Source of the DNA: Leptonemataceae bacterium
Lineage (GTDB): Bacteria; Spirochaetota; Leptospiria; Leptospirales; Leptonemataceae
DNA length: 64,000 nucleotides
Assembly: GCA_965227295.1 (NCBI GenBank)
Contig: OZ245742.1
Span: forward strand, 4,128,001 to 4,192,000
Reading direction: 5' to 3'
Shown here: piece by piece, positions 1 through 64,000 of the stretch
Layout: every line of letters starts with the position of its first letter
Position numbering within the stretch: the first letter of the stretch is position 1
Made by a program: the position numbers and the translations under genes
Notes under the pieces: generated by a model
The model's input: the letters and a program-made list of their open reading frames with translations, nothing else
What the model was told of the DNA's origin: nothing
Databases searched by the model: none

Positions 1-36
1 TTCCCGGAGACACCGTCGTGATGCCATCGACCGCTC

Positions 37-2463
<2,427 letters not shown>

Positions 2464-2511
2464 AGGCAAATGTCTGTTGCGCCACGATTCGCCGTACATC
2501 TAATTGCTCGT

Positions 2512-4290
2512 ATGCGTTTTTGTCTTGTTGCCGTTTCGATTTTTCTGCTCGCCGCCTGCGGGCCGCGCCCCGTGGTTCTGGACGGCATCGAGGTGCCGGC
2601 CGGAGAACTCAGCCGGCCGAAGACCGGAAGTCACAGCCGCTACTGGACGCGCTCCCAAAAATACATGATCGCCACCGACGCCCCCGAGGCCTCCGCGGCC
2701 GGCGTGGAGATGTACGAGGCCGGCGGCAACATCGTCGACGCGGCGGTGGCCGTGAGTTTTGCCATTTCAGTGGTACGCCCGCAATCCACCGGTCTCGGCG
2801 GCGGCGGATTTTTGGTCCTGCACCTCGCCGATTCAGAACGCACCGAGTCTTTTGATTTTCGCGAGCGCGCGCCGCTCTCCGCTCACCGCGACATGTACCT
2901 CGACGAAGACGGTACGGTCTCCAAAGAAGATCAAGCGTCGCTCTTCGGGCCGCGGGCAGTGGGCGTTCCAGGAACCGTCGCAGGACTCGTGGAGATCCAT
3001 GCGAAGTACGGCAAACTACCGCTCGCGAAAACCATTGAACCGGCGCTGCGCCTGGCCCGGGACGGCTTCCCGGTTTACCCGGACTTGAAACGTTCCATTA
3101 TGCTGGCCCGGACGGACTTCGACGATGAGATGGCCCGGGTCTTTCTGCCCGGCGGACGACTCCCCGACGTCGGCGACGTTCTCGTACAAAGTGATCTTGC
3201 AAAGACATTAAGAATCGTAGCCGAGAACGGCAGGGCACCGCTCTATTCCGCGGACGGCGAAATCGCGAAGGCCCTGGCCGGGTACATGCAGGCGAACGGC
3301 GGTTTGATCACGACGAAGGATCTTACGCAGTACCGGGTCCTGGCCGGGCCACCGTTGCGAACGAAATACCGGGACCGTTTTGAAGTGGCGATTATGCCGC
3401 CGCCGTCCTCGGGCGTGTTCATCCTCGAGATGCTGCACATGCTCGAAACGAAAGACCTGCGTGCGCTTTATGAAAGCGACCGCGTGCAATACGAACACTT
3501 CCTGGCCGAGGTCTTTCGCCGGGGGTACGCCGATCGCGCCGCCTACGGCGGGGACGCACGCTTTTTTGACGTTCCCGCGGCGCAACTCACCTCGCGCCGG
3601 TACGCCCGGGAGCGAATTGCTAACTTTTCTCCGGAAAAAGTTACGGAAAACGCCGCGGTGGCGCCGGCAGTCCTCGCCCCGGCCCTCCCGGACGAATCCA
3701 ACGAGACCACGCACTTTTCGATCATGGACGCGGACGGCAACGCCGTGGCCTCGACACAGTCGGTGAACTACGGCTTCGGCGCCCGGGTGATGCTGCCGGG
3801 CTGGGGCATTGTGCTCAACGACACCATGGACGACTTCAGCAAGTCGCCGGGCGTGCCCAACGCCTATGGGTTGATCGGCGGGGAAGCCAACGCCATCGCC
3901 CCCGGTAAAACGCCGCTTTCGAGTATGTCACCGACGATCGTCTTCGACGAAGACGGCCGCGCTCTCATGGCCGTGGGCGCGCCGGGCGGCTCGCGCATTA
4001 TCACCGGCATCCTGCAAACCATGCTGCACGACCTCGATCTGGGTTTGCATCCCTACGTCTCCGTGGCCCGGGGACGCATCCATCACCAGTTTTTGCCGAA
4101 CAAGCTTTCCATCGCGGATTCTCCGCGCGGTCGGTCCCGGGCGGGCGCTCTGAAAAAACTGGGTCACGACACGGTCACGGCGCGCTGGCAGGCGAAAGTA
4201 TTTTTCGTGCGGCGGGATGAACAGGGCTTTGTCGGCGTTTCGGACCCGCGCGGGGACGGACAACCGATGGGCGAGCCGCCAGGGAATTAA
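2512..4290 (+). CDS. ggt: gamma-glutamyltransferase (lipoprotein)
   Basis: GLGGGGF, DFRERAP, VGVPGTVAG, autoprocessing ETTHFS, LNDTMDDFS, PLSSMSPT, GAPGGSRI, SDPRGDG. Lipobox LAAC follows ATG 2512; alternative start 2470. Confidence 0.95.
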   Translation: MRFCLVAVSIFLLAACGPRPVVLDGIEVPAGELSRPKTGSHSRYWTRSQKYMIATDAPEASAAGVEMYEAGGNIVDAAVAVSFAISVVRPQSTGLGGGGFLVLHLADSERTESFDFRERAPLSAHRDMYLDEDGTVSKEDQASLFGPRAVGVPGTVAGLVEIHAKYGKLPLAKTIEPALRLARDGFPVYPDLKRSIMLARTDFDDEMARVFLPGGRLPDVGDVLVQSDLAKTLRIVAENGRAPLYSADGEIAKALAGYMQANGGLITTKDLTQYRVLAGPPLRTKYRDRFEVAIMPPPSSGVFILEMLHMLETKDLRALYESDRVQYEHFLAEVFRRGYADRAAYGGDARFFDVPAAQLTSRRYARERIANFSPEKVTENAAVAPAVLAPALPDESNETTHFSIMDADGNAVASTQSVNYGFGARVMLPGWGIVLNDTMDDFSKSPGVPNAYGLIGGEANAIAPGKTPLSSMSPTIVFDEDGRALMAVGAPGGSRIITGILQTMLHDLDLGLHPYVSVARGRIHHQFLPNKLSIADSPRGRSRAGALKKLGHDTVTARWQAKVFFVRRDEQGFVGVSDPRGDGQPMGEPPGN

Positions 4291-4321
4291 TACATTATTG
4301 TAGAAATCATCTGAAAATCTC

Positions 4322-5893
4322 ATGTCCCTTCCGAAAACCCTCATTCACACCAGCGATCGTTTCGGCCTGGAGCGCGAGAGCCTGCGCGTCGATAGCCGGG
4401 GCCGCCTCTCGTTGAACCCGCATCCACGGGAACTGGGTTCCTCGCTTACATCCCCTTTTATAACGACGGACTTCAGCGAGTCTCAGATCGAGTTTACGAC
4501 GAGCGCCCACGCGAAACCCGACGCCGTGCTCCGGGAACTCGAACAACTGCAGTACTTCACGCAGGAAAACCTGGATCGTTCCGGGGAGTTGCTCTGGCCG
4601 CTCAGCATGCCGGCGGAGTTGCCCGCCGAGGGACGCATCCCCATTGCCTGGTACGGGCCCTCGGAGGTCGGCCGACGCAAACACGTGTATCGCCAGGGCC
4701 TGGCCCGGCGTTACGGCCGGCGCATGCAGACGGTCTCCGGCGTGCACTTTAACTTTTCCTTCGGCGCGGACTTCTGGCAGGAACTCGGCGACCTGGCGCT
4801 GCGAACGCCGGCCTACTTCGGGATGATCCGTAACTTTCAACGAAGAGCAGTTTATTTTCTGTATCTCTTCGGCGGCAGCCCGGCTTTCGATAAATCGTTC
4901 CTGCCGCAAACGGCCATGCACGGCGAAGCCCTCACCCGCCCCGCGGCCGCCGAAGACGAGCGCCTGCGGACCGTCGGCTCGCGGACCTTCTTCGGCGAGT
5001 TTGCGACGTCGCTGCGCCAGAGTGAGATCGGCTATACGAACAGCAATCAGTGCGAGCTGGCGATTTCCTACGACTCGCTCGAAGAGTACGTGAGCACCAT
5101 GTGTACGGCGGTCAGTCGGCCGAACCCGGCCTTCTCGCGCTGGAGTTTCGAGAAGGGTCAGCAGTTGAACGATCACTTCTTGCAGATCGAAAACGAGCAC
5201 TACGGCGTCATCCGACCCAAGCAGAATCTGCGCGACGGGGAACGACCGCTCACGGCCCTGGAACGCCGGGGCGTCGCTTACTTAGAAGTCCGATGCCTGG
5301 ACCTGGATCCGTTCTGCGCCGGAGGCATCGATCGCGACCGCATGGATTTCACGCATCTCGTGTTGATGCACTGCCTGGAAAGCCCGTCGCCGGGACTTTC
5401 ACGGAAAGATTGCAGCCGTCAGCGAGACGAACATAAAAAGGTCGCCTGGTACGGGCGCAAACCGGGCCTCAAGATCTTCGACCTGGCGGAACACAAGAGC
5501 GTGGCGCTGCGCGACGCCGGACGACGCTGGCTGGACGCCCTGGAAGGCATCGCGGAGCGCCTGGACCGCGAAAGCGGCGGCAATCGTTATCGGAGCAGCC
5601 TCGACAATCAACGCGCTAAGTTTGCCGAAGTAGAACTTACGCCGTCGGCGCGCATCGTACGGGAAATGCACGAACAAAAAGCCGGGCACATCGACTACGG
5701 CCTGGAACTCGCTCACCGCCACGCTCGCAGCCTGAAGGACTTCGGCCGGCGGCTCTCCCCGGCGGTCCGGCGCAAACTGGAAAGCGCGGCAAGTCGGTCC
5801 CTGGAGCGCCAGGCCGAAATCGAAGCCCGGGCCGCGGAATTGCCGGCCGCCGGCGCCGCCCCGGAAGTCTGCACCGCCGGCTCCGGCGGCTAG
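4322..5893 (+). CDS. gshA: glutamate--cysteine ligase
   Basis: GLERESLRV, ITTDFSESQIEFTT, WPLSMP, MQTVSGVHFNFS, ATSLRQS, LQIENEHY, YLEVRCLDLDPF. Confidence 0.95.
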   Translation: MSLPKTLIHTSDRFGLERESLRVDSRGRLSLNPHPRELGSSLTSPFITTDFSESQIEFTTSAHAKPDAVLRELEQLQYFTQENLDRSGELLWPLSMPAELPAEGRIPIAWYGPSEVGRRKHVYRQGLARRYGRRMQTVSGVHFNFSFGADFWQELGDLALRTPAYFGMIRNFQRRAVYFLYLFGGSPAFDKSFLPQTAMHGEALTRPAAAEDERLRTVGSRTFFGEFATSLRQSEIGYTNSNQCELAISYDSLEEYVSTMCTAVSRPNPAFSRWSFEKGQQLNDHFLQIENEHYGVIRPKQNLRDGERPLTALERRGVAYLEVRCLDLDPFCAGGIDRDRMDFTHLVLMHCLESPSPGLSRKDCSRQRDEHKKVAWYGRKPGLKIFDLAEHKSVALRDAGRRWLDALEGIAERLDRESGGNRYRSSLDNQRAKFAEVELTPSARIVREMHEQKAGHIDYGLELAHRHARSLKDFGRRLSPAVRRKLESAASRSLERQAEIEARAAELPAAGAAPEVCTAGSGG

Positions 5894-5912
5894 CTTTCAT
5901 TCAAGTAATCTT

Positions 5913-6911
5913 ATGAGCGAGTACACCCTCCCCGGATTCGAAGACCTCGAGATCTCGACGCAAATCGTGATTCGCGACGCCCGGGCCCGGGACATCCGGG
6001 TAGAGGTCCTGGATCGCAAGGCGCACTTCCTGCGACTCTCGAAGGGTGATCATGTTGAGTACGTGAAAGAGGCGAGTAAGACCCGTTTGGATTCGTACAT
6101 CACCTTTCTCTTGATGGAGCATAAGGAGATGTCGAAGATCATCCTGCAAGAAGGCGGCCTGCGCGTCCCGGCCGGACGGCAGTACCATGATCCCGAGGCG
6201 GTGTTCGCGGACCTGGAGTTCTGGAAGACGAAGCGGCCCGTGGTCAAACCCGTCGCCACGAATTTCGGCGTGGGCATCACGGTCTTCGCGGCGGACTTCG
6301 ACGACGACGCCTTCCGCGACGCCGTGCGGGAGGCGTTTTCTCACGGCGATTCCATCATCGTCGAAGAGTTCGCGGAGGGGGATGAGTTTCGTTTTCTCGT
6401 GATCGGCGACGTCTGCGCGGCCGTGGCAAACCGCGTACCGGCGAATGTTAAGGGCGACGGTACTTCTACGATTCGCGAGCTGGTGGTGAAGAAGAACGAG
6501 GACGTGCGGCGCGGCGTGGGACACGTGACGCCGCTGGAGAAGATCCAGCTCGCCGAAACGGAATTGAGTTACCTCAAGCGGCAGCAGCTGACACCGGAAG
6601 GCGTTCCGGACGCGAACGAGACGGTCTTTCTGCGCAAGAATTCGAACATCTCAACGGGCGGCGACTCCATCGATCGCACGGACGACGTGCATGCGAGCTA
6701 CAAGGACCTGGCCGTACGGGCGGCGGCGGCAGCAAACGCTAAGATCTGCGGAGTGGACATTATGATCCCGCACCCGGAACGGCCGGCCACGGCGGACAAC
6801 TACGCGATATTGGAGATCAACTTCAATCCGGTTCTGTACATTCACAATTTTCCGTACGAGGGAAAGAATCGCGACGTGGGGAATCTGATCCTGGATGCGC
6901 TGGGGTTTTAG
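5913..6911 (+). CDS. ATP-grasp glutathione synthetase; stand-alone C-terminal domain of GshF/GshAB
   Basis: LEISTQ, DHVEYVK, VVKP..TNFG.GIT, EFRFLVIG, RVPANV.GDG, LRKNSNISTGGDSID, CGVDIMI and LEINFNP match the GshF synthetase domain. Directly downstream of gshA. Confidence 0.85.
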   Translation: MSEYTLPGFEDLEISTQIVIRDARARDIRVEVLDRKAHFLRLSKGDHVEYVKEASKTRLDSYITFLLMEHKEMSKIILQEGGLRVPAGRQYHDPEAVFADLEFWKTKRPVVKPVATNFGVGITVFAADFDDDAFRDAVREAFSHGDSIIVEEFAEGDEFRFLVIGDVCAAVANRVPANVKGDGTSTIRELVVKKNEDVRRGVGHVTPLEKIQLAETELSYLKRQQLTPEGVPDANETVFLRKNSNISTGGDSIDRTDDVHASYKDLAVRAAAAANAKICGVDIMIPHPERPATADNYAILEINFNPVLYIHNFPYEGKNRDVGNLILDALGF

Positions 6912-6919
6912 GATGATAC

Positions 6920-6962
6920 ACTCCGAGGACCGGGGCAACCTCGGCCCCTCGGTCCTCGGAGT
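6920..6962. repeat. REP-like inverted repeat/hairpin between convergent genes (ACTCCGAGGACCG family)
   Basis: ACTCCGAGGACCGGGG (6920-6935) pairs with CCTCGGTCCTCGGAGT (6947-6962). The same motif occurs at 20983-21103 and 23717-23732. Confidence 0.8.
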
Positions 6963-7219
6963 CAAACCCCGGCCGTGAACTTAGCACGCAGATATTGAAT
7001 GATGTCCGCGCTCTCGTACATGCTCACGTCGCCGTCCGTAAGAAACGGTACCTGGTTGCGGCCGCCGATGGCCAGCATCTCCTCCCGGCCCTCGGAGCCG
7101 CGCGGGGCGTGTACGAGTTCGTAGTCCCGCCCTTCGGTGAGACCGAGGCGCCGCGCTTCGCTTACCACCATCACGCAGAACGGGCACGAGCTGGTCTGGT
7201 AGATGCGGACCACTTTCAA
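6962..7219 (-). CDS. glutaredoxin / GST N-terminal-like domain protein
   Basis: CPFC motif, QVPFL, MYESADIIQYL. TTG start abuts the grxD stop. Confidence 0.85.
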   Translation of the reverse strand: MKVVRIYQTSSCPFCVMVVSEARRLGLTEGRDYELVHAPRGSEGREEMLAIGGRNQVPFLTDGDVSMYESADIIQYLRAKFTAGV

Positions 7220-7540
7220 TTAGCCCAGCATCTTCTGGAGTTCGCCGGACTGCGCCATCTGCACGACGATGTCGTGACCGCCGACGAACTCGCCGTCGAC
7301 ATACAGCTGCGGGATGGTCGGCCAGTTGGCGTATTCTTTGATGCCCTGGCGTACGCCCTCGTCGGCCAGGACGTTGAAGGAACCGTAGTCCGCGCCAACC
7401 TGATTCAGGACGCTGACCACGCCCGCGGAAAAACCGCACATGGGTTGCTGCGGCGTTCCCTTCATGAACAGAAAGATTTTTTTGGATTTAATGTTGGTTT
7501 CGATTTTATCTTTCAGTGCTTCGTCCATTCTGATGCTCAC
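7220..7540 (-). CDS. grxD: monothiol glutaredoxin (Grx4)
   Basis: LFMKGTP, CGFS, WPTIPQLY, GGHDI. Start may be ATG 7528. Confidence 0.95.
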   Translation of the reverse strand: MSIRMDEALKDKIETNIKSKKIFLFMKGTPQQPMCGFSAGVVSVLNQVGADYGSFNVLADEGVRQGIKEYANWPTIPQLYVDGEFVGGHDIVVQMAQSGELQKMLG

Positions 7541-7578
7541 TTTGATGATATAGTTGTGCGTTGATCCGGCCCCGACAC

Positions 7579-7803
7579 TCAGGTTACCCGCGTTTCGAGG
7601 GCCAGCGCGTGCAACTCGCCTTTCAGTTCTTCCTGAAAGAGATCGTACACCATGCGGTGTTGCTGGATGAGCGGCTTGCCTTCGAAGCCGGCGTAAACCA
7701 CGATTGCTTTGATGTGCACGCCGTCGTTCATGGGATCCAGAATCTCCACCTGCGATCCTTCGAGACCCTGCTCAATGCGTTGCTGTACTTCTGCAATAGT
7801 CAT
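7579..7803 (-). CDS. bolA: BolA/IbaG family protein
   Basis: DGVH, FEGKPLIQQHRMVY, ELHALAL. ATG 7803 preferred over the longer ORF start. Confidence 0.9.
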   Translation of the reverse strand: MTIAEVQQRIEQGLEGSQVEILDPMNDGVHIKAIVVYAGFEGKPLIQQHRMVYDLFQEELKGELHALALETRVT

Positions 7804-7861
7804 ATTGTCTACACATGTAAGTAGCGCATTTCCGCGCATCCGAAAACCAAAAATTCCCCGC

Positions 7862-8539
7862 TCAGGCGGATTGTTTTTCCCGGAAGAGCCCCGCCACGTA
7901 AGCCCCCTGGTCCCGGGCATAGTCGAGATACAATTCCGTGAACTCCGGAACGACCGAAGTTTTTACCGACTCGTGCCCGAGCAGGCTCTCGGCCCACTGT
8001 GCGACCTTCGGCGCATTGTCGTAGAGATTCAGCGGTCGATCGAGGGCGTCTTGCAGTACGGCGAAACGCATGAAGAGCGGGGCCGCGGCGGCGTCTACTA
8101 ACGAAAACTCCGCTCCGTTAAAAAACGGTCCCGTGACGACTTCCTCCAGGCGTTCCAGTTTGTTCCGGGCGGCGGCCAGGCTGTCCTCGAAGCCGGCCTC
8201 GTCTTTCGCAATGAAGTTGCGGTACTGGTCCATGAGAATCTGCGAGGTGAACTCGATCCAGGCCCGGTTCTTCGCACGCTGCAGCGGTTCGGCCGGATGA
8301 TACTGCGGCGGGTTGGTTTCGTCGAGGTACTCGTTGATGACGGCGGATTCGAAGAGCACGTCGTCGCCGACCTGCAGGACGGGGACCTTGCCCAGGGGCG
8401 AGAGCTTTAGGAACCAGTCGGGTTTGTTGGAGAGATCGATGTAAGTGACGTCGTGGTCCACGTCCTTTTCACGCAGGGTGATGACCGAACGCTGCACGAA
8501 CGGGCAGATCTTGAAGCTGATTAAGTGCGGTTTACTCAT
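7862..8539 (-). CDS. glutathione S-transferase family protein
   Basis: CPFVQR, KPDWFLKLSPLGKVPVL, LFESAVINEYLDE, FSLVDAA. Confidence 0.92.
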   Translation of the reverse strand: MSKPHLISFKICPFVQRSVITLREKDVDHDVTYIDLSNKPDWFLKLSPLGKVPVLQVGDDVLFESAVINEYLDETNPPQYHPAEPLQRAKNRAWIEFTSQILMDQYRNFIAKDEAGFEDSLAAARNKLERLEEVVTGPFFNGAEFSLVDAAAAPLFMRFAVLQDALDRPLNLYDNAPKVAQWAESLLGHESVKTSVVPEFTELYLDYARDQGAYVAGLFREKQSA

Positions 8540-8551
8540 TGTTAACAATCC

Positions 8552-8824
8552 TTATGTATCGGGCGCGTTGGTATGCAGGGCCAGGGCATGAACGCCGTCG
8601 CGCAGTTCGTCGGCGAGGAGTTCGTAGACCAGGCGGTGCTGCTGTACCATACTGAGGCCGCGGAATTTTTCCGCCACAATGCTCACGCGAAAGTGTGATT
8701 CGCCGCTGCCAGGGGAACTCGCGTGCCCGGCGTGGGCGTCGCTTTCGTTGGCGACTTCCAGCCGGGCCGGCTCCAGCGCCGATTTCAGTTTGGCCTCGAT
8801 GCGCGCCTGTATGGTTGGAATCAT
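8552..8824 (-). CDS. bolA: BolA family protein
   Basis: NESDAHAGH, ESHFRVSIV, QQHRLVY, GVHALAL. Confidence 0.92.
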   Translation of the reverse strand: MIPTIQARIEAKLKSALEPARLEVANESDAHAGHASSPGSGESHFRVSIVAEKFRGLSMVQQHRLVYELLADELRDGVHALALHTNAPDT

Positions 8825-8838
8825 GCTGTGGCTCCTGG

Positions 8839-9870
8839 TTACGCGGGATGCATGAATTCTCGAAGCAGCACCGTGGCGTAGCTCCCCGGTCTTAGAAAAA
8901 AGCGAAATCGCAGGCCATCGTCCACCACGGCGTGGGTGAACTCCAGCTCGTCGCAGGGGATGCCGGCCGCGCGCCGGCTGCCCTGAAGCTCGCGGTGTTG
9001 CAGGACGGCCCGGCCCTCGTCGCTCGTCGGGTCCAGGATCATGTCTTCCAGTTCCGCGGGGCGGCCGGTGGGCCGGCGCATCTTACTGCCGTAGAGCGGA
9101 CCGGTGAAATCGATCTCGTGTGATTGGAATCGCTCCCGGTCCACGGCCGGGTCCTCGACGACGAAGATGCCGCCGGATTCGGTCTTCCGCGCGACGTCGC
9201 CGGCCAGGATGTCCGCGAAGAGTTCGTGTTCGATGCGTAACGCGAGCCAGCGATTGAAGAGGTCGGACTGATAGGCCGACAACAGAAGCTTCGCGAGCCA
9301 GCGGGACGGCCGTTTGCCGCGTTTCAATACCAGGTCCCGGCCGCGCAGAGCGTTGTCACCTTCGGCACCGAAGCGTTGTTCGCCGTAATAATTCGGTAAC
9401 CGTCCGCCGCTGAAGTACTCCTGTTTGCGTTGCAATCGTTCGACTGCATCCGGGACGACGTCGCGCAACAGAATGTCGAAGCGGTTCCCGCGCAAATGAC
9501 CGGTCTTCAGTTTGTTGCGATGCCGCGAAGCGCTTTCAATGTTTACGCCCAACTCGCTTTCCATGCGGCGGGCGACGTCTTCCGGATCGGCGGTGTGCAG
9601 GTGCAGCGAGAACGTCTGCGTCGTACGCGCGTGGCGATCCTTGAGGCCGGCGGTACCAATGCCCCTGTCGGAAATTGCAAAGAGGCGCGTGAGATCTTTC
9701 ACGAGGTCGCGGGTGTTGCGGTCTTCGCGGGTGAGGCGTACGTAGACGTGCTCGCCTTCCCCGCACGGTTCGTAGAGCGGTTCCTCTACGACGATGAAGT
9801 CGGTCGCGGATTGTTTGAGCGTGCCGCCGGTGCCGGGAAGATGCGCGCTGAGAATCGGATGGTCGAGCAC
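8839..9870 (-). CDS. truD: tRNA pseudouridine(13) synthase
   Basis: DFIVVE, GEGEH, AGLKDRHARTTQ, GHLRGNRFDI, PNYYGEQRFG, PGSYAT. Start uncertain (GTG 9870 or TTG 9909). Confidence 0.93.
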   Translation of the reverse strand: MLDHPILSAHLPGTGGTLKQSATDFIVVEEPLYEPCGEGEHVYVRLTREDRNTRDLVKDLTRLFAISDRGIGTAGLKDRHARTTQTFSLHLHTADPEDVARRMESELGVNIESASRHRNKLKTGHLRGNRFDILLRDVVPDAVERLQRKQEYFSGGRLPNYYGEQRFGAEGDNALRGRDLVLKRGKRPSRWLAKLLLSAYQSDLFNRWLALRIEHELFADILAGDVARKTESGGIFVVEDPAVDRERFQSHEIDFTGPLYGSKMRRPTGRPAELEDMILDPTSDEGRAVLQHRELQGSRRAAGIPCDELEFTHAVVDDGLRFRFFLRPGSYATVLLREFMHPA

Positions 9871-10003
9871 GGGGCGAGTCTGAGAGTTCGAGGCGTTACC
9901 GCAATTCAATTAAGCCGCAGTGACCTTGCCCCCGTAATTCGGTCCACTCTGAAGGTGAAAATCCTCTTGTACACGAGACAGTGAAGAAACAAGAGGTAAA
10001 CCA

Positions 10004-10270
10004 ATGAAGCGAAAGAGATTCACCGAAACGCAGATCCACGCGATCCTGAAGGAGTCGGACGCGGGGCTGGGCACGGCCGAGTTGTGCCGCAAGTACGGCA
10101 TCAGCCAGAACACATTCTACCGCTGGAAGTCGAAATACGGTGGAATGGAATTGAGCGAGCTGAAGCGGATCAAGCAGCTCGAAGACGAAAACGCGAAGCT
10201 GAAACGGCTCGTAGCCGATCAGGCTCTGGACATTCAGGCGTTGAAGGTCGTCGTCGAAAAAAAGTGGTAA
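10004..10270 (+). CDS. IS3 transposase OrfA (HTH)
   Basis: [46 protein letters not shown]. Confidence 0.95.
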
Positions 10271-11097
10271 GCCGTTCGCAGCGTCGTCGCGCCATCGATC
10301 TGATGATCGAACTCGCGGCGATCAGTGAACGGCGTGCATGCCAACTCATTCGCATGGCTCGTTCCGCGTACCGGCGAAAGCCACAACGACCGGACGACTC
10401 TGAACTGCGCAGCCGCATCCGTGAAATCGCGTTCCGGCGCCGCCGCTACGGTTACCGCATGATCACGGACATGATCAGGATGACCTTCACGGTGAACCAC
10501 AAGCGCGTCTATCGCATCTACAGCGAGGAAGGGCTGAAGCTGCGCCGCCGACGCAAGAAGCGGCGTGTGGCTCCGGAACAGCGTCGACCGCTGGTGCCGG
10601 CGCCACGTCCGAACATTCGCTGGTCCATCGACTTCGTGTCGGATGTGATGCGCGGTGGCCGTAGGTTCCGCGTGTTGAACATCATCGACGATTGTACGCG
10701 CGAGTATCTACGAGAAGTCGTCGATACTTCCATCAACGGTAAGCGCGTGCGACGTGAACTTAGTGCGCTGGTCGAGATGATCGGGCGCCCCGCTCAGATC
10801 GTGCTCGACAACGGCCCCGAGTTCGTCTGCAACACGCTTGCGGATTGGGCGGAGGAGATCGGCGTCGAACTCGCGCACATCGAGAAAGGCAAGCCGCAGC
10901 AAAACGCGTTCGTCGAAAGCTTCAACGGCCGCTTCCGGGACGAGTGTCTGAACGAGCACCTGTTCCAGAGCCTGGCAGACGCACGCAGGATCATCGCGGA
11001 GTGGCGGGAGCACTACAACAACGAACGTCCCCATAGTGCGCTGGGTGGCATCCCGCCGAAGTTGTTCGCAAAGAGATTCAAATCAAATGCAGCCTGA
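10264..11097 (+). CDS. IS3 transposase OrfB (DDE integrase core), expressed by -1 frameshift
   Basis: [54 protein letters not shown] at 10257-10264. Confidence 0.95.
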
Positions 11098-11174
11098 GGA
11101 TTTACACCAAAAGAACTGGACCTGATGTTGGGGGCAGGTCAGCAGGAATTCGCGCAGATCACAGGCGGTTGTGT

Positions 11175-11303
11175 GGGGGTAGCGGAGAACCGAAAGCGAC
11201 ACGGCAGGGCTGCCCGGAGGGTGGCCCGGTCGCCGCAGGCGAGCCGTGGCGCGGTCGCGCGCAGCGCGATTCGGGTCGGAGCGAGGGGGAGCGTAGCTCC
11301 CCC
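11175..11303 (+). repeat. structured ~130-bp intergenic repeat with GNA-triloop hairpins (copy 1)
   Basis: Alignable with the reverse complement of 23374-23496, with compensatory changes in the stems. Confidence 0.85.
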
Positions 11304-11336
11304 ATCCAAAAACTCTAACTTCTTTTCTTCAGAAGC

Positions 11337-12167
11337 TTAGTTGCAGCTGAAGCCGTTGACCGTGGTGGCCTTGCAGTCGTTCCATTCGCGCTTCGTGGCG
11401 TCGTTGATGGAAGAGCTGTCGTCACCGACGTGCGTGCGGTTGTAGGCCTTCTTACTGGAACTGTAGTTGTTGTTGTTATTGTACGAACCGTCCCAGATGT
11501 AGTGGTAGCTGTAACGGCTCTGCGTGCACGAGGTGTGCGAGCCGGTGCTGCTGTGACCGCAGGTGCTGTGCAGAGACACGGCGCCGTCGTCGTCGCCGGG
11601 CAGCAGCCAGCCTACGTACCACTGCGACTTGTAACCGGCGATGGCCCAGATGCCGACGCCTTTCGTGTCGTTGTGGTTGTAGGAGCCGCGGGCGTTGGCG
11701 GTCTTGAGCGCGTTGTCCATTCCACCGGAGCCGGCCCAGAACGCCAGGTTCGCGAGCTCGGAACCGCCGGCCGCGCTGGAAGAGGCCATAACGAAATCGA
11801 TGTTGTAGCTGCCCGATGCTTTATCGAGGAAGTACTCAACGGCATAACAACCGGCGCTGTGGCAGATCACCTTGCAGTTGTTCGAACCGGTGCAGCGCTG
11901 ATTAAAGACCGTGTTGATGTTCGACTGTGCGCGGCAGGAACCCCAGGAGCGCGGGTCGGTGGATCCGTCGTAGCCGACGAAGTACTTCGTGGTGGACGTG
12001 TTGATGTTTTTCGCGGCTCCCCAGTAGTTGCCGTTATCGCTGGTGCCGGTGCCGCAGTGGTTCGTGCCGGACCGGCCGTGCACGAAGATGGTGTAGTCGG
12101 CTGCGCTCAGGCCGGTGGTCATTCCGGCGACGAGCAGCGCCGCGAGTACGTAGACGCTTTGTTTCAT
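11337..12167 (-). CDS. secreted Cys-rich alpha/beta-hydrolase (lipase/esterase-like)
   Basis: Signal peptide ending LSA-A, FVHG oxyanion motif, CHSAG nucleophile elbow, GGSELA, DDGAV. ATG 12167 preferred. Confidence 0.75.
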   Translation of the reverse strand: MKQSVYVLAALLVAGMTTGLSAADYTIFVHGRSGTNHCGTGTSDNGNYWGAAKNINTSTTKYFVGYDGSTDPRSWGSCRAQSNINTVFNQRCTGSNNCKVICHSAGCYAVEYFLDKASGSYNIDFVMASSSAAGGSELANLAFWAGSGGMDNALKTANARGSYNHNDTKGVGIWAIAGYKSQWYVGWLLPGDDDGAVSLHSTCGHSSTGSHTSCTQSRYSYHYIWDGSYNNNNNYSSSKKAYNRTHVGDDSSSINDATKREWNDCKATTVNGFSCN

Positions 12168-12684
12168 GAACTTCTTTTCCTGTTGCACCGCCGTTGGCCG
12201 GCAGTGTCTTGATTTTTGCCGATTGTTTTGCAAGCGCTGTGCCCGGCTCGCGCAGCGGCGGGAAATTCGTGTGGGATGAGTACGCGTTCGCTATTGTTTG
12301 ATATCGAACTTTCTGCGAGATGATGAAAGCTCGCCGGCCGGGCGTCGCGTTTTGTGGCGGGCGGGCCTGGCTGAATGATAAGCCGCTCGTGCGTTTTGGT
12401 GCGCGAAAGTTAAGCCGGCGAATTTTTGGCGGCGGTTTTTCGAGCACTGCATGGTTTTCTGGCGGTTGGGAGGGGAGTCAGGTCAGATCGGATAGATTTG
12501 TTTTTAAGCATTTGGGTGGGTTGCGCGGATCGTGAATGGGCCGAGGGCTGGATGGGGTTAGGCGAAGTTCGGGTAAGGCGGTTTTCTGCTTGAATCTACG
12601 AATGCGTGGTTATGATGAAGGCGAGCGATTCGTACGTTATTCGATCAATAGACGTTATCCGAGAGCGCAACAGAAAGGAATACA

Positions 12685-13518
12685 ATGATTGTTCAGAATG
12701 GTGACGTTGCTATATTTACCGAGTCTTTCGGAAACAAAGGGAACGAGCCACTCATTCTCATTATGGGTGCTACAGCTTCTATGCTCTGGTGGGACGCTTC
12801 TTTTTGCTCCCGACTGGCCAGCAAAGGCTTTTTTGTCATTCGTTATGACAACAGAGATACAGGAAAGTCCACATCATACGCCCCAGGGTCGATTAACTAC
12901 GATATAATGGATTTGAAAGCTGATACGATGGCCATTCTTAAAGAATACAATATTAGCAAAGCTAATTTCGCCGGGATGTCTCTCGGAGGAATGATTGCCC
13001 AAATCATAGCAATTGAAAATCCAGAAGTGGTTAAATCGCTTATATTAATTTCTTCCAGCCCATTTGATGCCAATGAAGATCTCCCCGGAATAGACCAAAA
13101 AGTTTTAAATCATTTTGCCGGTTCTACATCGGTCAATTGGTCAGACAAAGAATCTGTAATCGAATATATGGCTATCGGTCTCAGAATTCAAACCGGAACG
13201 AGACATCCATTCAATGAAAAAAAAGCAAAAGAATTAATCTCTAATGACATTCAACGAACAGAAAATATCCTTTCAAGTTATAATCACACCCTGATGGGCG
13301 GAGGAGAAAGTTTATATGGAAAGTATAGTTCGATTAAGAAACCGATTCTTATAATTCATGGGACTCTGGATCCAGTATTACCTTTTCAGCATGCAGAAAG
13401 ATTAAACCAATTGGAAAACTCCGAATTGTTTCCGCTTGAGAATGCTGGCCACGAAATACATGAAGAAGATTGGAGCATGATCATAGCCAGAATGGAAGAG
13501 TTTATCAAAAACATCTGA
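12685..13518 (+). CDS. alpha/beta hydrolase, EstT/EstX/RdmC-like esterase; AT-rich, probably horizontally acquired
   Basis: TESFG, MGATASMLWW, VIRYDNRDTGKS, GMSLGG, IHGTLDP, AGHE. Visibly AT-rich against the flanks; RBS AAGGA. Confidence 0.85.
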   Translation: MIVQNGDVAIFTESFGNKGNEPLILIMGATASMLWWDASFCSRLASKGFFVIRYDNRDTGKSTSYAPGSINYDIMDLKADTMAILKEYNISKANFAGMSLGGMIAQIIAIENPEVVKSLILISSSPFDANEDLPGIDQKVLNHFAGSTSVNWSDKESVIEYMAIGLRIQTGTRHPFNEKKAKELISNDIQRTENILSSYNHTLMGGGESLYGKYSSIKKPILIIHGTLDPVLPFQHAERLNQLENSELFPLENAGHEIHEEDWSMIIARMEEFIKNI

Positions 13519-13570
13519 CTGTCCACCTCCGAATAACTGCATTTTTACTGCTGCGGCGGGCCACCCTGAC

Positions 13571-14173
13571 TTATCCTGGCTTATCCCCGTTTTCCGACAC
13601 ACCGAGCACAATACCACCCTCGACCGCAGCCGCAAGATCATCAAACACCCGCACCCCCGCCAACTCCGCACGCAATTCCTCATCATCCGCCGCCTTCTTC
13701 AACACACGCTCTCCCTTCCCCGTCCTGACCAACACGAACGCCACACCCGCCGCCCGCGCGGCCCGCAGATCACTCAAATTATCACCGATAAACACGGTCT
13801 TCTCCCGCGCCGCGCCGAATTCCCGCATCAACTCCAACAACATCCCCGGCCTGGGCTTCCGGCAATCACAACCGTCATCCGGATGATGCGGGCAGTACAC
13901 AATCTTATCAATCTTCGCCGCCGGATCCACGGCCGCCAGCTCTCGTGCTAACTTCGCATGCATGGCATCTAACGTCGCCACATCAAAATAACCCCGCGCC
14001 AACGAAGACTGGTTCGTCGCCACCGCCACGGTGATCCCGGCCGCCTTCAGTCTCGCAATGGCTTCCAGGCTCGCCGGGTATGGCCGAAATTCGTCGACGG
14101 ACTTGATATACGAGTCGGAGTCCTCATTGATCACCCCATCGCGGTCCAGGATGATAAGATCGTACGGCCGCAT
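13571..14173 (-). CDS. gmhB: D-glycero-D-manno-heptose 1,7-bisphosphate phosphatase
   Basis: LDRDGVIN, ATNQS, CPHHPDDGCDCRKP, IGDN, VRTGKG. Confidence 0.93.
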   Translation of the reverse strand: MRPYDLIILDRDGVINEDSDSYIKSVDEFRPYPASLEAIARLKAAGITVAVATNQSSLARGYFDVATLDAMHAKLARELAAVDPAAKIDKIVYCPHHPDDGCDCRKPRPGMLLELMREFGAAREKTVFIGDNLSDLRAARAAGVAFVLVRTGKGERVLKKAADDEELRAELAGVRVFDDLAAAVEGGIVLGVSENGDKPG

Positions 14174-14174
14174 C

Positions 14175-14951
14175 TTACGTCCGCACACCGACGCCGCGGC
14201 GCAACAACACCAGGTTCAACGTAAACATGCCCGCGGCAAACACGCCCGCGATGACGAAGGCGTGCAGCAACGGAATGTCCGACACGCCCAGGAAACCGAA
14301 ACGAAAGGCGTTGATCATATAGAGGATTGGATTCGCGAGCGAGATCGTATACCAGGGTTCGGGCAAAAGCTCCACCGAATAAAAGACGCCGCCCAGGTAC
14401 GTAAGCGGGGTCAGTACGAACGTGGGCACGATCGAAATATCGTCGAAACGCCTGGCGAACATGGCGTTCAGAAAACCCGCCTGGGAAAACAGGATCGACG
14501 TGAGCACCACGGTGCCGAGCAGCACCGGCACGCTGTGAATTTTCAGGTTGCTGAAGAACAGCGAGACGCCGAGGACCATGGTGCCCACCATGAGGCCGCG
14601 GACGATGCCGCCCACGGAAAAGCCGGCGATGATCACCGACGCCGGCACCGGGGCGACCAGGAGTTCTTCGACGCTCTTGTTGAAGCGTGCCCCGAAGAAC
14701 GACGACACGACGTTCGAATACGTATTGGTGATGACGGACATGAGAATCAGCCCCGGCACGATGAAGTCCATGTAATCGTAGCCGCCCATCTGGCCCACGC
14801 GGCTCCCCACCAGTTCGCCGAAGATCAAAAAATACAGCGACATGGTAATCACCGGCGGGATCAGCGTCTGGATCCAGATGCGCAGAATGCGGGTCACTTC
14901 TTTCGTGACGATGGTCTGGAAGGCGATGCGGGCGATGAAGGCCTGATTCAT
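14175..14951 (-). CDS. yadH: ABC-2 type transporter permease (YadH-like)
   Basis: RIWIQTLIPP, FIVPGLILMSVITN, LTPLTYLGGVFYS, NPILYMINAFR. ATG 14951. Confidence 0.9.
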   Translation of the reverse strand: MNQAFIARIAFQTIVTKEVTRILRIWIQTLIPPVITMSLYFLIFGELVGSRVGQMGGYDYMDFIVPGLILMSVITNTYSNVVSSFFGARFNKSVEELLVAPVPASVIIAGFSVGGIVRGLMVGTMVLGVSLFFSNLKIHSVPVLLGTVVLTSILFSQAGFLNAMFARRFDDISIVPTFVLTPLTYLGGVFYSVELLPEPWYTISLANPILYMINAFRFGFLGVSDIPLLHAFVIAGVFAAGMFTLNLVLLRRGVGVRT

Positions 14952-14955
14952 GGCG

Positions 14956-15906
14956 TTAACTTCTCTTCTCCGTAAGTTTAACGAAGAGTTCTTCCAGACG
15001 ATTGGCCTTGTTGCGCATGCTGGTAATGTGCAGGCCCACACGACTGAATTCGGCGAACAGATTGTTGATGTCCTTGCCGCGCTGAATGTCCACTTCCAGG
15101 GTCCGCGGGTCGGCCAGGCGCGCCGGGAATTCCGCACCGGCGTTGAGTCTTTCGATCCGCGCATCGTCGGCCCGGGTTTCCTCGCGCAGATCAAAAACGA
15201 ACGTCTCACTGTCGAGCTGGCTGATCAGTTCGCGGGTGGACGTGTTTTCGATGATCTCTCCGTGATCGATGATGGCGATATCACGACACAGCGACTCGGC
15301 TTCTTCTAAGTAGTGCGTCGTCAGGATGATCGTGGTGCCCTCCGCGTTCAGTGCGCGCAGAAAATCCCACATGGATCGCCGCAATTCGATGTCGACGCCG
15401 GCCGTGGGTTCGTCGAGAATCAGGAGCCGTGGTTCGTGGATCAACGCCCGGGCGATCATGAGCCGGCGCTTCATGCCGCCGGAGAGCCGACCGGCGCCCT
15501 CATCGCGTTTCTCCCACAGGCCGAGTTGTTTCAGATACTTTTCCGAACGTTCCAGGGCCTTCGAACGCGGCAGCCCGTAGTAACCGGCCTGGTTGACCAC
15601 GATCTGTTGCACCTTTTCGAAGATGTTGAAGTTGAATTCCTGCGGAACGACGCCGAGCTGGGTCTTCGCCTCGACCAGGTGCGTATCGATGTCGTAGTCG
15701 AAGACCTTAACTTTTCCCGAACTCTTGTTAACCAGCGAGGAAATGATGCCGATGATCGTCGTTTTGCCGGCACCGTTGGGGCCCAGCAGGCCGAAGAAGT
15801 CGCCCTCTTTCACCTCCAGGTCCACCCCCTTTAACGCCTCAACGGCGGCCCCCTCGCCTTTGCCCGGGTAGGTCTTCCGCAATGCCTGGATCGATAACGC
15901 TTTCAG
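14956..15906 (-). CDS. yadG: ABC transporter ATP-binding protein (YadG-like)
   Basis: GPNGAGKTT, LSGGMKRR, LDEPTAGVD, TTHYLEEA. Probable CTG start at 15906 with GGAGG 7 nt upstream; first canonical start is TTG 15882. Confidence 0.9.
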   Translation of the reverse strand: MKALSIQALRKTYPGKGEGAAVEALKGVDLEVKEGDFFGLLGPNGAGKTTIIGIISSLVNKSSGKVKVFDYDIDTHLVEAKTQLGVVPQEFNFNIFEKVQQIVVNQAGYYGLPRSKALERSEKYLKQLGLWEKRDEGAGRLSGGMKRRLMIARALIHEPRLLILDEPTAGVDIELRRSMWDFLRALNAEGTTIILTTHYLEEAESLCRDIAIIDHGEIIENTSTRELISQLDSETFVFDLREETRADDARIERLNAGAEFPARLADPRTLEVDIQRGKDINNLFAEFSRVGLHITSMRNKANRLEELFVKLTEKRS

Positions 15907-17213
15907 GAACTCGCCTCCGGAGCCGTACCGGCCTCGCCGCTTTCCTTTTCAATCGATGCCACCGCCGCGTTCGCCGCATCCTCGATGCGATCCGCCAATC
16001 CGCACAACTCCGCGACGCGCACGATCACCTGATCCACCAGGGCGTCCGGACAACTGGCCCCGGAGGTAACGACGATGTCCACCGGCGGCGCGCTGACTGC
16101 ATCGGCACGGGCGGCGGCGGGCAACCAATCCGTGGAGGTGATGACGCCCTGGTGCAAGTCCAGGTGGCGGATGGTTTCCGCGTCCAGGATTTCTTCGCGA
16201 TCCTTGATGTAGTAGGCGGGCATGCGTTGTTCGAGCAGTTCCACGAGATGCGAGGTGTTCGAGGAATTGTAACCACCGACGATCAACGCCAGGTCCCCGC
16301 CGGAATCCATGAGACCCAGCGTGGCGTTCTGATTCTCCTGGGTCGCGTAACACAACGTGTCCCGCGTATCGGCGAAGTGTTCGGCTAAGTTCTCGCCGCC
16401 GTAACGTGCAATGATCGCATCTTTAAGAAGATTGCTGATGGCCTGGGTTTCCTGAGCGAGCATGGTCGTTTGATTTACGACGCCGAAACGCGCCAGATGT
16501 TTCTCCGGAACAAAATCGTCGGAGTAGCGGCCGGCAAAGTAGTCGTCGAAGTTCGCAAAGTCCGTGAAGCCGTCTTCCGTGCCGTAAATGAATTTCGCGA
16601 GCGTGCGCGCCTCGTCCATGTCGCGAATGATCAAAGCCGGGGCGTCCTGGCGGGCGTGAGAGAACGTGGCGCGGGTTTCTTCGTGCGTATGCCGGCCGTG
16701 GATGATGATGGCGTAACCCTGGCGGCCCAACTGGGAACTGCGGTTCCAGACCTTTTCGACGAACGGGCAAGTGGTATTGTAGGTTTGCGGATCGATACCC
16801 AACTCGCGCAGGCGCCCGAAGATTTCGACGGTGGTACCGAAGGCCGGCACGATTACCACGTCCTGGGGCTGCAATTTTTCCAGCGGAAAGAGTTCGGTGC
16901 CGTCGGTCTTTTGTAAGAATTGTACGCCGCGCTCGGTAAGATCCGTGTTGACGTGGGGGTTATGGATCATTTCACTCAAAAGAAAGACGCGCTTGTCCGG
17001 GTTCTCGGCGATGGCCCGGTAGGCGATCTCGATGGCGTTCTCGACACCGTAGCAGAAGCCGAAGTGCCGCGCGAGTTTGAAACGCAGCCGGCCCAGATCC
17101 ACGACGGAAGGGGCCGTGTCTTTTTTGTAGCGATCCGCCTCCCGCCGCGCGCTCTTCACGCGCGAGATAATAGGCGAACGATAGAATAAAGGAATGTCAA
17201 AGTCCCGCGCCAT
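15903..17213 (-). CDS. ispH: 4-hydroxy-3-methylbut-2-enyl diphosphate reductase (long form)
   Basis: FGFCYGV, IHNP, TCPFV, HEET, NQTT, TLCYATQENQ, GGYNSSNT, TSGASCP. Confidence 0.95.
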   Translation of the reverse strand: MARDFDIPLFYRSPIISRVKSARREADRYKKDTAPSVVDLGRLRFKLARHFGFCYGVENAIEIAYRAIAENPDKRVFLLSEMIHNPHVNTDLTERGVQFLQKTDGTELFPLEKLQPQDVVIVPAFGTTVEIFGRLRELGIDPQTYNTTCPFVEKVWNRSSQLGRQGYAIIIHGRHTHEETRATFSHARQDAPALIIRDMDEARTLAKFIYGTEDGFTDFANFDDYFAGRYSDDFVPEKHLARFGVVNQTTMLAQETQAISNLLKDAIIARYGGENLAEHFADTRDTLCYATQENQNATLGLMDSGGDLALIVGGYNSSNTSHLVELLEQRMPAYYIKDREEILDAETIRHLDLHQGVITSTDWLPAAARADAVSAPPVDIVVTSGASCPDALVDQVIVRVAELCGLADRIEDAANAAVASIEKESGEAGTAPEASS

Positions 17214-17478
17214 AGCTTCCTCGCCAGTGTCGATCGGAGCCGTCGTCTGTCAACGTACGTGCATCGCACTGTTGCTGCTTCAAACGCACTGTTTGTTCAT
17301 CAACGCCGGCACACGTTCTCCGTCCACGTTTCTCTTCGCCGGCATCGGCGTGCTCATGCTCATCGCCGGGCTGCGCTTTGTGCTCCTGCGCATGCAGCGC
17401 CGCCCCGAGGACCGCCCGCCGGCCTGGCTGCGTTTCGCCGTCGGCGTATTCGCGGGCATCATCATCTTCGTGGCGTGA
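17194..17478 (+). CDS. small membrane protein (start uncertain)
   Basis: Two hydrophobic segments at the 3' end; directly upstream of the nfeD-like gene. The longest ORF overlaps the ispH start, so the true start is probably further downstream. Confidence 0.4.
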   Translation: MSKSRAIASSPVSIGAVVCQRTCIALLLLQTHCLFINAGTRSPSTFLFAGIGVLMLIAGLRFVLLRMQRRPEDRPPAWLRFAVGVFAGIIIFVA

Positions 17479-17496
17479 GTCTTTCTTTCTATAGTA

Positions 17497-17895
17497 ATGC
17501 GCACGCTGATCGTCTACTCACTCTTGCAAATTCCCGGGATCTCCGTGGTCGGCCTGATTGCGTACGCGGGCTGGCACTTCGGCTGGATTTCACCGATCGT
17601 TGCCGGCGTGATTATCGGCGCCTGGCTCCTCAAGGACGTGGTAATGTATCCCTTCGTGGCCCCGGCCTACGCTTCCATGCTCGCTTCCTCCGCCGCGCCC
17701 TCGGGGCCGGCGGCTTTGATCGGCCTGGCCGGGGAAACGGTGCAACCGGTGTCGGCCGACACACCTGGCTTTGTGCGGGTACGCGGGGAGCTCTGGCAGG
17801 CCCGCGCGAAAGCAGGCGCGGAGATTGAGAAAGGAACGCATGTGACCGTGGAAGCTGCGGAGGGACGGGTGTTGATTGTAAGTTTCACTGAGTAA
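17497..17895 (+). CDS. NfeD-like C-terminal OB-fold membrane protein
   Basis: Two TM helices, then LIGLAGE..GFVRVRGELWQA..GTHVTV..EGRVLIV. Confidence 0.85.
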   Translation: MRTLIVYSLLQIPGISVVGLIAYAGWHFGWISPIVAGVIIGAWLLKDVVMYPFVAPAYASMLASSAAPSGPAALIGLAGETVQPVSADTPGFVRVRGELWQARAKAGAEIEKGTHVTVEAAEGRVLIVSFTE

Positions 17896-17901
17896 TCATT
17901 T

Positions 17902-18017
17902 GGGCGCATCGCCGCTCGGCGGCGACCGGGCTTTCCAGGGCTCCGCTGTCGCTGCGGTCCTCCGCGCTTCGCGCTCCGGACTTGCGGCTTCGCCGCAACC
18001 CTTCCAATCCCTTGCGC
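17902..18017. repeat. multi-hairpin REP-like intergenic element between convergent genes
   Basis: Palindromes TCGCCG-CTCGG-CGGCGA, GCGC-TTC-GCGC and TGCGGC-TTC-GCCGCA (GAA triloops on the minus strand). Confidence 0.6.
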
Positions 18018-18025
18018 GAAGAAAC

Positions 18026-19249
18026 TTACCGATAGTCTTCCGCCGCGTCCAGGTCCACCCGCCGCGGCTCATCTTTGTGAATCAAGAACGGACGCACCTG
18101 TTCGATCCACTCCGCCTCCGCCGCGCGCATCTTTTCGCGCACGTCCGCGAAATTCACGCCGCCCGCTCCGTTCAGGTACGCTAACATCGTCTCATCGCCG
18201 GCTAAGATCTCGATGGCCGGGCGGTCCGAGCGAAACTCGTACTCCTCCGTGCGCCAGGCGAAGTCGGCCGGTCGTTCCTCGCGACACCAGCGCAGCAGCT
18301 TCAACGTATGCGCCAGGGAATGATAGTCCGCGCCGTCACGCACATGAATCTGAAAGCCCGCGCAGACTTCACCGCCCCACTTGTGAAACGTGGGAATAAA
18401 CCGCAACGGTCGCAACGTCGCGCCGGCCTGCACCGGCGCCGTTCCCGGATCCAGTCCGTCCAGATACGGTGCGCCGAAGATTTCGAACGGGCGGGTGTTG
18501 CCGCGGCCCTCGCTCAAATTCGTGCCTTCGAGCAAACACTGCCCGGAGTACACGAGCGGCGTAACCGGCGACGGCATGTTCGGCGACGGCGGAATCTCGA
18601 ATGCCGGCGCGCGGTTGTACTCGAACGACGGTTCGTACACGATCTCCAGATCGAAACTACCGTTTACCTGAGCGCGAAAAAATCGGCACAGCTCGCCGAT
18701 CGTCAATCCGTGGCGATGAATCATCCCCGGCCGGCCGACGAACGACTGGAACGCCTCCGGAAGCACCGTGCCCTCCACGAGTCGCCCGGCGGGATTCGGA
18801 CGTTCGATGACGATCACGGGCAGATCGATGCCGTGCTGTGCTAATGTATCAAAAACGTAACTTACGGTCGTGGCGAACGTATAGTAGCGCGCGCCGACGT
18901 CCTGGACGTCGACGATCAATGCATCCAGATCGCTCAGCATTGCGGGCGTGGCCGCGAGGCTCTGTTCGTTGCTGCCGTAGAGCGAAACGAACTCCGCCCC
19001 GGGCGCGGCGTTCCGATAAAACTCCGGCACCGCCTCCGGCCCGAGGTCGAGGGCGATCTGATCCTGCAATTCGGCGAAGAGGCCGTGCTCCGGTAAAAAC
19101 AGGCGCCGCAGAACGCCGGCCTCCGCCAGGATCTCAAACAGATAGCGACCGCGCGCGTACGAGTACGCAGTCTGATTGCACAACAGGCCACAGTTTCGAA
19201 ACGCAAAGGTTCCGCTTGAAAACTTTTCCAGAAAAATCTCTATGCTCAT
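18026..19249 (-). CDS. exo-beta-N-acetylmuramidase NamZ family (DUF1343)
   Basis: GLLCNQT, PEHG, SLYG, DVQDVGARYYTF, RPNP, RHGLTIGEL, PPSPNMP, EGTNLSEGRG.TRPFE. RBS AGGAG before ATG 19249. Confidence 0.9.
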   Translation of the reverse strand: MSIEIFLEKFSSGTFAFRNCGLLCNQTAYSYARGRYLFEILAEAGVLRRLFLPEHGLFAELQDQIALDLGPEAVPEFYRNAAPGAEFVSLYGSNEQSLAATPAMLSDLDALIVDVQDVGARYYTFATTVSYVFDTLAQHGIDLPVIVIERPNPAGRLVEGTVLPEAFQSFVGRPGMIHRHGLTIGELCRFFRAQVNGSFDLEIVYEPSFEYNRAPAFEIPPSPNMPSPVTPLVYSGQCLLEGTNLSEGRGNTRPFEIFGAPYLDGLDPGTAPVQAGATLRPLRFIPTFHKWGGEVCAGFQIHVRDGADYHSLAHTLKLLRWCREERPADFAWRTEEYEFRSDRPAIEILAGDETMLAYLNGAGGVNFADVREKMRAAEAEWIEQVRPFLIHKDEPRRVDLDAAEDYR

Positions 19250-19373
19250 GTTCGTCTCCTGACAGAATGACAGAGACACGTCGAATCGTCAGCCCTCTTT
19301 CAGTCGCTGGTCGTTTCCCCGGGTTTCGGCTACATTGAGTCGGGGCGCGAATCTTGCGTCTTCAGTAACGCCC

Positions 19374-20345
19374 ATGGGTCTCTTTCGCAACATACCACCC
19401 GTAACAAAGGCGATCCTCTACGCAAACATCGCCGCGTTCGTTTTGATCAACCTCATGCTGGCCGGCACCCCGGCTTCGCTGCAATCCATGTTCGAGGTCT
19501 TCGGCCTGGTGCCCGCCCTCTTCTGGAAGCAGGGTTACTTCTGGCAGCCGCTGACTTCCATGTTCATGCACGGTTCGTTCATTCACATCCTGGCGAACAT
19601 GATCGGCGTGTGGTCCATCGGCACCTTCCTCGAACGCAGCCTGGGCTCGGCGAAGTACGGCTGGTTGTATTTTATCAGCGGACTCACCGGCGCGCTCTTC
19701 GTCATCGGCGGGCAGTTCCTGGACGGAAGCTGGGCCGACGGCCGGCCGACGGTGGGTGCCTCGGGTGCGCTGCTCGGACTTCTGGGAGCGATTGCCGTGC
19801 TCACACCGAACTCGCGATTGTTGATCTTCATCTTTCCGGTGAAGGCACGCACCGCGGCCATCGGCATCGGTCTCATCTCGTTGTTTTTTTCGATTTACGA
19901 TACCGGCGGTATCATCTCGCACCTGGGTCACCTCGGCGGCCTGGTCGGCGGACTCATTTATACCTGGCTGGCCCTCGCCCCGGAACTCAAGCACGGTCGC
20001 ATGCACGATCGCATGGCGAGCGGCGGCGGATTCTTCGGGGGCGCGGGCGGGCCCTTCGGCGGCGAACCGAATTCCGGCGGACCGTTCGGCGGCGGCGGAC
20101 GTACTACCGCCCGCGACGAACAGGTGGCACGGTTAATGGAAGAGATGATGCGTCGCATGCAGGGCGGCAGCCCCGGACGTTCGCCGTACAGCAGCGGCGG
20201 ACGCGGCGAAAAAGTCATTAACCCACGCCCTGATGATGTTAGCGGCGAGCGTACGTACGATGAACCGCCGCGACCGAGCGGCGGCGGTCGTAAGATCGTG
20301 TACTACGATCCCGTGAGCGGCCGGTTCTACGTGAAAGAAGTTTGA
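19374..20345 (+). CDS. rhomboid family intramembrane serine protease with low-complexity C-terminal tail
   Basis: WQPLTSMFMHG, HILANM, VGASGA, SHLGHLGG. Confidence 0.92.
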   Translation: MGLFRNIPPVTKAILYANIAAFVLINLMLAGTPASLQSMFEVFGLVPALFWKQGYFWQPLTSMFMHGSFIHILANMIGVWSIGTFLERSLGSAKYGWLYFISGLTGALFVIGGQFLDGSWADGRPTVGASGALLGLLGAIAVLTPNSRLLIFIFPVKARTAAIGIGLISLFFSIYDTGGIISHLGHLGGLVGGLIYTWLALAPELKHGRMHDRMASGGGFFGGAGGPFGGEPNSGGPFGGGGRTTARDEQVARLMEEMMRRMQGGSPGRSPYSSGGRGEKVINPRPDDVSGERTYDEPPRPSGGGRKIVYYDPVSGRFYVKEV

Positions 20346-20348
20346 TCC

Positions 20349-20382
20349 AAAAAACACCGCGCCCGATCGCACCCGGGCGCGG
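20349..20382 (-). terminator. intrinsic terminator for the minus-strand small-gene pair
   Basis: 9-bp stem CCGCGCCCG/CGGGCGCGG followed on the minus strand by TGTTTTTT. Confidence 0.7.
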
Positions 20383-20438
20383 CAGCAAGTGGAAACACCG
20401 GCGCACAGTTGCCGGGAACCTGTTCGATCGAAAGTACC

Positions 20439-20648
20439 TCAGCCCCGGTCTTCCCAGGAGAGCGTGAGTTCACGATAACGCCTGCACGCCAGCATCATGG
20501 CACCGGCGAGATCGAAGAACGCCTCCGGGCTGATCTGCACGGTCACACCGCCGGTCGTAACGTAGACGGCCCCGCCGCGGTACTCAATGCGGCACTGATC
20601 TCCCACGGCCAGGGCGGCCCGTGCTCCTGAATTTTCCTGATACGCCAT
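20439..20648 (-). CDS. small hypothetical protein (69 aa), paralogue of upstream ORF
   Basis: ATG overlaps the upstream stop (TGATG). CRIEY..GAVYV...TVQISPEAFFDLA resembles the neighbouring ORF. Confidence 0.65.
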   Translation of the reverse strand: MAYQENSGARAALAVGDQCRIEYRGGAVYVTTGGVTVQISPEAFFDLAGAMMLACRRYRELTLSWEDRG

Positions 20649-20881
20649 CAGTTCCCCCTGTGACTCACGTGGCCGAGATAGGGCTCGCCGGCGAACCCCA
20701 CGGCCGCCGCGAAATGGACGAACTCGTCGGGATTCATCTGAAAGTATGCGTTGCGCACGCGGACATGCAGGGTTCCGCAGCTACAGCGGTCCACGCGGCA
20801 AATGTCGGTGCTGATGATGTTCTGAATGCGATGATCGGGCCCGTTCGGGGCCGATTCAAAGAACTCCGGCAGTGCATTCAT
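20648..20881 (-). CDS. small Cys-containing hypothetical protein (77 aa; possibly DUF6686-like)
   Basis: GGAGG RBS; CRVDRCSCGTLH motif; preceded by two Fur-like boxes. Confidence 0.7.
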   Translation of the reverse strand: MNALPEFFESAPNGPDHRIQNIISTDICRVDRCSCGTLHVRVRNAYFQMNPDEFVHFAAAVGFAGEPYLGHVSHRGN

Positions 20882-20895
20882 GCGCGCCTCCGTAA

Positions 20896-20962
20896 TTGAG
20901 AATTTATCTCATTACGGCCGGGACGCGAGAATTGTCCAGATCTTTTTGAGATTTATTCTCAA
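20896..20962. promoter_or_regulatory. two Fur-family-like 7-1-7 operator palindromes
   Basis: TTGAGAATTTATCTCAT (20896-20912) and TTGAGATTTATTCTCAA (20946-20962); consensus TGAGAAT-N-ATTCTCA. Confidence 0.65.
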
Positions 20963-20982
20963 TAACAAGAGAGGATATGGCC

Positions 20983-21103
20983 ACTCCGAGGACCGAGGTA
21001 CCGAGAAAAAAAATCCTGAGAGCCATCATAACCCGATCGCTTTCCCACAAAGAACATGCTCCAATTCTTCCTCTCGGTCCCTCGGTCCCTCGGTCCTCGG
21101 AGT
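20983..21103. repeat. MITE/REPIN-like element with terminal inverted repeats
   Basis: ACTCCGAGGACCGAGG (20983-20998) and its exact reverse complement (21088-21103). The right arm is extended by CTCGGTCC octamers. Confidence 0.8.
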
Positions 21104-21113
21104 CACATCTTCT

Positions 21114-22007
21114 TCACCGCCGGGCGCTGAAGAAGATCCGCACGGGCGCCGGGTAGCCCTCGACCGTCTTCGACGGATCCTCCGGATCCAGGTTGTCATT
21201 GAGGCCCGGCAGCACGTCCGTCGCCACCTGCTCGTCCGCGTAGCCGAACTCGCCGTGACACACGACGTCCGCGAAACCGGCGGCCTCGATCCACTCGCCT
21301 AACTTGCGCGCGTTGGGTATTACGCGATGCCCCCGCGCCCCGGCATAACGGCCCTTCTCCGGACGAATCTCCGCCGCTTCCGCACTGTAACTTTCCGGCA
21401 GACCCAGGCTCTCCACGACGAGCTGCCCGCCCGGTCGCAGTGCATTGTATAAGATCTTTAAGATTTCCAGCGGCTCTTCGTGATGATACAAAATGCCCAT
21501 GCACAGGATCACGTCAAAGGCGGCGTGAAACTCTTCGCCCGCGAGCAGATCGTAGCCCGCTTCCCGAAACTCGACGCCGTCGGCCCAGGGGGCGTTGGGG
21601 CCGGCGGTTACAAAGGTATTCAAGAATTCAAAGCACTGCCGAAACGGCGTGGTGGGATCGAGACCGAGCAGCGACGCCGGTTGCTGGTGCATCATGCGAA
21701 ACAGATAATAGCCGTTCCCCGTGCCGACATCGCAGACGTCTTTGTCGCGCAGCGGATCGAGGATGCCCAGGACGCGCTGCCACTTGATGTGGGACTTCCA
21801 GTTGGCGTCGATGTCGTGTCCGAAGATACGCCACGGTCCTTTGCGCCACGGTCCCAGGGCGTCGAGATATTCGCGGAGTTCCTCGTGTTCGTTTTCGTTC
21901 AGCTCGTCGTCCGCACCGATGATCACGCGATCGCGGGCGAAGTCGATGAAGTGGGTGCCGTGGGACTGAGCGAAGGCCAGGGCCTGTTCGAATTGTGTGT
22001 CATCCAT
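21114..22007 (-). CDS. cmoB: tRNA U34 carboxymethyltransferase (CmoB-like)
   Basis: PWRKGP, DVGTGNGYY, GLDP, MGILYH, LDPEDPSKTVEGYPAPVR. Confidence 0.88.
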   Translation of the reverse strand: MDDTQFEQALAFAQSHGTHFIDFARDRVIIGADDELNENEHEELREYLDALGPWRKGPWRIFGHDIDANWKSHIKWQRVLGILDPLRDKDVCDVGTGNGYYLFRMMHQQPASLLGLDPTTPFRQCFEFLNTFVTAGPNAPWADGVEFREAGYDLLAGEEFHAAFDVILCMGILYHHEEPLEILKILYNALRPGGQLVVESLGLPESYSAEAAEIRPEKGRYAGARGHRVIPNARKLGEWIEAAGFADVVCHGEFGYADEQVATDVLPGLNDNLDPEDPSKTVEGYPAPVRIFFSARR

Positions 22008-22048
22008 AATTGTAATGCGCGAATCGGGCGCCGGAAGTAGATGGGACC

Positions 22049-22804
22049 ATGAGCGAGTACATCATCTGGCGGGCGATCAAGTTTCTGGGGCTCGTGCTTT
22101 TATCCGGCGGCGTATTCGCTGCGACCCTGAGTACCGCCGCGCCGAACCGCATGCGCGGACTCGTGCTCACGAGCCTGGGCCTGGTACTCACCTGGGCCGC
22201 GGGTTACATGATGATGCACAGTACCGGCATGCGGATCACGGAACCCTGGATCCTGGCGGCTGTCGGCATGAGTCTCGTTTCGTTGTTCTCTACGGCGGAT
22301 CTGGCTCATGCGGCCACGAAGCGATGGCGACGTCTGCGGGCCGGCGTTGCCGCGGGTGGTATCTTCGCGGCCGTGCTGGTGATGATCTTTCACAGCGCCG
22401 AGCCCTGGGTTTCGGCCTTGCTGATCGGCATCTCGCTCGCTCTGGCCGTGCCGCTGATGTTTGCCTTTCTGGATGATCGTGCCGACATCACGGCGCCGGA
22501 AGCACGGAGCACCTGGGATTGGTTTAAGTGGATCGCCCGCGCGGAAGGCGTGACGCTGATCTTGCTGGTGCTGGTGAATCTGCCGCTCAAGCGTTTTGCC
22601 GGTCTCTCCCTCGACGGCGGTACCGGTCTGCTCGGATGGGTGCATGGTACGTTGTTCTTTCTATATATACAGGGGCTCTGGAACAGCGGCAACGCATTGC
22701 AGTGGTCGTGGCTGCAACGTGCGGTTGGATTTGCACTGTCGTTGATTCCGTTCGGTACGTTTGTTTTCGAGTATCTGCGACGCAAGGACGTGGACGCGCG
22801 CTGA
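22049..22804 (+). CDS. integral membrane protein with C-terminal DUF3817-like domain
   Basis: Multiple TM helices; IARAEGVTLILL..PLK..GWVHG..F..Y and LIPFGTFVFE. Confidence 0.75.
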   Translation: MSEYIIWRAIKFLGLVLLSGGVFAATLSTAAPNRMRGLVLTSLGLVLTWAAGYMMMHSTGMRITEPWILAAVGMSLVSLFSTADLAHAATKRWRRLRAGVAAGGIFAAVLVMIFHSAEPWVSALLIGISLALAVPLMFAFLDDRADITAPEARSTWDWFKWIARAEGVTLILLVLVNLPLKRFAGLSLDGGTGLLGWVHGTLFFLYIQGLWNSGNALQWSWLQRAVGFALSLIPFGTFVFEYLRRKDVDAR

Positions 22805-23050
22805 ATATTTCATAGTTCGTACGTCGATACTACGTCGATTGCCGACGCAAGCGCTTTTATTTCAGCCATGTACCGCGAGACAAGCGGACGCCGATTGTAC
22901 TTCCACGCGCGGCGTAAACTTACGGGCAAAGAGGATTAATCAGAGGAACACCGGGTCCTGGATCGTGCGGTTGACCAAAAGAGTCCCGGGATACTCTTTC
23001 GTTTCAGACGATGCCGATCGAAAAGGGACAGATCTCCCCAGTTTACATCG

Positions 23051-23196
23051 TAGCACAAGGGTGTGACATTTTCGGTGGACAGCCGGCGCTTTGTCTGATA
23101 TAAACCCCGGCACCGGATCGGCCGCGCCGCCTGCCCGGATTCCTTCTTTACTCCCTCCGCCAAAAAAGATCCACCCACAGGGGGTGGGCAAGGTGT
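23051..23196. promoter_or_regulatory. repeated ~150-bp divergent-promoter/hairpin module (copy 1)
   Basis: Shares TAGCACAAGGGTGTGACATTTT, a TGGAC-N17-TAT promoter and TCCACCCACAGGGGGTGGG with 38981-39126. Confidence 0.75.
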
Positions 23197-23373
23197 GTCT
23201 TCGCGCAAGGGCTCACTATGTCGCGCGTCAGCACGAGTCACCGCGAAACGGGTGCAGCTCTCGGCCCTCCTGGCCTTCGCTGCATAAAGCCCTCCGTGGC
23301 TAAAACCGAAGCCGACGGCACGGGGCTGACCAATAAGTGGCCTGTCAGAAAAGATAGGGCATACATTTTAGTG

Positions 23374-23496
23374 GGGGGAGCTCCGCTCCCCCTGGCTCCG
23401 ACCCGCGTCGCTACGCGAACGCCCGGGCCTCGCCTTCGGCGACCGGCTCACCCTCCGGGCAAGCCTGGCCCGGGCTCGCGGTTCTCCGCCACCCCC
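23374..23496 (-). repeat. structured ~130-bp intergenic repeat with GNA-triloop hairpins (copy 2)
   Basis: Reverse complement aligns to 11175-11303. Confidence 0.85.
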
Positions 23497-23716
23497 TCGG
23501 TGTGCAGCATCCGTTCGCGACTCATTCTCTTAACATTATGGGCAAGATAGAACAACCCGGCGTGCATTCTGCAATCCGGAGGCGCGCAGTACTCACGGCT
23601 GTGCTCCACAAACCCCGTGTGCGATGCCCTCGTTATTACCGGGCCGCATGATGCCGTCTTGCATGCGCATCGAGCACAAACAGACTACGACCACCCTCCC
23701 CATCTTCCCCTCGATA

Positions 23717-23732
23717 CCTCGGTCCTCGGAGT
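23717..23732. repeat. solo arm of ACTCCGAGGACCGAGG REP-like repeat
   Basis: CCTCGGTCCTCGGAGT lies 7 bp past the clpB stop. Confidence 0.75.
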
Positions 23733-23739
23733 CATCTTC

Positions 23740-26325
23740 TCAGCCCTTCAACTTCAGCTTCTCCCCATCCAGCACCGGCGTGTACTCCGTCTCCGGATCG
23801 AACTCGCCTTTCAGGATGACCCGACTCAGCAGATTGCCGACGGCCTGCTGAATCAAACGTTTCAGCGGCCGCGCACCGAATTGCGGATCGTAGCCGCGTT
23901 CGGCGAGCCAGCTCAAAATCTTTTTGTCCGGCATCTTCACGTGCAGCCCGCTTTCCGCGGCGCGGTCGATCAGCAACTGCACGTGATGCGTTACGATCTT
24001 CTGCAACGATTCCAGGCTGATCGGGTTAAAGAAGATGATGTCGTCCAGGCGGTTCAGGAACTCCGGCTTGAACGCGCGGTGCAGTTCCTCCCGGACGCGG
24101 CCCTCTTTCTCCTCGCCGGAAAGCTCGTCGTTCATGAGATGCATGGAACCGATGTTCGACGTCATGATGATGATCGTATTCTTGAAGTCCACTAATCGCC
24201 CTTTGGCATCGGTTAAGCGACCGTCGTCGAAAATTTGCAGAAAGATGTTGAATACCTCCGGGTGCGCCTTCTCGATCTCGTCGAAGAGGATCACCTGGTA
24301 CGGCCGGCGGCGGACGGCTTCCGTCAACTGACCGCCCTCCTCGTAACCGACGTACCCCGGCGGCGCACCGATCAGTCGCGCCACGGCGTGTTTCTCCATG
24401 TACTCGGACATGTCGATGCGCACCATGGCCTGCTCATCATCAAATAGAAACTGCGAGAGCGCGCGCGCCGTTTCGGTCTTGCCGACGCCGGTGGGCCCCA
24501 GGAACAAAAAGACACCCACGGGACGGTTCGGATCGGAGAGCCCCGAGCGCGAGCGCTGGATGGCCTCGGTCACTGAAGCGAGCGCATCGTCCTGGCCCAC
24601 GACGCGGTCCTTGAGGGTATCGAGCATGCCGAGCAGACGTTCGCGCTCGCCCTGCATCATCTTCGATACGGGGATGCCCGTCCAGCGCGAGACGATCGCC
24701 GCGATGTCTTCATAAGTGACTTCTTCTTTTAAGTACTGGGACTCGCGCTCCTGGATCTTCGCTTCGAGCTGCTCCATTTCCTTCTCGCGTTGCACGATTT
24801 TGCCGTAGCGCAGCTCCGCAACCTTGTTCAGATCGCCCAGGCGCTCGAACTCTTTTTCCTGAACGCGCAGTTGATCGATCTCCTCGCGCAACTGCTTCAC
24901 GCGTTCCACCTCGGAACGTTCGGCCTCCCAGATGCCTTTCTTTTGCGCGAAGTCTTCTTCGAGGTCGGCCAGGGTCTGCTCGACGGTGGCCAGGCGTTCT
25001 TTCGAAGCCTTGTCCTTTTCCATCTTAAGAGCTTCTCGCTGTACCTTAAGCTGTTGGATGTCCTTCTGGACCCGGTCCAGTTCTTCGGGCAGGGAATCCA
25101 GTTCAATGCGCATCTTCGAACACGCCTCGTCGATCAGGTCCACCGCCTTGTCCGGAAGAAAACGATCCGTAATGTAACGGTCCGAGAGTTTCGCCGCGCC
25201 CATGACGGCGCCGTCGGTGATCTTGATGCCGTGATGCAACTCATAACGATCCTTAAGGCCGCGCAGGATCATGATCGTCTCGTCGACTCCCGGTTCGTTG
25301 ACGTAGACCGGTTGAAAACGGCGTTCGAGCGCCTGATCTTTTTCGATGTACTTCTGGTACTCTTTCAACGTGGTCGCGCCGATGCAGCGCAACTCGCCGC
25401 GGGCGAGTGCGGGTTTGATCATGTTCGAGGCGTCGAGACTGCCTTCGCTGGCACCGGCGCCCACGAGCGTATGCAGCTCGTCGACAAACAACACGATGCG
25501 TCCGTCGGACTTCTGCACTTCCGTGAGCACGGCCTTGAACCGATCCTCGAACTCGCCGCGGTACTTCGCCCCGGCGACCATGGCGCCCAGGTCGAGGGCG
25601 TAGATTTCTTTATCCAGCAATCCTTCCGGGACCTCGCCCGCCACGATCTTACCCGCCAGACCCTCGACGATGGCGGTCTTACCGACGCCGGGCTCACCGA
25701 TCAGCATGGGGTTGTTCTTCGTGCGCCGGCTTAAGACCTGCATGATTCTGCGAATCTCTTCGTCACGGCCGATCACCGGATCGAGTTTGCCCTTGCGGGC
25801 CGCGCCGTTTAAATGGATGGCGTACTTGCCGAGGGCGTCCATGGCATCCTCGGGGTTGTCGCTGTTGATGGGTTGTCCGCTGCGTAAATCGTTCACCACT
25901 TCCTCCACGGCCTGGGCGGTCAGCCCCAGACGTTCCAGTTCCGAACTCAAGCGCGCGGTGCGATCCTGCAGATACGCGAGCAGCATGTGTTCGGTGGAGA
26001 GATACTGATCTCCCCGCTTGCGCATGAGATTCTCGGCCTGGGTTAAAAGACGCCCCAGGCTCTGCGAAGCCCGCACCTCGGTGGCCGTGCCGCCGCCGCT
26101 CTGCACGCGCGGCAGAGACTGCACCGCCCCTTCGAAAAGCGGAAGCACCGAAGCGGATGTAATATCGAGACGATCAAGAACCATCGGTCCAATGCCGTCG
26201 TCCTGCCGAAAGATTTCCAACAGCAGATGCTCGGAGGTCAACTCCGGGTTACCGTTTTCCTGGGCCTGGAACTGCGCCTGGTTCAGCGCTTCGCCCGCCT
26301 TATGAGTAATTCGATCTAAAGACAT
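23740..26325 (-). CDS. clpB: ATP-dependent chaperone ClpB
   Basis: [18 protein letters not shown], coiled-coil M domain, [24 protein letters not shown]. Confidence 0.98.
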
Positions 26326-26354
26326 ACTATGATCCTCCCAACCCGCACAGCTTA

Positions 26355-26371
26355 TTGAGAACTAATCTCAA
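26355..26371. promoter_or_regulatory. Fur-family-like operator upstream of clpB
   Basis: TTGAGAACTAATCTCAA, same consensus as 20896-20962. Confidence 0.55.
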
Positions 26372-26790
26372 ATTTGCGCACCATTGATGCTTGTACCATT
26401 TCCCGGCCGAGTGTGTATGATTCATTTTCTCTATAATAATTCATCTCAGTGTGTTCGTTGCAAAGCTCAGACCAGCCCGTTGTGCGGCCTGCGCCTTCGA
26501 CAGCGTCAGATATTTCCGACGTGCATGTCACGATGACAGCAGGCCTGTAACAACGTCCGTCGCCGCGTTGATGAAGCTTATACTGTTAAAATCGGCGGAT
26601 TTTTGCGAGCGCCGCTCTGCTTCCGCGAATGGAATGGGCGCAAACGACATTTTTTAGTAAAAAGCGGCCCTCATATCGCAAAATCATTGCGCAAATATGG
26701 TTCGGCAAACACACAGTCTTCGATGTATAGCGACGTTGCAACGCTTCGTCGATTGTTCAGCTGGAATAGAAACCCGGATTCCTGATTATT

Positions 26791-27393
26791 ATGGCCGAAT
26801 TCGTTACCATCCTCAAGAAACACAGCGCCAAATTCATTCTTCTTGCGACGACCGTTGTTCTCATCTACTGGGTCTGGATCGTTCCGCCGAAGTACCAGGG
26901 CTACCAGCCCGACCAACCCGTTCCCTTCTCTCACAAAATTCACGCCGGTGAAATGAACATGGACTGCCGGTTCTGTCACGCGTCGGTCGAGAAGGGACCG
27001 CATGCTTCGGTGCCGGATACCGCAACCTGCATGAAGTGTCACCAACAGGTCGCATCGGACAGCCCGTACATTCAGTACGTCCGCCAGTCCTACGAACAGG
27101 GAGTGCCCATCCGCTGGATCAAAGCGCACGACCTTCCCGACCACGCACGGTTCAGTCACAAACCGCACATCGCTTTTCTGGGCGGGCAGCCCGGAGTGGA
27201 GAACACTGCCGAGACCTGTGCCCACTGCCACGGTGATATGCGCGAAGTCGAAGGCAAGGTCGCCGTCGCCTCCGAGTTCAACATGGGCTGGTGCGTGAAC
27301 TGCCACCGCAGTTACGAAAACCAGGTCCAGGATACACCGGCCGGTTTCAACCAGGCCTCCAATCTAACCACGTGCGGCACATGCCATTATTAA
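26791..27393 (+). CDS. actA: alternative complex III pentaheme cytochrome c subunit
   Basis: One TM, GYQPDQPVPFSHKIHAG, five CxxCH motifs (CRFCH, CMKCH, CAHCH, CVNCH, CGTCH), MGWCV. Confidence 0.93.
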   Translation: MAEFVTILKKHSAKFILLATTVVLIYWVWIVPPKYQGYQPDQPVPFSHKIHAGEMNMDCRFCHASVEKGPHASVPDTATCMKCHQQVASDSPYIQYVRQSYEQGVPIRWIKAHDLPDHARFSHKPHIAFLGGQPGVENTAETCAHCHGDMREVEGKVAVASEFNMGWCVNCHRSYENQVQDTPAGFNQASNLTTCGTCHY

Positions 27394-27485
27394 TTCCTCT
27401 GTTTCGGATTGCTCCTGAATAGCCGAACCGAGGACAGCCAAGCAAAAGAGCAGCGAAGACCAACAGACGTTCAGCCTGAAATACT

Positions 27486-30400
27486 ATGAAGCATTCGCAG
27501 AAATCAGCCCAAACCGCCGGAACGTTTAAGAAATACTGGCAATCCCTCGAAGAGAAACAGGACCTGGCGCTTACCGACTGGGAGCGCCCGGAATTTCCGG
27601 AACGCCCGGAAACGTCCGCGAAGTCCGGCTTCTCGCGCCGGGACTTCCTGAAGTTCATGGGGGCCGGTGCCGTCATGGCCACCGCGGCCTGCCGCCGTCC
27701 CACCGAGCAGATCGTTCCCGCGGTCAAAGCACCGCCGGAACAGGTCCCCGGTTTGCCCACGTTCTACTCCAGCACCACCCCGGGCGGTTCCGGCATTGTC
27801 GTGCGCACCCGCGACGGACGCCCGGTAAAAATCGCCGGCAACCCCGACCATCCGCTGACCCACGGAGGTGTGACCGCCTCGGAAGTTGCATCGATCATGG
27901 ACCTCTACGATCCGGATCGTCTACGCAAGCCGGTCGTCTTCGAAGAGAAGAACGGCAAGCGCCGCAAGCAGGTCAGCACGGACAGCGCCATCGTCTCCGC
28001 GGCCACCGCCAAACTTGCGAGCGGCGAAAGTTACCTGCTCTTCACCGGTCCGGTGGACAGCCCGTCGACGCGCTCCCTCGTCGCCGATTTTCTGCGCAAG
28101 TATCCCGGCGGTCGTCACGTAGAGTTTCGTCCGGATCCGGCGCTCCGCCAGATCGCCGAAGGCCAGCGGGAATCTTACGGCCAGGACCTCGTCCCGAACT
28201 ATCGCTTCGATCGTGCCGACCTGGTCGTCTCCATTGACGGCGACTTCCTGGGCACGCTCATTCACCCGGCCTACTTTTCACACGCCTTCACTTCGAAGCG
28301 CGACCTGCGCAAGAGCAAGAAGTCCATCAACCGACTGGTGGCTTTCGAGTCCATGTTCACGCTCACCGGTTCCAACGCCGACGAACGCTACGGCATCCGT
28401 CCCGGGGACCAAACGCTCATCGCCCTCGCCATCGCATCGTACTTAATCGTTGAACAACGTCGCAGCAATCTGGCCGGCAACGCCGCCGTGCGTTCGCTGC
28501 TGCAACAGTATCGCCCGGAAACCATTGCCAACGCGCTCAAGCAAGAGAGCGGCCTGTACCGCAAGGGTCACTTCGAAGAGGTGATTGCCCGCGTCGCCGA
28601 CGAACTGTGGAACCATCGCGGTCGCAGCCTGGTCATCGGCGGTTCGCCCCTGGCCGCGACCGGCAACAACGCCGCCGCTCAAATTGCGGTGAACCTGTTA
28701 AACTCGATCCTCGGCAACGACGGAGTGACCGTGGCCTACGGGCAGCCGCTCCAGTACAGCACCGGCATCTCCGATCGCGAACTCCAGGCGGTCATCGGCG
28801 ACATCGGCAAACGCTACAAAACGATCATCCTCGCGGCCAACCCGGTCTATCATTTGCCCCAGAATCTGAATGCCCATGCGGCGCTGGCCAAGGCCGACTA
28901 CGTGCTGGCCCTGAGCGATCGCCTGGACGAAAGCGCACAACTGGCCGACGCCGTGTTGCCGCTCAGTCACTGGCTGGAAGCCTGGGGCGACAGCGAAGTC
29001 ATCGCCGGAGTACACGGCATTCGTCAGCCGGTCATCCGTCCGCTCTACAATACACTTTCACTCGAAGATCGCTTGATCCAGCTCGCCGGCGGAAACCTCG
29101 GCGGGCAGTCCACGTTCCACGACTACGTGAAGAACCGCTGGCGCGGGCTTGCGGGTGGGAAGAACTTCCGTAAGTTCTGGGTCTCCGTCCTCCAGGCCGG
29201 CTACTACGCCCCCGGCCGGTCCGCCCTGAAAGGCTCGCGTCCGGCCCGTACGTTTCGTCCGGGCGCCCTCGGCCGACTGCCGCAATTCTCGAGTGCGTCC
29301 GGTCCGGAAACGGACAGCGGCAAACTCGTCCTCGGCCTCTACTATAACGTGCAGGTTCTCGACGGCAGCGGCGCGAACAACGCCTACCGCCAGGAACTGC
29401 CCGATCCCGTGACGAAGATCGTCTGGGACAACTACGTGGCCATGTTGCCCGCCACGGCGCGCAGTCTCGGCCTGCAGCAGGGTTCGATGGTGGAACTCAC
29501 CACGAAGTCCGGCGCTAAGATGAAGCTGCCCGTGCACCTGCAGCCCGGCCTGCATCCTCAGGCGGCCCTGGTGGCCCTGGGCTACGGTCGCGAGGCGGCC
29601 GGCAAAATCGGCGACGGCGTGGGCAAGAAGGCCCTGGACATGGTCGTCATCGGCTCTGACTCACTGGCCTTCTCCGGCGACGTCGTCGAGGTCAAAGCCG
29701 CCGGTGGTCGTCATACCCTGGCCAGCACGCAAACGATCTACCGCCAGGGCTTCAACGATCAGAGCAAACGCAATCTTCCCGGCACGCCCGAGGGCGCGCA
29801 CGAGGTTCCCTTCGCCGGCTCATCTCTCTACACGGGGATGCGCGACGGCAAACACCAGCAACGCCCCATCGTCCGCGAAACGACCTGGAGCGAGTACAAA
29901 ACCGGCAAGTTCGAACTGCAACCGCCGGCCCTTTACTACCCGAAGGGCGCGGAACTCATGCCGGAGTGGAACTACAAAGATACGCGCTGGCACATGGTCA
30001 TCGACCTGAACGCCTGCACCGGTTGCGGCGCCTGCGTTACGTCGTGTAACAACGAGAACAACATCCCCATGGTCGGCCGTGATCAGGTGGCCCGGGGTCG
30101 CGAGATGCACTGGCTGCGCATCGATCGTTACTTCGTCACGACGGCGGAAGAGAGTCTGGACCAGGACGAAATCGAAGAAGCGCCGGTTATCGCGCACCAG
30201 CCGATGCTCTGTCAGCACTGTGAAAACGCACCGTGCGAAAACGTTTGTCCGGTGGCGGCCACGACGCACAACCACGAAGGTCTGAACGTCATGACCTACA
30301 ACCGCTGCGTCGGCACGCGCTATTGCGCGAACAACTGCCCTTACAAAGTACGTCGCTTTAACTGGTACGAAAACTGGAACTACATGGAAGGCCTGTGGCG

Positions 30401-30743
30401 CGGCATTCGCGACCCGCAGCATCTGGCCATGAACCCCGACGTCACCGTGCGCACGCGTGGTGTCATCGAGAAGTGCATGTTCTGTATTCAACGCATCGCG
30501 GTGGCTCGCCAGGAAAGCAAAGCCCGCGGCGAAAGCTACGTTCCGGACGGCTCCGTGGTTACGGCCTGCCAGGAAGTCTGCCCCACCGGCGGCATCAGTT
30601 TCGGAAACATCCTCGATCCGGACAGCGACGTGCAGAAGCTCAAGAAGAAAGAAGAGCAGCGCTCCTTCCAGGTCCTCGACTTCCTCGGGGTTAAACCCTC
30701 GATCACTTACCTGGCACGGGTTCGAAACAAGGGGCAGAGCTGA
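27486..30743 (+). CDS. actB: alternative complex III Tat-exported molybdopterin-like/Fe-S subunit
   Basis: KKYWQSLEE, Tat SRRDFLK plus lipobox TAAC, QELPDPVTKIVWDN, CTGCGAC, CQHCENAPC..VCP, CVGTRYCANNCPY, KCMFC..ACQEVCP. Confidence 0.95.
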   Translation: MKHSQKSAQTAGTFKKYWQSLEEKQDLALTDWERPEFPERPETSAKSGFSRRDFLKFMGAGAVMATAACRRPTEQIVPAVKAPPEQVPGLPTFYSSTTPGGSGIVVRTRDGRPVKIAGNPDHPLTHGGVTASEVASIMDLYDPDRLRKPVVFEEKNGKRRKQVSTDSAIVSAATAKLASGESYLLFTGPVDSPSTRSLVADFLRKYPGGRHVEFRPDPALRQIAEGQRESYGQDLVPNYRFDRADLVVSIDGDFLGTLIHPAYFSHAFTSKRDLRKSKKSINRLVAFESMFTLTGSNADERYGIRPGDQTLIALAIASYLIVEQRRSNLAGNAAVRSLLQQYRPETIANALKQESGLYRKGHFEEVIARVADELWNHRGRSLVIGGSPLAATGNNAAAQIAVNLLNSILGNDGVTVAYGQPLQYSTGISDRELQAVIGDIGKRYKTIILAANPVYHLPQNLNAHAALAKADYVLALSDRLDESAQLADAVLPLSHWLEAWGDSEVIAGVHGIRQPVIRPLYNTLSLEDRLIQLAGGNLGGQSTFHDYVKNRWRGLAGGKNFRKFWVSVLQAGYYAPGRSALKGSRPARTFRPGALGRLPQFSSASGPETDSGKLVLGLYYNVQVLDGSGANNAYRQELPDPVTKIVWDNYVAMLPATARSLGLQQGSMVELTTKSGAKMKLPVHLQPGLHPQAALVALGYGREAAGKIGDGVGKKALDMVVIGSDSLAFSGDVVEVKAAGGRHTLASTQTIYRQGFNDQSKRNLPGTPEGAHEVPFAGSSLYTGMRDGKHQQRPIVRETTWSEYKTGKFELQPPALYYPKGAELMPEWNYKDTRWHMVIDLNACTGCGACVTSCNNENNIPMVGRDQVARGREMHWLRIDRYFVTTAEESLDQDEIEEAPVIAHQPMLCQHCENAPCENVCPVAATTHNHEGLNVMTYNRCVGTRYCANNCPYKVRRFNWYENWNYMEGLWRGIRDPQHLAMNPDVTVRTRGVIEKCMFCIQRIAVARQESKARGESYVPDGSVVTACQEVCPTGGISFGNILDPDSDVQKLKKKEEQRSFQVLDFLGVKPSITYLARVRNKGQS

Positions 30744-30775
30744 GCTCCTAACAATAGCTTACTGGTATTTAACGC

Positions 30776-32191
30776 ATGGCACAGGACAAAGACTCGGCAT
30801 ACGAAGAAGAGTGGCGGAAGATCAAACCGCCGCTCGTAACCGGCGATAAGGTCTACAAAGACGTCAACGATGACGTCGTCGCCCCCATTGACGCGTTCCC
30901 CACGAAGTTGTGGTGGATCGCGTTCGGCATTTCGGTAGGCCTCCTCGGGCTCCTGGGCATCGAGATCGGCTGGCTGATCGCCAACGGCATGGGCGTCGTC
31001 GGTGTGAACGTTCCCATCTCCTGGGGCTCGTTCATCATCACGTTCGTTTTCTGGATCGGCATCGGTCACGCGGGAACGTTGATTTCCGCGGTCCTGTATA
31101 TCTTCCGGCAACAGTGGCGCACGGCCATCAACCGTTCCGCGGAAGCCATGACCATCTTCGCGGTCGCCTGCGCGGGTATCTTCCCGATCATCCACGTCGG
31201 TCGTCCCTGGCTGGTACTCATCTGGTTCCCGCCGCTGCCCAACGAACGCGGCACGCTGTGGCCGAACTTCCGTTCGCCGCTGCTCTGGGACCTTTTTGCA
31301 ATCTCTACTTACTTAACAATTTCGCTGGTCTTCTGGTACCTCGGCCTCGTGCCGGACCTCGCGTCCATCCGCGACCGTATCAAGGGCAGTGACTTCTGGC
31401 AGAAAATCCGCAAAAACTTCTACTCCGCCCTGTCTCTGGGCTGGGTGGGCAGCGCGCGCTCCTGGGCGCACTACGAATCCACGGCGATGATCCTCGCCGG
31501 CCTTTCGACGCCGCTCGTCCTTTCGGTGCACTCCATCGTATCCTTCGACTTTGCGACGTCGGTCATCCCGGGCTGGCACACGACTATCTTCCCGCCCTAC
31601 TTCGTCGCGGGCGCCATCTTCTCCGGCTTCGGCATGGTACTCACGCTGCTCATTCTCATGCGTGAGCTCTTTCAACTGAAAGACTACATTACCATGAAAC
31701 ACCTGGAGAACATGGCGAAAGTCTGCACACTCACGGGCATGCTCGTCGGCCTCGCCTACGGCACCGAGTTCTTCGTGGCCTGGTATTCGGGCTCCGAGCC
31801 GGAAGCCTTCGCATTCATCAACCGCGCCTTCGGTCCGTACTGGTGGGCCTACTGGATCATGATCTCGTGCAACGTGATCAGCCCGCAGATCTTCTGGTTC
31901 AAACAACTGCGCACGAACATCTACGTGCTGTGGGTGGTTTCGATCTTTATCAACATCGGTATGTGGTTCGAGCGCTTCGTGATCGTTGTCACGTCGCTGC
32001 ACCGCGACTTCCTGCCGTCCAGCTGGGACATGTATGTCATGACCATTCACGACTACGGCATCATGCTGGGCTCGTTTGGTTTGTTCTTTACGCTGTTCCT
32101 GCTGTTCTGCCGCTTTCTGCCGACCATTGCCATGGCGGAAATCAAGACGGTCATGAAATCCAAGGACGCGGCCAAGGGTTACGGACACTGA
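30776..32191 (+). CDS. actC: alternative complex III NrfD-like quinol-binding subunit
   Basis: [53 protein letters not shown]. Confidence 0.95.
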
Positions 32192-32226
32192 TTCGAACGG
32201 CCATGCGCCAACGGAACTGAGATACT

Positions 32227-33000
32227 ATGAAAGAAAAACTGGATGCATTTCTGGCCGGCCTGGCCTCGAAAATCGATGCGGCCCTCACCGCACCGGGCCT
32301 GGCGTTTTTCAATTTCGTCGAGTCCTTCTTCCAGTATACCTACCGGGAGACGGAAAAGGGCATTTACTGTCTGTTCGATACGCCGGAAAAGATGAGCAAG
32401 GCCGCGAAGGCCACGCACGCCAGAGGCTACACGAACTTCGACTGCCTCACCCCGTTCCCGGTGCACGGCCTGGAGTTCGACATGGGCCTCACGCGCTCGA
32501 AGATTCCGTACATCACGTTCTTCGCCGGCCTTACCGGCCTCGCGATTGCGTTCGGTTTGCAAACCATCGTGCACGAAAACATCATCGAACGGCCGGAGTT
32601 CCTGGCCTTCCTCGACGGCTACCCGAACATCTGGTCCTACCCGCTGAACATCGGCGGCAAACCGACGTTCGCCTGGCCGGCCATGGTACCGATTCTCTTC
32701 GAACTTACGGTCCTCATCGGCGGACACACGACGGTGGCCGGACTCATCCTGCTCGCGAAGATGTACAAACCCTTCCGCGGCGTCCTGCACCCGGACATCA
32801 CGAACGACAAATTCGCGCTCTGGATTCCGGCGGACTCCGCCCACTACGACGAGGCCGGCGTGGCCGCGTTCATGAAGGAACTCGGCGCGGACAACATTAC
32901 GAAGGTGGACGGCGAAAATCAAAGCGCGGTCTCCGCACCGGCCGTGAGCGGCGACGCTCCGGTTGCGGGTGATAGCGCCCCGGAAACCGGCAACGGCTAA
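32227..33000 (+). CDS. actD: alternative complex III subunit ActD (DUF3341)
   Basis: TPFPVHGL, YPLNIGGKP, PILFELTVL, TNDKF. Confidence 0.92.
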   Translation: MKEKLDAFLAGLASKIDAALTAPGLAFFNFVESFFQYTYRETEKGIYCLFDTPEKMSKAAKATHARGYTNFDCLTPFPVHGLEFDMGLTRSKIPYITFFAGLTGLAIAFGLQTIVHENIIERPEFLAFLDGYPNIWSYPLNIGGKPTFAWPAMVPILFELTVLIGGHTTVAGLILLAKMYKPFRGVLHPDITNDKFALWIPADSAHYDEAGVAAFMKELGADNITKVDGENQSAVSAPAVSGDAPVAGDSAPETGNG

Positions 33001-33032
33001 TTTCTATTTAACGCAAACTTACGGCGAAACAC

Positions 33033-33662
33033 ATGAAGTTATCTAAACGATACAGCAACGTCCTTCGCACCGCGGGCATCGCGGCTGCCGTGCTCTTTCT
33101 CGCGAACTGCAACTACGGCGGGAGTCTTTCCGGAATCCACTGGTTCCTGGATATGCACGACGGCTACTCCGTGGAAAGCCAGGAAGAAGACTACACGAAC
33201 CTGGACGTCAGCAAGAACGGCGCCTGGACGCGCGGCATGGACAACAGCGAAATCTGGGGCGGCCCCGGTACGGTGGTTCGCATGCCGCCGGAAGGCACAA
33301 TCCCCCGTAACAAAGAACCGTATCCCTACGAGGCCACGGACTTCGCCGCCGCCGGGGCCGAACTGCGCAACCCGCTGCCGGCAACGAAGGCCATCCTCGC
33401 CCGGGGCCAGGACCAGTACAACGCCTACTGCGCGGTGTGCCACGGTTACACCGGAAACGGCGACGGCCCGGTCACCCCACGCTTTCCGGACGTACCGAGC
33501 CTGAATTCCGAAAAGATCAAGGCCTGGAAAGACGGTGAGATCTTTCACATCATTACGATGGGCCGCGCCCGGATGTATCCGTACGCGGCGCAGGTGGAAC
33601 CGAATGATCGTTGGGCGATCATCCGATACGTACGCCTGCTTCAGGCGAACAGCGAACAGTAA
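33033..33662 (+). CDS. actE: alternative complex III monoheme cytochrome c lipoprotein
   Basis: Lipobox LANC, DMH, PPEGTIPR, CAVCH, DGEIFHIITMG..RM, DRWAI. Confidence 0.92.
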   Translation: MKLSKRYSNVLRTAGIAAAVLFLANCNYGGSLSGIHWFLDMHDGYSVESQEEDYTNLDVSKNGAWTRGMDNSEIWGGPGTVVRMPPEGTIPRNKEPYPYEATDFAAAGAELRNPLPATKAILARGQDQYNAYCAVCHGYTGNGDGPVTPRFPDVPSLNSEKIKAWKDGEIFHIITMGRARMYPYAAQVEPNDRWAIIRYVRLLQANSEQ

Positions 33663-33685
33663 ACACAGTAACATTTGGTGAAATC

Positions 33686-35062
33686 ATGGTAAGCCTTCCG
33701 GAAGAATCGAAACTCCAGTTCAAGATTCCGAAACAACTGCAAACGATCTGCCTCGCGCTGGTTGCGGTTGGTCTCGTACTCACGGTGATCCAGGCGGTGA
33801 TTGCGCTGCCCGGCGGTGACGCCCACCACGGCGGCGACCATCATGCCGAAGCGGCGGACCACGGCGACGCGGCGCATGCCGAAGACCACGCTGCTGACGA
33901 AAACGGTGATGCAGCGCATGGGGAAGATCACGCCGTGGCGGAAGAGCACGGCGAAGAGGATCACGGCGAACACCACGGCTACACGGCAAAGATGCGCTTC
34001 TTTTACTCGCTGCATCTGGCACTGTTGATCCTGATCCCGCTCAGCCTGTCGGGCGTCTACTTCTCGGCCTACAACCATCTCTCCGGTGCGGCCTGGAGCG
34101 TGACCGTCCGCCGCGTGGCGGAGAACTTCTTCTGGGGCCTGCCGGTGGCCTTCGTGTTGTTGTTGGTCATCCTCTTCCTGGGCATCGGCGACGTATTCCA
34201 TCACTGGGTCGGCAAGGCGGAATCCGACCACCTGATCGCCCACAAAGAACCGTATCTCAACGTCGGTTTCTTTACCGTTCGTAACATCATCATCTTCCTG
34301 GTATGGATGGTCTTCGGTTATCTGTTCTGGCGCTGGTCCACGAAACAGGACGAGGACGGTAAACTCGGCCGGACCAAAATGCTCGCGCGCCTGGGCGGCG
34401 GTTTCCTCGTCGTCTTCGGTCTCACATACTCGGTTTCGACCTGGGACCTGGCCATGAGCCTGTACCCGCACTGGTTCTCCACGCTGTGGGCGCTTTACAT
34501 TTTCGCGGGCCTGGCGCTCACGCTCTTCGCGACGCTCATTCTCTGGACTTACTTTCTTAAGAAAGCCGGCTACTACGGCGACACCTTCAACGAGAACCAC
34601 TTCCACGATCTCGGGAAGTTCATGTTCGGCCACACGATCTTCTGGGCCTACATGGCGGTCTCTCAGTACCTGCTCATCTGGTACGGACACATTCCCGAGG
34701 TCACGACCTACTATAAATACCGCACCACCGGCGGCTGGTACTACGTAACCTTCTTCCTGGTGATTGCGCGCTTTGCGATTCCGTTCTTCGCTCTGGTGCG
34801 TCGCGACGTGAAACGCAACTGGAACTACATGGCGGTCCTGTCCGCCTGGATCCTCTTCGGCCAGGTCCTGGATATGTACTGGATCGTCTACCCGACGCTG
34901 GACGGTCACGGAGCCTTCATCATGTTCAGCTGGCAGGAACTCGGCCCGCTGCTCATGGTAGCCGGCGCCTTCATCTACCTGGTGGCGTGGGGCCTGTCAC
35001 GGAACTCGTTGATTCCGAAAAAAGACCCGCGCCTGGAGGAATGTCTGCACTTTCACCAGTGA
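33686..35062 (+). CDS. actF: alternative complex III subunit ActF with His-rich loop
   Basis: AAWS...RRVAE, K.PYLN, WDLAMSLYPHWFST, HFHDLGK, SQYLLIWY..IPE, PKKDPRLEE. ATG 33686. Confidence 0.92.
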   Translation: MVSLPEESKLQFKIPKQLQTICLALVAVGLVLTVIQAVIALPGGDAHHGGDHHAEAADHGDAAHAEDHAADENGDAAHGEDHAVAEEHGEEDHGEHHGYTAKMRFFYSLHLALLILIPLSLSGVYFSAYNHLSGAAWSVTVRRVAENFFWGLPVAFVLLLVILFLGIGDVFHHWVGKAESDHLIAHKEPYLNVGFFTVRNIIIFLVWMVFGYLFWRWSTKQDEDGKLGRTKMLARLGGGFLVVFGLTYSVSTWDLAMSLYPHWFSTLWALYIFAGLALTLFATLILWTYFLKKAGYYGDTFNENHFHDLGKFMFGHTIFWAYMAVSQYLLIWYGHIPEVTTYYKYRTTGGWYYVTFFLVIARFAIPFFALVRRDVKRNWNYMAVLSAWILFGQVLDMYWIVYPTLDGHGAFIMFSWQELGPLLMVAGAFIYLVAWGLSRNSLIPKKDPRLEECLHFHQ

Positions 35063-35109
35063 GACGGCGCGCCGAATTGTATTCATCGAAACTCAAGCAG
35101 AGAAGCAGC

Positions 35110-36066
35110 ATGCAGAACATAAAACGAAATAGTCTGATGTTCCTGGTAACGGCCCTGGCCGCGACCGCCACGGTAGCCTGCGGCGGACCGGACGGCAGCA
35201 TCGAAGGCCATCATTCGCCGAACCCGCTGAAGGTGCCGGTCTACGAAAGCAACGCCACGGTCGTATACAAAGGCTCCATCTATTACGCCGAAGCCGGCTG
35301 TGCGAAGTGCCACGGCGTCGGCTTTGACGGCGCCGGTCCGGACGCGAGCGGCGTGCAGAGCGAAACCGGCCTCAGCGTGCCGGGTTTCCAGAGCGTTGAG
35401 ATCGCCCCGGAAAAAACGCCCCTGGCCTACTTCAAAGCCATTACCGTGGGCACCGAAAAGCTGCCGACACACTCGTACCAATCTTACACGGACCGTGGTC
35501 GCTGGGCCATGGCCCACTTTCTGTATTCACTGACCACGAAACCTTCGGGACCGAAAGCCGCGGCTCACGGAGCCCAACTGGCGAAAGACGAGCAGGCCGT
35601 GCATGCGGCCTACGCTTCGGACCGTCGTTGGGTCATGGGCTACAAACCCATCGGAGAACGTGACAAAGCACCGGAGCTGGGTTCGCTCATGAAACTCACG
35701 AGCGTCGAAGAAGAGTACGCCACGGTCAGTGTGGACGAAGCCCGCAAAGACCGTCGCGATGTCACGCATGCGGGCTACGAACTCTACGAAAACAACTGCG
35801 TCATGTGCCACGGCAAGTACGGCGAGGGCATGGCGTCGAGCAAACGCTTCGGCCTGTACCGCTGTGATGAGCGCGATCGGCAGTGCGGCGTGTTCCTTTC
35901 CACCCGGGACTTCGCCGACAGCACGGCCCTGCAGAGCGCGGGCGCCTTCTCCGAAGCTCACGCCGCGGCCAGTGACGCGGGGCAAAACCTGCGCTCATTT
36001 TCGCACTTCAGCACCGAAGAGTGGCAGGACCTTTACGACTATACACGCAAGCTGGCGGGCCGGTAA
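35110..36066 (+). CDS. diheme cytochrome c lipoprotein
   Basis: Lipobox TVAC; CAKCH and CVMCH. ATG 35110. Confidence 0.85.
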   Translation: MQNIKRNSLMFLVTALAATATVACGGPDGSIEGHHSPNPLKVPVYESNATVVYKGSIYYAEAGCAKCHGVGFDGAGPDASGVQSETGLSVPGFQSVEIAPEKTPLAYFKAITVGTEKLPTHSYQSYTDRGRWAMAHFLYSLTTKPSGPKAAAHGAQLAKDEQAVHAAYASDRRWVMGYKPIGERDKAPELGSLMKLTSVEEEYATVSVDEARKDRRDVTHAGYELYENNCVMCHGKYGEGMASSKRFGLYRCDERDRQCGVFLSTRDFADSTALQSAGAFSEAHAAASDAGQNLRSFSHFSTEEWQDLYDYTRKLAGR

Positions 36067-36103
36067 GCGCTAATATGATTCGCCTGTACGTTAAGAGACA
36101 AGC

Positions 36104-37645
36104 ATGGAACTGATCAAAAATCTCATTAAACTCGTCGAAGACATTCACTTCACCGTGAAGGCCTATCTGCTCGCCGGCTTCCTCTGGTCCCTGGCGGCAC
36201 TCGCCCTGGGCCTCTTGAACCAGGTGCAGTTCTTCGTGATCCTGGGCATTCCGCCGGAGCTGGACTACGGTTACGTGCGCCCGCTCTACACGACGGCCCT
36301 CATTTACGGCGCCCTGCTCTCGTTCTTCTTCGGAGCGTCGTACTACATTCTCAAGAATGTGACGGGCTCCAATCCGCCCCTGGCCCTGGCCGCCTGGGCG
36401 GGATTCAAGCTGCACCAGATCGCGGTGCTCTTCGGCATCATTACGATCCTGGTCGGTTACAACAGCGGCCGGGAGTACGGCGAACTCAACTGGATCGCCG
36501 ACAACCTGCTGATCATCGCACTGGTTCTGTTTCTCGTAACGACGATCCAGGCGGTGATCGCCTCGGGTAAGAAAGATGCAACCGCCCTCGTGCCGATTTC
36601 TCTGGCCGTCGTCGCCGGCGCGGGCGGACTCATCTCGTATTTCTTCGCGAACTTCGGCCTGCCGAACAGCCCGCTGACCTCCGTGGGCATTTACCGCGGC
36701 ATGATGGATGCCACGCTCCAGGAAATGTTCCGGTACGGCGTCCTGGGATACTTCATCCTGTTTCCGTGCTTCGCGATGTTGAGTTACTTCGTTCCGTCCT
36801 ACTATAAAGTCCCGCTGTACAGCACCAGCGCCGTGCGCTTTCACACTTTCGCCATGATCATCCTGCTGCCCCTGGCCGGGGCTTCAGGCCTGGCATTTTC
36901 GGCGGCGCCCGGCCTCCAGGAAACCGTCGGCGTCTTTACGGCCCTCGCTCTGGGCTTCGCGATTCTCGCCGGCGCCTTCAACGTGCGCAACACACTGACC
37001 CGTTCCGGAAAGTACTTCCGTTCGGATGCGGTGGGCCTCACGTTGCGTTGGGGTCTCTTCTTCTTGATTGCTGTCGCCGTTCTGCGTATTTTTGCGACGC
37101 CGTTCTTCATGCAGGCCGCCGTAGGCTATACCGCATACAACGTAAAAGATCTCAGCCTGGACGTGGTGACCTACGCCCTGCCCATCGCCATCGGTGTGGC
37201 TTTCATCATCACCCAGAAGATCAGCAACCGCCGCCTGTCACCTTCCGCGGCCGGATGGTTCGTCTTCCTGTTCGTTCTTGGAGCAGCATTGCTCTGGATC
37301 GGCTCCGTCGCGGGCGGTCTGCTCCAGGGCGCAAGCCAGAGCGCTCTCGTGGACGGCGGCGTGCCCGGCGTAAAGGTTCCGGAAGTCACCGACTGGACCG
37401 CAGTCCTGGTTCCGGGCAGCCTCTATCAGGGCGAAGACTTCCTCGGGAAGTTCTTAATCAGCCTGCGCGGCCTGGCGTTCTTCGGCTACTTGCTGATCGT
37501 ACTCGCCGTGCTGATTGCGAGCCTGGCCTTCTTGCTGCATCATGTAGTCTCCGGACCGGAGTACAGCGAACCCGATCTGGAAGATAAGGAACGCGCGGCA
37601 GAAGAGGCCGCCGTTGCCGGAGCGTCCGGGCACGGCGCTCATTGA
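36104..37645 (+). CDS. CcoN-like (cbb3 subunit I fold) membrane protein lacking heme/Cu ligands
   Basis: Colinear with CcoN (YG.VRPL.T, REYGELNW, G..DA..Q, YFVP...PLYS, FRSD), but the His-ligand positions are substituted. Confidence 0.85.
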   Translation: MELIKNLIKLVEDIHFTVKAYLLAGFLWSLAALALGLLNQVQFFVILGIPPELDYGYVRPLYTTALIYGALLSFFFGASYYILKNVTGSNPPLALAAWAGFKLHQIAVLFGIITILVGYNSGREYGELNWIADNLLIIALVLFLVTTIQAVIASGKKDATALVPISLAVVAGAGGLISYFFANFGLPNSPLTSVGIYRGMMDATLQEMFRYGVLGYFILFPCFAMLSYFVPSYYKVPLYSTSAVRFHTFAMIILLPLAGASGLAFSAAPGLQETVGVFTALALGFAILAGAFNVRNTLTRSGKYFRSDAVGLTLRWGLFFLIAVAVLRIFATPFFMQAAVGYTAYNVKDLSLDVVTYALPIAIGVAFIITQKISNRRLSPSAAGWFVFLFVLGAALLWIGSVAGGLLQGASQSALVDGGVPGVKVPEVTDWTAVLVPGSLYQGEDFLGKFLISLRGLAFFGYLLIVLAVLIASLAFLLHHVVSGPEYSEPDLEDKERAAEEAAVAGASGHGAH

Positions 37646-37681
37646 TCGGCACTAACTACTAACAGTAAACGACTGAATACT

Positions 37682-38374
37682 ATGAGCGAAAAACAAAATC
37701 CCATCGCAAGTTTCCTCGACGATCTCATGAGCGATCCGCTCAAGCTCGCCGGCGCAACGATCGTGCTCAGCCTGGGCATCGGTTTCGCGGCGCTGCACTT
37801 TCCGTACGAAAGCATGCCCGCCTACGGCAGTCGCCATCTCACCATGGAGAAGGCGATTGTCGTGAAAGGCCAGGAAGTCTACTATCAGGAAGGCTGCCAG
37901 TACTGTCACAGCCAGAACCTGCGTTCGCTGAACTGGGAGGTCGCCCGCTTCGCTCAATCCGGCGCGGAACAACCCTACGGTTACTTTCCGCTGCCGGAAA
38001 TGATGGAGTACAATTTCGAAATGCCCTCGCTGCGCGGCAGCAGCCGGCTCGGCCCGGATCTCTCTCGCGTTGCCGGCCGATTCGACGAGGCTCAGCTCAC
38101 TTCGCTTCTGAAAAGCACGAAGACGGACAGTCTGCGCAGCGGCCACCATCGCTACGGCCACCTCTTCCAGAGTGACGCCGGCATCAATCCGCTCTTCCTG
38201 TCCTGGCGCATTCGCATGATGATGGAATGGCGCGCGCCGCTTTCCGATGATTTTCAAAAGAGCGCGTTCGAACAGTTGAACGACAAAAGTCGCGGCGACG
38301 CCCTGGTGGCCTATCTCCTCAGCCTCGGGAAAAAACAATCCGACTTCGCCGGAAAATTCTACAATAACCAGTAA
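37682..38374 (+). CDS. CcoO-like monoheme cytochrome c
   Basis: One TM, GQEVYYQEGCQYCHSQNLR, GSSRLGPDLSRV, DALVAYLLSLG. Confidence 0.88.
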   Translation: MSEKQNPIASFLDDLMSDPLKLAGATIVLSLGIGFAALHFPYESMPAYGSRHLTMEKAIVVKGQEVYYQEGCQYCHSQNLRSLNWEVARFAQSGAEQPYGYFPLPEMMEYNFEMPSLRGSSRLGPDLSRVAGRFDEAQLTSLLKSTKTDSLRSGHHRYGHLFQSDAGINPLFLSWRIRMMMEWRAPLSDDFQKSAFEQLNDKSRGDALVAYLLSLGKKQSDFAGKFYNNQ

Positions 38375-38391
38375 TTAATAAGAGTATTGAT

Positions 38392-38856
38392 ATGAGCAAT
38401 CCATCCCCCGCAGGTGTACCTAACTGGATTCTGTTTCTGTTCGTCGGATCGCTGATCGTCGGCGGCGCTTACGGTATCTTTAATCATGTGTTTCTCGGCC
38501 CCACGCCGATCAACGCTTACGTGATTCCCACCGTGGCGGAGGTTCCGCCGCGCACGCCCGAAAACATTCAGCTCGGTGAAGAGATTTACGGACGCGCCTG
38601 CGTCGCCTGCCACGGCCAGAACCTCGAAGGCCTGGTGGGCCCGTCGCTTGCGGACGCCGAATGGTGGCACCACCAGAACGAAACGGATATGGGCAAACTC
38701 ATCATGCGCGGCATCGGAGCCGGCCAGTCCGTCTCCGGTCAGATCATGCCCGCGAAGGGCGGCGCGGCGATCAGCGACGCCGACGTCTGGCGCGTGGTGT
38801 ACTTCCTGTCCGAAAAGAACGGAACGATCGAGAAAGATCAGAACGCCGGCGAGTAA
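38392..38856 (+). CDS. short CcoP-like monoheme cytochrome c
   Basis: P.W..LF TM segment, CVACHG, GPSL.D..W, IMPA. Confidence 0.85.
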   Translation: MSNPSPAGVPNWILFLFVGSLIVGGAYGIFNHVFLGPTPINAYVIPTVAEVPPRTPENIQLGEEIYGRACVACHGQNLEGLVGPSLADAEWWHHQNETDMGKLIMRGIGAGQSVSGQIMPAKGGAAISDADVWRVVYFLSEKNGTIEKDQNAGE

Positions 38857-38884
38857 GCGGCGAGATTGCCGCAAAAAATCGGGG

Positions 38885-38904
38885 CGTTTTTACCGCAGAG
38901 GCGC
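38885..38904 (+). repeat. short intergenic repeat TTTACCGCAGAGGCGC
   Basis: The same motif occurs near 45290-45308; both copies lie shortly after a stop codon. Confidence 0.6.
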
Positions 38905-38980
38905 GAAGTTCGCGGAGAGTGGGCGTGGTGGGTGCGCTGCTTCTGCGGTCGCGTTGGGTAAGTTTGATCCAGCTTAAGTT

Positions 38981-39126
38981 TAGCACAAGGGTGTGACATT
39001 TTGCTGGACGGGCCGTGGTTTTTTTGATATGATTCGCCTGCCCCCGCAGCGCCGCCGCCTGCCGGGATAGTTTCTGTTCTCCCTCCTCCGAAGAAGAGTC
39101 CACCCACAGGGGGTGGGTGAGGTGTA
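38981..39126. promoter_or_regulatory. repeated ~150-bp divergent-promoter/hairpin module (copy 2)
   Basis: Matches 23051-23196; TGGACG-N17-TATGAT at 39005-39033. Confidence 0.75.
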
Positions 39127-39620
39127 TTCTCCTCTTCAATTGGTTGGCACTATCAAGAACTGCAGGCAAAAAATGGGATACCTGTCCTCAAGCCCCATGG
39201 CTCTGTTAACTGGGTTTTCGACGACCAGGGCACTGTGATTGTGGATGATTCATCAGTTGCCCTGGGCTGTCATAATCGCCCCGACGCATCTTAAGTTGAT
39301 CGGATTACAGAATCAACACGCTGGGAATTCGCATGGTGTTCGATCAGAATAGGAGCGTAAAAGGAATATGGAGGCGCATGGAAGAGCACATGAAGGAATC
39401 ATCTGCGCTCGTATTTTGCGGCTACTGGTTCCCTGTGGCACACTTGTATTTCGTTTCAGTCCTGCGCACAGTCCTGACTACACACAAACCACGGATCATT
39501 CTGGTTAACCCAGATTCGCTACGAATTTCTGAGCGTCTCGAGGCACGGTTTTCTTTAGAACAAAATCAAATCTTGAAGCATTTCAATCTAAAGCAGTTTG
39601 TCCTCAACCAATTGCCCAGG
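39121..39620 (+). pseudogene. frameshifted 3' remnant of a SIR2-like (SIR2_2) gene
   Basis: VLKPHGSVNW (frame 1), AVIIAPTHLK (frame 2), IWRRM..LVFCGYWFP..HLYF..IILVNPD (frame 3). Lower GC; no N-terminus. Confidence 0.7.
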
Positions 39621-39624
39621 TCAG

Positions 39625-41631
39625 TCAAACCACCTCCACCCCATCCACCCGAAACTGCAACCGACTGCGCCCCGCAAAGTAACTCATCTCCAGCGACCCG
39701 TACAAATCAAACCGCCCGCGCGCATCTTTCTCCAGCGCGTCCGCGATCAACTTGCCCTGCCGCCAGGCCACGCACTCCAGATACACCGGCCCGCCGGTTA
39801 TGCTGAACTTCGCGTGCAGGCCCTGCGTCATGTACTTCACTTTCTGTAAGACGGCGCCGGCCACGCGAAACACCGGCTCCGGGTTCCGCGGGCCGAACGG
39901 TTCCAACAGCTCCAGCTCGCGTAAGAGATCGTAGGACAACTGCGCCGGCCGTACTTCAAGATGGTACTCCCGCGAGACGTTGGCCGGGGGCGGGCTCTTA
40001 ACTTCCTGCGATTGCATCTTAACGAAACCGTCCAGCAATGCCGCCTCGAGTTTCGGGATATTGTCGTACTGGATCGAAAATCCCGCCGCCTCCGGGTGCC
40101 CGCCGAACTGAATGAACAACTCCGCCGCCGTCGACAGCAGATCGAGCACGTTCACCCCACCGAAGCTTCGGGCCGAACCGCGGGCATAGTCGCCGTCGGG
40201 ATTCACGTAGACGACCGGTCGCTCGTAACGTTCGGTGAGCCGCGTGGCCACGATACCGGAAACGCCTGGCTCCAGGTCTTTGTGATAACAGAACACCAGC
40301 GGCCGCTCCACCCGCGCCGGGTCTTCGGCAATGAGTCGCGCGACGACGCCTTCGTTGCGGGCCGTGCGTTTCTTGCGTTCTTCGTTGAGTTTTACGAGTT
40401 CCGTGGCCAGCTTGCTCGCCCGCTCGCCGCGCTCCGCCGTCAATAGATCCAGGGCGAGCCGGGTGTTGCCCATGCGGCCGGCGGCATTCAACGCGGGACC
40501 AATGCTCCAGCCGAGGTCCCGACTCACGATGCGATCCTCCGGCAATCCCAGCGCGCGAATCAACGCGGCGTAACCCGGAATGTACGGACGCCGGCCGTTG
40601 CGAAAGCCGGCCAGGCCGATGCCCAGGCGCACGAGCGCGCGGTTCTCGCCGACCAACGGGACCATGTCCGTCATGATGCCGACGGCCGCCAGGTCGGCAA
40701 TGCGGCCGACGAAGTCGAGCAAGCGCCGCCGGTTCAGGATGATGCGCGTGAGCAGCAGTTTGCCCGCCGCGTGCGGATCATCCATAAAGCGAGCGCGCTC
40801 CCCCGGCCGCGGACAATACGCCGCTTCGTCCTTGAGATTGCACCATTCCCACTGCGGAATCGCCGCCTGGCCCGCGGCAAGATCCGTGAAACGTCCCAGG
40901 AAACAACCGCAGCGATACGCGAGCACGGCCGTCTCATCTTCCTGTTCCGTAAGATAGTAGACCCGTTGCCATTCCCGCGTATGCGCCAGGGCGTAGCCCA
41001 GGAGCAGCTTAAAGACCAGGCCGACCGTGGCGATCTTGCCCTCGTGCTCCAGAGAACCGACGCTCTCCGGATCCCGCATGGGATTCACGAAGGCACAGCG
41101 CTCCGGATCCGGCACGCGGTCGTGCAACTGGTGGTGATCGAGAATGATGACGGCCTTGCCGCGCTTGACCAGGGTCTCCACCTCGGGACCGTGGGAAGAC
41201 CCCATGTCCAGCAGGATGACCACATCGGCCTGACCGTCGCGGATGTCTTCGAACAGCCGGCCGGAGAGACCGTAGTCGTCGCCTTCATCGGAGACGCGCA
41301 GGTCGAGCTTTGGAGGGTCGTGCATTTCTTTCAGGAAATTGCCGAGCAACGCCGTCGACGAAACGCCGTCCACATCGCGGTCGCCCAGTACCAGAATGGA
41401 CTGCCCGTCCTCGATGGCCCGGCCGAGCACGTCCACGGCCTCCTCCAGGCCGGGGATCAACAGCGGGGAATGGAAACCCGGCTCCGGGCTGAAAAAGTCC
41501 TCCGGGTCCTGGCGGGCGGCAGCGTAGTCCGGATGCCGGACGATCTCTCGCAACGTCGGCGGGACGTGTCGGGGAAAATCCGTTCCGGACGGCGGATCGA
41601 TGGAGGGGCTGGACGCCGTAGACAATGACAT
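39625..41631 (-). CDS. recJ: single-stranded-DNA-specific exonuclease
   Basis: GDRDVDG, LDMGS, DHH, DMVPL.GENR, LNAAGRM, RGSARS, GGHPEAAG, LEPFG..NPEP. Confidence 0.93.
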   Translation of the reverse strand: MSLSTASSPSIDPPSGTDFPRHVPPTLREIVRHPDYAAARQDPEDFFSPEPGFHSPLLIPGLEEAVDVLGRAIEDGQSILVLGDRDVDGVSSTALLGNFLKEMHDPPKLDLRVSDEGDDYGLSGRLFEDIRDGQADVVILLDMGSSHGPEVETLVKRGKAVIILDHHQLHDRVPDPERCAFVNPMRDPESVGSLEHEGKIATVGLVFKLLLGYALAHTREWQRVYYLTEQEDETAVLAYRCGCFLGRFTDLAAGQAAIPQWEWCNLKDEAAYCPRPGERARFMDDPHAAGKLLLTRIILNRRRLLDFVGRIADLAAVGIMTDMVPLVGENRALVRLGIGLAGFRNGRRPYIPGYAALIRALGLPEDRIVSRDLGWSIGPALNAAGRMGNTRLALDLLTAERGERASKLATELVKLNEERKKRTARNEGVVARLIAEDPARVERPLVFCYHKDLEPGVSGIVATRLTERYERPVVYVNPDGDYARGSARSFGGVNVLDLLSTAAELFIQFGGHPEAAGFSIQYDNIPKLEAALLDGFVKMQSQEVKSPPPANVSREYHLEVRPAQLSYDLLRELELLEPFGPRNPEPVFRVAGAVLQKVKYMTQGLHAKFSITGGPVYLECVAWRQGKLIADALEKDARGRFDLYGSLEMSYFAGRSRLQFRVDGVEVV

Positions 41632-41679
41632 GTCCCGATAATGACAGATTATGTCCGGTTTACAAGCACGAAACCATAT

Positions 41680-42048
41680 TCAGCGCCCCGCCGGTCGCCG
41701 AAATTCCTCGGTGAACAGGGACGGCCGCTTTTCGCCGGGAGGAAGGGCATCGCTCACGGGATCGTAGAATCGCGGCGCCCGGGACAATCGCCGGGGAACG
41801 GTCATGTACCGCGTGGAAAGATCGCCGAACTCGCGGTAAAAGAGGCGGTCGACAAACATAAGCAGGCCGAAGAAGCCGTGGTCCCGGACGGCGTGACCGG
41901 CGTAGGCCGCGCACGAAGGATACATGGGACAGCGCGGCCCGTCGATGTGCGTGCCGGTCTCCCGGTGCTGCTCGATGATGACATCCAGGGGCGCGGAAAT
42001 CATACTGGCACAGTTCGCCAGCGTGAGTACCGATATACTGAGTAACAT
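41680..42048 (-). CDS. YidD-like protein with N-terminal lipoprotein signal
   Basis: CPMYPSCAAY..AV..HG...GL....DRL and YDPV; signal LLSISVLTLANC. Start ATG 42048 or GTG 42057. Confidence 0.75.
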   Translation of the reverse strand: MLLSISVLTLANCASMISAPLDVIIEQHRETGTHIDGPRCPMYPSCAAYAGHAVRDHGFFGLLMFVDRLFYREFGDLSTRYMTVPRRLSRAPRFYDPVSDALPPGEKRPSLFTEEFRRPAGR

Positions 42049-42099
42049 CCGCCGCACCGACGCAGCCTGCGGACGGATGCAGGATACGCAAGGCTTTTC

Positions 42100-44064
42100 A
42101 TGAGATACTGGAATCAGGAGCGAGTGGATGAGTTCATGCAGAACGTCGCCACCGGTTTTCAGTCGCGGAGCCTGGCCGATGTCGCCGTGGACCTGGGCGT
42201 GGTGCTCGCCGTCGTGATTCTGTACTTCGTGGTCTTTCGCGTGGTGCAAAACCGTTTGCGGCGCTCGCGCGAAGAACGCAGCCGCGACGCCTTTGCCGGC
42301 CAGGCCGTAAAGCTAAAGCTCACGCCGCGCGAGCGGTCCCTGCTCCACGAACTCTCCGAATTCCTGGACCGCCCCGACGAGGAACTGCATCTGCTCTTGA
42401 GCGACCGCGATCGCTTTCGCCGGACGTCGGAACTCCTGCGGGCTACGACCGACGACCCGGAACGTTACGGTCGGGACCTGCTGGCCCTGGGAGTCCGCCT
42501 GGGCTTTCATCGCCGCGACGCCGGCCACATCCTGCGATCCAGCAGCGATCTGCCCGAGGGCACCCTGCTCTTCGGAAACGATGGCGAGCCGCTGCTCCGC
42601 GTCGCCCGGGTCGAGCCCGGTCACATTTCCGCGCGCCTCATCGACGCAAATCGTTTCGAAGAATTTGCACAAGCTTCCGGCGGCGAACTGGAGTTCGTTG
42701 TGAAACGTTCGGAAGGCCTCTATTCCCTGCGCACGACCTGGCTCGGCCGTGATCCGCATCATGAAGATCGCATCATCCTCGAACACCGCCAGGACCATAA
42801 CCTGAAGCGGCGCCAGTTGCGCCGCTACGTACGCCGGGAGCTCGGCGTGCCCGTAGAATGGAACGGAATTCCCGGGCGCACGGTGGACCTCGGCGGCGGC
42901 GGCGCGCGCATCCGGCTGGACCGCAGTGCCGGTGCCGACAAAGCTGACGACGGGCGGCTGAAAATCTTCCTCGACGACGGCCACCGACGACCGGTGAGCC
43001 TGGACTGCGAGGCCCGGGTCGTCGCCGTAACTTCTGATCATATGCACTTAGAGTTCACCCGCATTCGCGAAGCCGATCGCGATCGCATCATCCGGCTCAT
43101 CTTTGGCGACATCCGTCGAGAACGCAACGAACGGAGTCGCGGCGACGGTGTCATCGCCGTGCTGTTGTTCGGCCTCGCGTGTGCGTTCATCGCCGTACCG
43201 TCGCAGTCGGCCCACGGCCAATCGCCGGAAATTCGTCGCGGTCTGAGCGGGGAAGCCCTGGGCGATTACTACTACGACCGCGAAGAGTTCGATCTCGCGC
43301 GCATCGAGTACGAACGCGGCATGCTGCGCGGCGGGGCCCGGGAAAACGAGTATCGGGCGAAGCTCGGCCTGAGCCTCATGCGTGAGCATCGTTTTCGCGA
43401 CTCCCTTCCGATCATGAACGACGGCCGGGACTTCAGTCATCTGTACTTGAGTATGTTCGCCTCGTTTCGCGCGGGCTGGGCCTTCCAGGGTTTGTCGAAG
43501 CAGGCGCTGATCCTGGATTCGAATGCCTTTTCGGAAGAGCAGAAGGACCAGGCGCGACTGCTCGGCGGCACGGTCTACCTTGAAGAGGGCGACTACGAAA
43601 AATCGCGCCGGTACTATACGCAATTGCAACGAGACTCAAACATTGAACTCGTGCGCCTGAAAGCCGGCGAACTGCTGACGGCCCTCGATGAGTACGAGTC
43701 GCTGGATCAGAAATCGCCCTGGCTCGCCGGGACTTTCTCGGCAGTGCTGCCGGGTTCGGGACAAATCTACGCCGGTCATTACGCCGACGGGGCCACCGCG
43801 TTTTTCTTCAACGCCATGTTCCTGGGTTCCGCCGTGGTGATGTACGACCTGGAGAATCGCGCGGGCAGCGGTCACGTCGCCTCGGGCATCTTCGGCGTGG
43901 TGGGCCTCATGTTTTATCTGGCCAACGTCGGTGGTGCCTACCAGACCGCGGTCCGCTATAATGTGTATCAGGAACGCAAGTTTCACGAGGACATTCGGGA
44001 CTCGTTTTTTCATCTGGACTATATCCAGAAAACCAGTGGAGTGTCCTTTCAGACGAACTTTTAG
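42100..44064 (+). CDS. PilZ-domain membrane protein fused to TPR/TM2-like envelope domain
   Basis: TM; RRYVR and DLGGGGARI (PilZ); second hydrophobic segment; TPR-like helices; KSPWLAGTFSAVLPGSGQIYAG. Confidence 0.75.
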   Translation: MRYWNQERVDEFMQNVATGFQSRSLADVAVDLGVVLAVVILYFVVFRVVQNRLRRSREERSRDAFAGQAVKLKLTPRERSLLHELSEFLDRPDEELHLLLSDRDRFRRTSELLRATTDDPERYGRDLLALGVRLGFHRRDAGHILRSSSDLPEGTLLFGNDGEPLLRVARVEPGHISARLIDANRFEEFAQASGGELEFVVKRSEGLYSLRTTWLGRDPHHEDRIILEHRQDHNLKRRQLRRYVRRELGVPVEWNGIPGRTVDLGGGGARIRLDRSAGADKADDGRLKIFLDDGHRRPVSLDCEARVVAVTSDHMHLEFTRIREADRDRIIRLIFGDIRRERNERSRGDGVIAVLLFGLACAFIAVPSQSAHGQSPEIRRGLSGEALGDYYYDREEFDLARIEYERGMLRGGARENEYRAKLGLSLMREHRFRDSLPIMNDGRDFSHLYLSMFASFRAGWAFQGLSKQALILDSNAFSEEQKDQARLLGGTVYLEEGDYEKSRRYYTQLQRDSNIELVRLKAGELLTALDEYESLDQKSPWLAGTFSAVLPGSGQIYAGHYADGATAFFFNAMFLGSAVVMYDLENRAGSGHVASGIFGVVGLMFYLANVGGAYQTAVRYNVYQERKFHEDIRDSFFHLDYIQKTSGVSFQTNF

Positions 44065-44077
44065 TGATCTGTGGAGT

Positions 44078-44746
44078 ATGATGATGAACGACCTGGATGT
44101 ACGTGAAATGATTGCGGAGATGTGCCGGAACTTTTATCGCCTGGGCTGGGTCAGCGGCACCGGCGGCGGCATTTCCATTCGGCGCGGAGAACGCGTTTTC
44201 ATGGCGCCCAGCGGCGTCGAGAAAGAGAAGATCCGCCCCGAGGACGTCTTCGTTCTGGATCGTCAGGCCAACGTCCTCGAAACTGCCGCCAATCCGAAGT
44301 TAAAGGTCAGCGAGTGCGCCCCGCTCTTCAACAGCGCCTACGATCTGCGGGACGCCGGCGCCGTCATTCATTCGCACTCCGTGAACGTGGTCCTCGCCAC
44401 CATGCTGGCCGAGCGGCAGCATAGCTTCATCTCCACCCTGGAGTTCACGCAGTTGGAAATGCTGAAGGGCATCGCCGGCCACGGTTTTTACGATACCTTC
44501 GTCCTGCCGGTCATCGACAATACGCCCCACGAATGCGACCTCACCGATTCGCTGCGCGCGGCCATCGAAGAGTTTCCGAAAACGCCGGCGGTGGCCGTAC
44601 GCAATCACGGCATCTACGTCTGGGGTCGCGACGAGGTCCAGGCCAAGACCCAGGCGGAGTGCATCGATTACATCTGCGAAGTCATGGTAAAGATGCGCGG
44701 CCTGGGCGTCGCCGATCATCGCCAGTCCGTACCGGCCGGCGTCTGA
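44078..44746 (+). CDS. mtnB: methylthioribulose-1-phosphate dehydratase (APIP-like)
   Basis: GWVSGTGGGIS, APSGVEKE, SECAPLF, AVIHSHS, EMLKGI, RNHGIYVWG. Start is one of three tandem ATGs. Confidence 0.92.
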   Translation: MMMNDLDVREMIAEMCRNFYRLGWVSGTGGGISIRRGERVFMAPSGVEKEKIRPEDVFVLDRQANVLETAANPKLKVSECAPLFNSAYDLRDAGAVIHSHSVNVVLATMLAERQHSFISTLEFTQLEMLKGIAGHGFYDTFVLPVIDNTPHECDLTDSLRAAIEEFPKTPAVAVRNHGIYVWGRDEVQAKTQAECIDYICEVMVKMRGLGVADHRQSVPAGV

Positions 44747-44758
44747 ACGAGGCGTTGC

Positions 44759-45268
44759 ATGCCGGGGGACCGGGATCATAACGCGGACGAAGAGCGCTGG
44801 CTGGACATCTCCCGGCCGGCAAAGCCACGGCAAACGGATGCGTCGCCGCCGGCCTCCACCCCGCAGTCCGAAACGGTCGTCCGCAATCCGTACGCGAGTG
44901 CGACGCCGGCTCCCGCGGCTTCCGGTTCTGTAGGCCCGCGGGACGCGCGGGTGAATCAACTCGCGATTGTCTACATTGTGATGCAGATCATCGGTTCGGC
45001 TCTGGCCGGTTTGATTCTCTACGTCGGCATGATCAACGAGAACGCGTCCACGTCGGAGTTCGTGGCGATCGGCATTGTCGGCGGCCTGCTGCAATTACCC
45101 GGTATCGCCGGCATCGTCGGTCTCATGCGTCGCCGCGTCTGGGCTCGTTACTTTATGATTGTCTGGGGTGTCCTGTGGATGGCCGGTTTTATGCCGATCG
45201 GCCTTTTGATCGGCGGCTATACGATCTGGTTGTTGACGCGACCGGAGATTGCGGCGGAGTTTTCGTAA
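44759..45268 (+). CDS. hypothetical membrane protein
   Basis: Pro/Ser-rich N-terminus with NPYAS, then about 4 TM helices. Confidence 0.7.
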   Translation: MPGDRDHNADEERWLDISRPAKPRQTDASPPASTPQSETVVRNPYASATPAPAASGSVGPRDARVNQLAIVYIVMQIIGSALAGLILYVGMINENASTSEFVAIGIVGGLLQLPGIAGIVGLMRRRVWARYFMIVWGVLWMAGFMPIGLLIGGYTIWLLTRPEIAAEFS

Positions 45269-45543
45269 CGGTTCTGTGGTAGATTGCAGCGTTTTACCGC
45301 AGAGGCGCAAAGATTCTGCTGTGGTATCGTTCGTTCATCAGTTTGAGCGCCGACGATCCGGTCCGGGATGCGAGTGTGTTCTCGAAAAATCGCGACCACC
45401 GCCGCATGATCGCCAATACTAACTTGCGAAAGGTAAGCGTTAGGGCTGCGCAGGGTGCCGCGCAGCGGCAGTCCGGAGCGCGAAATCCGTTTGGAGTGCC
45501 GCTCTATGCATATGCGGGCTCGATATGATCATTTTCTCAACGA

Positions 45544-46689
45544 TCACTCCCCATCCGCCGCATAAATCTTCTCAATCTTTCGCGCGATGCCGCTGACCAC
45601 GCGCTCTTCCAGTTCGTCTCGCGGCACCCAGGCCCATTCGCACTGCTCGCCCGCCGCCGCGCTTAACTTCCGCAAAGCCGTTAGTACCGGTCCTGGCGCC
45701 GTGTCGATCACACCATCCCACACCCGGCCCTCTATGCGATGATGGGTGATCGTATGTTTGAATCCCTTCGATAACGCGCGCAATTCCCGCAACTCCACTA
45801 TCTCCGCAAACGGTCGACCCCGCCCGCGCAATCCCACGGCCGCCGAAGGTTCGAAGTACACCCCGTCGCCGCCGAACCGGTACGGAAAGAACCACAGGTT
45901 CCGGAAAAAACGCGACTCCGGTTCGCGCAGAATCAACAACCGTTCGCGCTTGCGATCGTGCATGAGATAGACGTCCAGAAGCAGGTCCACCACTTCGGCC
46001 TTAACTTTCTTTCGTGGAATCTTAGCGGCCAGCTCCGGCCCGCCGCGCGCGAACGTCACACACGTCTCCCGCAGCGGACACGCGTCGCAGTTCGGCCGCC
46101 CGGGAATGCAGACCGTCGCGCCGAGTTCCATCATGGCCTGGTTGTGATCGCCGGGTGAAGCCTCGCCGCGCCGGTCCATGGCCTGCCGGGCCAGTTCACG
46201 CAGTTCTTTTTCCCCGGCCTCCGGCAGATGCAACAACCGTGAGAGGACGCGCTTTACGTTGCCGTCGAAGGCCGCATGGGGTTCATCGTAGGCGATACTC
46301 AGCACCGCCGCCGCCGTGTACGGGCCCACGCCCTTGAGTCTTAACGCCGATGCGAGGTCCCGCGGGAAGACACCGTCGTGTTCGTGCATGACCTGCTGCG
46401 CGCCCAGACGCAGATTGCGCGCGCGACTGTAGTACCCCAACCCACGCCAGGCCGCGAGCACGTCCTCTTCTTTCGATGCGGCCAGGCTCGGTAGATCGGG
46501 AAAGCGCGCGGTGAATTCCTCGTAGCGCGGTAACATCGCCGCAACGCGAGTTTGTTGCAGCATGACCTCGGACACCCAGATCGCATACGGATCTTTCGTG
46601 CGACGGAACGGTAGATCGCGATGGTGTTTACGATACCAGGACAGCAGCGGGGCCAGGGATGATTCACTCAGCGTGTTTCGCGCGGGCAT
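45544..46689 (-). CDS. mutY: A/G-specific adenine glycosylase
   Basis: WVSEVMLQQT, WRGLGYYSRARN, GVGPYTA, DGNVKRV, C-x6-C-x2-C-x5-C. Confidence 0.95.
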   Translation of the reverse strand: MPARNTLSESSLAPLLSWYRKHHRDLPFRRTKDPYAIWVSEVMLQQTRVAAMLPRYEEFTARFPDLPSLAASKEEDVLAAWRGLGYYSRARNLRLGAQQVMHEHDGVFPRDLASALRLKGVGPYTAAAVLSIAYDEPHAAFDGNVKRVLSRLLHLPEAGEKELRELARQAMDRRGEASPGDHNQAMMELGATVCIPGRPNCDACPLRETCVTFARGGPELAAKIPRKKVKAEVVDLLLDVYLMHDRKRERLLILREPESRFFRNLWFFPYRFGGDGVYFEPSAAVGLRGRGRPFAEIVELRELRALSKGFKHTITHHRIEGRVWDGVIDTAPGPVLTALRKLSAAAGEQCEWAWVPRDELEERVVSGIARKIEKIYAADGE

Positions 46690-47641
46690 ATTCGATGTTA
46701 CGTTTCCATTGTTCCAGTTTCACGCGACGAAAGGCACTCCCGCGGCTCAGGGCTTCCCACTCGTCCGCATGGTTCAACTCAGCGTCTCGCATGAGTCGCG
46801 CGGTCTCTGCGCGCAGTACGAAGGCCCGCTCCTGCGTCTGCAAATCCCGCGCGCGGCGATTGCGATTGTACGGGCACACCTCCTGGCAGATGTCGCAGCC
46901 GAAGGCCCAGTTCTCGAAGTCCGGCGAACGAGCGGCGTTTTCCGGGCCGAGGTGTTCGTCTTCGCCGGGCGATCCCGTCGCGCTCTCGATCGTAACATAC
47001 GAAATACAACGCCGGGCATCCATTCGATACGGTGTGAGCGCGTCGGTAGGACACGCATCGATGCACAGCGTGCAGCTTCCGCAAAGATCGTTTACAGGTA
47101 CGCCCGGGCTGCATCTCCGGTTCAGTAAGAGTACGCTCAGGAAAAAATAAGAACCGAGCTCCGGATGAATCAAATTCGTGTGTTTGCCCTGCCAGCCCAG
47201 ACCGGCCTCCCGGGCGAGTACTTTCTCCGGCACCGGTGCCGAATCCACCACGATGCGTCCGTCGAGGTCCCCGTCCAGTTCCTGAAGGGCGGCGAGCAGG
47301 CGCGTACCTTTCTTGCGCAGAACTTTATGATAGTCGCGTCCGCCGGCGTAGCGCGCTAACTTAACTTTTGCGGAACTCAGCGCGCGTTCGTGTTCCTGAT
47401 CCCGATAGTAGACGGCAAGGACCAATGCCGTGGCGGCCCCGGGAAAAAGCTGCGCCGGGTCCTCCCGCAAATGCAGATGGCGTTCAAACCAGGTCATACT
47501 GCCGTGCCGGCCCGCGTCTACAAAAGCGCGCAGGTTCTCGCGATCTCCGTCGGGAATGCGCAGGGACGCGAAGCCGGCCAGGTCGTAGCCGTGTTCCAGC
47601 GCGACGCGTCGCGCCGCATCTTCGAAGGGTTCCGGCGTCAT
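46664..47641 (-). CDS. queG: tRNA epoxyqueuosine(34) reductase
   Basis: ARYA.GRDYH, VDSAPV.EK, GLGWQGK, CGSCTLCIDACPT, CISY.TIE, FGCDICQEVCP. Confidence 0.95.
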   Translation of the reverse strand: MTPEPFEDAARRVALEHGYDLAGFASLRIPDGDRENLRAFVDAGRHGSMTWFERHLHLREDPAQLFPGAATALVLAVYYRDQEHERALSSAKVKLARYAGGRDYHKVLRKKGTRLLAALQELDGDLDGRIVVDSAPVPEKVLAREAGLGWQGKHTNLIHPELGSYFFLSVLLLNRRCSPGVPVNDLCGSCTLCIDACPTDALTPYRMDARRCISYVTIESATGSPGEDEHLGPENAARSPDFENWAFGCDICQEVCPYNRNRRARDLQTQERAFVLRAETARLMRDAELNHADEWEALSRGSAFRRVKLEQWKRNIEYARAKHAE

Positions 47642-47667
47642 ACAATGCAAGCGGGTGTGAAAAAGGA

Positions 47668-48276
47668 TCAGGCGTTAGCCGGAGTCGGGTGCTCTTCGGC
47701 GAAGCGTGCGAGTTGCCGGCGCACCTCGTCCGGAATGGTAATGAACTGCACGCCGGTTTCGTAAAGTTTGCGCCCGTCTTCCATGGAACGACACCACTTC
47801 ACGGTTCCCTGACAGCTCACGCGAATGCCCGGCTCGCTGAGATAAAAATCCAGGCTGATCAACTCGCCGCGCGCCAGGTCACGATACGCCAGCATGCGCA
47901 TGCCGTCTTCGCTGATGTCGAGCAACTCCGCCTGGAAGCGCCCGACCTCGGTCCACAGCGTATAGTGCATGGGCGTGTGGATGTCAGTGCGGACGGTGCG
48001 GCGCACCCGACGACGTTCGAAGCTTGCGGGCTTGTCCAGGAAAACCTCACCGCGCGCGCCGATGCGATTGACGACGGTAACCGCTTCGAAGGCGAACCGA
48101 TCGAGGACGAACTCCAGCACGACGCGTCGCCCGGGCTCGAAATTTTCCTGGGCGGTGTCGGAGGTCTCGAACCGCAGGAAGCGGCTGTCAATGTCGCTCA
48201 GCCGTACGGTAAAGCGCGGCTCCCCCGGCAGATCCTGGAGCGTCAGGTTCGCAAAGAAGTCACCGGGTTCGGGCAT
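47668..48276 (-). CDS. PilZ domain (YcgR-like) c-di-GMP-binding protein
   Basis: RRTVR and DISEDG motifs; GTVKWC; GVQF. Confidence 0.85.
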   Translation of the reverse strand: MPEPGDFFANLTLQDLPGEPRFTVRLSDIDSRFLRFETSDTAQENFEPGRRVVLEFVLDRFAFEAVTVVNRIGARGEVFLDKPASFERRRVRRTVRTDIHTPMHYTLWTEVGRFQAELLDISEDGMRMLAYRDLARGELISLDFYLSEPGIRVSCQGTVKWCRSMEDGRKLYETGVQFITIPDEVRRQLARFAEEHPTPANA

Positions 48277-48407
48277 AACGAAAGCAGGCTGGAAAAGGCG
48301 AATATCGACAAGAAAATTTCCGCGACGCGCAGGAAAAGACCGACACCCGACCGGCGACGACGGTGCAGGTAGTATCAGCGATATTATTGATATGCCTACC
48401 TGTTGCG

Positions 48408-49475
48408 CTACGAAGGATTCATGGCCGGAAGCTCCGCGGCGATCTCAAGCAAGCGCGATTGGTACCGCGTAAGCCCGGCCGGCCGCGCGGCCGGGTGTCG
48501 CGCCAGGTATTGAAAATCGGAGCGGTTCGGGTAAAACTGGCGGCGGCGCGTGAAGCCTTCCGGGCGCTGCCGGAGCAACTCATCTTCCAACGGCTGGAAG
48601 GTCAACGCATCGAGCTCGTACTCCGGCTCCGGCAAATCGGGAACCAGGTTCGGGTCCGCGCCCAACCAACGACAGAAATTCCGCGCCAGGACGACACTGC
48701 CTCCGGCCCGGGCGCTGTAGTGGTAACCGGCGACGTGGGGCGTGACGAGGCGTGGGCCTTCCAGCCAGGCCGGCGGCGGCGGCTCCTCCGGAAAGACGTC
48801 CATAACGCATTTGCGACGTGCGCAACAAAATTCGTAAGCTTCCGCTGAGAAGATCTTACCGCGGGCCGTGTTAATGACGGCGGTGTGAGCGGGGACGTTC
48901 GCCAGGTATGCTTCATCCACCATGCGCAGCGTAGCATGCGGGTCGATTTTCGTGAGCGGGACGTGAAAGCTGATCACGTCCGCGCCGGCCGCGGCGGCAC
49001 TCGCGTCTGCGGCCCCGCCGGGAACGTACGGGTCATAGTAACGATAGCGCACTCCCAGTGCTTCGAGGTACGCGCTCAGTCGCCGGCCGATGCGACCGTA
49101 GCCGATGATCGCCATACACCAGTCGCTCTCATGGAGTCGTTCAGGCTTCAGCAACACCGGTAAAGCCGCGAGAACATACTGGGCCACCGAGTCGGCATTC
49201 ATTCCGGGCGTGTGCAGAAACGGAACACCGCAGCCTGCCAGGGCCTCAAGGTCCACGTGATCCGTACCGGTGGACACCGAAGCGAAGGCACCGATGCGGC
49301 CGTTCAGATCGCCGAAGACGTCCGCACGAATGGGAACGGAGGTGGGCAGAACCAGAAGCGCCGGTTCCCGGCTCAGCCAGGCGGCGGCCTGCTCGCGCAA
49401 CGCTTCACCGGAACGTGCGGCGAGATCATAGCTTTCGTAACGCAGGCCGAGACGTCGGCACAGCGGTTCCCACAC
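48408..49475 (-). CDS. pdxB: erythronate-4-phosphate dehydrogenase-like (true start probably upstream)
   Basis: STGTDHVD, PGMNADSVAQY, GYGRIG, SFHVPLT, INTARG, DVFPEEP, TPHVAG. Confidence 0.8.
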   Translation of the reverse strand: MWEPLCRRLGLRYESYDLAARSGEALREQAAAWLSREPALLVLPTSVPIRADVFGDLNGRIGAFASVSTGTDHVDLEALAGCGVPFLHTPGMNADSVAQYVLAALPVLLKPERLHESDWCMAIIGYGRIGRRLSAYLEALGVRYRYYDPYVPGGAADASAAAAGADVISFHVPLTKIDPHATLRMVDEAYLANVPAHTAVINTARGKIFSAEAYEFCCARRKCVMDVFPEEPPPPAWLEGPRLVTPHVAGYHYSARAGGSVVLARNFCRWLGADPNLVPDLPEPEYELDALTFQPLEDELLRQRPEGFTRRRQFYPNRSDFQYLARHPAARPAGLTRYQSRLLEIAAELPAMNPS

Positions 49476-49667
49476 GTCGAGGGCGGCGGGCAGACCGGCA
49501 GGCAGTAAGATGGGACGGCCGGAACCGCTGAGCTGCGACGGAGAGAGGGCTTCGATCTGAAAGGCGCGTCCGGTACTCAGAGCCGCAGCGAAGCGCAGGC
49601 GGATGACGATGACAACCGGTTTTTCGCGATTGCGTTTTCAGTCCGGGCTGCGAAACGTACCGTCTAC

Positions 49668-51512
49668 ATGACACATCGCTCCCGCCACGAACGCGGCCAG
49701 GCCCGATTGCGTCTCCGGCTCGAACGACTGAACCGGCGACTGACCCTGCTCTCCACGCTCCGCTTGCTTGCCTTTGCAGCCACCTTCGTGATTCCAGGCG
49801 TGCTCTTGTATGCCGGCAACATCCTGGCGCCGACCTGGTCCGTGCTCACCGGCCTGCCCGGCCTGGTTGGTTTTGCAATCTCGCTCTACTTCTACGGCCG
49901 CGTGCGGCGTGAACGCGAACTCGCGCTTGGACAAATTGACCTGTACGCCGGCGATGCCACGCGCTGCGAGAACGACTGGTGGGAACAACTGCCTCCAGCT
50001 CCGCCGCCCGAGGATCTCGACCGGGAACACGCCTACGCGGACGACCTGAATCTCTTCGGTCGCTTCTCCATCTTCCAGTTTCTGGATCGCACCACGACCC
50101 CCGGCGGTCGCCGACGTCTGTCCAATCTCCTCACCGGCCAGCCGGACGCGAGCGCTCTGGATCCCGCGGCCTGGCAGGAACGCGGGGCGGCCGTGCGCGA
50201 ACTCTGTGATCGGCGGCTGTTTCGGTTTCGCTTTCGTCGCCGCGGTCGTTCCATCGCCGCGATGCCGGGCTTCCACAAACTCTTTGACCTGGCCTGGATC
50301 GAACACATCCGCAATCTGCCCGACGCTCCGGCAGGCCTGGTCTCGCTCTGGGCCGCGCGCATCTTACCGCCGTTGACCCTGGCCGCGTACATCGGCCACG
50401 AGATGCACTGGAGCCCGGCCTATCATTATCTCACACTCCCTGTCCAAATTTTACTGTTCATCTGGATGCACTATCGCCATCGCAAAACGGCGCAGGCCCA
50501 CGGGCCGGTGGCGGACCAACTGGCCGGCTTCGATCGTTTGTTCGCGTCCACGGCCGGCTTTCGTATGATTGCGCCGTACCTCCGGGCCCTGAGCGTTTTC
50601 GAAGAACGGCCGGCGCGGGAAATCCGTCGCCTGGCGAGTCTCGCGGGTTACTTCGACTTTCGCCGCAATCCCCTGCTGCACGGACTCGCCGGCATCTTTT
50701 TGTTGTACGAGGGCCATGTGGTCCACGCCCTGGCGCAGTGGCAAAAACGTTGCCGCCACGACTTCGCCGGCTGGTTCGAGGACCTGGCGGACCTCGACGC
50801 CCTGGCCGCCTTGAGCGCGCTCCGGGATACCGACGCCTCGCTCTGCTTTCCGGAAAACCTGGCGAACGACGGCGACGCCGATCTGCTCATCGAAGCGAAA
50901 GACCTGGCGCATCCGCTGCTGCCGGGCAATGAACGCGTGGCGAACGACTTCGCGTTACGGCGGGATCGTAAGATCTGGCTGATTACGGGGTCGAACATGT
51001 CCGGCAAGTCGACGTTTCTCCGCACCGTGGGCACGGCGCTCGTGCTGGCCCTGGCCGGCGCTCCCGTGTGCGCGCGGGAGTTTCGCTTTCGGCCGCTGCG
51101 GCTCATGACCTCCATGAACCAGCGCGACGATCTCGCCCGCTCGCTCTCGTTGTTTTATGCCGAAGTGAAACGCATCAAGAAAGTTCAGGATGCTTCGCTG
51201 CTTACGGGCCCGCCGTCGTTCCTGCTGGTCGACGAGATGCTGCGGGGTACGAACGCCCGGGAACGCTTTCTTGCATCGCGGGGTATCCTGGAACACTTGC
51301 GCAAGAGTCCCGCGGCGGCCATGATCGCCACCCACGACCTGGACCTGGTGGAACAGATCGAAGGCGAAACCGGGAACAGTGACACGGCCAGCTATCACTT
51401 CGAAGAAATCGTCACCGACAGCGGGATGAGTTTCGACTATACCCTGAAAGACGGACCGGTTCGCAGTTCCAACGCGTTGAAGATCCTGGAAATGGAAGGC
51501 ATCCAACTGTGA
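49668..51512 (+). CDS. membrane-anchored MutS domain V family ATPase
   Basis: TM pairs, HAYADDLNLFG, HPLL, TGSNMSGKSTFLR, SLFYAE, DEMLRGTN, ATHD. Confidence 0.88.
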   Translation: MTHRSRHERGQARLRLRLERLNRRLTLLSTLRLLAFAATFVIPGVLLYAGNILAPTWSVLTGLPGLVGFAISLYFYGRVRRERELALGQIDLYAGDATRCENDWWEQLPPAPPPEDLDREHAYADDLNLFGRFSIFQFLDRTTTPGGRRRLSNLLTGQPDASALDPAAWQERGAAVRELCDRRLFRFRFRRRGRSIAAMPGFHKLFDLAWIEHIRNLPDAPAGLVSLWAARILPPLTLAAYIGHEMHWSPAYHYLTLPVQILLFIWMHYRHRKTAQAHGPVADQLAGFDRLFASTAGFRMIAPYLRALSVFEERPAREIRRLASLAGYFDFRRNPLLHGLAGIFLLYEGHVVHALAQWQKRCRHDFAGWFEDLADLDALAALSALRDTDASLCFPENLANDGDADLLIEAKDLAHPLLPGNERVANDFALRRDRKIWLITGSNMSGKSTFLRTVGTALVLALAGAPVCAREFRFRPLRLMTSMNQRDDLARSLSLFYAEVKRIKKVQDASLLTGPPSFLLVDEMLRGTNARERFLASRGILEHLRKSPAAAMIATHDLDLVEQIEGETGNSDTASYHFEEIVTDSGMSFDYTLKDGPVRSSNALKILEMEGIQL

Positions 51513-53134
51513 GCACGTCGCACCTGGCCGCCATTGATCTCGGCACGAACTCGTTTCACCTGGTCGTCGTGCGTACGGACGAGCGCGGTAAATTCGAAAT
51601 CGTGAGCGACGAGAAAGAATCGGTGCGGCTCGGCAGCGGCGGCGGGGACCTGGGCAACATCGCCGAAGACGCCTTTGAGCGCGGCCTCGCGACGCTCACG
51701 CGTTTCGCGCGCATTGCCCGGAGTCACGACGCGGAGATTCGGGCCGTGGCCACCTCGGCGCTACGGGAAGCGCGCAACCGCGACGACTTCATTCGGCGCG
51801 CCCGGGAAGAAATCGGCCTGGAGATCGAAGTCATTCAAGGGACGGAAGAAGCGCGACTCATTTACCTCGGCGTGCTGCAGGCCATTCCGGTTTATAACAA
51901 ACGCGTTCTCGTCCTGGACATCGGCGGTGGTTCCACCGAGTTTCTCATCGGCACCGCCGGCCATCCGGAGTACGCCGTATCGCGTAAGCTCGGCGCCATT
52001 CGACTCAAAGACCGCTTCTTCGCGAAAGAGCCCTTGAAGGCGAACCTGATCGAAGAGTGCCGTCATTTCGTTCGCGTGCAGCTCTCCGGCGTGTTCGAGG
52101 ATCTGCGCAACTCCGGCTTCGAAGCGGCGGTGGGTTGTTCGGGCACCATCGAGACTCTTGCGAAGATGGCGATCCTGACCGAAAGTTCCGATGACGATGA
52201 GGACCATGAATTCAAAGATCTACACCTGAGCCGCAGCGGTCTGGACCGCGCGGTGGAACGCATCCTGAGCGTGCCCACGCATCGTAAACGGGCGAAGCTG
52301 CCCGGCCTCGACGACAAACGCGCGGACATCATCATCGGCGGGGCGCTGCTTTTACAGGAAATATTCGCCGGCCTCGACATCGAGGACATGGCCATCTCTC
52401 CATATGCCCTGCGCGAGGGCGTAATCTTTGATTCCGTGGTTCGGCGCACGGAACGGGCCGGTTCCATTCCTGACATCCGCCGTGAATCCGTGAAAGACCT
52501 GGCGCAGGCCATGCTGGGGCATGATCCGACGATGCTGCGTTCGGCCTGGCACATTGCGTTTTTGTCGGTCCGCCTCTTCGATGAACTGCGCCTGAAGGAT
52601 CTCCTCAAAAAAGAAGACTTCGCCGACCCGCGTCACCCTCCTGCTCCGGACGAACCGGTCTTCTCGTTGAACGACAGCTTTCTGCTGGAGTCGGCGGCGG
52701 TGTTGCACAACATCGGCATGTTCATCGCGCACTCCGCGCACCACAAGCACAGCTACTACGTCATTCGCAACAGCGATACCCTCCTCGGCTTTACGCGCCT
52801 GGAAATCGAGATCATTGCTCTCACGGCCCGCTACCATCGCAAGGCCGCGCCCACCATGAAGCACTCCGAGTTCGCCGCTCTGCCGGTCCTCTGGCAACGC
52901 CGGTTAACTTTATTCTCTGCGATATTAAGAATCTGCGTCGGCCTGGAACGCGGGGCGGATCAGTCCGTTCAAAATCTGTCGGTCGAGGAGAACGAGGCCG
53001 GTGTGGCGATCGTTCTGGAACCCGTGGGCGAACTCACCGGCCCCCGGGATGTGGCGCTGGAGATCTGGGCGGCCGAAGCACGGAAGCAGGAACTGGAAGA
53101 CGTCCTGGGGAAAAAGGTGACGGTGCGAATTTGA
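51509..53134 (+). CDS. ppx: exopolyphosphatase / pppGpp phosphohydrolase
   Basis: IDLGTNSFH, ATSALREA.N, EEARL, DIGGGSTE, ALREG, LHNIG, ARYHRK. GTGA overlap start. Confidence 0.93.
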   Translation: MSTSHLAAIDLGTNSFHLVVVRTDERGKFEIVSDEKESVRLGSGGGDLGNIAEDAFERGLATLTRFARIARSHDAEIRAVATSALREARNRDDFIRRAREEIGLEIEVIQGTEEARLIYLGVLQAIPVYNKRVLVLDIGGGSTEFLIGTAGHPEYAVSRKLGAIRLKDRFFAKEPLKANLIEECRHFVRVQLSGVFEDLRNSGFEAAVGCSGTIETLAKMAILTESSDDDEDHEFKDLHLSRSGLDRAVERILSVPTHRKRAKLPGLDDKRADIIIGGALLLQEIFAGLDIEDMAISPYALREGVIFDSVVRRTERAGSIPDIRRESVKDLAQAMLGHDPTMLRSAWHIAFLSVRLFDELRLKDLLKKEDFADPRHPPAPDEPVFSLNDSFLLESAAVLHNIGMFIAHSAHHKHSYYVIRNSDTLLGFTRLEIEIIALTARYHRKAAPTMKHSEFAALPVLWQRRLTLFSAILRICVGLERGADQSVQNLSVEENEAGVAIVLEPVGELTGPRDVALEIWAAEARKQELEDVLGKKVTVRI

Positions 53135-53174
53135 AAGCAGGCGCGACGCGCCGGGCTTCGGGACGCCGGGAAGC

Positions 53175-53555
53175 TCAGATCTTCTCTAAAATCACCACGG
53201 CCAACGACATGTTGCGACTGTGCGAAAGCGAAATGTGAAAACGATTCGCGCCTTTTTCGTCGGCGATCTCTTTCGCGCGGCCGTGCAGTACAAGCTGCTT
53301 TTTGCCGAAGATTTTGCCCGAGACCTCGACGTCCTTCCAGTTCAGCCCCGAACCGCCGGGTAACGACAGGGCTTTGACCAGGGCCTCTTTTACGGCGAAA
53401 CGCGCGGAGAGATACGGCACCGGGTCCTCGTGAGACAACGAGTACTGGATCTCCTCGTCGGAAAAGATGCGATGCAGAAACCGTTCGCCGTGTTTCTCGA
53501 AGACCGCACGGATGCGATCGTTCTCGACGATGTCCGTACCCATGCCCAGAATCAC
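53175..53555 (-). CDS. acpS: holo-[acyl-carrier-protein] synthase
   Basis: GMGTDIV, RFAVKEA..KA, SLSH. Confidence 0.95.
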   Translation of the reverse strand: MILGMGTDIVENDRIRAVFEKHGERFLHRIFSDEEIQYSLSHEDPVPYLSARFAVKEALVKALSLPGGSGLNWKDVEVSGKIFGKKQLVLHGRAKEIADEKGANRFHISLSHSRNMSLAVVILEKI

Positions 53556-54568
53556 GGCAGGAGATGCTCCTCCAGGCCCTGGCGTTCTTCCGGCGAAATG
53601 CGCGGCTCCACTTTTTCGAACTGTAGATCGACGCGCGCCGGAACGACGTTGCGGACTGGAACGTTGCTGCGATTGAGACGGTCGATGATCCGCACGGGGA
53701 GATCCTTGATCAAAAAACCCGGCTTCACGGATCGATCACGTTCATCAAAAAACACCGGACAGAATACTCTCGCCTGGAACTGATCCCGGCGCAGCGAATC
53801 CGGCGAACCGGTGACGTAGACATCCACGGTCTCCTCGCCGACGACCTTCATGCGCAGGCCGGGAATCTCGTTGCTGCACCGCACCGGCAGTTGTTCGAAT
53901 TTCACCAGGTCCGGGCGATCAATCCAGTTTTCCGAAAGCACCTGGACCTTCACGTCCACGTCCGAGCCCTGGCCCAGGGCCGGGGCGACGAAGGGCGGCA
54001 GGTTCGCCAGCAACAGGCGTGACTTATCGAACTGCGTCTCCACCGAACTTTCGAAAGCAACCTCGGTCGTGGAGATGCGATCCATGGTTGCCAGGGTCGT
54101 CAAAGGACCGCGCAGGCGTACGGTCTGCGGGCGCACGGAAACATAACCGATCTGCAGATTGTTCGCCAGGTTCGGGGCGAGGTCGGCGACGACGGGAAGT
54201 TCCCGGGTCATGCTTTCGTCCAGGTAGACCGTCACGCGTTTTGTGTACGAGGCGCTGATGTTCTCCGGCGGCTCCGGAATGAGATAGGCCTGGTAGACGT
54301 TGGGGCCGGGCTCCGGTTTGGAGTTGCGCAGCAACACCCGGAACGTCGAGGTCTCGAAGTCCATGAGATCTCTGGAACCGCGGAAGCTCACTTCAATGAA
54401 CGACGGCACGCGCTGCGACAACAAGAGGTTATCCGGGAGCGGCGTCATCTCCACGCGGACGTTGACCCGGCGGGTCACGTTGTAGGAGTACTGAACGTAG
54501 CCGAACAAAAAGAGCGCAATGCCCACGCTCGCACTTTTCATTACAAAATTTCTACGAATCCAGCTCAT
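53552..54568 (-). CDS. CdaR/YbbR-like protein
   Basis: N-terminal N...K..S..IA..L TM, PQTVRLRGP repeat; follows cdaA. Confidence 0.75.
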   Translation of the reverse strand: MSWIRRNFVMKSASVGIALFLFGYVQYSYNVTRRVNVRVEMTPLPDNLLLSQRVPSFIEVSFRGSRDLMDFETSTFRVLLRNSKPEPGPNVYQAYLIPEPPENISASYTKRVTVYLDESMTRELPVVADLAPNLANNLQIGYVSVRPQTVRLRGPLTTLATMDRISTTEVAFESSVETQFDKSRLLLANLPPFVAPALGQGSDVDVKVQVLSENWIDRPDLVKFEQLPVRCSNEIPGLRMKVVGEETVDVYVTGSPDSLRRDQFQARVFCPVFFDERDRSVKPGFLIKDLPVRIIDRLNRSNVPVRNVVPARVDLQFEKVEPRISPEERQGLEEHLLP

Positions 54569-54593
54569 GCTACTAACAATACTTCAGCAATAC

Positions 54594-55430
54594 TTATGCT
54601 TTTTTCTTCGGCGGCGGCGTGCCTTCCAACCAGCGGACGTTCTCGACTCCCTGCGCCAGGGACGGATTCGTGTCCGTCAGCAGATACTCGACGAGGGGCA
54701 TCAGTTCCGGCGGGCGGACCGGTGTTTTCAGTTCGCCGTTGTACATGATGCTGATGCGACCGGTTTCCTCGGACGTCACCAGCACCACGCCGTCGCTTTC
54801 CTCGGAAATGCCCATGCCCGCCCGGTGCCGCGCACCGTGGGTCCGCTTCAACGCCCGGGAGTTCGACAGCGGCAGATAACACGAGGCCGCAATCACGCGG
54901 TTGCCCTCGATGAACACGGCACCGTCGTGCAGCGGCGTGTCCTTGTGAAAGATCGTCTGCAACAACTCGGCCGAGACCAGGGCGTCCACCCGCACGGCAC
55001 TGTCGATGATCGGTTCGGGTTTGATGTTCTTTACGATGATGATGATGGACCCCACCCGCGCGGAGGCCATGCTCTTTACGGCCTCGGCGATCGGCACCAG
55101 AGGTACATCGGGAACGCGATTCAAGAAACGGAAGACCGGCATTTGACCGATCTCGGCAATGAGGCGGCGCAGTTCCGGCTGGAGCAGAACGATCAGACCG
55201 AAGACTAAGTACGAAAAGACGTTCGTAATGATCCACGACAACGTGGCCAGGCTCAGAATGTCGGCGATCCAGTAGACGATGACGATCAGCGCGACGCCGG
55301 TGAGTAACTGAAAGGCCCGAGTGCGGTTCAGGAGCAGCAGGACGCGGTACGCCACGAAGGCGACAATCGCAATGTCCACGACGACCCGGGCAAACTCCAG
55401 GAAATCGAAACTTTCGAGCAGATCCCACAC
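54594..55430 (-). CDS. cdaA: diadenylate cyclase
   Basis: Three TM, LQPELRR, TPLHDGA, GARHRA, SEETG. Confidence 0.93.
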   Translation of the reverse strand: MWDLLESFDFLEFARVVVDIAIVAFVAYRVLLLLNRTRAFQLLTGVALIVIVYWIADILSLATLSWIITNVFSYLVFGLIVLLQPELRRLIAEIGQMPVFRFLNRVPDVPLVPIAEAVKSMASARVGSIIIIVKNIKPEPIIDSAVRVDALVSAELLQTIFHKDTPLHDGAVFIEGNRVIAASCYLPLSNSRALKRTHGARHRAGMGISEESDGVVLVTSEETGRISIMYNGELKTPVRPPELMPLVEYLLTDTNPSLAQGVENVRWLEGTPPPKKKA

Positions 55431-55441
55431 GATGATTGTAC

Positions 55442-56290
55442 TTACGGCCCGCCGCCGGAGTCGCCGATGCCCAGGACGTCCTTCATGGAGTACTCACCCG
55501 GGGCCTTACCGGCCAGGAAGGCGGCGGAACGCAGCGCCCCCGCGGCAAAAATTTTCCGCGACGTCGCGCGATGCACGAGTTCAATGCGTTCCCCGTCGCC
55601 GAAGTAATAGACGGTATGCTCGCCGACGACGTCCCCCCCGCGCAGGGCGTGCACGCCGATTTCTTGCGCCGGCCGCGGTTCACCGATGCCCTCGCGGCCG
55701 TAGACCACGTCTGCTTCGCTGCGCCCCAGGTTTTCGAGCAGAACTTCTTTCAGGCGCTGCGCCGTACCCGAGGGTGAATCTTTCTTATGATGATGATGGA
55801 TTTCGGTAACTTCGGTTTCGAAACCAGGCACGGCCTTCGCGGCGACCTCGGTTAAGTGAAAGAGCAGATTCACACCCACGGACATGTTCGGCGAAACCAG
55901 GAGCGCCAGGCGATCGGCGAATCCGGAGAGTTGTTCGCGTTGTTCCGGTGTAAAGCCGGTGGTACCGACGATCAGAGCAATGCTCCGCTCCGCGCAGAGC
56001 TCGGCCACGCGCAGCGTCGTCTCCGGCGCGGAGAAATCGATGACGGCCCGGGCATTCTCTATAGCCGCGGCCGGGTCCGCGCTCACGGTGACACCGAGTT
56101 CGGCCACACCGGCCATGGTTCCCGCGTCCTTGCCGATCCACTCCGAACCGTTGCGTTCCAGGGCCCCGGCCAGGCGCAGCCACGGCTGTTGTTCGAGGCT
56201 CTGCTCGGTGGACAGGGCGATGATCGATCGACCCATGCGACCGCCGGCGCCGACCATGGCAAAGGGAACGGCAGTGTCCGTGCCGGACAT
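55442..56290 (-). CDS. dapB: 4-hydroxy-tetrahydrodipicolinate reductase
   Basis: GAGGRMG, IDFS, GTTG, PNMSVG, EIHHHHKKDSPSGTA. Confidence 0.97.
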   Translation of the reverse strand: MSGTDTAVPFAMVGAGGRMGRSIIALSTEQSLEQQPWLRLAGALERNGSEWIGKDAGTMAGVAELGVTVSADPAAAIENARAVIDFSAPETTLRVAELCAERSIALIVGTTGFTPEQREQLSGFADRLALLVSPNMSVGVNLLFHLTEVAAKAVPGFETEVTEIHHHHKKDSPSGTAQRLKEVLLENLGRSEADVVYGREGIGEPRPAQEIGVHALRGGDVVGEHTVYYFGDGERIELVHRATSRKIFAAGALRSAAFLAGKAPGEYSMKDVLGIGDSGGGP

Positions 56291-57174
56291 CAGGCGTCCT
56301 CCCCGGTCGCTGTCAGGACGTCGGCGAGCTTCGCACGCACATCGTCCTCAAGCTCGACAAGGGGCAGGCGCACCGCCGAAGAACAGTAGCCGCGAATCGC
56401 GGCGGCGGCTTTCACAGGCACGGGATTGGTGTCCCAGAACAGGGCATTCATGAAGTCCAGCAGGCCGTAAAAGATCTCATTGCCTTTGCTGAATTCTTCT
56501 TTCAAAAAGTGATTCACCATGCGCACCAGACGGCGCGGGTACAGGTTCGATGCCACCGAGATGACGCCGCGCCCGCCGAGGCCCATGAGCGCGGGGGTGA
56601 TGTTGTCGTCGCCGGAGAGCATGGCCAGGCGACCGCCGCACATTTTCTGCACGCGTGCCATCTGCCCGGGATTACCGCTGGCCTCTTTCACCGCGGCAAT
56701 GTTCGGGCTCTGCATGAGCCGCGCCAGGGTTTCCGTTTCCAGGTTCACCGCCGTGCGGCCCTTGATGTTGTACACGACGACGGGGACCGTGCTCACTGCG
56801 GCGATGGTGTGAAAGTGACGGTAGAGACCTTCCTGGGACGGCTTGTTGTAGTACGGGTTCACGAGCATGACACCGTCTACGCCGTCCGCGCACGCCGCCT
56901 TCGTAAGTTCGATGGCCTCGTTGGTACTGTTGGAACCGGTGCCGGCCACGACCTTCGTGCGCCCTTCCACGAACTCCACCGTCTTGCGGATGAGGTCGCG
57001 GTGTTCGTCGTGACTGAGCGTCGGTGACTCGCCGGTCGTGCCGCAGGGAACGATGCCCGCGATGCCGGCTTCCACCTGGCGTTCCACCAACTCACGATAC
57101 GCGCCGTAGTCGATGCTGCGCCCCTCGTTTTGAAACGGAGTCAGGATGGCCGTGTATACGCCTTCGAAATTCAT
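56290..57174 (-). CDS. dapA: 4-hydroxy-tetrahydrodipicolinate synthase
   Basis: CGTTGES, GTGSNST, PYYNKP, VYNI..RT, AVKEASG, LSGDD, TNPVPVK. ATG 57174. Confidence 0.97.
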   Translation of the reverse strand: MNFEGVYTAILTPFQNEGRSIDYGAYRELVERQVEAGIAGIVPCGTTGESPTLSHDEHRDLIRKTVEFVEGRTKVVAGTGSNSTNEAIELTKAACADGVDGVMLVNPYYNKPSQEGLYRHFHTIAAVSTVPVVVYNIKGRTAVNLETETLARLMQSPNIAAVKEASGNPGQMARVQKMCGGRLAMLSGDDNITPALMGLGGRGVISVASNLYPRRLVRMVNHFLKEEFSKGNEIFYGLLDFMNALFWDTNPVPVKAAAAIRGYCSSAVRLPLVELEDDVRAKLADVLTATGEDA

Positions 57175-57256
57175 ACGGAGATCTGCTGCAAAAGCATTGA
57201 TTTTGTCCACAATTTGAGCGCTATGGCATTTCTCACACAAAAATCCCTCGAACGTA

Positions 57257-58435
57257 ATGCCGTTTTCCTTTCAAATCGTCTTTCCCATCCTTGCATTTCT
57301 GCTCTCCTTCGCCGCGATCGGCGCTCTGCTTTCCGGTGTGCGCCTGCTCCCGGCCGACGTGCCCAACGAGCGCTCCCTGCACGCCACGCCGGTTCCGCGC
57401 GGCGGCGGCATCGTCTTTGCGCTCATCTTTTTACTCGCGCTGGCCTGCGTCTTTGTGCTTGTGCCCGGCAGTCGCACAGCCGGGCTTTACTCGCTGTTCG
57501 CCGGCAGCTTTGCCATGTCTTTGCTCGGCTGGCTGGACGATCTGTACACCCTGCCCGCGGTGCATCGTCTGCTCGTGGAGTCGGTGATTGCCGGCATCGT
57601 ATGCGCCTTCGGCGCTCCGCATCGGGTGGACTTCTTCGGCCTGGTTGAATTCAGCGGCCCGACGGCCCTGGTGTTGCAAACGCTCTGGATTCTAACGTGC
57701 ATTAACTTTTTTAACTTCATGGACGGCCTGGACGGCCTCGCCACCCAGCAGGCCGTGTTCATCGCCGCGGTGTCCGGCATCGTGCTGGCCCTGGATGCCG
57801 GCCGCCTGGAACCAGGCTCAGTGCGCACCGCTTACGAAACGGCGTCTCTCGCGGCCTTCGTCCTGGCCGCGGCGTTGTTGGGTTTTCTCGCGTTCAACTT
57901 TCCCCCGGCCCGCATTTTCATGGGCGATGCCGGATCGCACTTTCTCGGCTTCGCGCTGGGGTTTCTGCTGCTGCCCTTTCCGCCGACGGACCTCGTTCCG
58001 GACGTCCCCTGGGATGCCCTCGGCGGTTTTGAGTCCGTGCGGTTCAGCGTACTCCGAGCGGATACCGGCGCCGGTTCCGTCGGCCTCGCGTCGGATCAGT
58101 TTCTGCTGGCACTGCTCTGGACGCCTTTTCTGCTGGACCCGGCGTTGACGTTACTGCGCCGCCTGCGTCGGCGCAAAAACATTCTGCGCCCGCATCGTGA
58201 GCACGTGTACCAATTGCTCGTACGCTTCGCAGACGGCTGGACGCGCGCCAGGGTCAATGCGTTGTATCTCGCGGTAAACTTCGCCATGCTCGGGCCGGTG
58301 ATTTTGAAAGTACTGGGTTATTCGAATGCGCAGGTGTGGTTGAGTGCCCTACCGCCGGTGCTGGTTCTGGTGATTGCGCATTCCATGATCGGTAATGCGC
58401 TGGGACCGAAGCGCAGCGAGCCGGAAGAAACGTAA
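57257..58435 (+). CDS. MraY/WecA-family (glycosyltransferase family 4) prenyl-phosphate sugar-1-phosphate transferase
   Basis: PNERSLH..P.PRGGG, GWLDD, NFFNFMDGLDGL, NFPPARIFMGDAGS, HREHVYQ. Confidence 0.9.
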   Translation: MPFSFQIVFPILAFLLSFAAIGALLSGVRLLPADVPNERSLHATPVPRGGGIVFALIFLLALACVFVLVPGSRTAGLYSLFAGSFAMSLLGWLDDLYTLPAVHRLLVESVIAGIVCAFGAPHRVDFFGLVEFSGPTALVLQTLWILTCINFFNFMDGLDGLATQQAVFIAAVSGIVLALDAGRLEPGSVRTAYETASLAAFVLAAALLGFLAFNFPPARIFMGDAGSHFLGFALGFLLLPFPPTDLVPDVPWDALGGFESVRFSVLRADTGAGSVGLASDQFLLALLWTPFLLDPALTLLRRLRRRKNILRPHREHVYQLLVRFADGWTRARVNALYLAVNFAMLGPVILKVLGYSNAQVWLSALPPVLVLVIAHSMIGNALGPKRSEPEET

Positions 58436-58490
58436 GGTTCTTAGACTCTTGCGTTAGCGCGGGCCGGTACCGCAGCGAAATGAGGGAAAC

Positions 58491-58970
58491 TTATTCCGTC
58501 GGCGGGTTTTGCAACCACTCCGGAATTTCCAGTTTTTCGGGCAATGCGTTCTGCAACGCCTCCCCGACACCCGCGCTCATATCCCATCCCAGGAAATACG
58601 CGAGAAACCAGAAACACCAGAAGAAGAGCGTAACCAACACCAGGTTCCGCAAGAACACCAGGGCCTCCTCGGCCGTGCGGTTGCGGTGAATCGCAATCAA
58701 CGCGAACGGCCAGAAGAGCACTAACAATAACGGAAACAAAGTTACGACGGCACTCAGAAAACGCGGAAGCTCGGTGCCCCAGTCCTCGATGTAACGCGGC
58801 AGGGCCGCGTCGAAGAGTTCGCGGGAAAAGTAGATCCCGTAAAAGACGAACACCAGCACGGCACTGATCTTCCAGGCGAGCGGGATCGTGCGGCGAAACA
58901 GCAGGAGGACCAGGCCGACCAGCCACAGCAAGAACAGCGGTAGTATGATGTGATCCAGCTCCATGTTCAC
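58491..58970 (-). CDS. hypothetical membrane protein
   Basis: Four hydrophobic segments; operonic with pdxA. Start GTG 58970 or ATG 58964. Confidence 0.7.
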   Translation of the reverse strand: MNMELDHIILPLFLLWLVGLVLLLFRRTIPLAWKISAVLVFVFYGIYFSRELFDAALPRYIEDWGTELPRFLSAVVTLFPLLLVLFWPFALIAIHRNRTAEEALVFLRNLVLVTLFFWCFWFLAYFLGWDMSAGVGEALQNALPEKLEIPEWLQNPPTE

Positions 58971-58984
58971 TCAATGCATCGCGA

Positions 58985-59974
58985 TCAGGTGGCGGTCAGC
59001 TCTCCGCTCAGCGCCGCACGGATGGCCGCGCGCAGACTGCCGGCGTCCGGCTTCGACGCCCGGCTCGCGGCCAGGTCGAAGGCCGTGCCGTGATCGGGAC
59101 TCGTGCGTACGATGGGCAGGCCGATCGTCGCGTTGACCCCGTACGCGCCCTCGAAGGCCTTGAACGGAATGAGCCCCTGGTCATGATAGCAACTGAAAAT
59201 CAGCCGGTACCGCCTCCGCACGGATTCCATAAATAGAGTATCGGCCGGCTTCGGCCCTTCCAGCGGAAATCCGCGCTGCCGCAAATCCTCGCAGAAGTCG
59301 TTCAGGAAGTCGAGTTCTTCCCGGCCGATCGTCCCGCCGTCGCCGCAGTGCGGATTCAGTCCGCACATGGCCCAGCGTGCCCCGCCGTACTCCGGCAGAC
59401 GTTGGAGTTGCTGCAACAGTTCCAGAAAGGCCGGCTCTGCCAGGCGTTGCCGGAGCGCGGCGGGTACTTCATCGACGGCGATGTGCACCGTAATCGGCAC
59501 CACGGAAAACTCCCGGCCGTGCATGAGCATGAGCACGTTGCTCTGAAAGCGCTCCGCCAGATACTCCGTGTGGCCGCGGAAGTCCGGCCGCAGGGACTTC
59601 GCCACCCACTCCTTCGAAAGTGGCAGGGTTACCAGACCGGAGCAGCCGTGCTCCAGGGCAAAATCACAGGCCAGCTTCAACGCGGCGAAGGACAAGGCAC
59701 CGGTATGCGGCCCGGGCCGACCGGCGGTGATGGGAGCGGCTTCGCGAAAGTCGGGAAACGCCCGTGCCAGGTGCGCGTCCACATCGACAATCTCAAAGTC
59801 CCGGCCCATCTGAAGGCCGAATCCTTTCGCGTGATGGACGACTTCATCCGCATGACCGGCCGTGTCGTAGTAAACGATTTTGCGACCGGCGTTGCGCCAG
59901 TCCTGGACACTATCGAGGAGGATCTCCGGACCAATGCCGGCGGGGTCCCCGCCGGTGATCAGGAGGGGCTTCAG
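58985..59974 (-). CDS. pdxA: 4-hydroxythreonine-4-phosphate dehydrogenase
   Basis: ITGGDPAGIGPEI lies in frame upstream of the first ATG. TLPLSK, GHTEYL, GLNPHCG, PADTLF, YHDQGLIPFK, RTSPDHGTAFD. Probable CTG start. Confidence 0.92.
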   Translation of the reverse strand: MKPLLITGGDPAGIGPEILLDSVQDWRNAGRKIVYYDTAGHADEVVHHAKGFGLQMGRDFEIVDVDAHLARAFPDFREAAPITAGRPGPHTGALSFAALKLACDFALEHGCSGLVTLPLSKEWVAKSLRPDFRGHTEYLAERFQSNVLMLMHGREFSVVPITVHIAVDEVPAALRQRLAEPAFLELLQQLQRLPEYGGARWAMCGLNPHCGDGGTIGREELDFLNDFCEDLRQRGFPLEGPKPADTLFMESVRRRYRLIFSCYHDQGLIPFKAFEGAYGVNATIGLPIVRTSPDHGTAFDLAASRASKPDAGSLRAAIRAALSGELTAT

Positions 59975-60408
59975 GACGCCTTCTGGCGCGATCCGAACAG
60001 TTTTTCGAGGGACAGGTTATCGCGGCCGTACTCGCTTTCGATGTACTGGCGCGCGGAGTGCTTGAGGTCGTGGCTGATCATGCAACGGCCCTCGAGGATG
60101 ACGCCGTTCTGGATGATGAGCTCCGGCGTGCTGATGTCGCCGAGGATGCGCGCCGTGGGCAGCAACATGACCCGGTTCCGGGCCGTGATGTTCCCGACGA
60201 TGATGCCTTCGACGATGACCGAGGCCGCCGTAACGTTGGTGCGGACCCGGCCGGTAACGCCGATGTAGAGCTGGTCGGCCTGGAGGGACTTGCCCTCGAA
60301 CTTGCCGTCGATCTTGAGCGAACCGTTGATGAAGAAGCGGCCGCTGAAGTAGGAGTTCTCGCCGATGGTGGAGTTGGTGACTTCCGATGCTGCTTTTACA
60401 AGTGCCAT
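59971..60408 (-). CDS. bactofilin (polymer-forming cytoskeletal protein)
   Basis: STIGE...F.G....GSLKIDG.FEG, IVEG.I.GNI.A, GDI....L.I..G..LEG.C. Confidence 0.92.
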   Translation of the reverse strand: MALVKAASEVTNSTIGENSYFSGRFFINGSLKIDGKFEGKSLQADQLYIGVTGRVRTNVTAASVIVEGIIVGNITARNRVMLLPTARILGDISTPELIIQNGVILEGRCMISHDLKHSARQYIESEYGRDNLSLEKLFGSRQKAS

Positions 60409-60505
60409 GTGTGGATGATTCCGAATTTTCCAGTAGTGCTACAGTACCAGACTTTCGGCCTCCGTCGCAGCGGGGAAGGATTTTATTGTCTCGTAGCGGT
60501 CACTT

Positions 60506-62263
60506 TTAGTGCAGATCGCCGAAGAAGTGCGTCGTGCCCTCACCGAGCAATTCCCCGTCCGCCAGGGACGGAGACAGGTCCAGAGAAGACGCAAGATCGG
60601 CGTCATAAAACAGGTAGAGCGAGCCTTGCTGGGCGCCGGCGCCGGCATCACGCCGGGGGGCGGATAGAAAGAGTTCCGGATGGCGATTGCCGTTCCAGTC
60701 GCCCAGGCGCAGGTCGCTTCCGAACGAATGAGCGCTGCTTTCGCCGGTGGCAATGACCGACTCCGACTCCGGGACCGACGCCGCCCAGGAACTACGCCCG
60801 GAAAAGACATACACCCGTCCCTGGAGGGAATTGAAGCCCTGGGCAAGCAGAATCAGTTCCGGCAATCCGTCGGCGTTCAGATCGGCGACCCGCGCCCCGG
60901 CAGTGTTGGCCGCCAGGACCTCGGTATCGTTCGCCGTATCCACGGTGGAAGTGAAGCCGCCCGCGTTTCCGAAGAAGATCCGATACGAGGCATTTCCCTG
61001 AAATAAGAGATCCGTGTAGCCGTCCGCATTCAGGTCGGCCGCGCGCGGGTGCGCGCCGAACTCGTTGCCGGGGGACGTGCCCGTAAAGATCACGTCGGCG
61101 ATGGCCGCAGAACCGCTCGCCAGACCGCCCGGGCTTCCGTAGTGCACGTAGCTACGCCCGGTAAAGACGCCCGCGGGATAGCCCAGGGCGTTGGCGATGA
61201 CGTCGGCGTAACCGTCCGCGTTGACGTCCGCCACGAAGAGGTCGTCGGCCAGTTCCTCGAGCCCCGCCTCTCCCTGCACGGTCGTATCCGCACTGCTGAT
61301 ATCACCATCCGCCAGTGGAGCGGCGGAACCGTGAAAAACGAACCACCCACCCCGATCACTCAGATAACCCGAAGCACCGACGACGATGTCGGCGTAGCCG
61401 TCGCCGTTGACGTCGCCGGTGTACAGCAACTGGCCGAGCGCGGTACTCGCCGTGCCGCGCAAGGTCGCGTCGGCATCCGCCGGGCTCGTCGCGGAGATAC
61501 CGTTCGCGCTGCCGTAGTAAACGTAAATAGCCCCACTGCCCGGGGCGGGCACGGCGGCCCCGGATGCACCCACAAACAAATCCGCGTAGCCGTCGCCGTT
61601 CAGATCACCGGTATTGAAGCCGGACCCGAGACTTTCATTCGTCGCGGTACCGGTGATGATGACGTCGGCCGCGGCCGGCGAGGTGGATTCGATACGTGAA
61701 CCGTCACTGCGTCCGTAATAGAGATAGAGCCGTCCCGCATTGCTCACGCCGGAGTCGTAGGTCGTGGCAGCAACGAGCAACTCCGCGAAACCGTCTCCGT
61801 TTATATCCCGATTGCGACCGATGGTAATCGTCGTCTCGACGCTGCTTGAGGGAGCGGCATAGATCGAGTTCACCCGCACGGTGACGCGGTGTTCCGTTCC
61901 TTCTCCGTAGCCCGCCGTCGTCGGCAGACGATAGCGCCACGTCGTCGTTCCTTCGGCCGGTTGAAATTCACCGTCGTTCAATGCAACCTCTACACCCAGG
62001 ACCGGCGTGGATGCCTCCGCCGTTCCGATCAGGTACGCCGATTCCACGATGCCGGTGGTCTGCCGATTCGTGAACACGACCGCGGCTTCCGGCCGGCCCC
62101 AGAAGAATAGCGCCGCCGGATTGCAGGCAACGTCGGCCGTTGCGCAGGGAGGCTCCGCCATATCGCCGGCGCAGTGACCCGAAAAGCCGATCGCGCCGAG
62201 AACGAGGAGGAGCAGGGTTAATAGTTTATTGTTAGAAGTTAGGGAACGAAGTTGTCTCTGCAT
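60506..62263 (-). CDS. FG-GAP (integrin-alpha-like beta-propeller) repeat lipoprotein with Ig-like domain
   Basis: Lipobox FSGHC; seven DxNxDG-type loops (DINGDGFAE, DLNGDGYAD, DVNGDGYAD, DVNADGYAD, DLNADGYTD, DLNADGLPE, DWNGNRHPE). Confidence 0.9.
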   Translation of the reverse strand: MQRQLRSLTSNNKLLTLLLLVLGAIGFSGHCAGDMAEPPCATADVACNPAALFFWGRPEAAVVFTNRQTTGIVESAYLIGTAEASTPVLGVEVALNDGEFQPAEGTTTWRYRLPTTAGYGEGTEHRVTVRVNSIYAAPSSSVETTITIGRNRDINGDGFAELLVAATTYDSGVSNAGRLYLYYGRSDGSRIESTSPAAADVIITGTATNESLGSGFNTGDLNGDGYADLFVGASGAAVPAPGSGAIYVYYGSANGISATSPADADATLRGTASTALGQLLYTGDVNGDGYADIVVGASGYLSDRGGWFVFHGSAAPLADGDISSADTTVQGEAGLEELADDLFVADVNADGYADVIANALGYPAGVFTGRSYVHYGSPGGLASGSAAIADVIFTGTSPGNEFGAHPRAADLNADGYTDLLFQGNASYRIFFGNAGGFTSTVDTANDTEVLAANTAGARVADLNADGLPELILLAQGFNSLQGRVYVFSGRSSWAASVPESESVIATGESSAHSFGSDLRLGDWNGNRHPELFLSAPRRDAGAGAQQGSLYLFYDADLASSLDLSPSLADGELLGEGTTHFFGDLH

Positions 62264-62335
62264 GAAAAAGAATCGCTACGGATACTTTTTCACTGAGCGG
62301 AATCAATGCAAGTATGTTGCGATCTCGCGACCCGC

Positions 62336-63181
62336 TCAGCCCGGCCGGAGGGGGCTGCGGTCGGCCTTGAGCGTCGGCATGTTCAGTTCTTCGATGGCCT
62401 CTTCTACAAACTGCGCGAACTCGCGAATACCCTCGCTCACCGGCCGGCCTTCCAGGACCGTGGCGTCCTCGTACTTCGAGTTGAACTTGATGGGCTCGTT
62501 CTTGTTGGTGACGATGCCGCCGCCGCGTTCCAGGTCTTCGGTAAGCGAGCGCAGAAATTCGCGCAACTTCTTGAGCATTTCGCTGGAGTCGAAAATGAAG
62601 GCGCGGGTCTGGCGGTTCTTCATTTTCAGAAGCTGCTCGCGGAAGTCCTGCTTCTCCGCACCGGAGTACTCCTCAATGGTTTCCAGGAGGACCTTCATGT
62701 TCCGGATGACGTTTTCGAGCTGGGTCCGCAGGGAGTCGCGCTCCGAGGCCCGGGAGAAATCGAGGCGACAGTGCTGCTCGGCAATGGCCGGCCAGTACTC
62801 GTTTTGAATGGTGCGAAAGACCGTGGCGAGAAAGTTTACGTCCGGGTCCGTGCTGTGCGGGGTGGCCTTGCTCACCGGAAATTTGTCGAGCACGCGATGA
62901 CCGCTTCCGCCGCCGGAAGGCGCGGCGCTGCGGGCCGCCGGAGCCGCGGCCGCCGGGGCGCTGACTCCGAGTTCTTCAACGACCTGGTCGGCGCTCATCT
63001 TCGTGGCGTCGAGGCCGGGGACCATTTGGGTGAGGCGGGCGCGCTGTTTCGCCAGTTCCTTCTGCACCCGGGCCTTTTGCTCTTCGCTCGGAGAGGTGCG
63101 GATGATTCCCTCCATTTGTTTGAGGTACTTTACGACCTTTTCGACTTCCGCGCGTTGCTGATCGGTAAGATTGTACGCCAC
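62336..63181 (-). CDS. hypothetical protein (helical, Ala/Pro linker)
   Basis: 281-aa ORF with host-like codon use; no motif recognised. Confidence 0.75.
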   Translation of the reverse strand: MAYNLTDQQRAEVEKVVKYLKQMEGIIRTSPSEEQKARVQKELAKQRARLTQMVPGLDATKMSADQVVEELGVSAPAAAAPAARSAAPSGGGSGHRVLDKFPVSKATPHSTDPDVNFLATVFRTIQNEYWPAIAEQHCRLDFSRASERDSLRTQLENVIRNMKVLLETIEEYSGAEKQDFREQLLKMKNRQTRAFIFDSSEMLKKLREFLRSLTEDLERGGGIVTNKNEPIKFNSKYEDATVLEGRPVSEGIREFAQFVEEAIEELNMPTLKADRSPLRPG

Positions 63182-63252
63182 GGCGTGAAAATCAGGTGTG
63201 TACTGCTATTCAGCAAGTCTTTTTTACCACGGCCTGGCGGGCCGCCGATCGC

Positions 63253-64000
63253 TCATTCGCGGATGGAGAAACCGAATTGCTCGTTGTTCTCGGCACCCTG
63301 GATGATCAGGTCGTTGACCGTCCGACTGACCGTACCGCTCAGACGGGTGTCCGTGTTTTCGTAGAGCACGGTGGCCATCCCGAAATCCGTGCCGGGGCCG
63401 TCCGCGGTGGGGCTGCTGAAGACGATCTCGGTCAATGTCCCATCCCCGTTGAGATCCTGGCGGAGCAACGGGGCCCCGAAGCCCTCGTTTGCCTCGGCCC
63501 CCTGCACGCGCACGAAGCCCTGGGTCACCAGAAGCGTGGAACCGGAAGTGAGCGCCGCACCGGTGAAGGCGTAGGCCTCGCCCCGCCCGGTCCCCCCGCC
63601 CGCGGACTGGGCCGCCGTGATCCAGAGGTCCGGGTAATCGTCGCCGTTGATGTCCTCGCGCACGGCCAGGAGGTCACCGCTGCGATCGTTGTCGGCCTCA
63701 CCCCGGATGGTCACGTCGGCGTTCGTGCGAAACTTTGTTCCGCCGAACGGCGGAAAGTAGATGTGAGTTTCGCCGCGCTGGGTTCCTCCGCCGCCGGCCT
63801 GTACGGAACTGGCGGCGATTTCGATGAGGCCGTCGTTGTTCAGGTCCCCGTGGGCGATGAATGACGGAAAGGCCTCGTTGGAGACCGTGCCGCGGTAGAC
63901 GGCAAAGGCCTGGTCCGCTGTGATCAGGCTGCCGTTCGTGAACGGCCCGGCATACAGCCGCAGGGCGCCGGCATCGGATTGGCCGTTGGCCGTGTCGTCC
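63253..64000 (-). CDS. FG-GAP repeat protein, 3' part (start outside window)
   Basis: Frame is open to the window edge; GDLNNDG, DINGDDYPD, DLNGDG, EQFGFS. Confidence 0.85.
   Translation of the reverse strand, partial: DDTANGQSDAGALRLYAGPFTNGSLITADQAFAVYRGTVSNEAFPSFIAHGDLNNDGLIEIAASSVQAGGGGTQRGETHIYFPPFGGTKFRTNADVTIRGEADNDRSGDLLAVREDINGDDYPDLWITAAQSAGGGTGRGEAYAFTGAALTSGSTLLVTQGFVRVQGAEANEGFGAPLLRQDLNGDGTLTEIVFSSPTADGPGTDFGMATVLYENTDTRLSGTVSRTVNDLIIQGAENNEQFGFSIRE

Follow-up and report, generated by a model that had tools for sequence, protein, structure and literature searches.

Ten open reading frames (ORFs) occupy the plus strand from position 26791 to 38856 of the window, by which we mean the whole 64,000-nucleotide stretch of the Leptonemataceae bacterium genome that was analyzed (GCA_965227295.1 OZ245742.1:4128001-4192000). 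Their products are ActA to ActF of alternative complex III (ACIII), a lipoprotein cytochrome c, and CcoN-, CcoO-, and CcoP-like proteins; the ORFs and their family matches bear out a preliminary description of this DNA, which had reported ten closely spaced genes in this order on one strand. With the likely ATG starts of ActF and the lipoprotein cytochrome, the intergenic gaps measure 17 to 92 nt across the ten genes, and those from actF through the CcoP-like gene measure 17 to 47 nt, all on the plus strand, which places the oxidase-type genes directly 3' of the act genes. We infer that the ten genes are cotranscribed as one operon for an extended ACIII. A scan for promoter-like sites found 4 relative to 4.2 expected from shuffled sequences, and a scan for terminator-like sites found 25, mostly inside genes, relative to 14.6 in shuffles (standard deviation, 3.9); neither scan carries evidential weight.

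The first six genes are assigned to ACIII subunits. ActA (26791 to 27393) is a pentaheme cytochrome c with an N-terminal transmembrane helix, five CxxCH motifs, and Cytochrome_C7 and QrcA-like matches, while ActB (27486 to 30743) combines a TAT signal with a molybdopterin-like domain and 4Fe-4S domains (PF00384, PF01568, Fer4_7, and TAT_signal; QrcB and QrcC models). ActC (30776 to 32191) is an NrfD-like membrane subunit (PF03916 [NrfD], E = 4e-24) that is 73 to 88% identical among related loci, and ActD (32227 to 33000) matches PF11821 (ActD) at 166 bits relative to a cutoff of 25.7 (E = 8e-49). ActE (33033 to 33662) is a monoheme cytochrome c, probably a lipoprotein, with one CxxCH motif and a Cytochrome_CBB3 match (E = 9e-14). 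The second large membrane subunit, ActF (33686 to 35062), lies in an ORF that opens at 33611; its likely ATG start at 33686 matches the N terminus of its orthologues, MVSLPDESKL. ActF has no Pfam match, and its assignment draws on gene position, the large number of hydrophobic segments, and the weak resemblance of one orthologue to ActC; it is 44 to 61% identical to the gene 3' of actE at all related loci.

Three of the last four genes, which we refer to collectively as the module, encode c-type cytochromes on the same strand. The lipoprotein cytochrome c (35110 to 36066; likely ATG at 35110 in an ORF that opens at 34987) is ActE-like and diheme in the window, where it carries two CxxCH motifs and a lipobox cysteine, Cys24. 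All 10 orthologues retain Cys24 and the first CxxCH, and 5 of the 10 have the second heme domain. Its profile matches include 6h5l_B (3.5e-13) and ActE of ACIII (6btm_E; 2.6e-5), and it shares 26% identity with the ActE encoded in the same operon. The CcoO-like protein (37682 to 38374) is a monoheme c subunit with a transmembrane anchor that matches FixO (E = 1e-16) and scores 51.9 bits against the ccoO equivalog model TIGR00781, whose cutoff is 200.65. Its C72-x-x-C75-H76 motif is invariant (10/10). At the canonical Met ligand position, the sequences carry H, Y, N, or I; the next residue, His156, is the same in all 10. The structure model of this protein has a mean pLDDT of 64.8, falling below 50 around the heme site, and is too poor to judge axial ligation. 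The CcoP-like protein (38392 to 38856) is also a monoheme c subunit with a transmembrane anchor and matches CcoP of a solved cbb3 oxidase (3mk7_C, E = 1.6e-10); its CxxCH motif and a Met119-Pro120 pair are invariant in 11/11 sequences.

Ligand positions and fold of the CcoN-like protein

The remaining gene of the module (36104 to 37645, plus strand) encodes a homologue of cbb3 subunit I that matches PF00115 at 90 bits and falls far below the cutoff of the ccoN equivalog model TIGR00780 (88.1 relative to 583 bits). We aligned it to CcoN of solved cbb3 oxidases (3mk7_A and 9g6b_A), in which we take the ligands and cross-link tyrosine to be numbered H60, H207, Y251, H257, H258, H345, and H347. 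In the CcoN-like protein, these residues are replaced by Y62, Y211, L255, S261, G262, D349, and S351, respectively. All six heme and CuB histidines and the cross-link tyrosine are likewise replaced in 39/39 family representatives examined (length of at least 380 amino acids, phmmer E value of at most 1e-27), and one orthologue contains no histidine at all. These results confirm the earlier claim that the subunit I homologue lacks metal ligands and uphold its corollary that the cco-like module is not a heme-copper oxidase. Since every heme and copper ligand has been lost, the CcoN-like protein is predicted to be incapable of reducing oxygen.

No alternative ligand set is conserved among the family sequences. 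The position of Y62 is occupied by F, Y, S, G, V, L, M, or A and that of Y211 by T, S, N, I, M, or F, and the cross-link position, Leu255 in the window, is variable as well. The subunit I fold is retained: the structure model is confident (pLDDT, 91.5; pTM, 0.93), its best Foldseek match is 3mk7_A (E = 5.5e-17; TM scores, 0.81/0.89), and the EYGE loop motif of cbb3 oxidases is present. Comparison with a protein atlas returned generic COX1 clusters only, and homologue searches with the protein and with its family profile returned 10 to 12 proteins each.

Conservation in the family is concentrated on one side of the membrane. Of the 32 positions conserved in at least 85% of sequences, 28 are periplasmic, located either in loops or in the half of a helix nearest the periplasm. 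The remaining 4 fall in the cytoplasmic halves of helices, and the cytoplasmic loops contain none. Asp349 (92% of sequences) and Arg328 (87%) form a conserved pair at the former heme site, and both are missing from the two most divergent loci. Fused CcoN-CcoO(-CcoP) proteins, likewise lacking ligands, were found elsewhere, indicating that a CcoN short of ligands can be joined to a CcoO heme domain.

Distribution, selection, and origin of the module

The preliminary description had proposed a survey of actF-cytc-ccoN-ccoO-ccoP synteny across Leptospiraceae. The arrangement is indeed conserved rather than unique to this genome, since the ten-gene order is retained in 15/15 loci long enough to judge; it does not extend across the Leptospira-like family, and within the order only the window's own family has it. 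In that family, the CcoN-like profile matches in 41/42 genomes, 32 of them at 290 bits or more. Another eight of the 41 have matches of 157 to 190 bits with an adjoining lipoprotein gene, and the module is present in about 40 of the 42. The lipoprotein gene itself occurs in 38/42 genomes of this family relative to 0/109 genomes of the sister family, and among the genomes examined, ACIII operons end at actF in three from the sister family and one that is more distant.

Reading frames of the module are intact across about 20 genera. In five locus pairs, dN/dS was 0.035 to 0.075 for the CcoN-like gene, comparable figures being 0.030 to 0.109 for ActB and 0.022 to 0.134 for ActF. The CcoN-like gene is thus under purifying selection and is neither a pseudogene nor decaying. 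Over long distances, no other gene of the operon evolves as fast as it does (21 to 58% identity, relative to the range given above for ActC), and this divergence might reflect a loose structural role.

In a tree from which two long-branch sequences (P0045 and P0048) were left out, the CcoN-like family forms one clade with support of 100/100 on a long branch and does not lie beside the true CcoN of Leptospirales. An approximately unbiased (AU) test did not reject a tree joining the two (P = 0.114; lnL difference, 11.1). Duplication within the order may therefore have given rise to the CcoN-like gene, the tree and the AU test neither showing nor excluding it. Nine of the 20 CcoN sequences first taken as canonical lack at least one His ligand. 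A candidate Verrucomicrobial relative, P0093, was rejected when its own search matched cbb3 proteins of Melainabacteria, Vampirovibrionales, and Acidobacteria.

Candidate roles of the module

The genome contains three PF00115 matches, one of them inside the window. A true ccoN-ccoO-ccoP-ccoG cluster with a P-type ATPase gene and a caa3 cluster are encoded elsewhere: CcoG, CoxA, CoxB, and CoxC are confined to sites near 3.07 and 3.66 Mb, and the window spans 4.128 to 4.192 Mb. The earlier statements that the window holds no aa3/caa3 oxidase genes and no ccoG were therefore correct, and no ccoGHIS-type assembly genes were found beside the module. There is one ACIII in the genome, where searches found no cytochrome b or bc1 complex, and both oxidases accordingly depend on ACIII. 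Most genomes of the family contain a second match to the CcoN-like profile at ~130 to 160 bits, the range of the window genome's own true CcoN.

Our preferred explanation, which we hold with modest confidence, is that the module is a redox-dead membrane scaffold whose three or four c-hemes receive electrons from ACIII. ActA to ActF would act as the usual quinol:cytochrome c oxidoreductase, and the last four genes would encode proteins descended from a cbb3 oxidase whose oxygen chemistry was abandoned. The CcoN-like subunit is modeled as a 12- to 13-helix membrane protein with the cbb3 subunit I fold and would bind no heme b, heme b3, or CuB. Its conserved periplasmic face, a feature that fits a scaffold presenting c-hemes, would hold three cytochromes: the CcoO-like protein with one c-heme, probably His/His ligated; the CcoP-like protein with one His/Met c-heme; and the ActE-like lipoprotein with one or two. 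Counting against His/His ligation, His156 of the CcoO-like protein is displaced by one residue from the canonical Met position. Electrons would arrive from the heme wire of ActA and ActE and be passed on, likely to the cbb3 and caa3 terminal oxidases encoded elsewhere or to other periplasmic acceptors. Assembly of the CcoN-, CcoO-, and CcoP-like proteins as in a cbb3 oxidase and the direction of electron flow are both presumed here, and direct contact of the module with ACIII is plausible but more tentative than the scaffold reading itself. The relay path is a conjecture because there is no heme b below the CcoO-like heme, which leaves that heme with no obvious onward partner. The conserved Arg328/Asp349 pair at the former heme site has no explanation under the scaffold reading and counts against it.

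Since the true cbb3 coexists with the module in most genomes of the family and both oxidases rely on ACIII for want of a bc1 complex, the module might instead be an independent accessory of one of the true oxidases (cbb3 or caa3), serving either as an assembly or regulatory pseudo-subunit or as a stand-alone membrane cytochrome c complex coregulated with ACIII. We regard this as unlikely given that the module lies 3' of actF at every one of the 15 loci and, at the loci examined, never adjoins the true ccoNOP-ccoG cluster. The sister family, moreover, has a true cbb3 and ACIII and lacks the module, so a true cbb3 does not need it. Still less probable is that the CcoN-like protein is an ion-conducting or energy-coupling subunit in which a proton or sodium path adds to the charge translocation of ACIII. 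Strong purifying selection on the protein and the conservation of polar residues near the former metal sites (Asp349, Arg328, Asp202, and Gln206) would suit such a role, as would the fact that ACIII itself has membrane subunits that carry no cofactor and for which proton paths are proposed (PMC5928083). However, Asp202 and Gln206 are common to true CcoN, Arg328 and Asp349 are absent from the two most divergent orthologues, and, with so few conserved positions in the cytoplasmic half, the conserved polar residues do not form an evident chain across the membrane. The preliminary description had offered an ion-conducting or regulatory subunit as an alternative, for which we obtained no specific support.

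Two further readings have very little probability. Tyrosine ligates heme in some proteins, and the tyrosines at two His-ligand positions of the window protein (Tyr62 and Tyr211) raise the prospect that the module still catalyzes the reduction of O2, NO, or another substrate, with its metals on non-His ligands; these two positions vary freely across the family, however, no other ligand set is conserved, one orthologue has no histidine, and the module lacks ccoGHIS-type assembly genes. The idea that the four genes have no function and are the remains of a former ACIII-cbb3 operon heading for loss accords with the missing catalytic residues and with the CcoN-like protein being the operon's most divergent product, yet it is close to refuted by the intact frames in about 20 genera, the low dN/dS values, the invariant heme motifs, and the single, well-supported old clade that the CcoN-like family forms.

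Relation to known complexes and implications

The module resembles the cbb3 oxidases of P. stutzeri (3MK7) and P. aeruginosa (8SMR) in its N-O-P gene order, subunit I fold, and EYGE motif and in having a FixO-type CcoO with CxxCH and a membrane-anchored CcoP-like cytochrome c. It differs from them in lacking the six histidines and cross-link tyrosine, a Met at the canonical ligand position of CcoO, and adjoining ccoGHIS genes and in possessing an additional helix at the C terminus and an additional lipoprotein cytochrome. Within ACIII, ActB1 has the fold of a molybdopterin enzyme without its cofactor. Like the CcoN-like protein, it is an enzyme framework that has lost its cofactor and been retained for structure, although its fold is different and it is soluble rather than membrane embedded. 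PMC5928083 notes the homology of the ActB1 domain to CISM proteins and reports that ACIII gene clusters often have oxidase clusters 3' of them and that ACIII-caa3 and ACIII-aa3 supercomplexes exist. As in the ACIII-caa3 complex of R. marinus and the ACIII-aa3 complex of F. johnsoniae, oxidase-type genes here lie directly 3' of actABCDEF, and ACIII is the likely electron donor (PMC5928083 and PMC8552683). In those supercomplexes, however, the partner is a working A-type oxidase, whereas here it would be a C-type derivative that has no catalytic center, and the working oxidases are encoded elsewhere in the genome.

A literature search, conducted mostly outside subscription journals, found no published description of a ligand-less CcoN beside ACIII. 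Databases name such proteins "cbb3-type cytochrome c oxidase subunit I," and genome-based inference of high-affinity oxygen respiration consequently overcounts oxidases in these bacteria. The module would also provide a handle on electron transfer from ACIII to its partners, which is still unsettled according to PMC8552683. More broadly, the module could belong to a recurrent, undescribed class of cofactor-less cbb3 shells, with the CcoN chassis a permanent part of a ten-subunit quinol:cytochrome c oxidoreductase, where it would anchor an additional heme c exit wire and take a share in energy coupling, by ion conduction or conformational change, around Arg328 and Asp349. We consider this a long shot; if true, the complex would be a new kind of quinol:cytochrome c oxidoreductase. 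The CcoN-like protein would in itself represent a clear case of a heme-copper oxidase core that is under strong selection without redox chemistry, in parallel with the cofactor-free modules already inside ACIII.

An ACIII operon extended by four genes

The host genome is a single contig of 5.94 Mb with a G+C content of ~60%, on which the window occupies G000:C1:4128001-4192000; positions 12001 to 14000 of the window have a G+C content of 0.498, versus ~0.60 in its remainder. Ten genes on the plus strand are flanked by a divergent clpB (23740-26325, minus strand) and a convergent recJ (39625-41631, minus strand). The first six encode alternative complex III (ACIII): ActA (26791-27393), with five CxxCH motifs and one N-terminal transmembrane (TM) helix; ActB (27486-30743), with a TAT signal and molybdopterin-like and 4Fe-4S domains; ActC (30776-32191), an NrfD protein; ActD (32227-33000; PF11821, E 8e-49); ActE (33033-33662), with one CxxCH; and ActF (33686-35062), whose open reading frame (ORF) opens at 33611 but whose likely start is the ATG encoding the Met that also begins its orthologues. 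The module that follows comprises a lipoprotein cytochrome c (35110-36066; lipobox Cys and two CxxCH motifs) and CcoN-, CcoO- and CcoP-like proteins, here CcoN* (36104-37645; PF00115), CcoO* (37682-38374; FixO, one CxxCH) and CcoP* (38392-38856; one CxxCH). With the likely starts, the intergenic gaps from ActA to CcoP* are 92, 32, 35, 32, 23, 47, 37, 36 and 17 nt. These ORFs, family assignments and gaps of 17 to 92 nt bear out the preliminary description of ten closely spaced, same-strand genes.

ActF carries a His/Asp/Glu-rich loop of ~50 residues after its first TM helix (33812-33971), and the ORF opened at 33611 encodes 28 His overall. The loop is long in two loci of the same genus (L008 and L009) and ~10 to 25 residues in other genera, where it is far shorter; it might bind metal.

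Synteny and distribution

With one genome scanned per species, 11 related loci were recovered, labeled Leptospirales, Leptospiraceae, Leptonemataceae or Leptonema, and Spirochaetaceae for two metagenome-assembled genomes. All 10 that were sufficiently long carried the identical ten genes in identical order; the last locus, a contig of 2.3 kb, has only the CcoN*, CcoO* and CcoP* genes. Since the full order was also found in five loci with weaker CcoN* matches, the synteny proposed for survey in the preliminary description (actF, cytochrome c, ccoN*, ccoO and ccoP) is kept in 15/15 judgeable loci.

Within the organism's own GTDB family, sampled by 42 genomes from 21 genera, a CcoN* profile found matches in 41 genomes (E ≤ 1e-25). 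The score was ≥290 bits in 32 of these, and 8 others had a match of 157 to 190 bits that directly adjoined a lipoprotein match. The sole match in one further genome (58% complete) scored 152 bits, in the range of true CcoN, the subunit I that retains the metal ligands; the remaining genome (0.9 Mb, 76% complete) gave no match to the CcoN* profile. Most family members also had a second match of ~130 to 160 bits, and the window genome's true CcoN scores 158. None of 109 genomes from a sister family within the order yielded the lipoprotein, and 69 of 75 had a single CcoN-profile match. These matches were true ccoNOP-ccoG clusters in the four sister-family genomes inspected, as they were in two of two more distant genomes. 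The ACIII operon ended at actF in 3/3 sister-family genomes and in the one genome of another family.

Loss of metal ligands from a conserved CcoN fold

Residues 17 to 419 of the window's CcoN* (P0001) align by phmmer with CcoN of solved cbb3 oxidases (9g6b_A, E 6e-20; 3mk7_A, E 5e-19); P0001 scores 88 bits against a ccoN equivalog cutoff of 583. In these alignments, every ligand position is substituted: Y62 and S351 stand at the heme b positions, D349 at the heme b3 position, Y211, S261 and G262 at the three CuB positions, and L255 at that of the cross-linked Tyr. The assignment of each His to its metal is that of 3MK7. We searched 1.84 billion representatives exhaustively with phmmer and obtained 34 clusters at E ≤ 1e-30, past which scores drop to the level of ordinary CcoN. 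When 39 members of the family, each ≥380 amino acids (aa) long, were aligned with the host genome's true CcoN, none of the six His ligands was found in any of them, and the orthologue in locus L012 has no histidine at all. Both Glu of the EYxE loop motif are kept in almost all 39 members, and Asp occupies the H345 position in 35. R328 (window ~37085), conserved in 87% of family sequences, and D349 (window ~37148), conserved in 92%, form a charged pair at the former heme b3 site and may be joined by a salt bridge; neither occurs in L017 or L018, the orthologues that have diverged furthest. L018 comes from a metagenome-assembled Leptonema sp. genome that carries the operon.

The absence of His ligands from P0001 and from 39/39 family members upholds the earlier claim that the module cannot be an oxidase. 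A pseudogene is rejected given a folded model and low dN/dS. The AlphaFold2 model of CcoN*, built from a 39-sequence alignment, has a mean pLDDT of 91.5 and a pTM of 0.93, and its closest folds by Foldseek are CcoN chains (3mk7_A, E 5.5e-17, TM 0.81/0.89, rmsd 3.0 Å; then 8smr_E and 9g83_t), with one additional C-terminal helix in CcoN*. Nei-Gojobori dN/dS over five pairs of related loci was 0.035 to 0.075 for CcoN* (0.075 and 0.035 in the two least saturated pairs), 0.007 to 0.037 for ActC, 0.030 to 0.109 for ActB and 0.022 to 0.134 for ActF, ratios that are rough because dS exceeds 1 in several pairs. With helices taken from the model and a canonical N-in orientation, the 32 CcoN* positions with ≥85% conservation fall in periplasmic loops (12), periplasmic helix halves (16) and cytoplasmic halves (4), with none in cytoplasmic loops. 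The module is neither an oxidase nor a pseudogene.

The derivation of CcoN* from cbb3 rests on its best sequence and fold matches being CcoN, on its FixO-type partner and on the N-O-P gene order. Maximum-likelihood analysis of 41 proteins placed the family on one side of a long branch with 100/100 support; true CcoN of Leptospirales does not fall beside it, although a topology joining the two was not rejected (AU test, p 0.114). Of 53 weaker phmmer matches of ≥400 aa, compared pairwise with true CcoN, 37 likewise lack one or more of the six His. In this tree, eight such proteins branch at no fewer than four distinct positions among CcoNs that have all ligands, and ligand-poor cbb3-like proteins seem to have arisen several times. 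Several His-deficient proteins are CcoN-CcoO or CcoN-CcoO-CcoP fusions of 650 to 999 aa; P0070, P0073, P0069, P0074 and P0107, fusions of this kind (651 to 999 aa), are without most or all six His.

Heme c sites, the respiratory chain and a proposed role beside ACIII

The heme c sites of the module are intact. In CcoO*, C72-x-x-C75-H76 is invariant in 10/10 orthologues; the canonical axial Met of the MPAY motif is replaced by H, Y, N or I, and His156, one residue past it, is His in all 10, from which we infer His/His ligation of this heme. CcoP* has invariant CxxCH and Met119-Pro120 in 11/11 sequences, and its architecture of one TM helix and one heme is that of the lineage's true 181-aa CcoP. 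The lipoprotein retains its lipobox Cys and first heme domain in 10/10 orthologues and its second heme domain in 5. Domain 1 (35110-35650) is ActE-like by its sequence, with profile matches to 6h5l_B (3.5e-13) and ACIII subunit E (6btm_E, 2.6e-5) and 26% identity between the lipoprotein and the window's own ActE. The best solved relative of this domain, outscoring ActE, is 6h5l_B, an entry titled "conserved hypothetical cytochrome protein." A Leu in domain 1 aligns with an ActE Met that we presume to be the axial ligand of ActE, and an invariant His121 lies three residues on. For domain 1, as for CcoO*, a bis-His heme of low potential is predicted.

The host genome has three PF00115 genes, encoding CcoN*, an A-type CoxA in a coxB-coxA-coxC-subunit IV cluster at 3.66 Mb, and the true CcoN of cluster L006 (G000:C1:3073314-3081700), which comprises ccoN, ccoO, a monoheme ccoP (181 aa), ccoG and a copper-type P-type ATPase. 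The monoheme CcoP of L006 is unusual relative to the diheme CcoP of solved enzymes. Because the genome has a single ACIII operon and no cytochrome b was found in it (the positive control matched 8/14 reference genomes), ACIII is the only recognizable quinol link to both oxidases.

Public databases label CcoN* proteins cbb3 oxidase subunit I, and no account of a CcoN without metal ligands next to ACIII came up in full-text literature whose coverage excludes most subscription journals. An oxidase cluster following ACIII is a known arrangement, of which this is a variant with a ligand-less cbb3-type cluster. ACIII-caa3 and ACIII-aa3 supercomplexes exist (PMC5928083, PMC8552683), and by analogy with them it is plausible that the module is physically attached to ACIII. 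Given that its c-heme sites are intact, that CcoN* conservation is skewed toward the periplasm, that the module lies strictly after actF and that the true oxidases are encoded elsewhere, we lean modestly toward the best reading of the module, in which it would be a redox-dead scaffold with a heme c relay for ACIII.

Follow-up and report, generated by a model that had tools for sequence, protein, structure and literature searches.

A CcoN-like protein without metal ligands encoded in the alternative complex III operons of a Leptospirales family

Introduction

What use can a cell have for the catalytic subunit of a heme-copper oxidase (HCO) in which every residue that should hold a metal has been replaced? 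This question is raised by a gene on the plus strand of the 64-kb stretch of DNA analysed here (the window), at positions 36104..37645, in a Leptonemataceae bacterium whose genome is a single 5.94-Mb contig. Its product, which we call pseudo-CcoN, is a predicted 12-helix membrane protein of the CcoN fold that has neither the six His ligands nor the cross-link Tyr of CcoN. The original prediction, made by eye, took it to be a full-length CcoN homologue retained for a non-catalytic function rather than a gene in decay. Here we ask whether this holds, how widely the protein is distributed, which genes accompany it and what it may do.

A full-text search of the literature returned no description of a ligand-less CcoN, a statement limited to those portions of the sources that were accessible (among them 10.64898/2026.01.22.701106, PMC5492636, PMC6688271 and PMC11214002). 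In the accessible part of an HCO survey, twelve families are listed and a cofactor-less one is not described (PMC11214002), and excerpts of another work treat cbb3 genes linked to alternative complex III (ACIII) as functional oxidases (PMC6688271). A third source, likewise available in part, has a figure legend that mentions an 'unknown group' of HCOs and credits it to Muntyan et al. 2015 (PMC5492636).

Results

Pseudo-CcoN retains the fold of CcoN

Pseudo-CcoN is a descendant of CcoN, the catalytic subunit of the C-family (cbb3) heme-copper oxidases. Its 513-aa frame is open and matches the Pfam family COX1 with 90.2 bits (E 1.8e-25; cut-off 34.8), and a phmmer search of the PDB aligns residues 17-419 to cbb3 CcoN chains (9g6b_A, E 6e-20; 3mk7_A, E 4.7e-19), the identity to 3mk7_A over this region being about 20%. 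An AlphaFold2 model, for which an alignment of 24 family sequences served as the input, consists of twelve long helices and is confident (pLDDT 88.1, pTM 0.90). Foldseek superimposes it on 3mk7_A with TM scores of 0.81/0.89 at 20% identity, and the top PDB matches of the model are CcoN chains without exception (TM 0.75-0.82). The CcoN fold is thus retained, and the claim of full-length homology is borne out by the profile, pairwise and structural comparisons alike. The structural motifs said to persist, REYGELNW, YFVP..PLYS and FRSD, are all present in the translation.

The resemblance to genuine CcoN is nevertheless distant. The genuine CcoN encoded elsewhere in the same genome (L002) shares just 27% identity with pseudo-CcoN, and a search of the ESM Atlas returned generic COX1 clusters only. 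The curated ccoN equivalog model TIGR00780 gives 88.1 bits against a cut-off of 583.15. Nonetheless, homologues carry the name 'cbb3-type cytochrome c oxidase subunit I' in NCBI and JGI records, so that the mislabelling by automated pipelines that had been foreseen is a reality.

All metal ligands are lost

We take the motif His and Tyr residues of CcoN to be, as in the Pseudomonas stutzeri structure, the ligands of heme b, heme b3 and CuB together with the cross-linked Tyr; in P. stutzeri numbering they are presumably H60, H207, Y251, H257, H258, H345 and H347. The corresponding columns, read from printed HMMER alignments and from a MAFFT alignment that includes the genome's own genuine CcoN (L002), hold Y62, Y211, L255, S261, G262, D349 and S351 in pseudo-CcoN. 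At the level of motifs, RPLHT has become RPLYT (Y62), WYGHN has become FRYG (Y211), YIWAGPHHL has become LPLAGASGL (L255, S261, G262) and TIGHVH has become VKDLS (D349, S351). Each substitution listed in the original prediction is seen in both the HMMER and the MAFFT alignments, and neither places a His at a ligand column.

The loss of all ligands is a property of the family and not of one copy. Throughout the 22 orthologues that we fetched, as in the copy of the window, the seven catalytic residues are absent together, which answers the question, left by the earlier analysis, of whether orthologues share the substitutions. The columns of the two axial His ligands of the low-spin heme b hold Y62 and S351, both variable among the 22 orthologues, and those of the three CuB His and the cross-linked Tyr hold Y211, S261, G262 and L255. 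Orthologues differ freely at five of the seven positions (the first, for example, is Y, F, M, G, A, S, L or V), so that none of the five conserves an alternative ligand. The column of the high-spin heme b3 His, occupied by D349, is restricted to acidic residues or Asn in all 20 copies of the first set (D in 17, N in 2 and E in 1). With heme b, heme b3 and CuB unbound, the reduction of O2 would be impossible for the predicted protein.

The gene is under purifying selection

Loss of everything needed for the ancestral activity is also what a decaying relic or a functionless annotation artefact would display. We consider this explanation extremely unlikely. The pseudo-CcoN gene is under purifying selection: for two close pairs of genomes, the Nei-Gojobori dN/dS is 0.077 and 0.031, not near 1, and the nine other genes of the operon yield values of 0.023-0.149 for the same pairs. 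Frames are intact in 22 of the 22 fetched relatives, with pairwise identities in the 24-row family alignment ranging from 88% down to 22%. The GC3 of the gene (0.788) agrees with that of the host, falling within the 0.72-0.83 of neighbouring genes, as expected from the host-like codons noted previously. The confident structure model and a fixed position in the operon (see below) likewise argue against a relic, and retention for a non-catalytic function, as originally proposed, accounts better than decay for ligand-less orthologues with intact frames and dN/dS of 0.03-0.08. Internal stops were flagged in the matches from two genomes (G002 and G021), where the match overruns the end of an intact ORF; both genes are unbroken.

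The periplasmic face is what stays conserved

To locate what selection has maintained, we defined a set of 51 columns by their conservation of at least 90% among 21 full-ligand CcoNs and scored them in 39 members of the pseudo-CcoN family. Fourteen of the 51 are kept in at least 80% of the 39 members (W28, G56, P60, G118, E124, E127, G199, Y209, P231, S240, P269, N293, T343 and G393), whereas 37 are not. E124 and E127 are the glutamates of the REYGE loop, which connects helices 3 and 4 and is better conserved than any other segment of pseudo-CcoN (mean major-residue frequency 0.73). With the topology taken from CcoN by homology, periplasmic loops outscore cytoplasmic ones, the mean major-residue frequencies being 0.52 and 0.36, respectively. 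In cbb3 oxidases, CcoO rides on this periplasmic face, and it is here that pseudo-CcoN has stayed conserved.

Off this face, most of the polar and aromatic positions that are invariant in CcoN have been lost by the family; an Arg, a Trp and a Tyr near the hemes, invariant in full-ligand CcoNs, are also missing. Two substitutions set the family apart: Arg328 stands where CcoN always has Gly, and the heme b3 His has given way to Asp349 (D, N or E). Glu207 and Arg210, which are usually lost together, adjoin the former CuB His. Judging from the sequences, the side chains of Arg328, Asp349, Glu207 and Arg210 may fill and neutralise the empty heme pockets.

Pseudo-CcoN is encoded in an ACIII operon

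Pseudo-CcoN is the eighth of ten co-oriented genes spaced by no more than 92 bp, in the order ActA, ActB, ActC, ActD, ActE, ActF, lipoprotein cytochrome c, pseudo-CcoN, psO and psP, all on the plus strand. The six Act genes of ACIII thus lie in one operon, ActF being assigned by orthology and position only. ActA (26791..27393) is a pentaheme cytochrome c with five CXXCH motifs, matched by Pfam Cytochrome_C7 and class III cytochrome c, and its orthologues occupy the same position in relatives. ActB (27486..30743) is a molybdopterin-like/4Fe-4S protein with a TAT signal (Pfam Fer4 families, Molybdopterin, Molydop_binding and TAT_signal), ActC (30776..32191) is an NrfD-like membrane quinol subunit (Pfam NrfD, 86 bits), and ActD (32227..33000) is the sole match to Pfam ActD (PF11821, 166 bits) in the genome. 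ActE (33033..33662) is a monoheme cytochrome c with one CXXCH (Pfam Cytochrome_CBB3/Cytochrom_C). It is followed by a second NrfD-like membrane subunit, ActF (33611..35062), which has no family of its own in a Pfam search and was recognised by its position and by orthologues that weakly match ActC; its listed TTG start overlaps ActE, and a later ATG near 33686 is the likelier start.

Three further cytochromes c surround pseudo-CcoN. Upstream lies a lipoprotein cytochrome c (diC, 34987..36066) with two heme-c domains (Pfam Cytochrom_C and Cytochrome_CBB3; two CXXCH), the likely start of which is an ATG at 35110. Downstream are psO (37682..38374), a CcoO/FixO-like monoheme cytochrome c with an N-terminal membrane anchor, and psP (38392..38856), a membrane-anchored, CcoP-domain-like monoheme cytochrome c (Pfam Cytochrome_CBB3, 48.5 bits). 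The gaps around pseudo-CcoN, psO and psP measure 17-37 bp. A terminator-like hairpin is found 3' of psP, at 38953-38973, and is weak evidence; Rfam has no match within the window, and a promoter scan found 4 sites with 4.2 expected.

The operon position of pseudo-CcoN is fixed. The lipoprotein cytochrome c, pseudo-CcoN and psO adjoin in all 22 fetched relatives, and ActD, ActE and ActF lie directly upstream of this trio in every one of them. psP follows downstream in 20 of the 22, the remaining two loci stopping at a contig end, and ActA to ActC are found wherever the contig reaches, with the exception of one locus (L026) that has none within 8.9 kb. ActD itself is present in 41 of 41 Leptospirales genomes searched. 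In the sister family f2, represented by three genomes of three genera, a small non-heme ORF comes after ActABCDEF, and the three ACIII operons examined have no lipoprotein cytochrome c, pseudo-CcoN, psO or psP. The four genes thus form an add-on that was gained by ACIII, or lost from it, as a unit.

The accompanying cytochromes keep their heme-c motifs

The partners of pseudo-CcoN have intact heme-c motifs. psO matches Pfam FixO with 61.2 bits (cut-off 29.6) and is 35% identical to the genuine CcoO of the genome; its C72, C75 and H76 recur without exception in the 20 copies, and inspection of the sequence locates a hydrophobic stretch at residues 20-40. The column of the CcoO Met ligand, which is Met in 8smr_F and in the genome's own CcoO, is never Met in the 20 psO copies: it holds H155 here and F, Y, L, I, S, N or G in the others, and an alignment of the 20 copies contains no conserved Met anywhere. 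One residue past this column, His156 is invariant and is the sole invariant candidate ligand besides the His of CXXCH. By this pattern, the psO heme is probably His/His-ligated, which would probably lower its potential. A model of psO alone is of low confidence (pLDDT 64.2, pTM 0.53).

psP keeps both its CXXCH and a Met, usually within Met-Pro, in 19 of 19 aligned copies. For the lipoprotein cytochrome c, a Cys ends the signal peptide and the first heme domain is present in each of the 20 aligned copies, of which 5 have no second heme domain.

Oxygen reduction is covered by other enzymes

Elsewhere, the genome encodes a genuine cbb3 oxidase with all ligands and a CcoO (L002) as well as an A-type (aa3-type) oxidase (L001), so that the reduction of oxygen is covered without pseudo-CcoN. 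No PF00033 cytochrome b was found in the genome (completeness 93.6%); given the one ActD, ACIII is apparently its only complex-III-type enzyme and appears to be the only recognisable quinol:cytochrome c oxidoreductase.

Distribution and origin of the family

Among 40 related genomes searched, strong matches to pseudo-CcoN occur throughout one family of Leptospirales, f1. We fetched 20 loci and then three more from the most divergent genera. Of these 23 loci, 22 contain an orthologue, and the remaining one (L035) has no ACIII genes and encodes a genuine cbb3 in which none of the seven residues is missing. Together with two genomes with partial contigs, the 22 bring the count to 24 of 24 f1 genomes with a match of the pseudo-CcoN type. 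When 401 genomes of the phylum, a draw in which f1 was not resampled, were searched with a profile, matches in genomes other than that of the window scored only 179-219 bits; on the same profile the genuine CcoN of the genome scores 202 bits and pseudo-CcoN 651 bits. A single-pattern scan of one genome per species recovered at least 15 loci, titled Leptospirales, Leptospiraceae, Leptonemataceae, other spirochaete MAGs or 'bacterium'.

When 1.84 billion representatives were searched exhaustively with HMMER, about 36 scored more than 350 bits. Below 350 bits there are many CcoN-like proteins without some or all of the ligands, including fused forms of 650-1000 residues, in a search whose ligand-less profile is biased to ligand-poor proteins and whose distant rows are possibly misaligned. 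The named members of one other ligand-poor group are mostly Verrucomicrobia, with Methylomirabilota and Baltobacteraceae represented by a single name each, and in several proteins of this group at least one His persists.

In a maximum likelihood tree of 65 rows, computed by IQ-TREE under LG+C20 with the ligand columns removed, the pseudo-CcoN family of Leptospirales is monophyletic (SH-aLRT 99, stem 1.41). The Verrucomicrobia-type group falls into a separate clade (SH-aLRT 98) with 13 full-ligand CcoNs, two of which are nested within the group. A tree that joins the two ligand-poor groups is worse by 38.7 log-likelihood units but survives the AU test (p 0.082); independent loss of the ligands in the two groups is therefore favoured but not proven. 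The outcome of the exhaustive search suggests that CcoN-like proteins have lost ligands widely and repeatedly.

Discussion

The reading to which we incline, with some but not strong confidence, is that pseudo-CcoN has no catalytic role and acts as a scaffold in the membrane by which c-type hemes are kept on ACIII. Without heme b, heme b3 and CuB, the protein would serve as a 12-helix membrane platform, with the membrane-anchored heme-c subunit psO sitting on its periplasmic face, as CcoO does in cbb3 oxidase, and with the monoheme psP and the lipoprotein cytochrome c placed beside it. We infer that psO and psP bind pseudo-CcoN, that the four-gene add-on associates with ACIII and thereby holds extra c-type hemes next to it, and that these hemes would hand electrons from ACIII to the aa3-type and genuine cbb3 oxidases; alternatively, the add-on may tether ACIII to the real terminal oxidases. 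As the f2 operons do without the four genes, ACIII does not need the add-on, and a scaffold role would not be obligatory. Two observations count against the scaffold: the natural acceptor of the psO heme, heme b, is lost without an evident successor, and the conserved buried residues E207, R210, R328 and D349 are not explained by a scaffold role alone.

These buried charges are the starting point for two other explanations, both of which give the interior of pseudo-CcoN an active part. The heme-less shell could be an ion- or proton-conducting module coupled to the turnover of ACIII, in which the charges take the place of the metal centre. They lie at or beside the former ligand sites of CuB and heme b3, are kept in most members of the family and, in the case of E207 and R210, are usually lost in concert; in addition, proton translocation is attributed to ACIII itself in the accessible part of one source (PMC6688271). 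However, no redox centre is left in the subunit to drive transport, most of the CcoN-invariant polar and aromatic positions off the periplasmic face have disappeared, and the charges may just pair and fill the empty heme pockets, all of which makes such a module unlikely. It is very unlikely, in our view, that a cofactor is still bound through residues other than His, with a redox or catalytic role. The Asp, Asn or Glu at the heme b3 column in 20 of 20 copies and the common Glu207 could be read in this way, given that carboxylates can bind metals, but small or hydrophobic residues, free to vary, predominate at the remaining six ligand positions, a cation would meet repulsion from Arg210 and Arg328, and an Arg, a Trp and a Tyr that lie near the hemes in full-ligand CcoNs are gone as well.

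A further explanation moves the activity from pseudo-CcoN to its partner: pseudo-CcoN would be a mere base, and the heme c of psO, five-coordinate or with a labile His, would be the working centre that binds peroxide, NO or O2. The absence of Met from the ligand column in all 20 copies, His156 being the sole invariant candidate ligand beyond the CXXCH His, is compatible with this, as is the disappearance of the normal electron acceptor of that heme. Nevertheless, the invariant His beside the Met column is most simply seen as the sixth ligand of a His/His electron-transfer heme, and no catalytic residues have been identified in psO, so we regard a catalytic psO as quite unlikely.

A broader generalisation is possible, although we hold it only tentatively and find it more doubtful than the scaffold itself. 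Cofactor-less CcoN shells may be a recurrent class of ACIII accessory proteins, with ACIII-linked cbb3 oxidases as their ancestors and at least two independent origins, one in Leptospirales and one in Verrucomicrobiota. The empty shell would then be kept for a new task, either as a supercomplex adaptor by which ACIII docks to the real oxidases or as the bearer of an ion-coupling site made of the conserved buried Glu/Arg/Arg/Asp, and its partner would be a heme c whose ligation has shifted from His/Met to His/His.

With CcoN (P. stutzeri 3MK7 chain A) pseudo-CcoN shares the 12-helix fold and the conserved Glu-containing periplasmic loop, and the gene order resembles a ccoN operon in that a CcoO-like gene lies directly 3', followed by a CcoP-like cytochrome c. 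Unlike CcoN, it has none of the six His or the Tyr, reaches 88 rather than 583 bits on TIGR00780 and is sited in an ACIII operon. The ACIII of Flavobacterium johnsoniae reportedly forms a supercomplex with an aa3 oxidase, as Sun et al. are said to have described in 2018. The likeness to that system lies in ActABCDEF being followed by oxidase-type genes and in the idea of a direct electron hand-over to an attached module; the difference is that the attached 'oxidase' here has no metal centre and that functional oxidases are encoded elsewhere. An analogy from unrelated proteins is provided by the core proteins of the mitochondrial bc1 complex, which are derived from peptidases, are catalytically dead and are kept in the respiratory complex: there, too, an enzyme fold is kept for structure after its activity was lost.

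Finally, these results bear on how respiration is read from genomes. CcoN counts are used in surveys as markers of high-affinity microaerobic respiration, and members of the pseudo-CcoN family inflate them. An HCO subunit I that is under strong selection without any metal centre is unusual, and it points to an unstudied accessory module of ACIII, an enzyme for which the electron exit route and the coupling are debated.

Ligand loss among CcoN-like proteins outside the window

Partial or total loss of the seven catalytic residues (six His and the Tyr) was observed in many CcoN-like representatives elsewhere (P0041-P0157), recovered by an exhaustive HMMER search. When the rows were limited to those whose domain spans 400 residues or more (133 in all), 66 kept none of the seven, 46 some and 21 all, proportions that are biased because the search profile is itself ligand-less. 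The ligand-poor representatives are spread over at least 3 distinct clades, and some of them are fusion proteins 650-1000 residues long.

Variation within the operon and its relatives

Pseudo-CcoN, the ligand-less CcoN-fold protein of the window, ends in a cytoplasmic tail (window 37550-37645), in which many orthologues carry a Y-x-E-P-D-L-like motif; the final residue is His in 13 of the 24 aligned copies.

The window's copy of the lipoprotein cytochrome c (window 34987-36066) has two heme domains, the second of which is absent from 5 of the 20 orthologues. In the first domain, inspection of the alignment by eye showed that most copies share a His within an H-x-Y motif, whereas no Met is invariant; judging from sequence, the heme of this domain, like that of the CcoO-like psO, may be His/His-ligated.

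One orthologous locus, L026 (G017:C1:902000-918500), contains everything from ActD through psP, the CcoP-like monoheme cytochrome c, and ActA, ActB and ActC were not found within 8.9 kb upstream of its ActD; all other loci reaching that far upstream have the three genes. At L032 (G018:C13, 9095-12285), ActB is divided between two overlapping ORFs, the result of a frameshift or else of an error in the sequence of the draft genome.

In the ACIII loci of the sister family (L054-L056), ActF is followed by a small ORF of approximately 150-183 residues lacking CXXCH, whereas the window's family carries at that place the four-gene add-on, comprising the lipoprotein cytochrome c, pseudo-CcoN, psO and psP.
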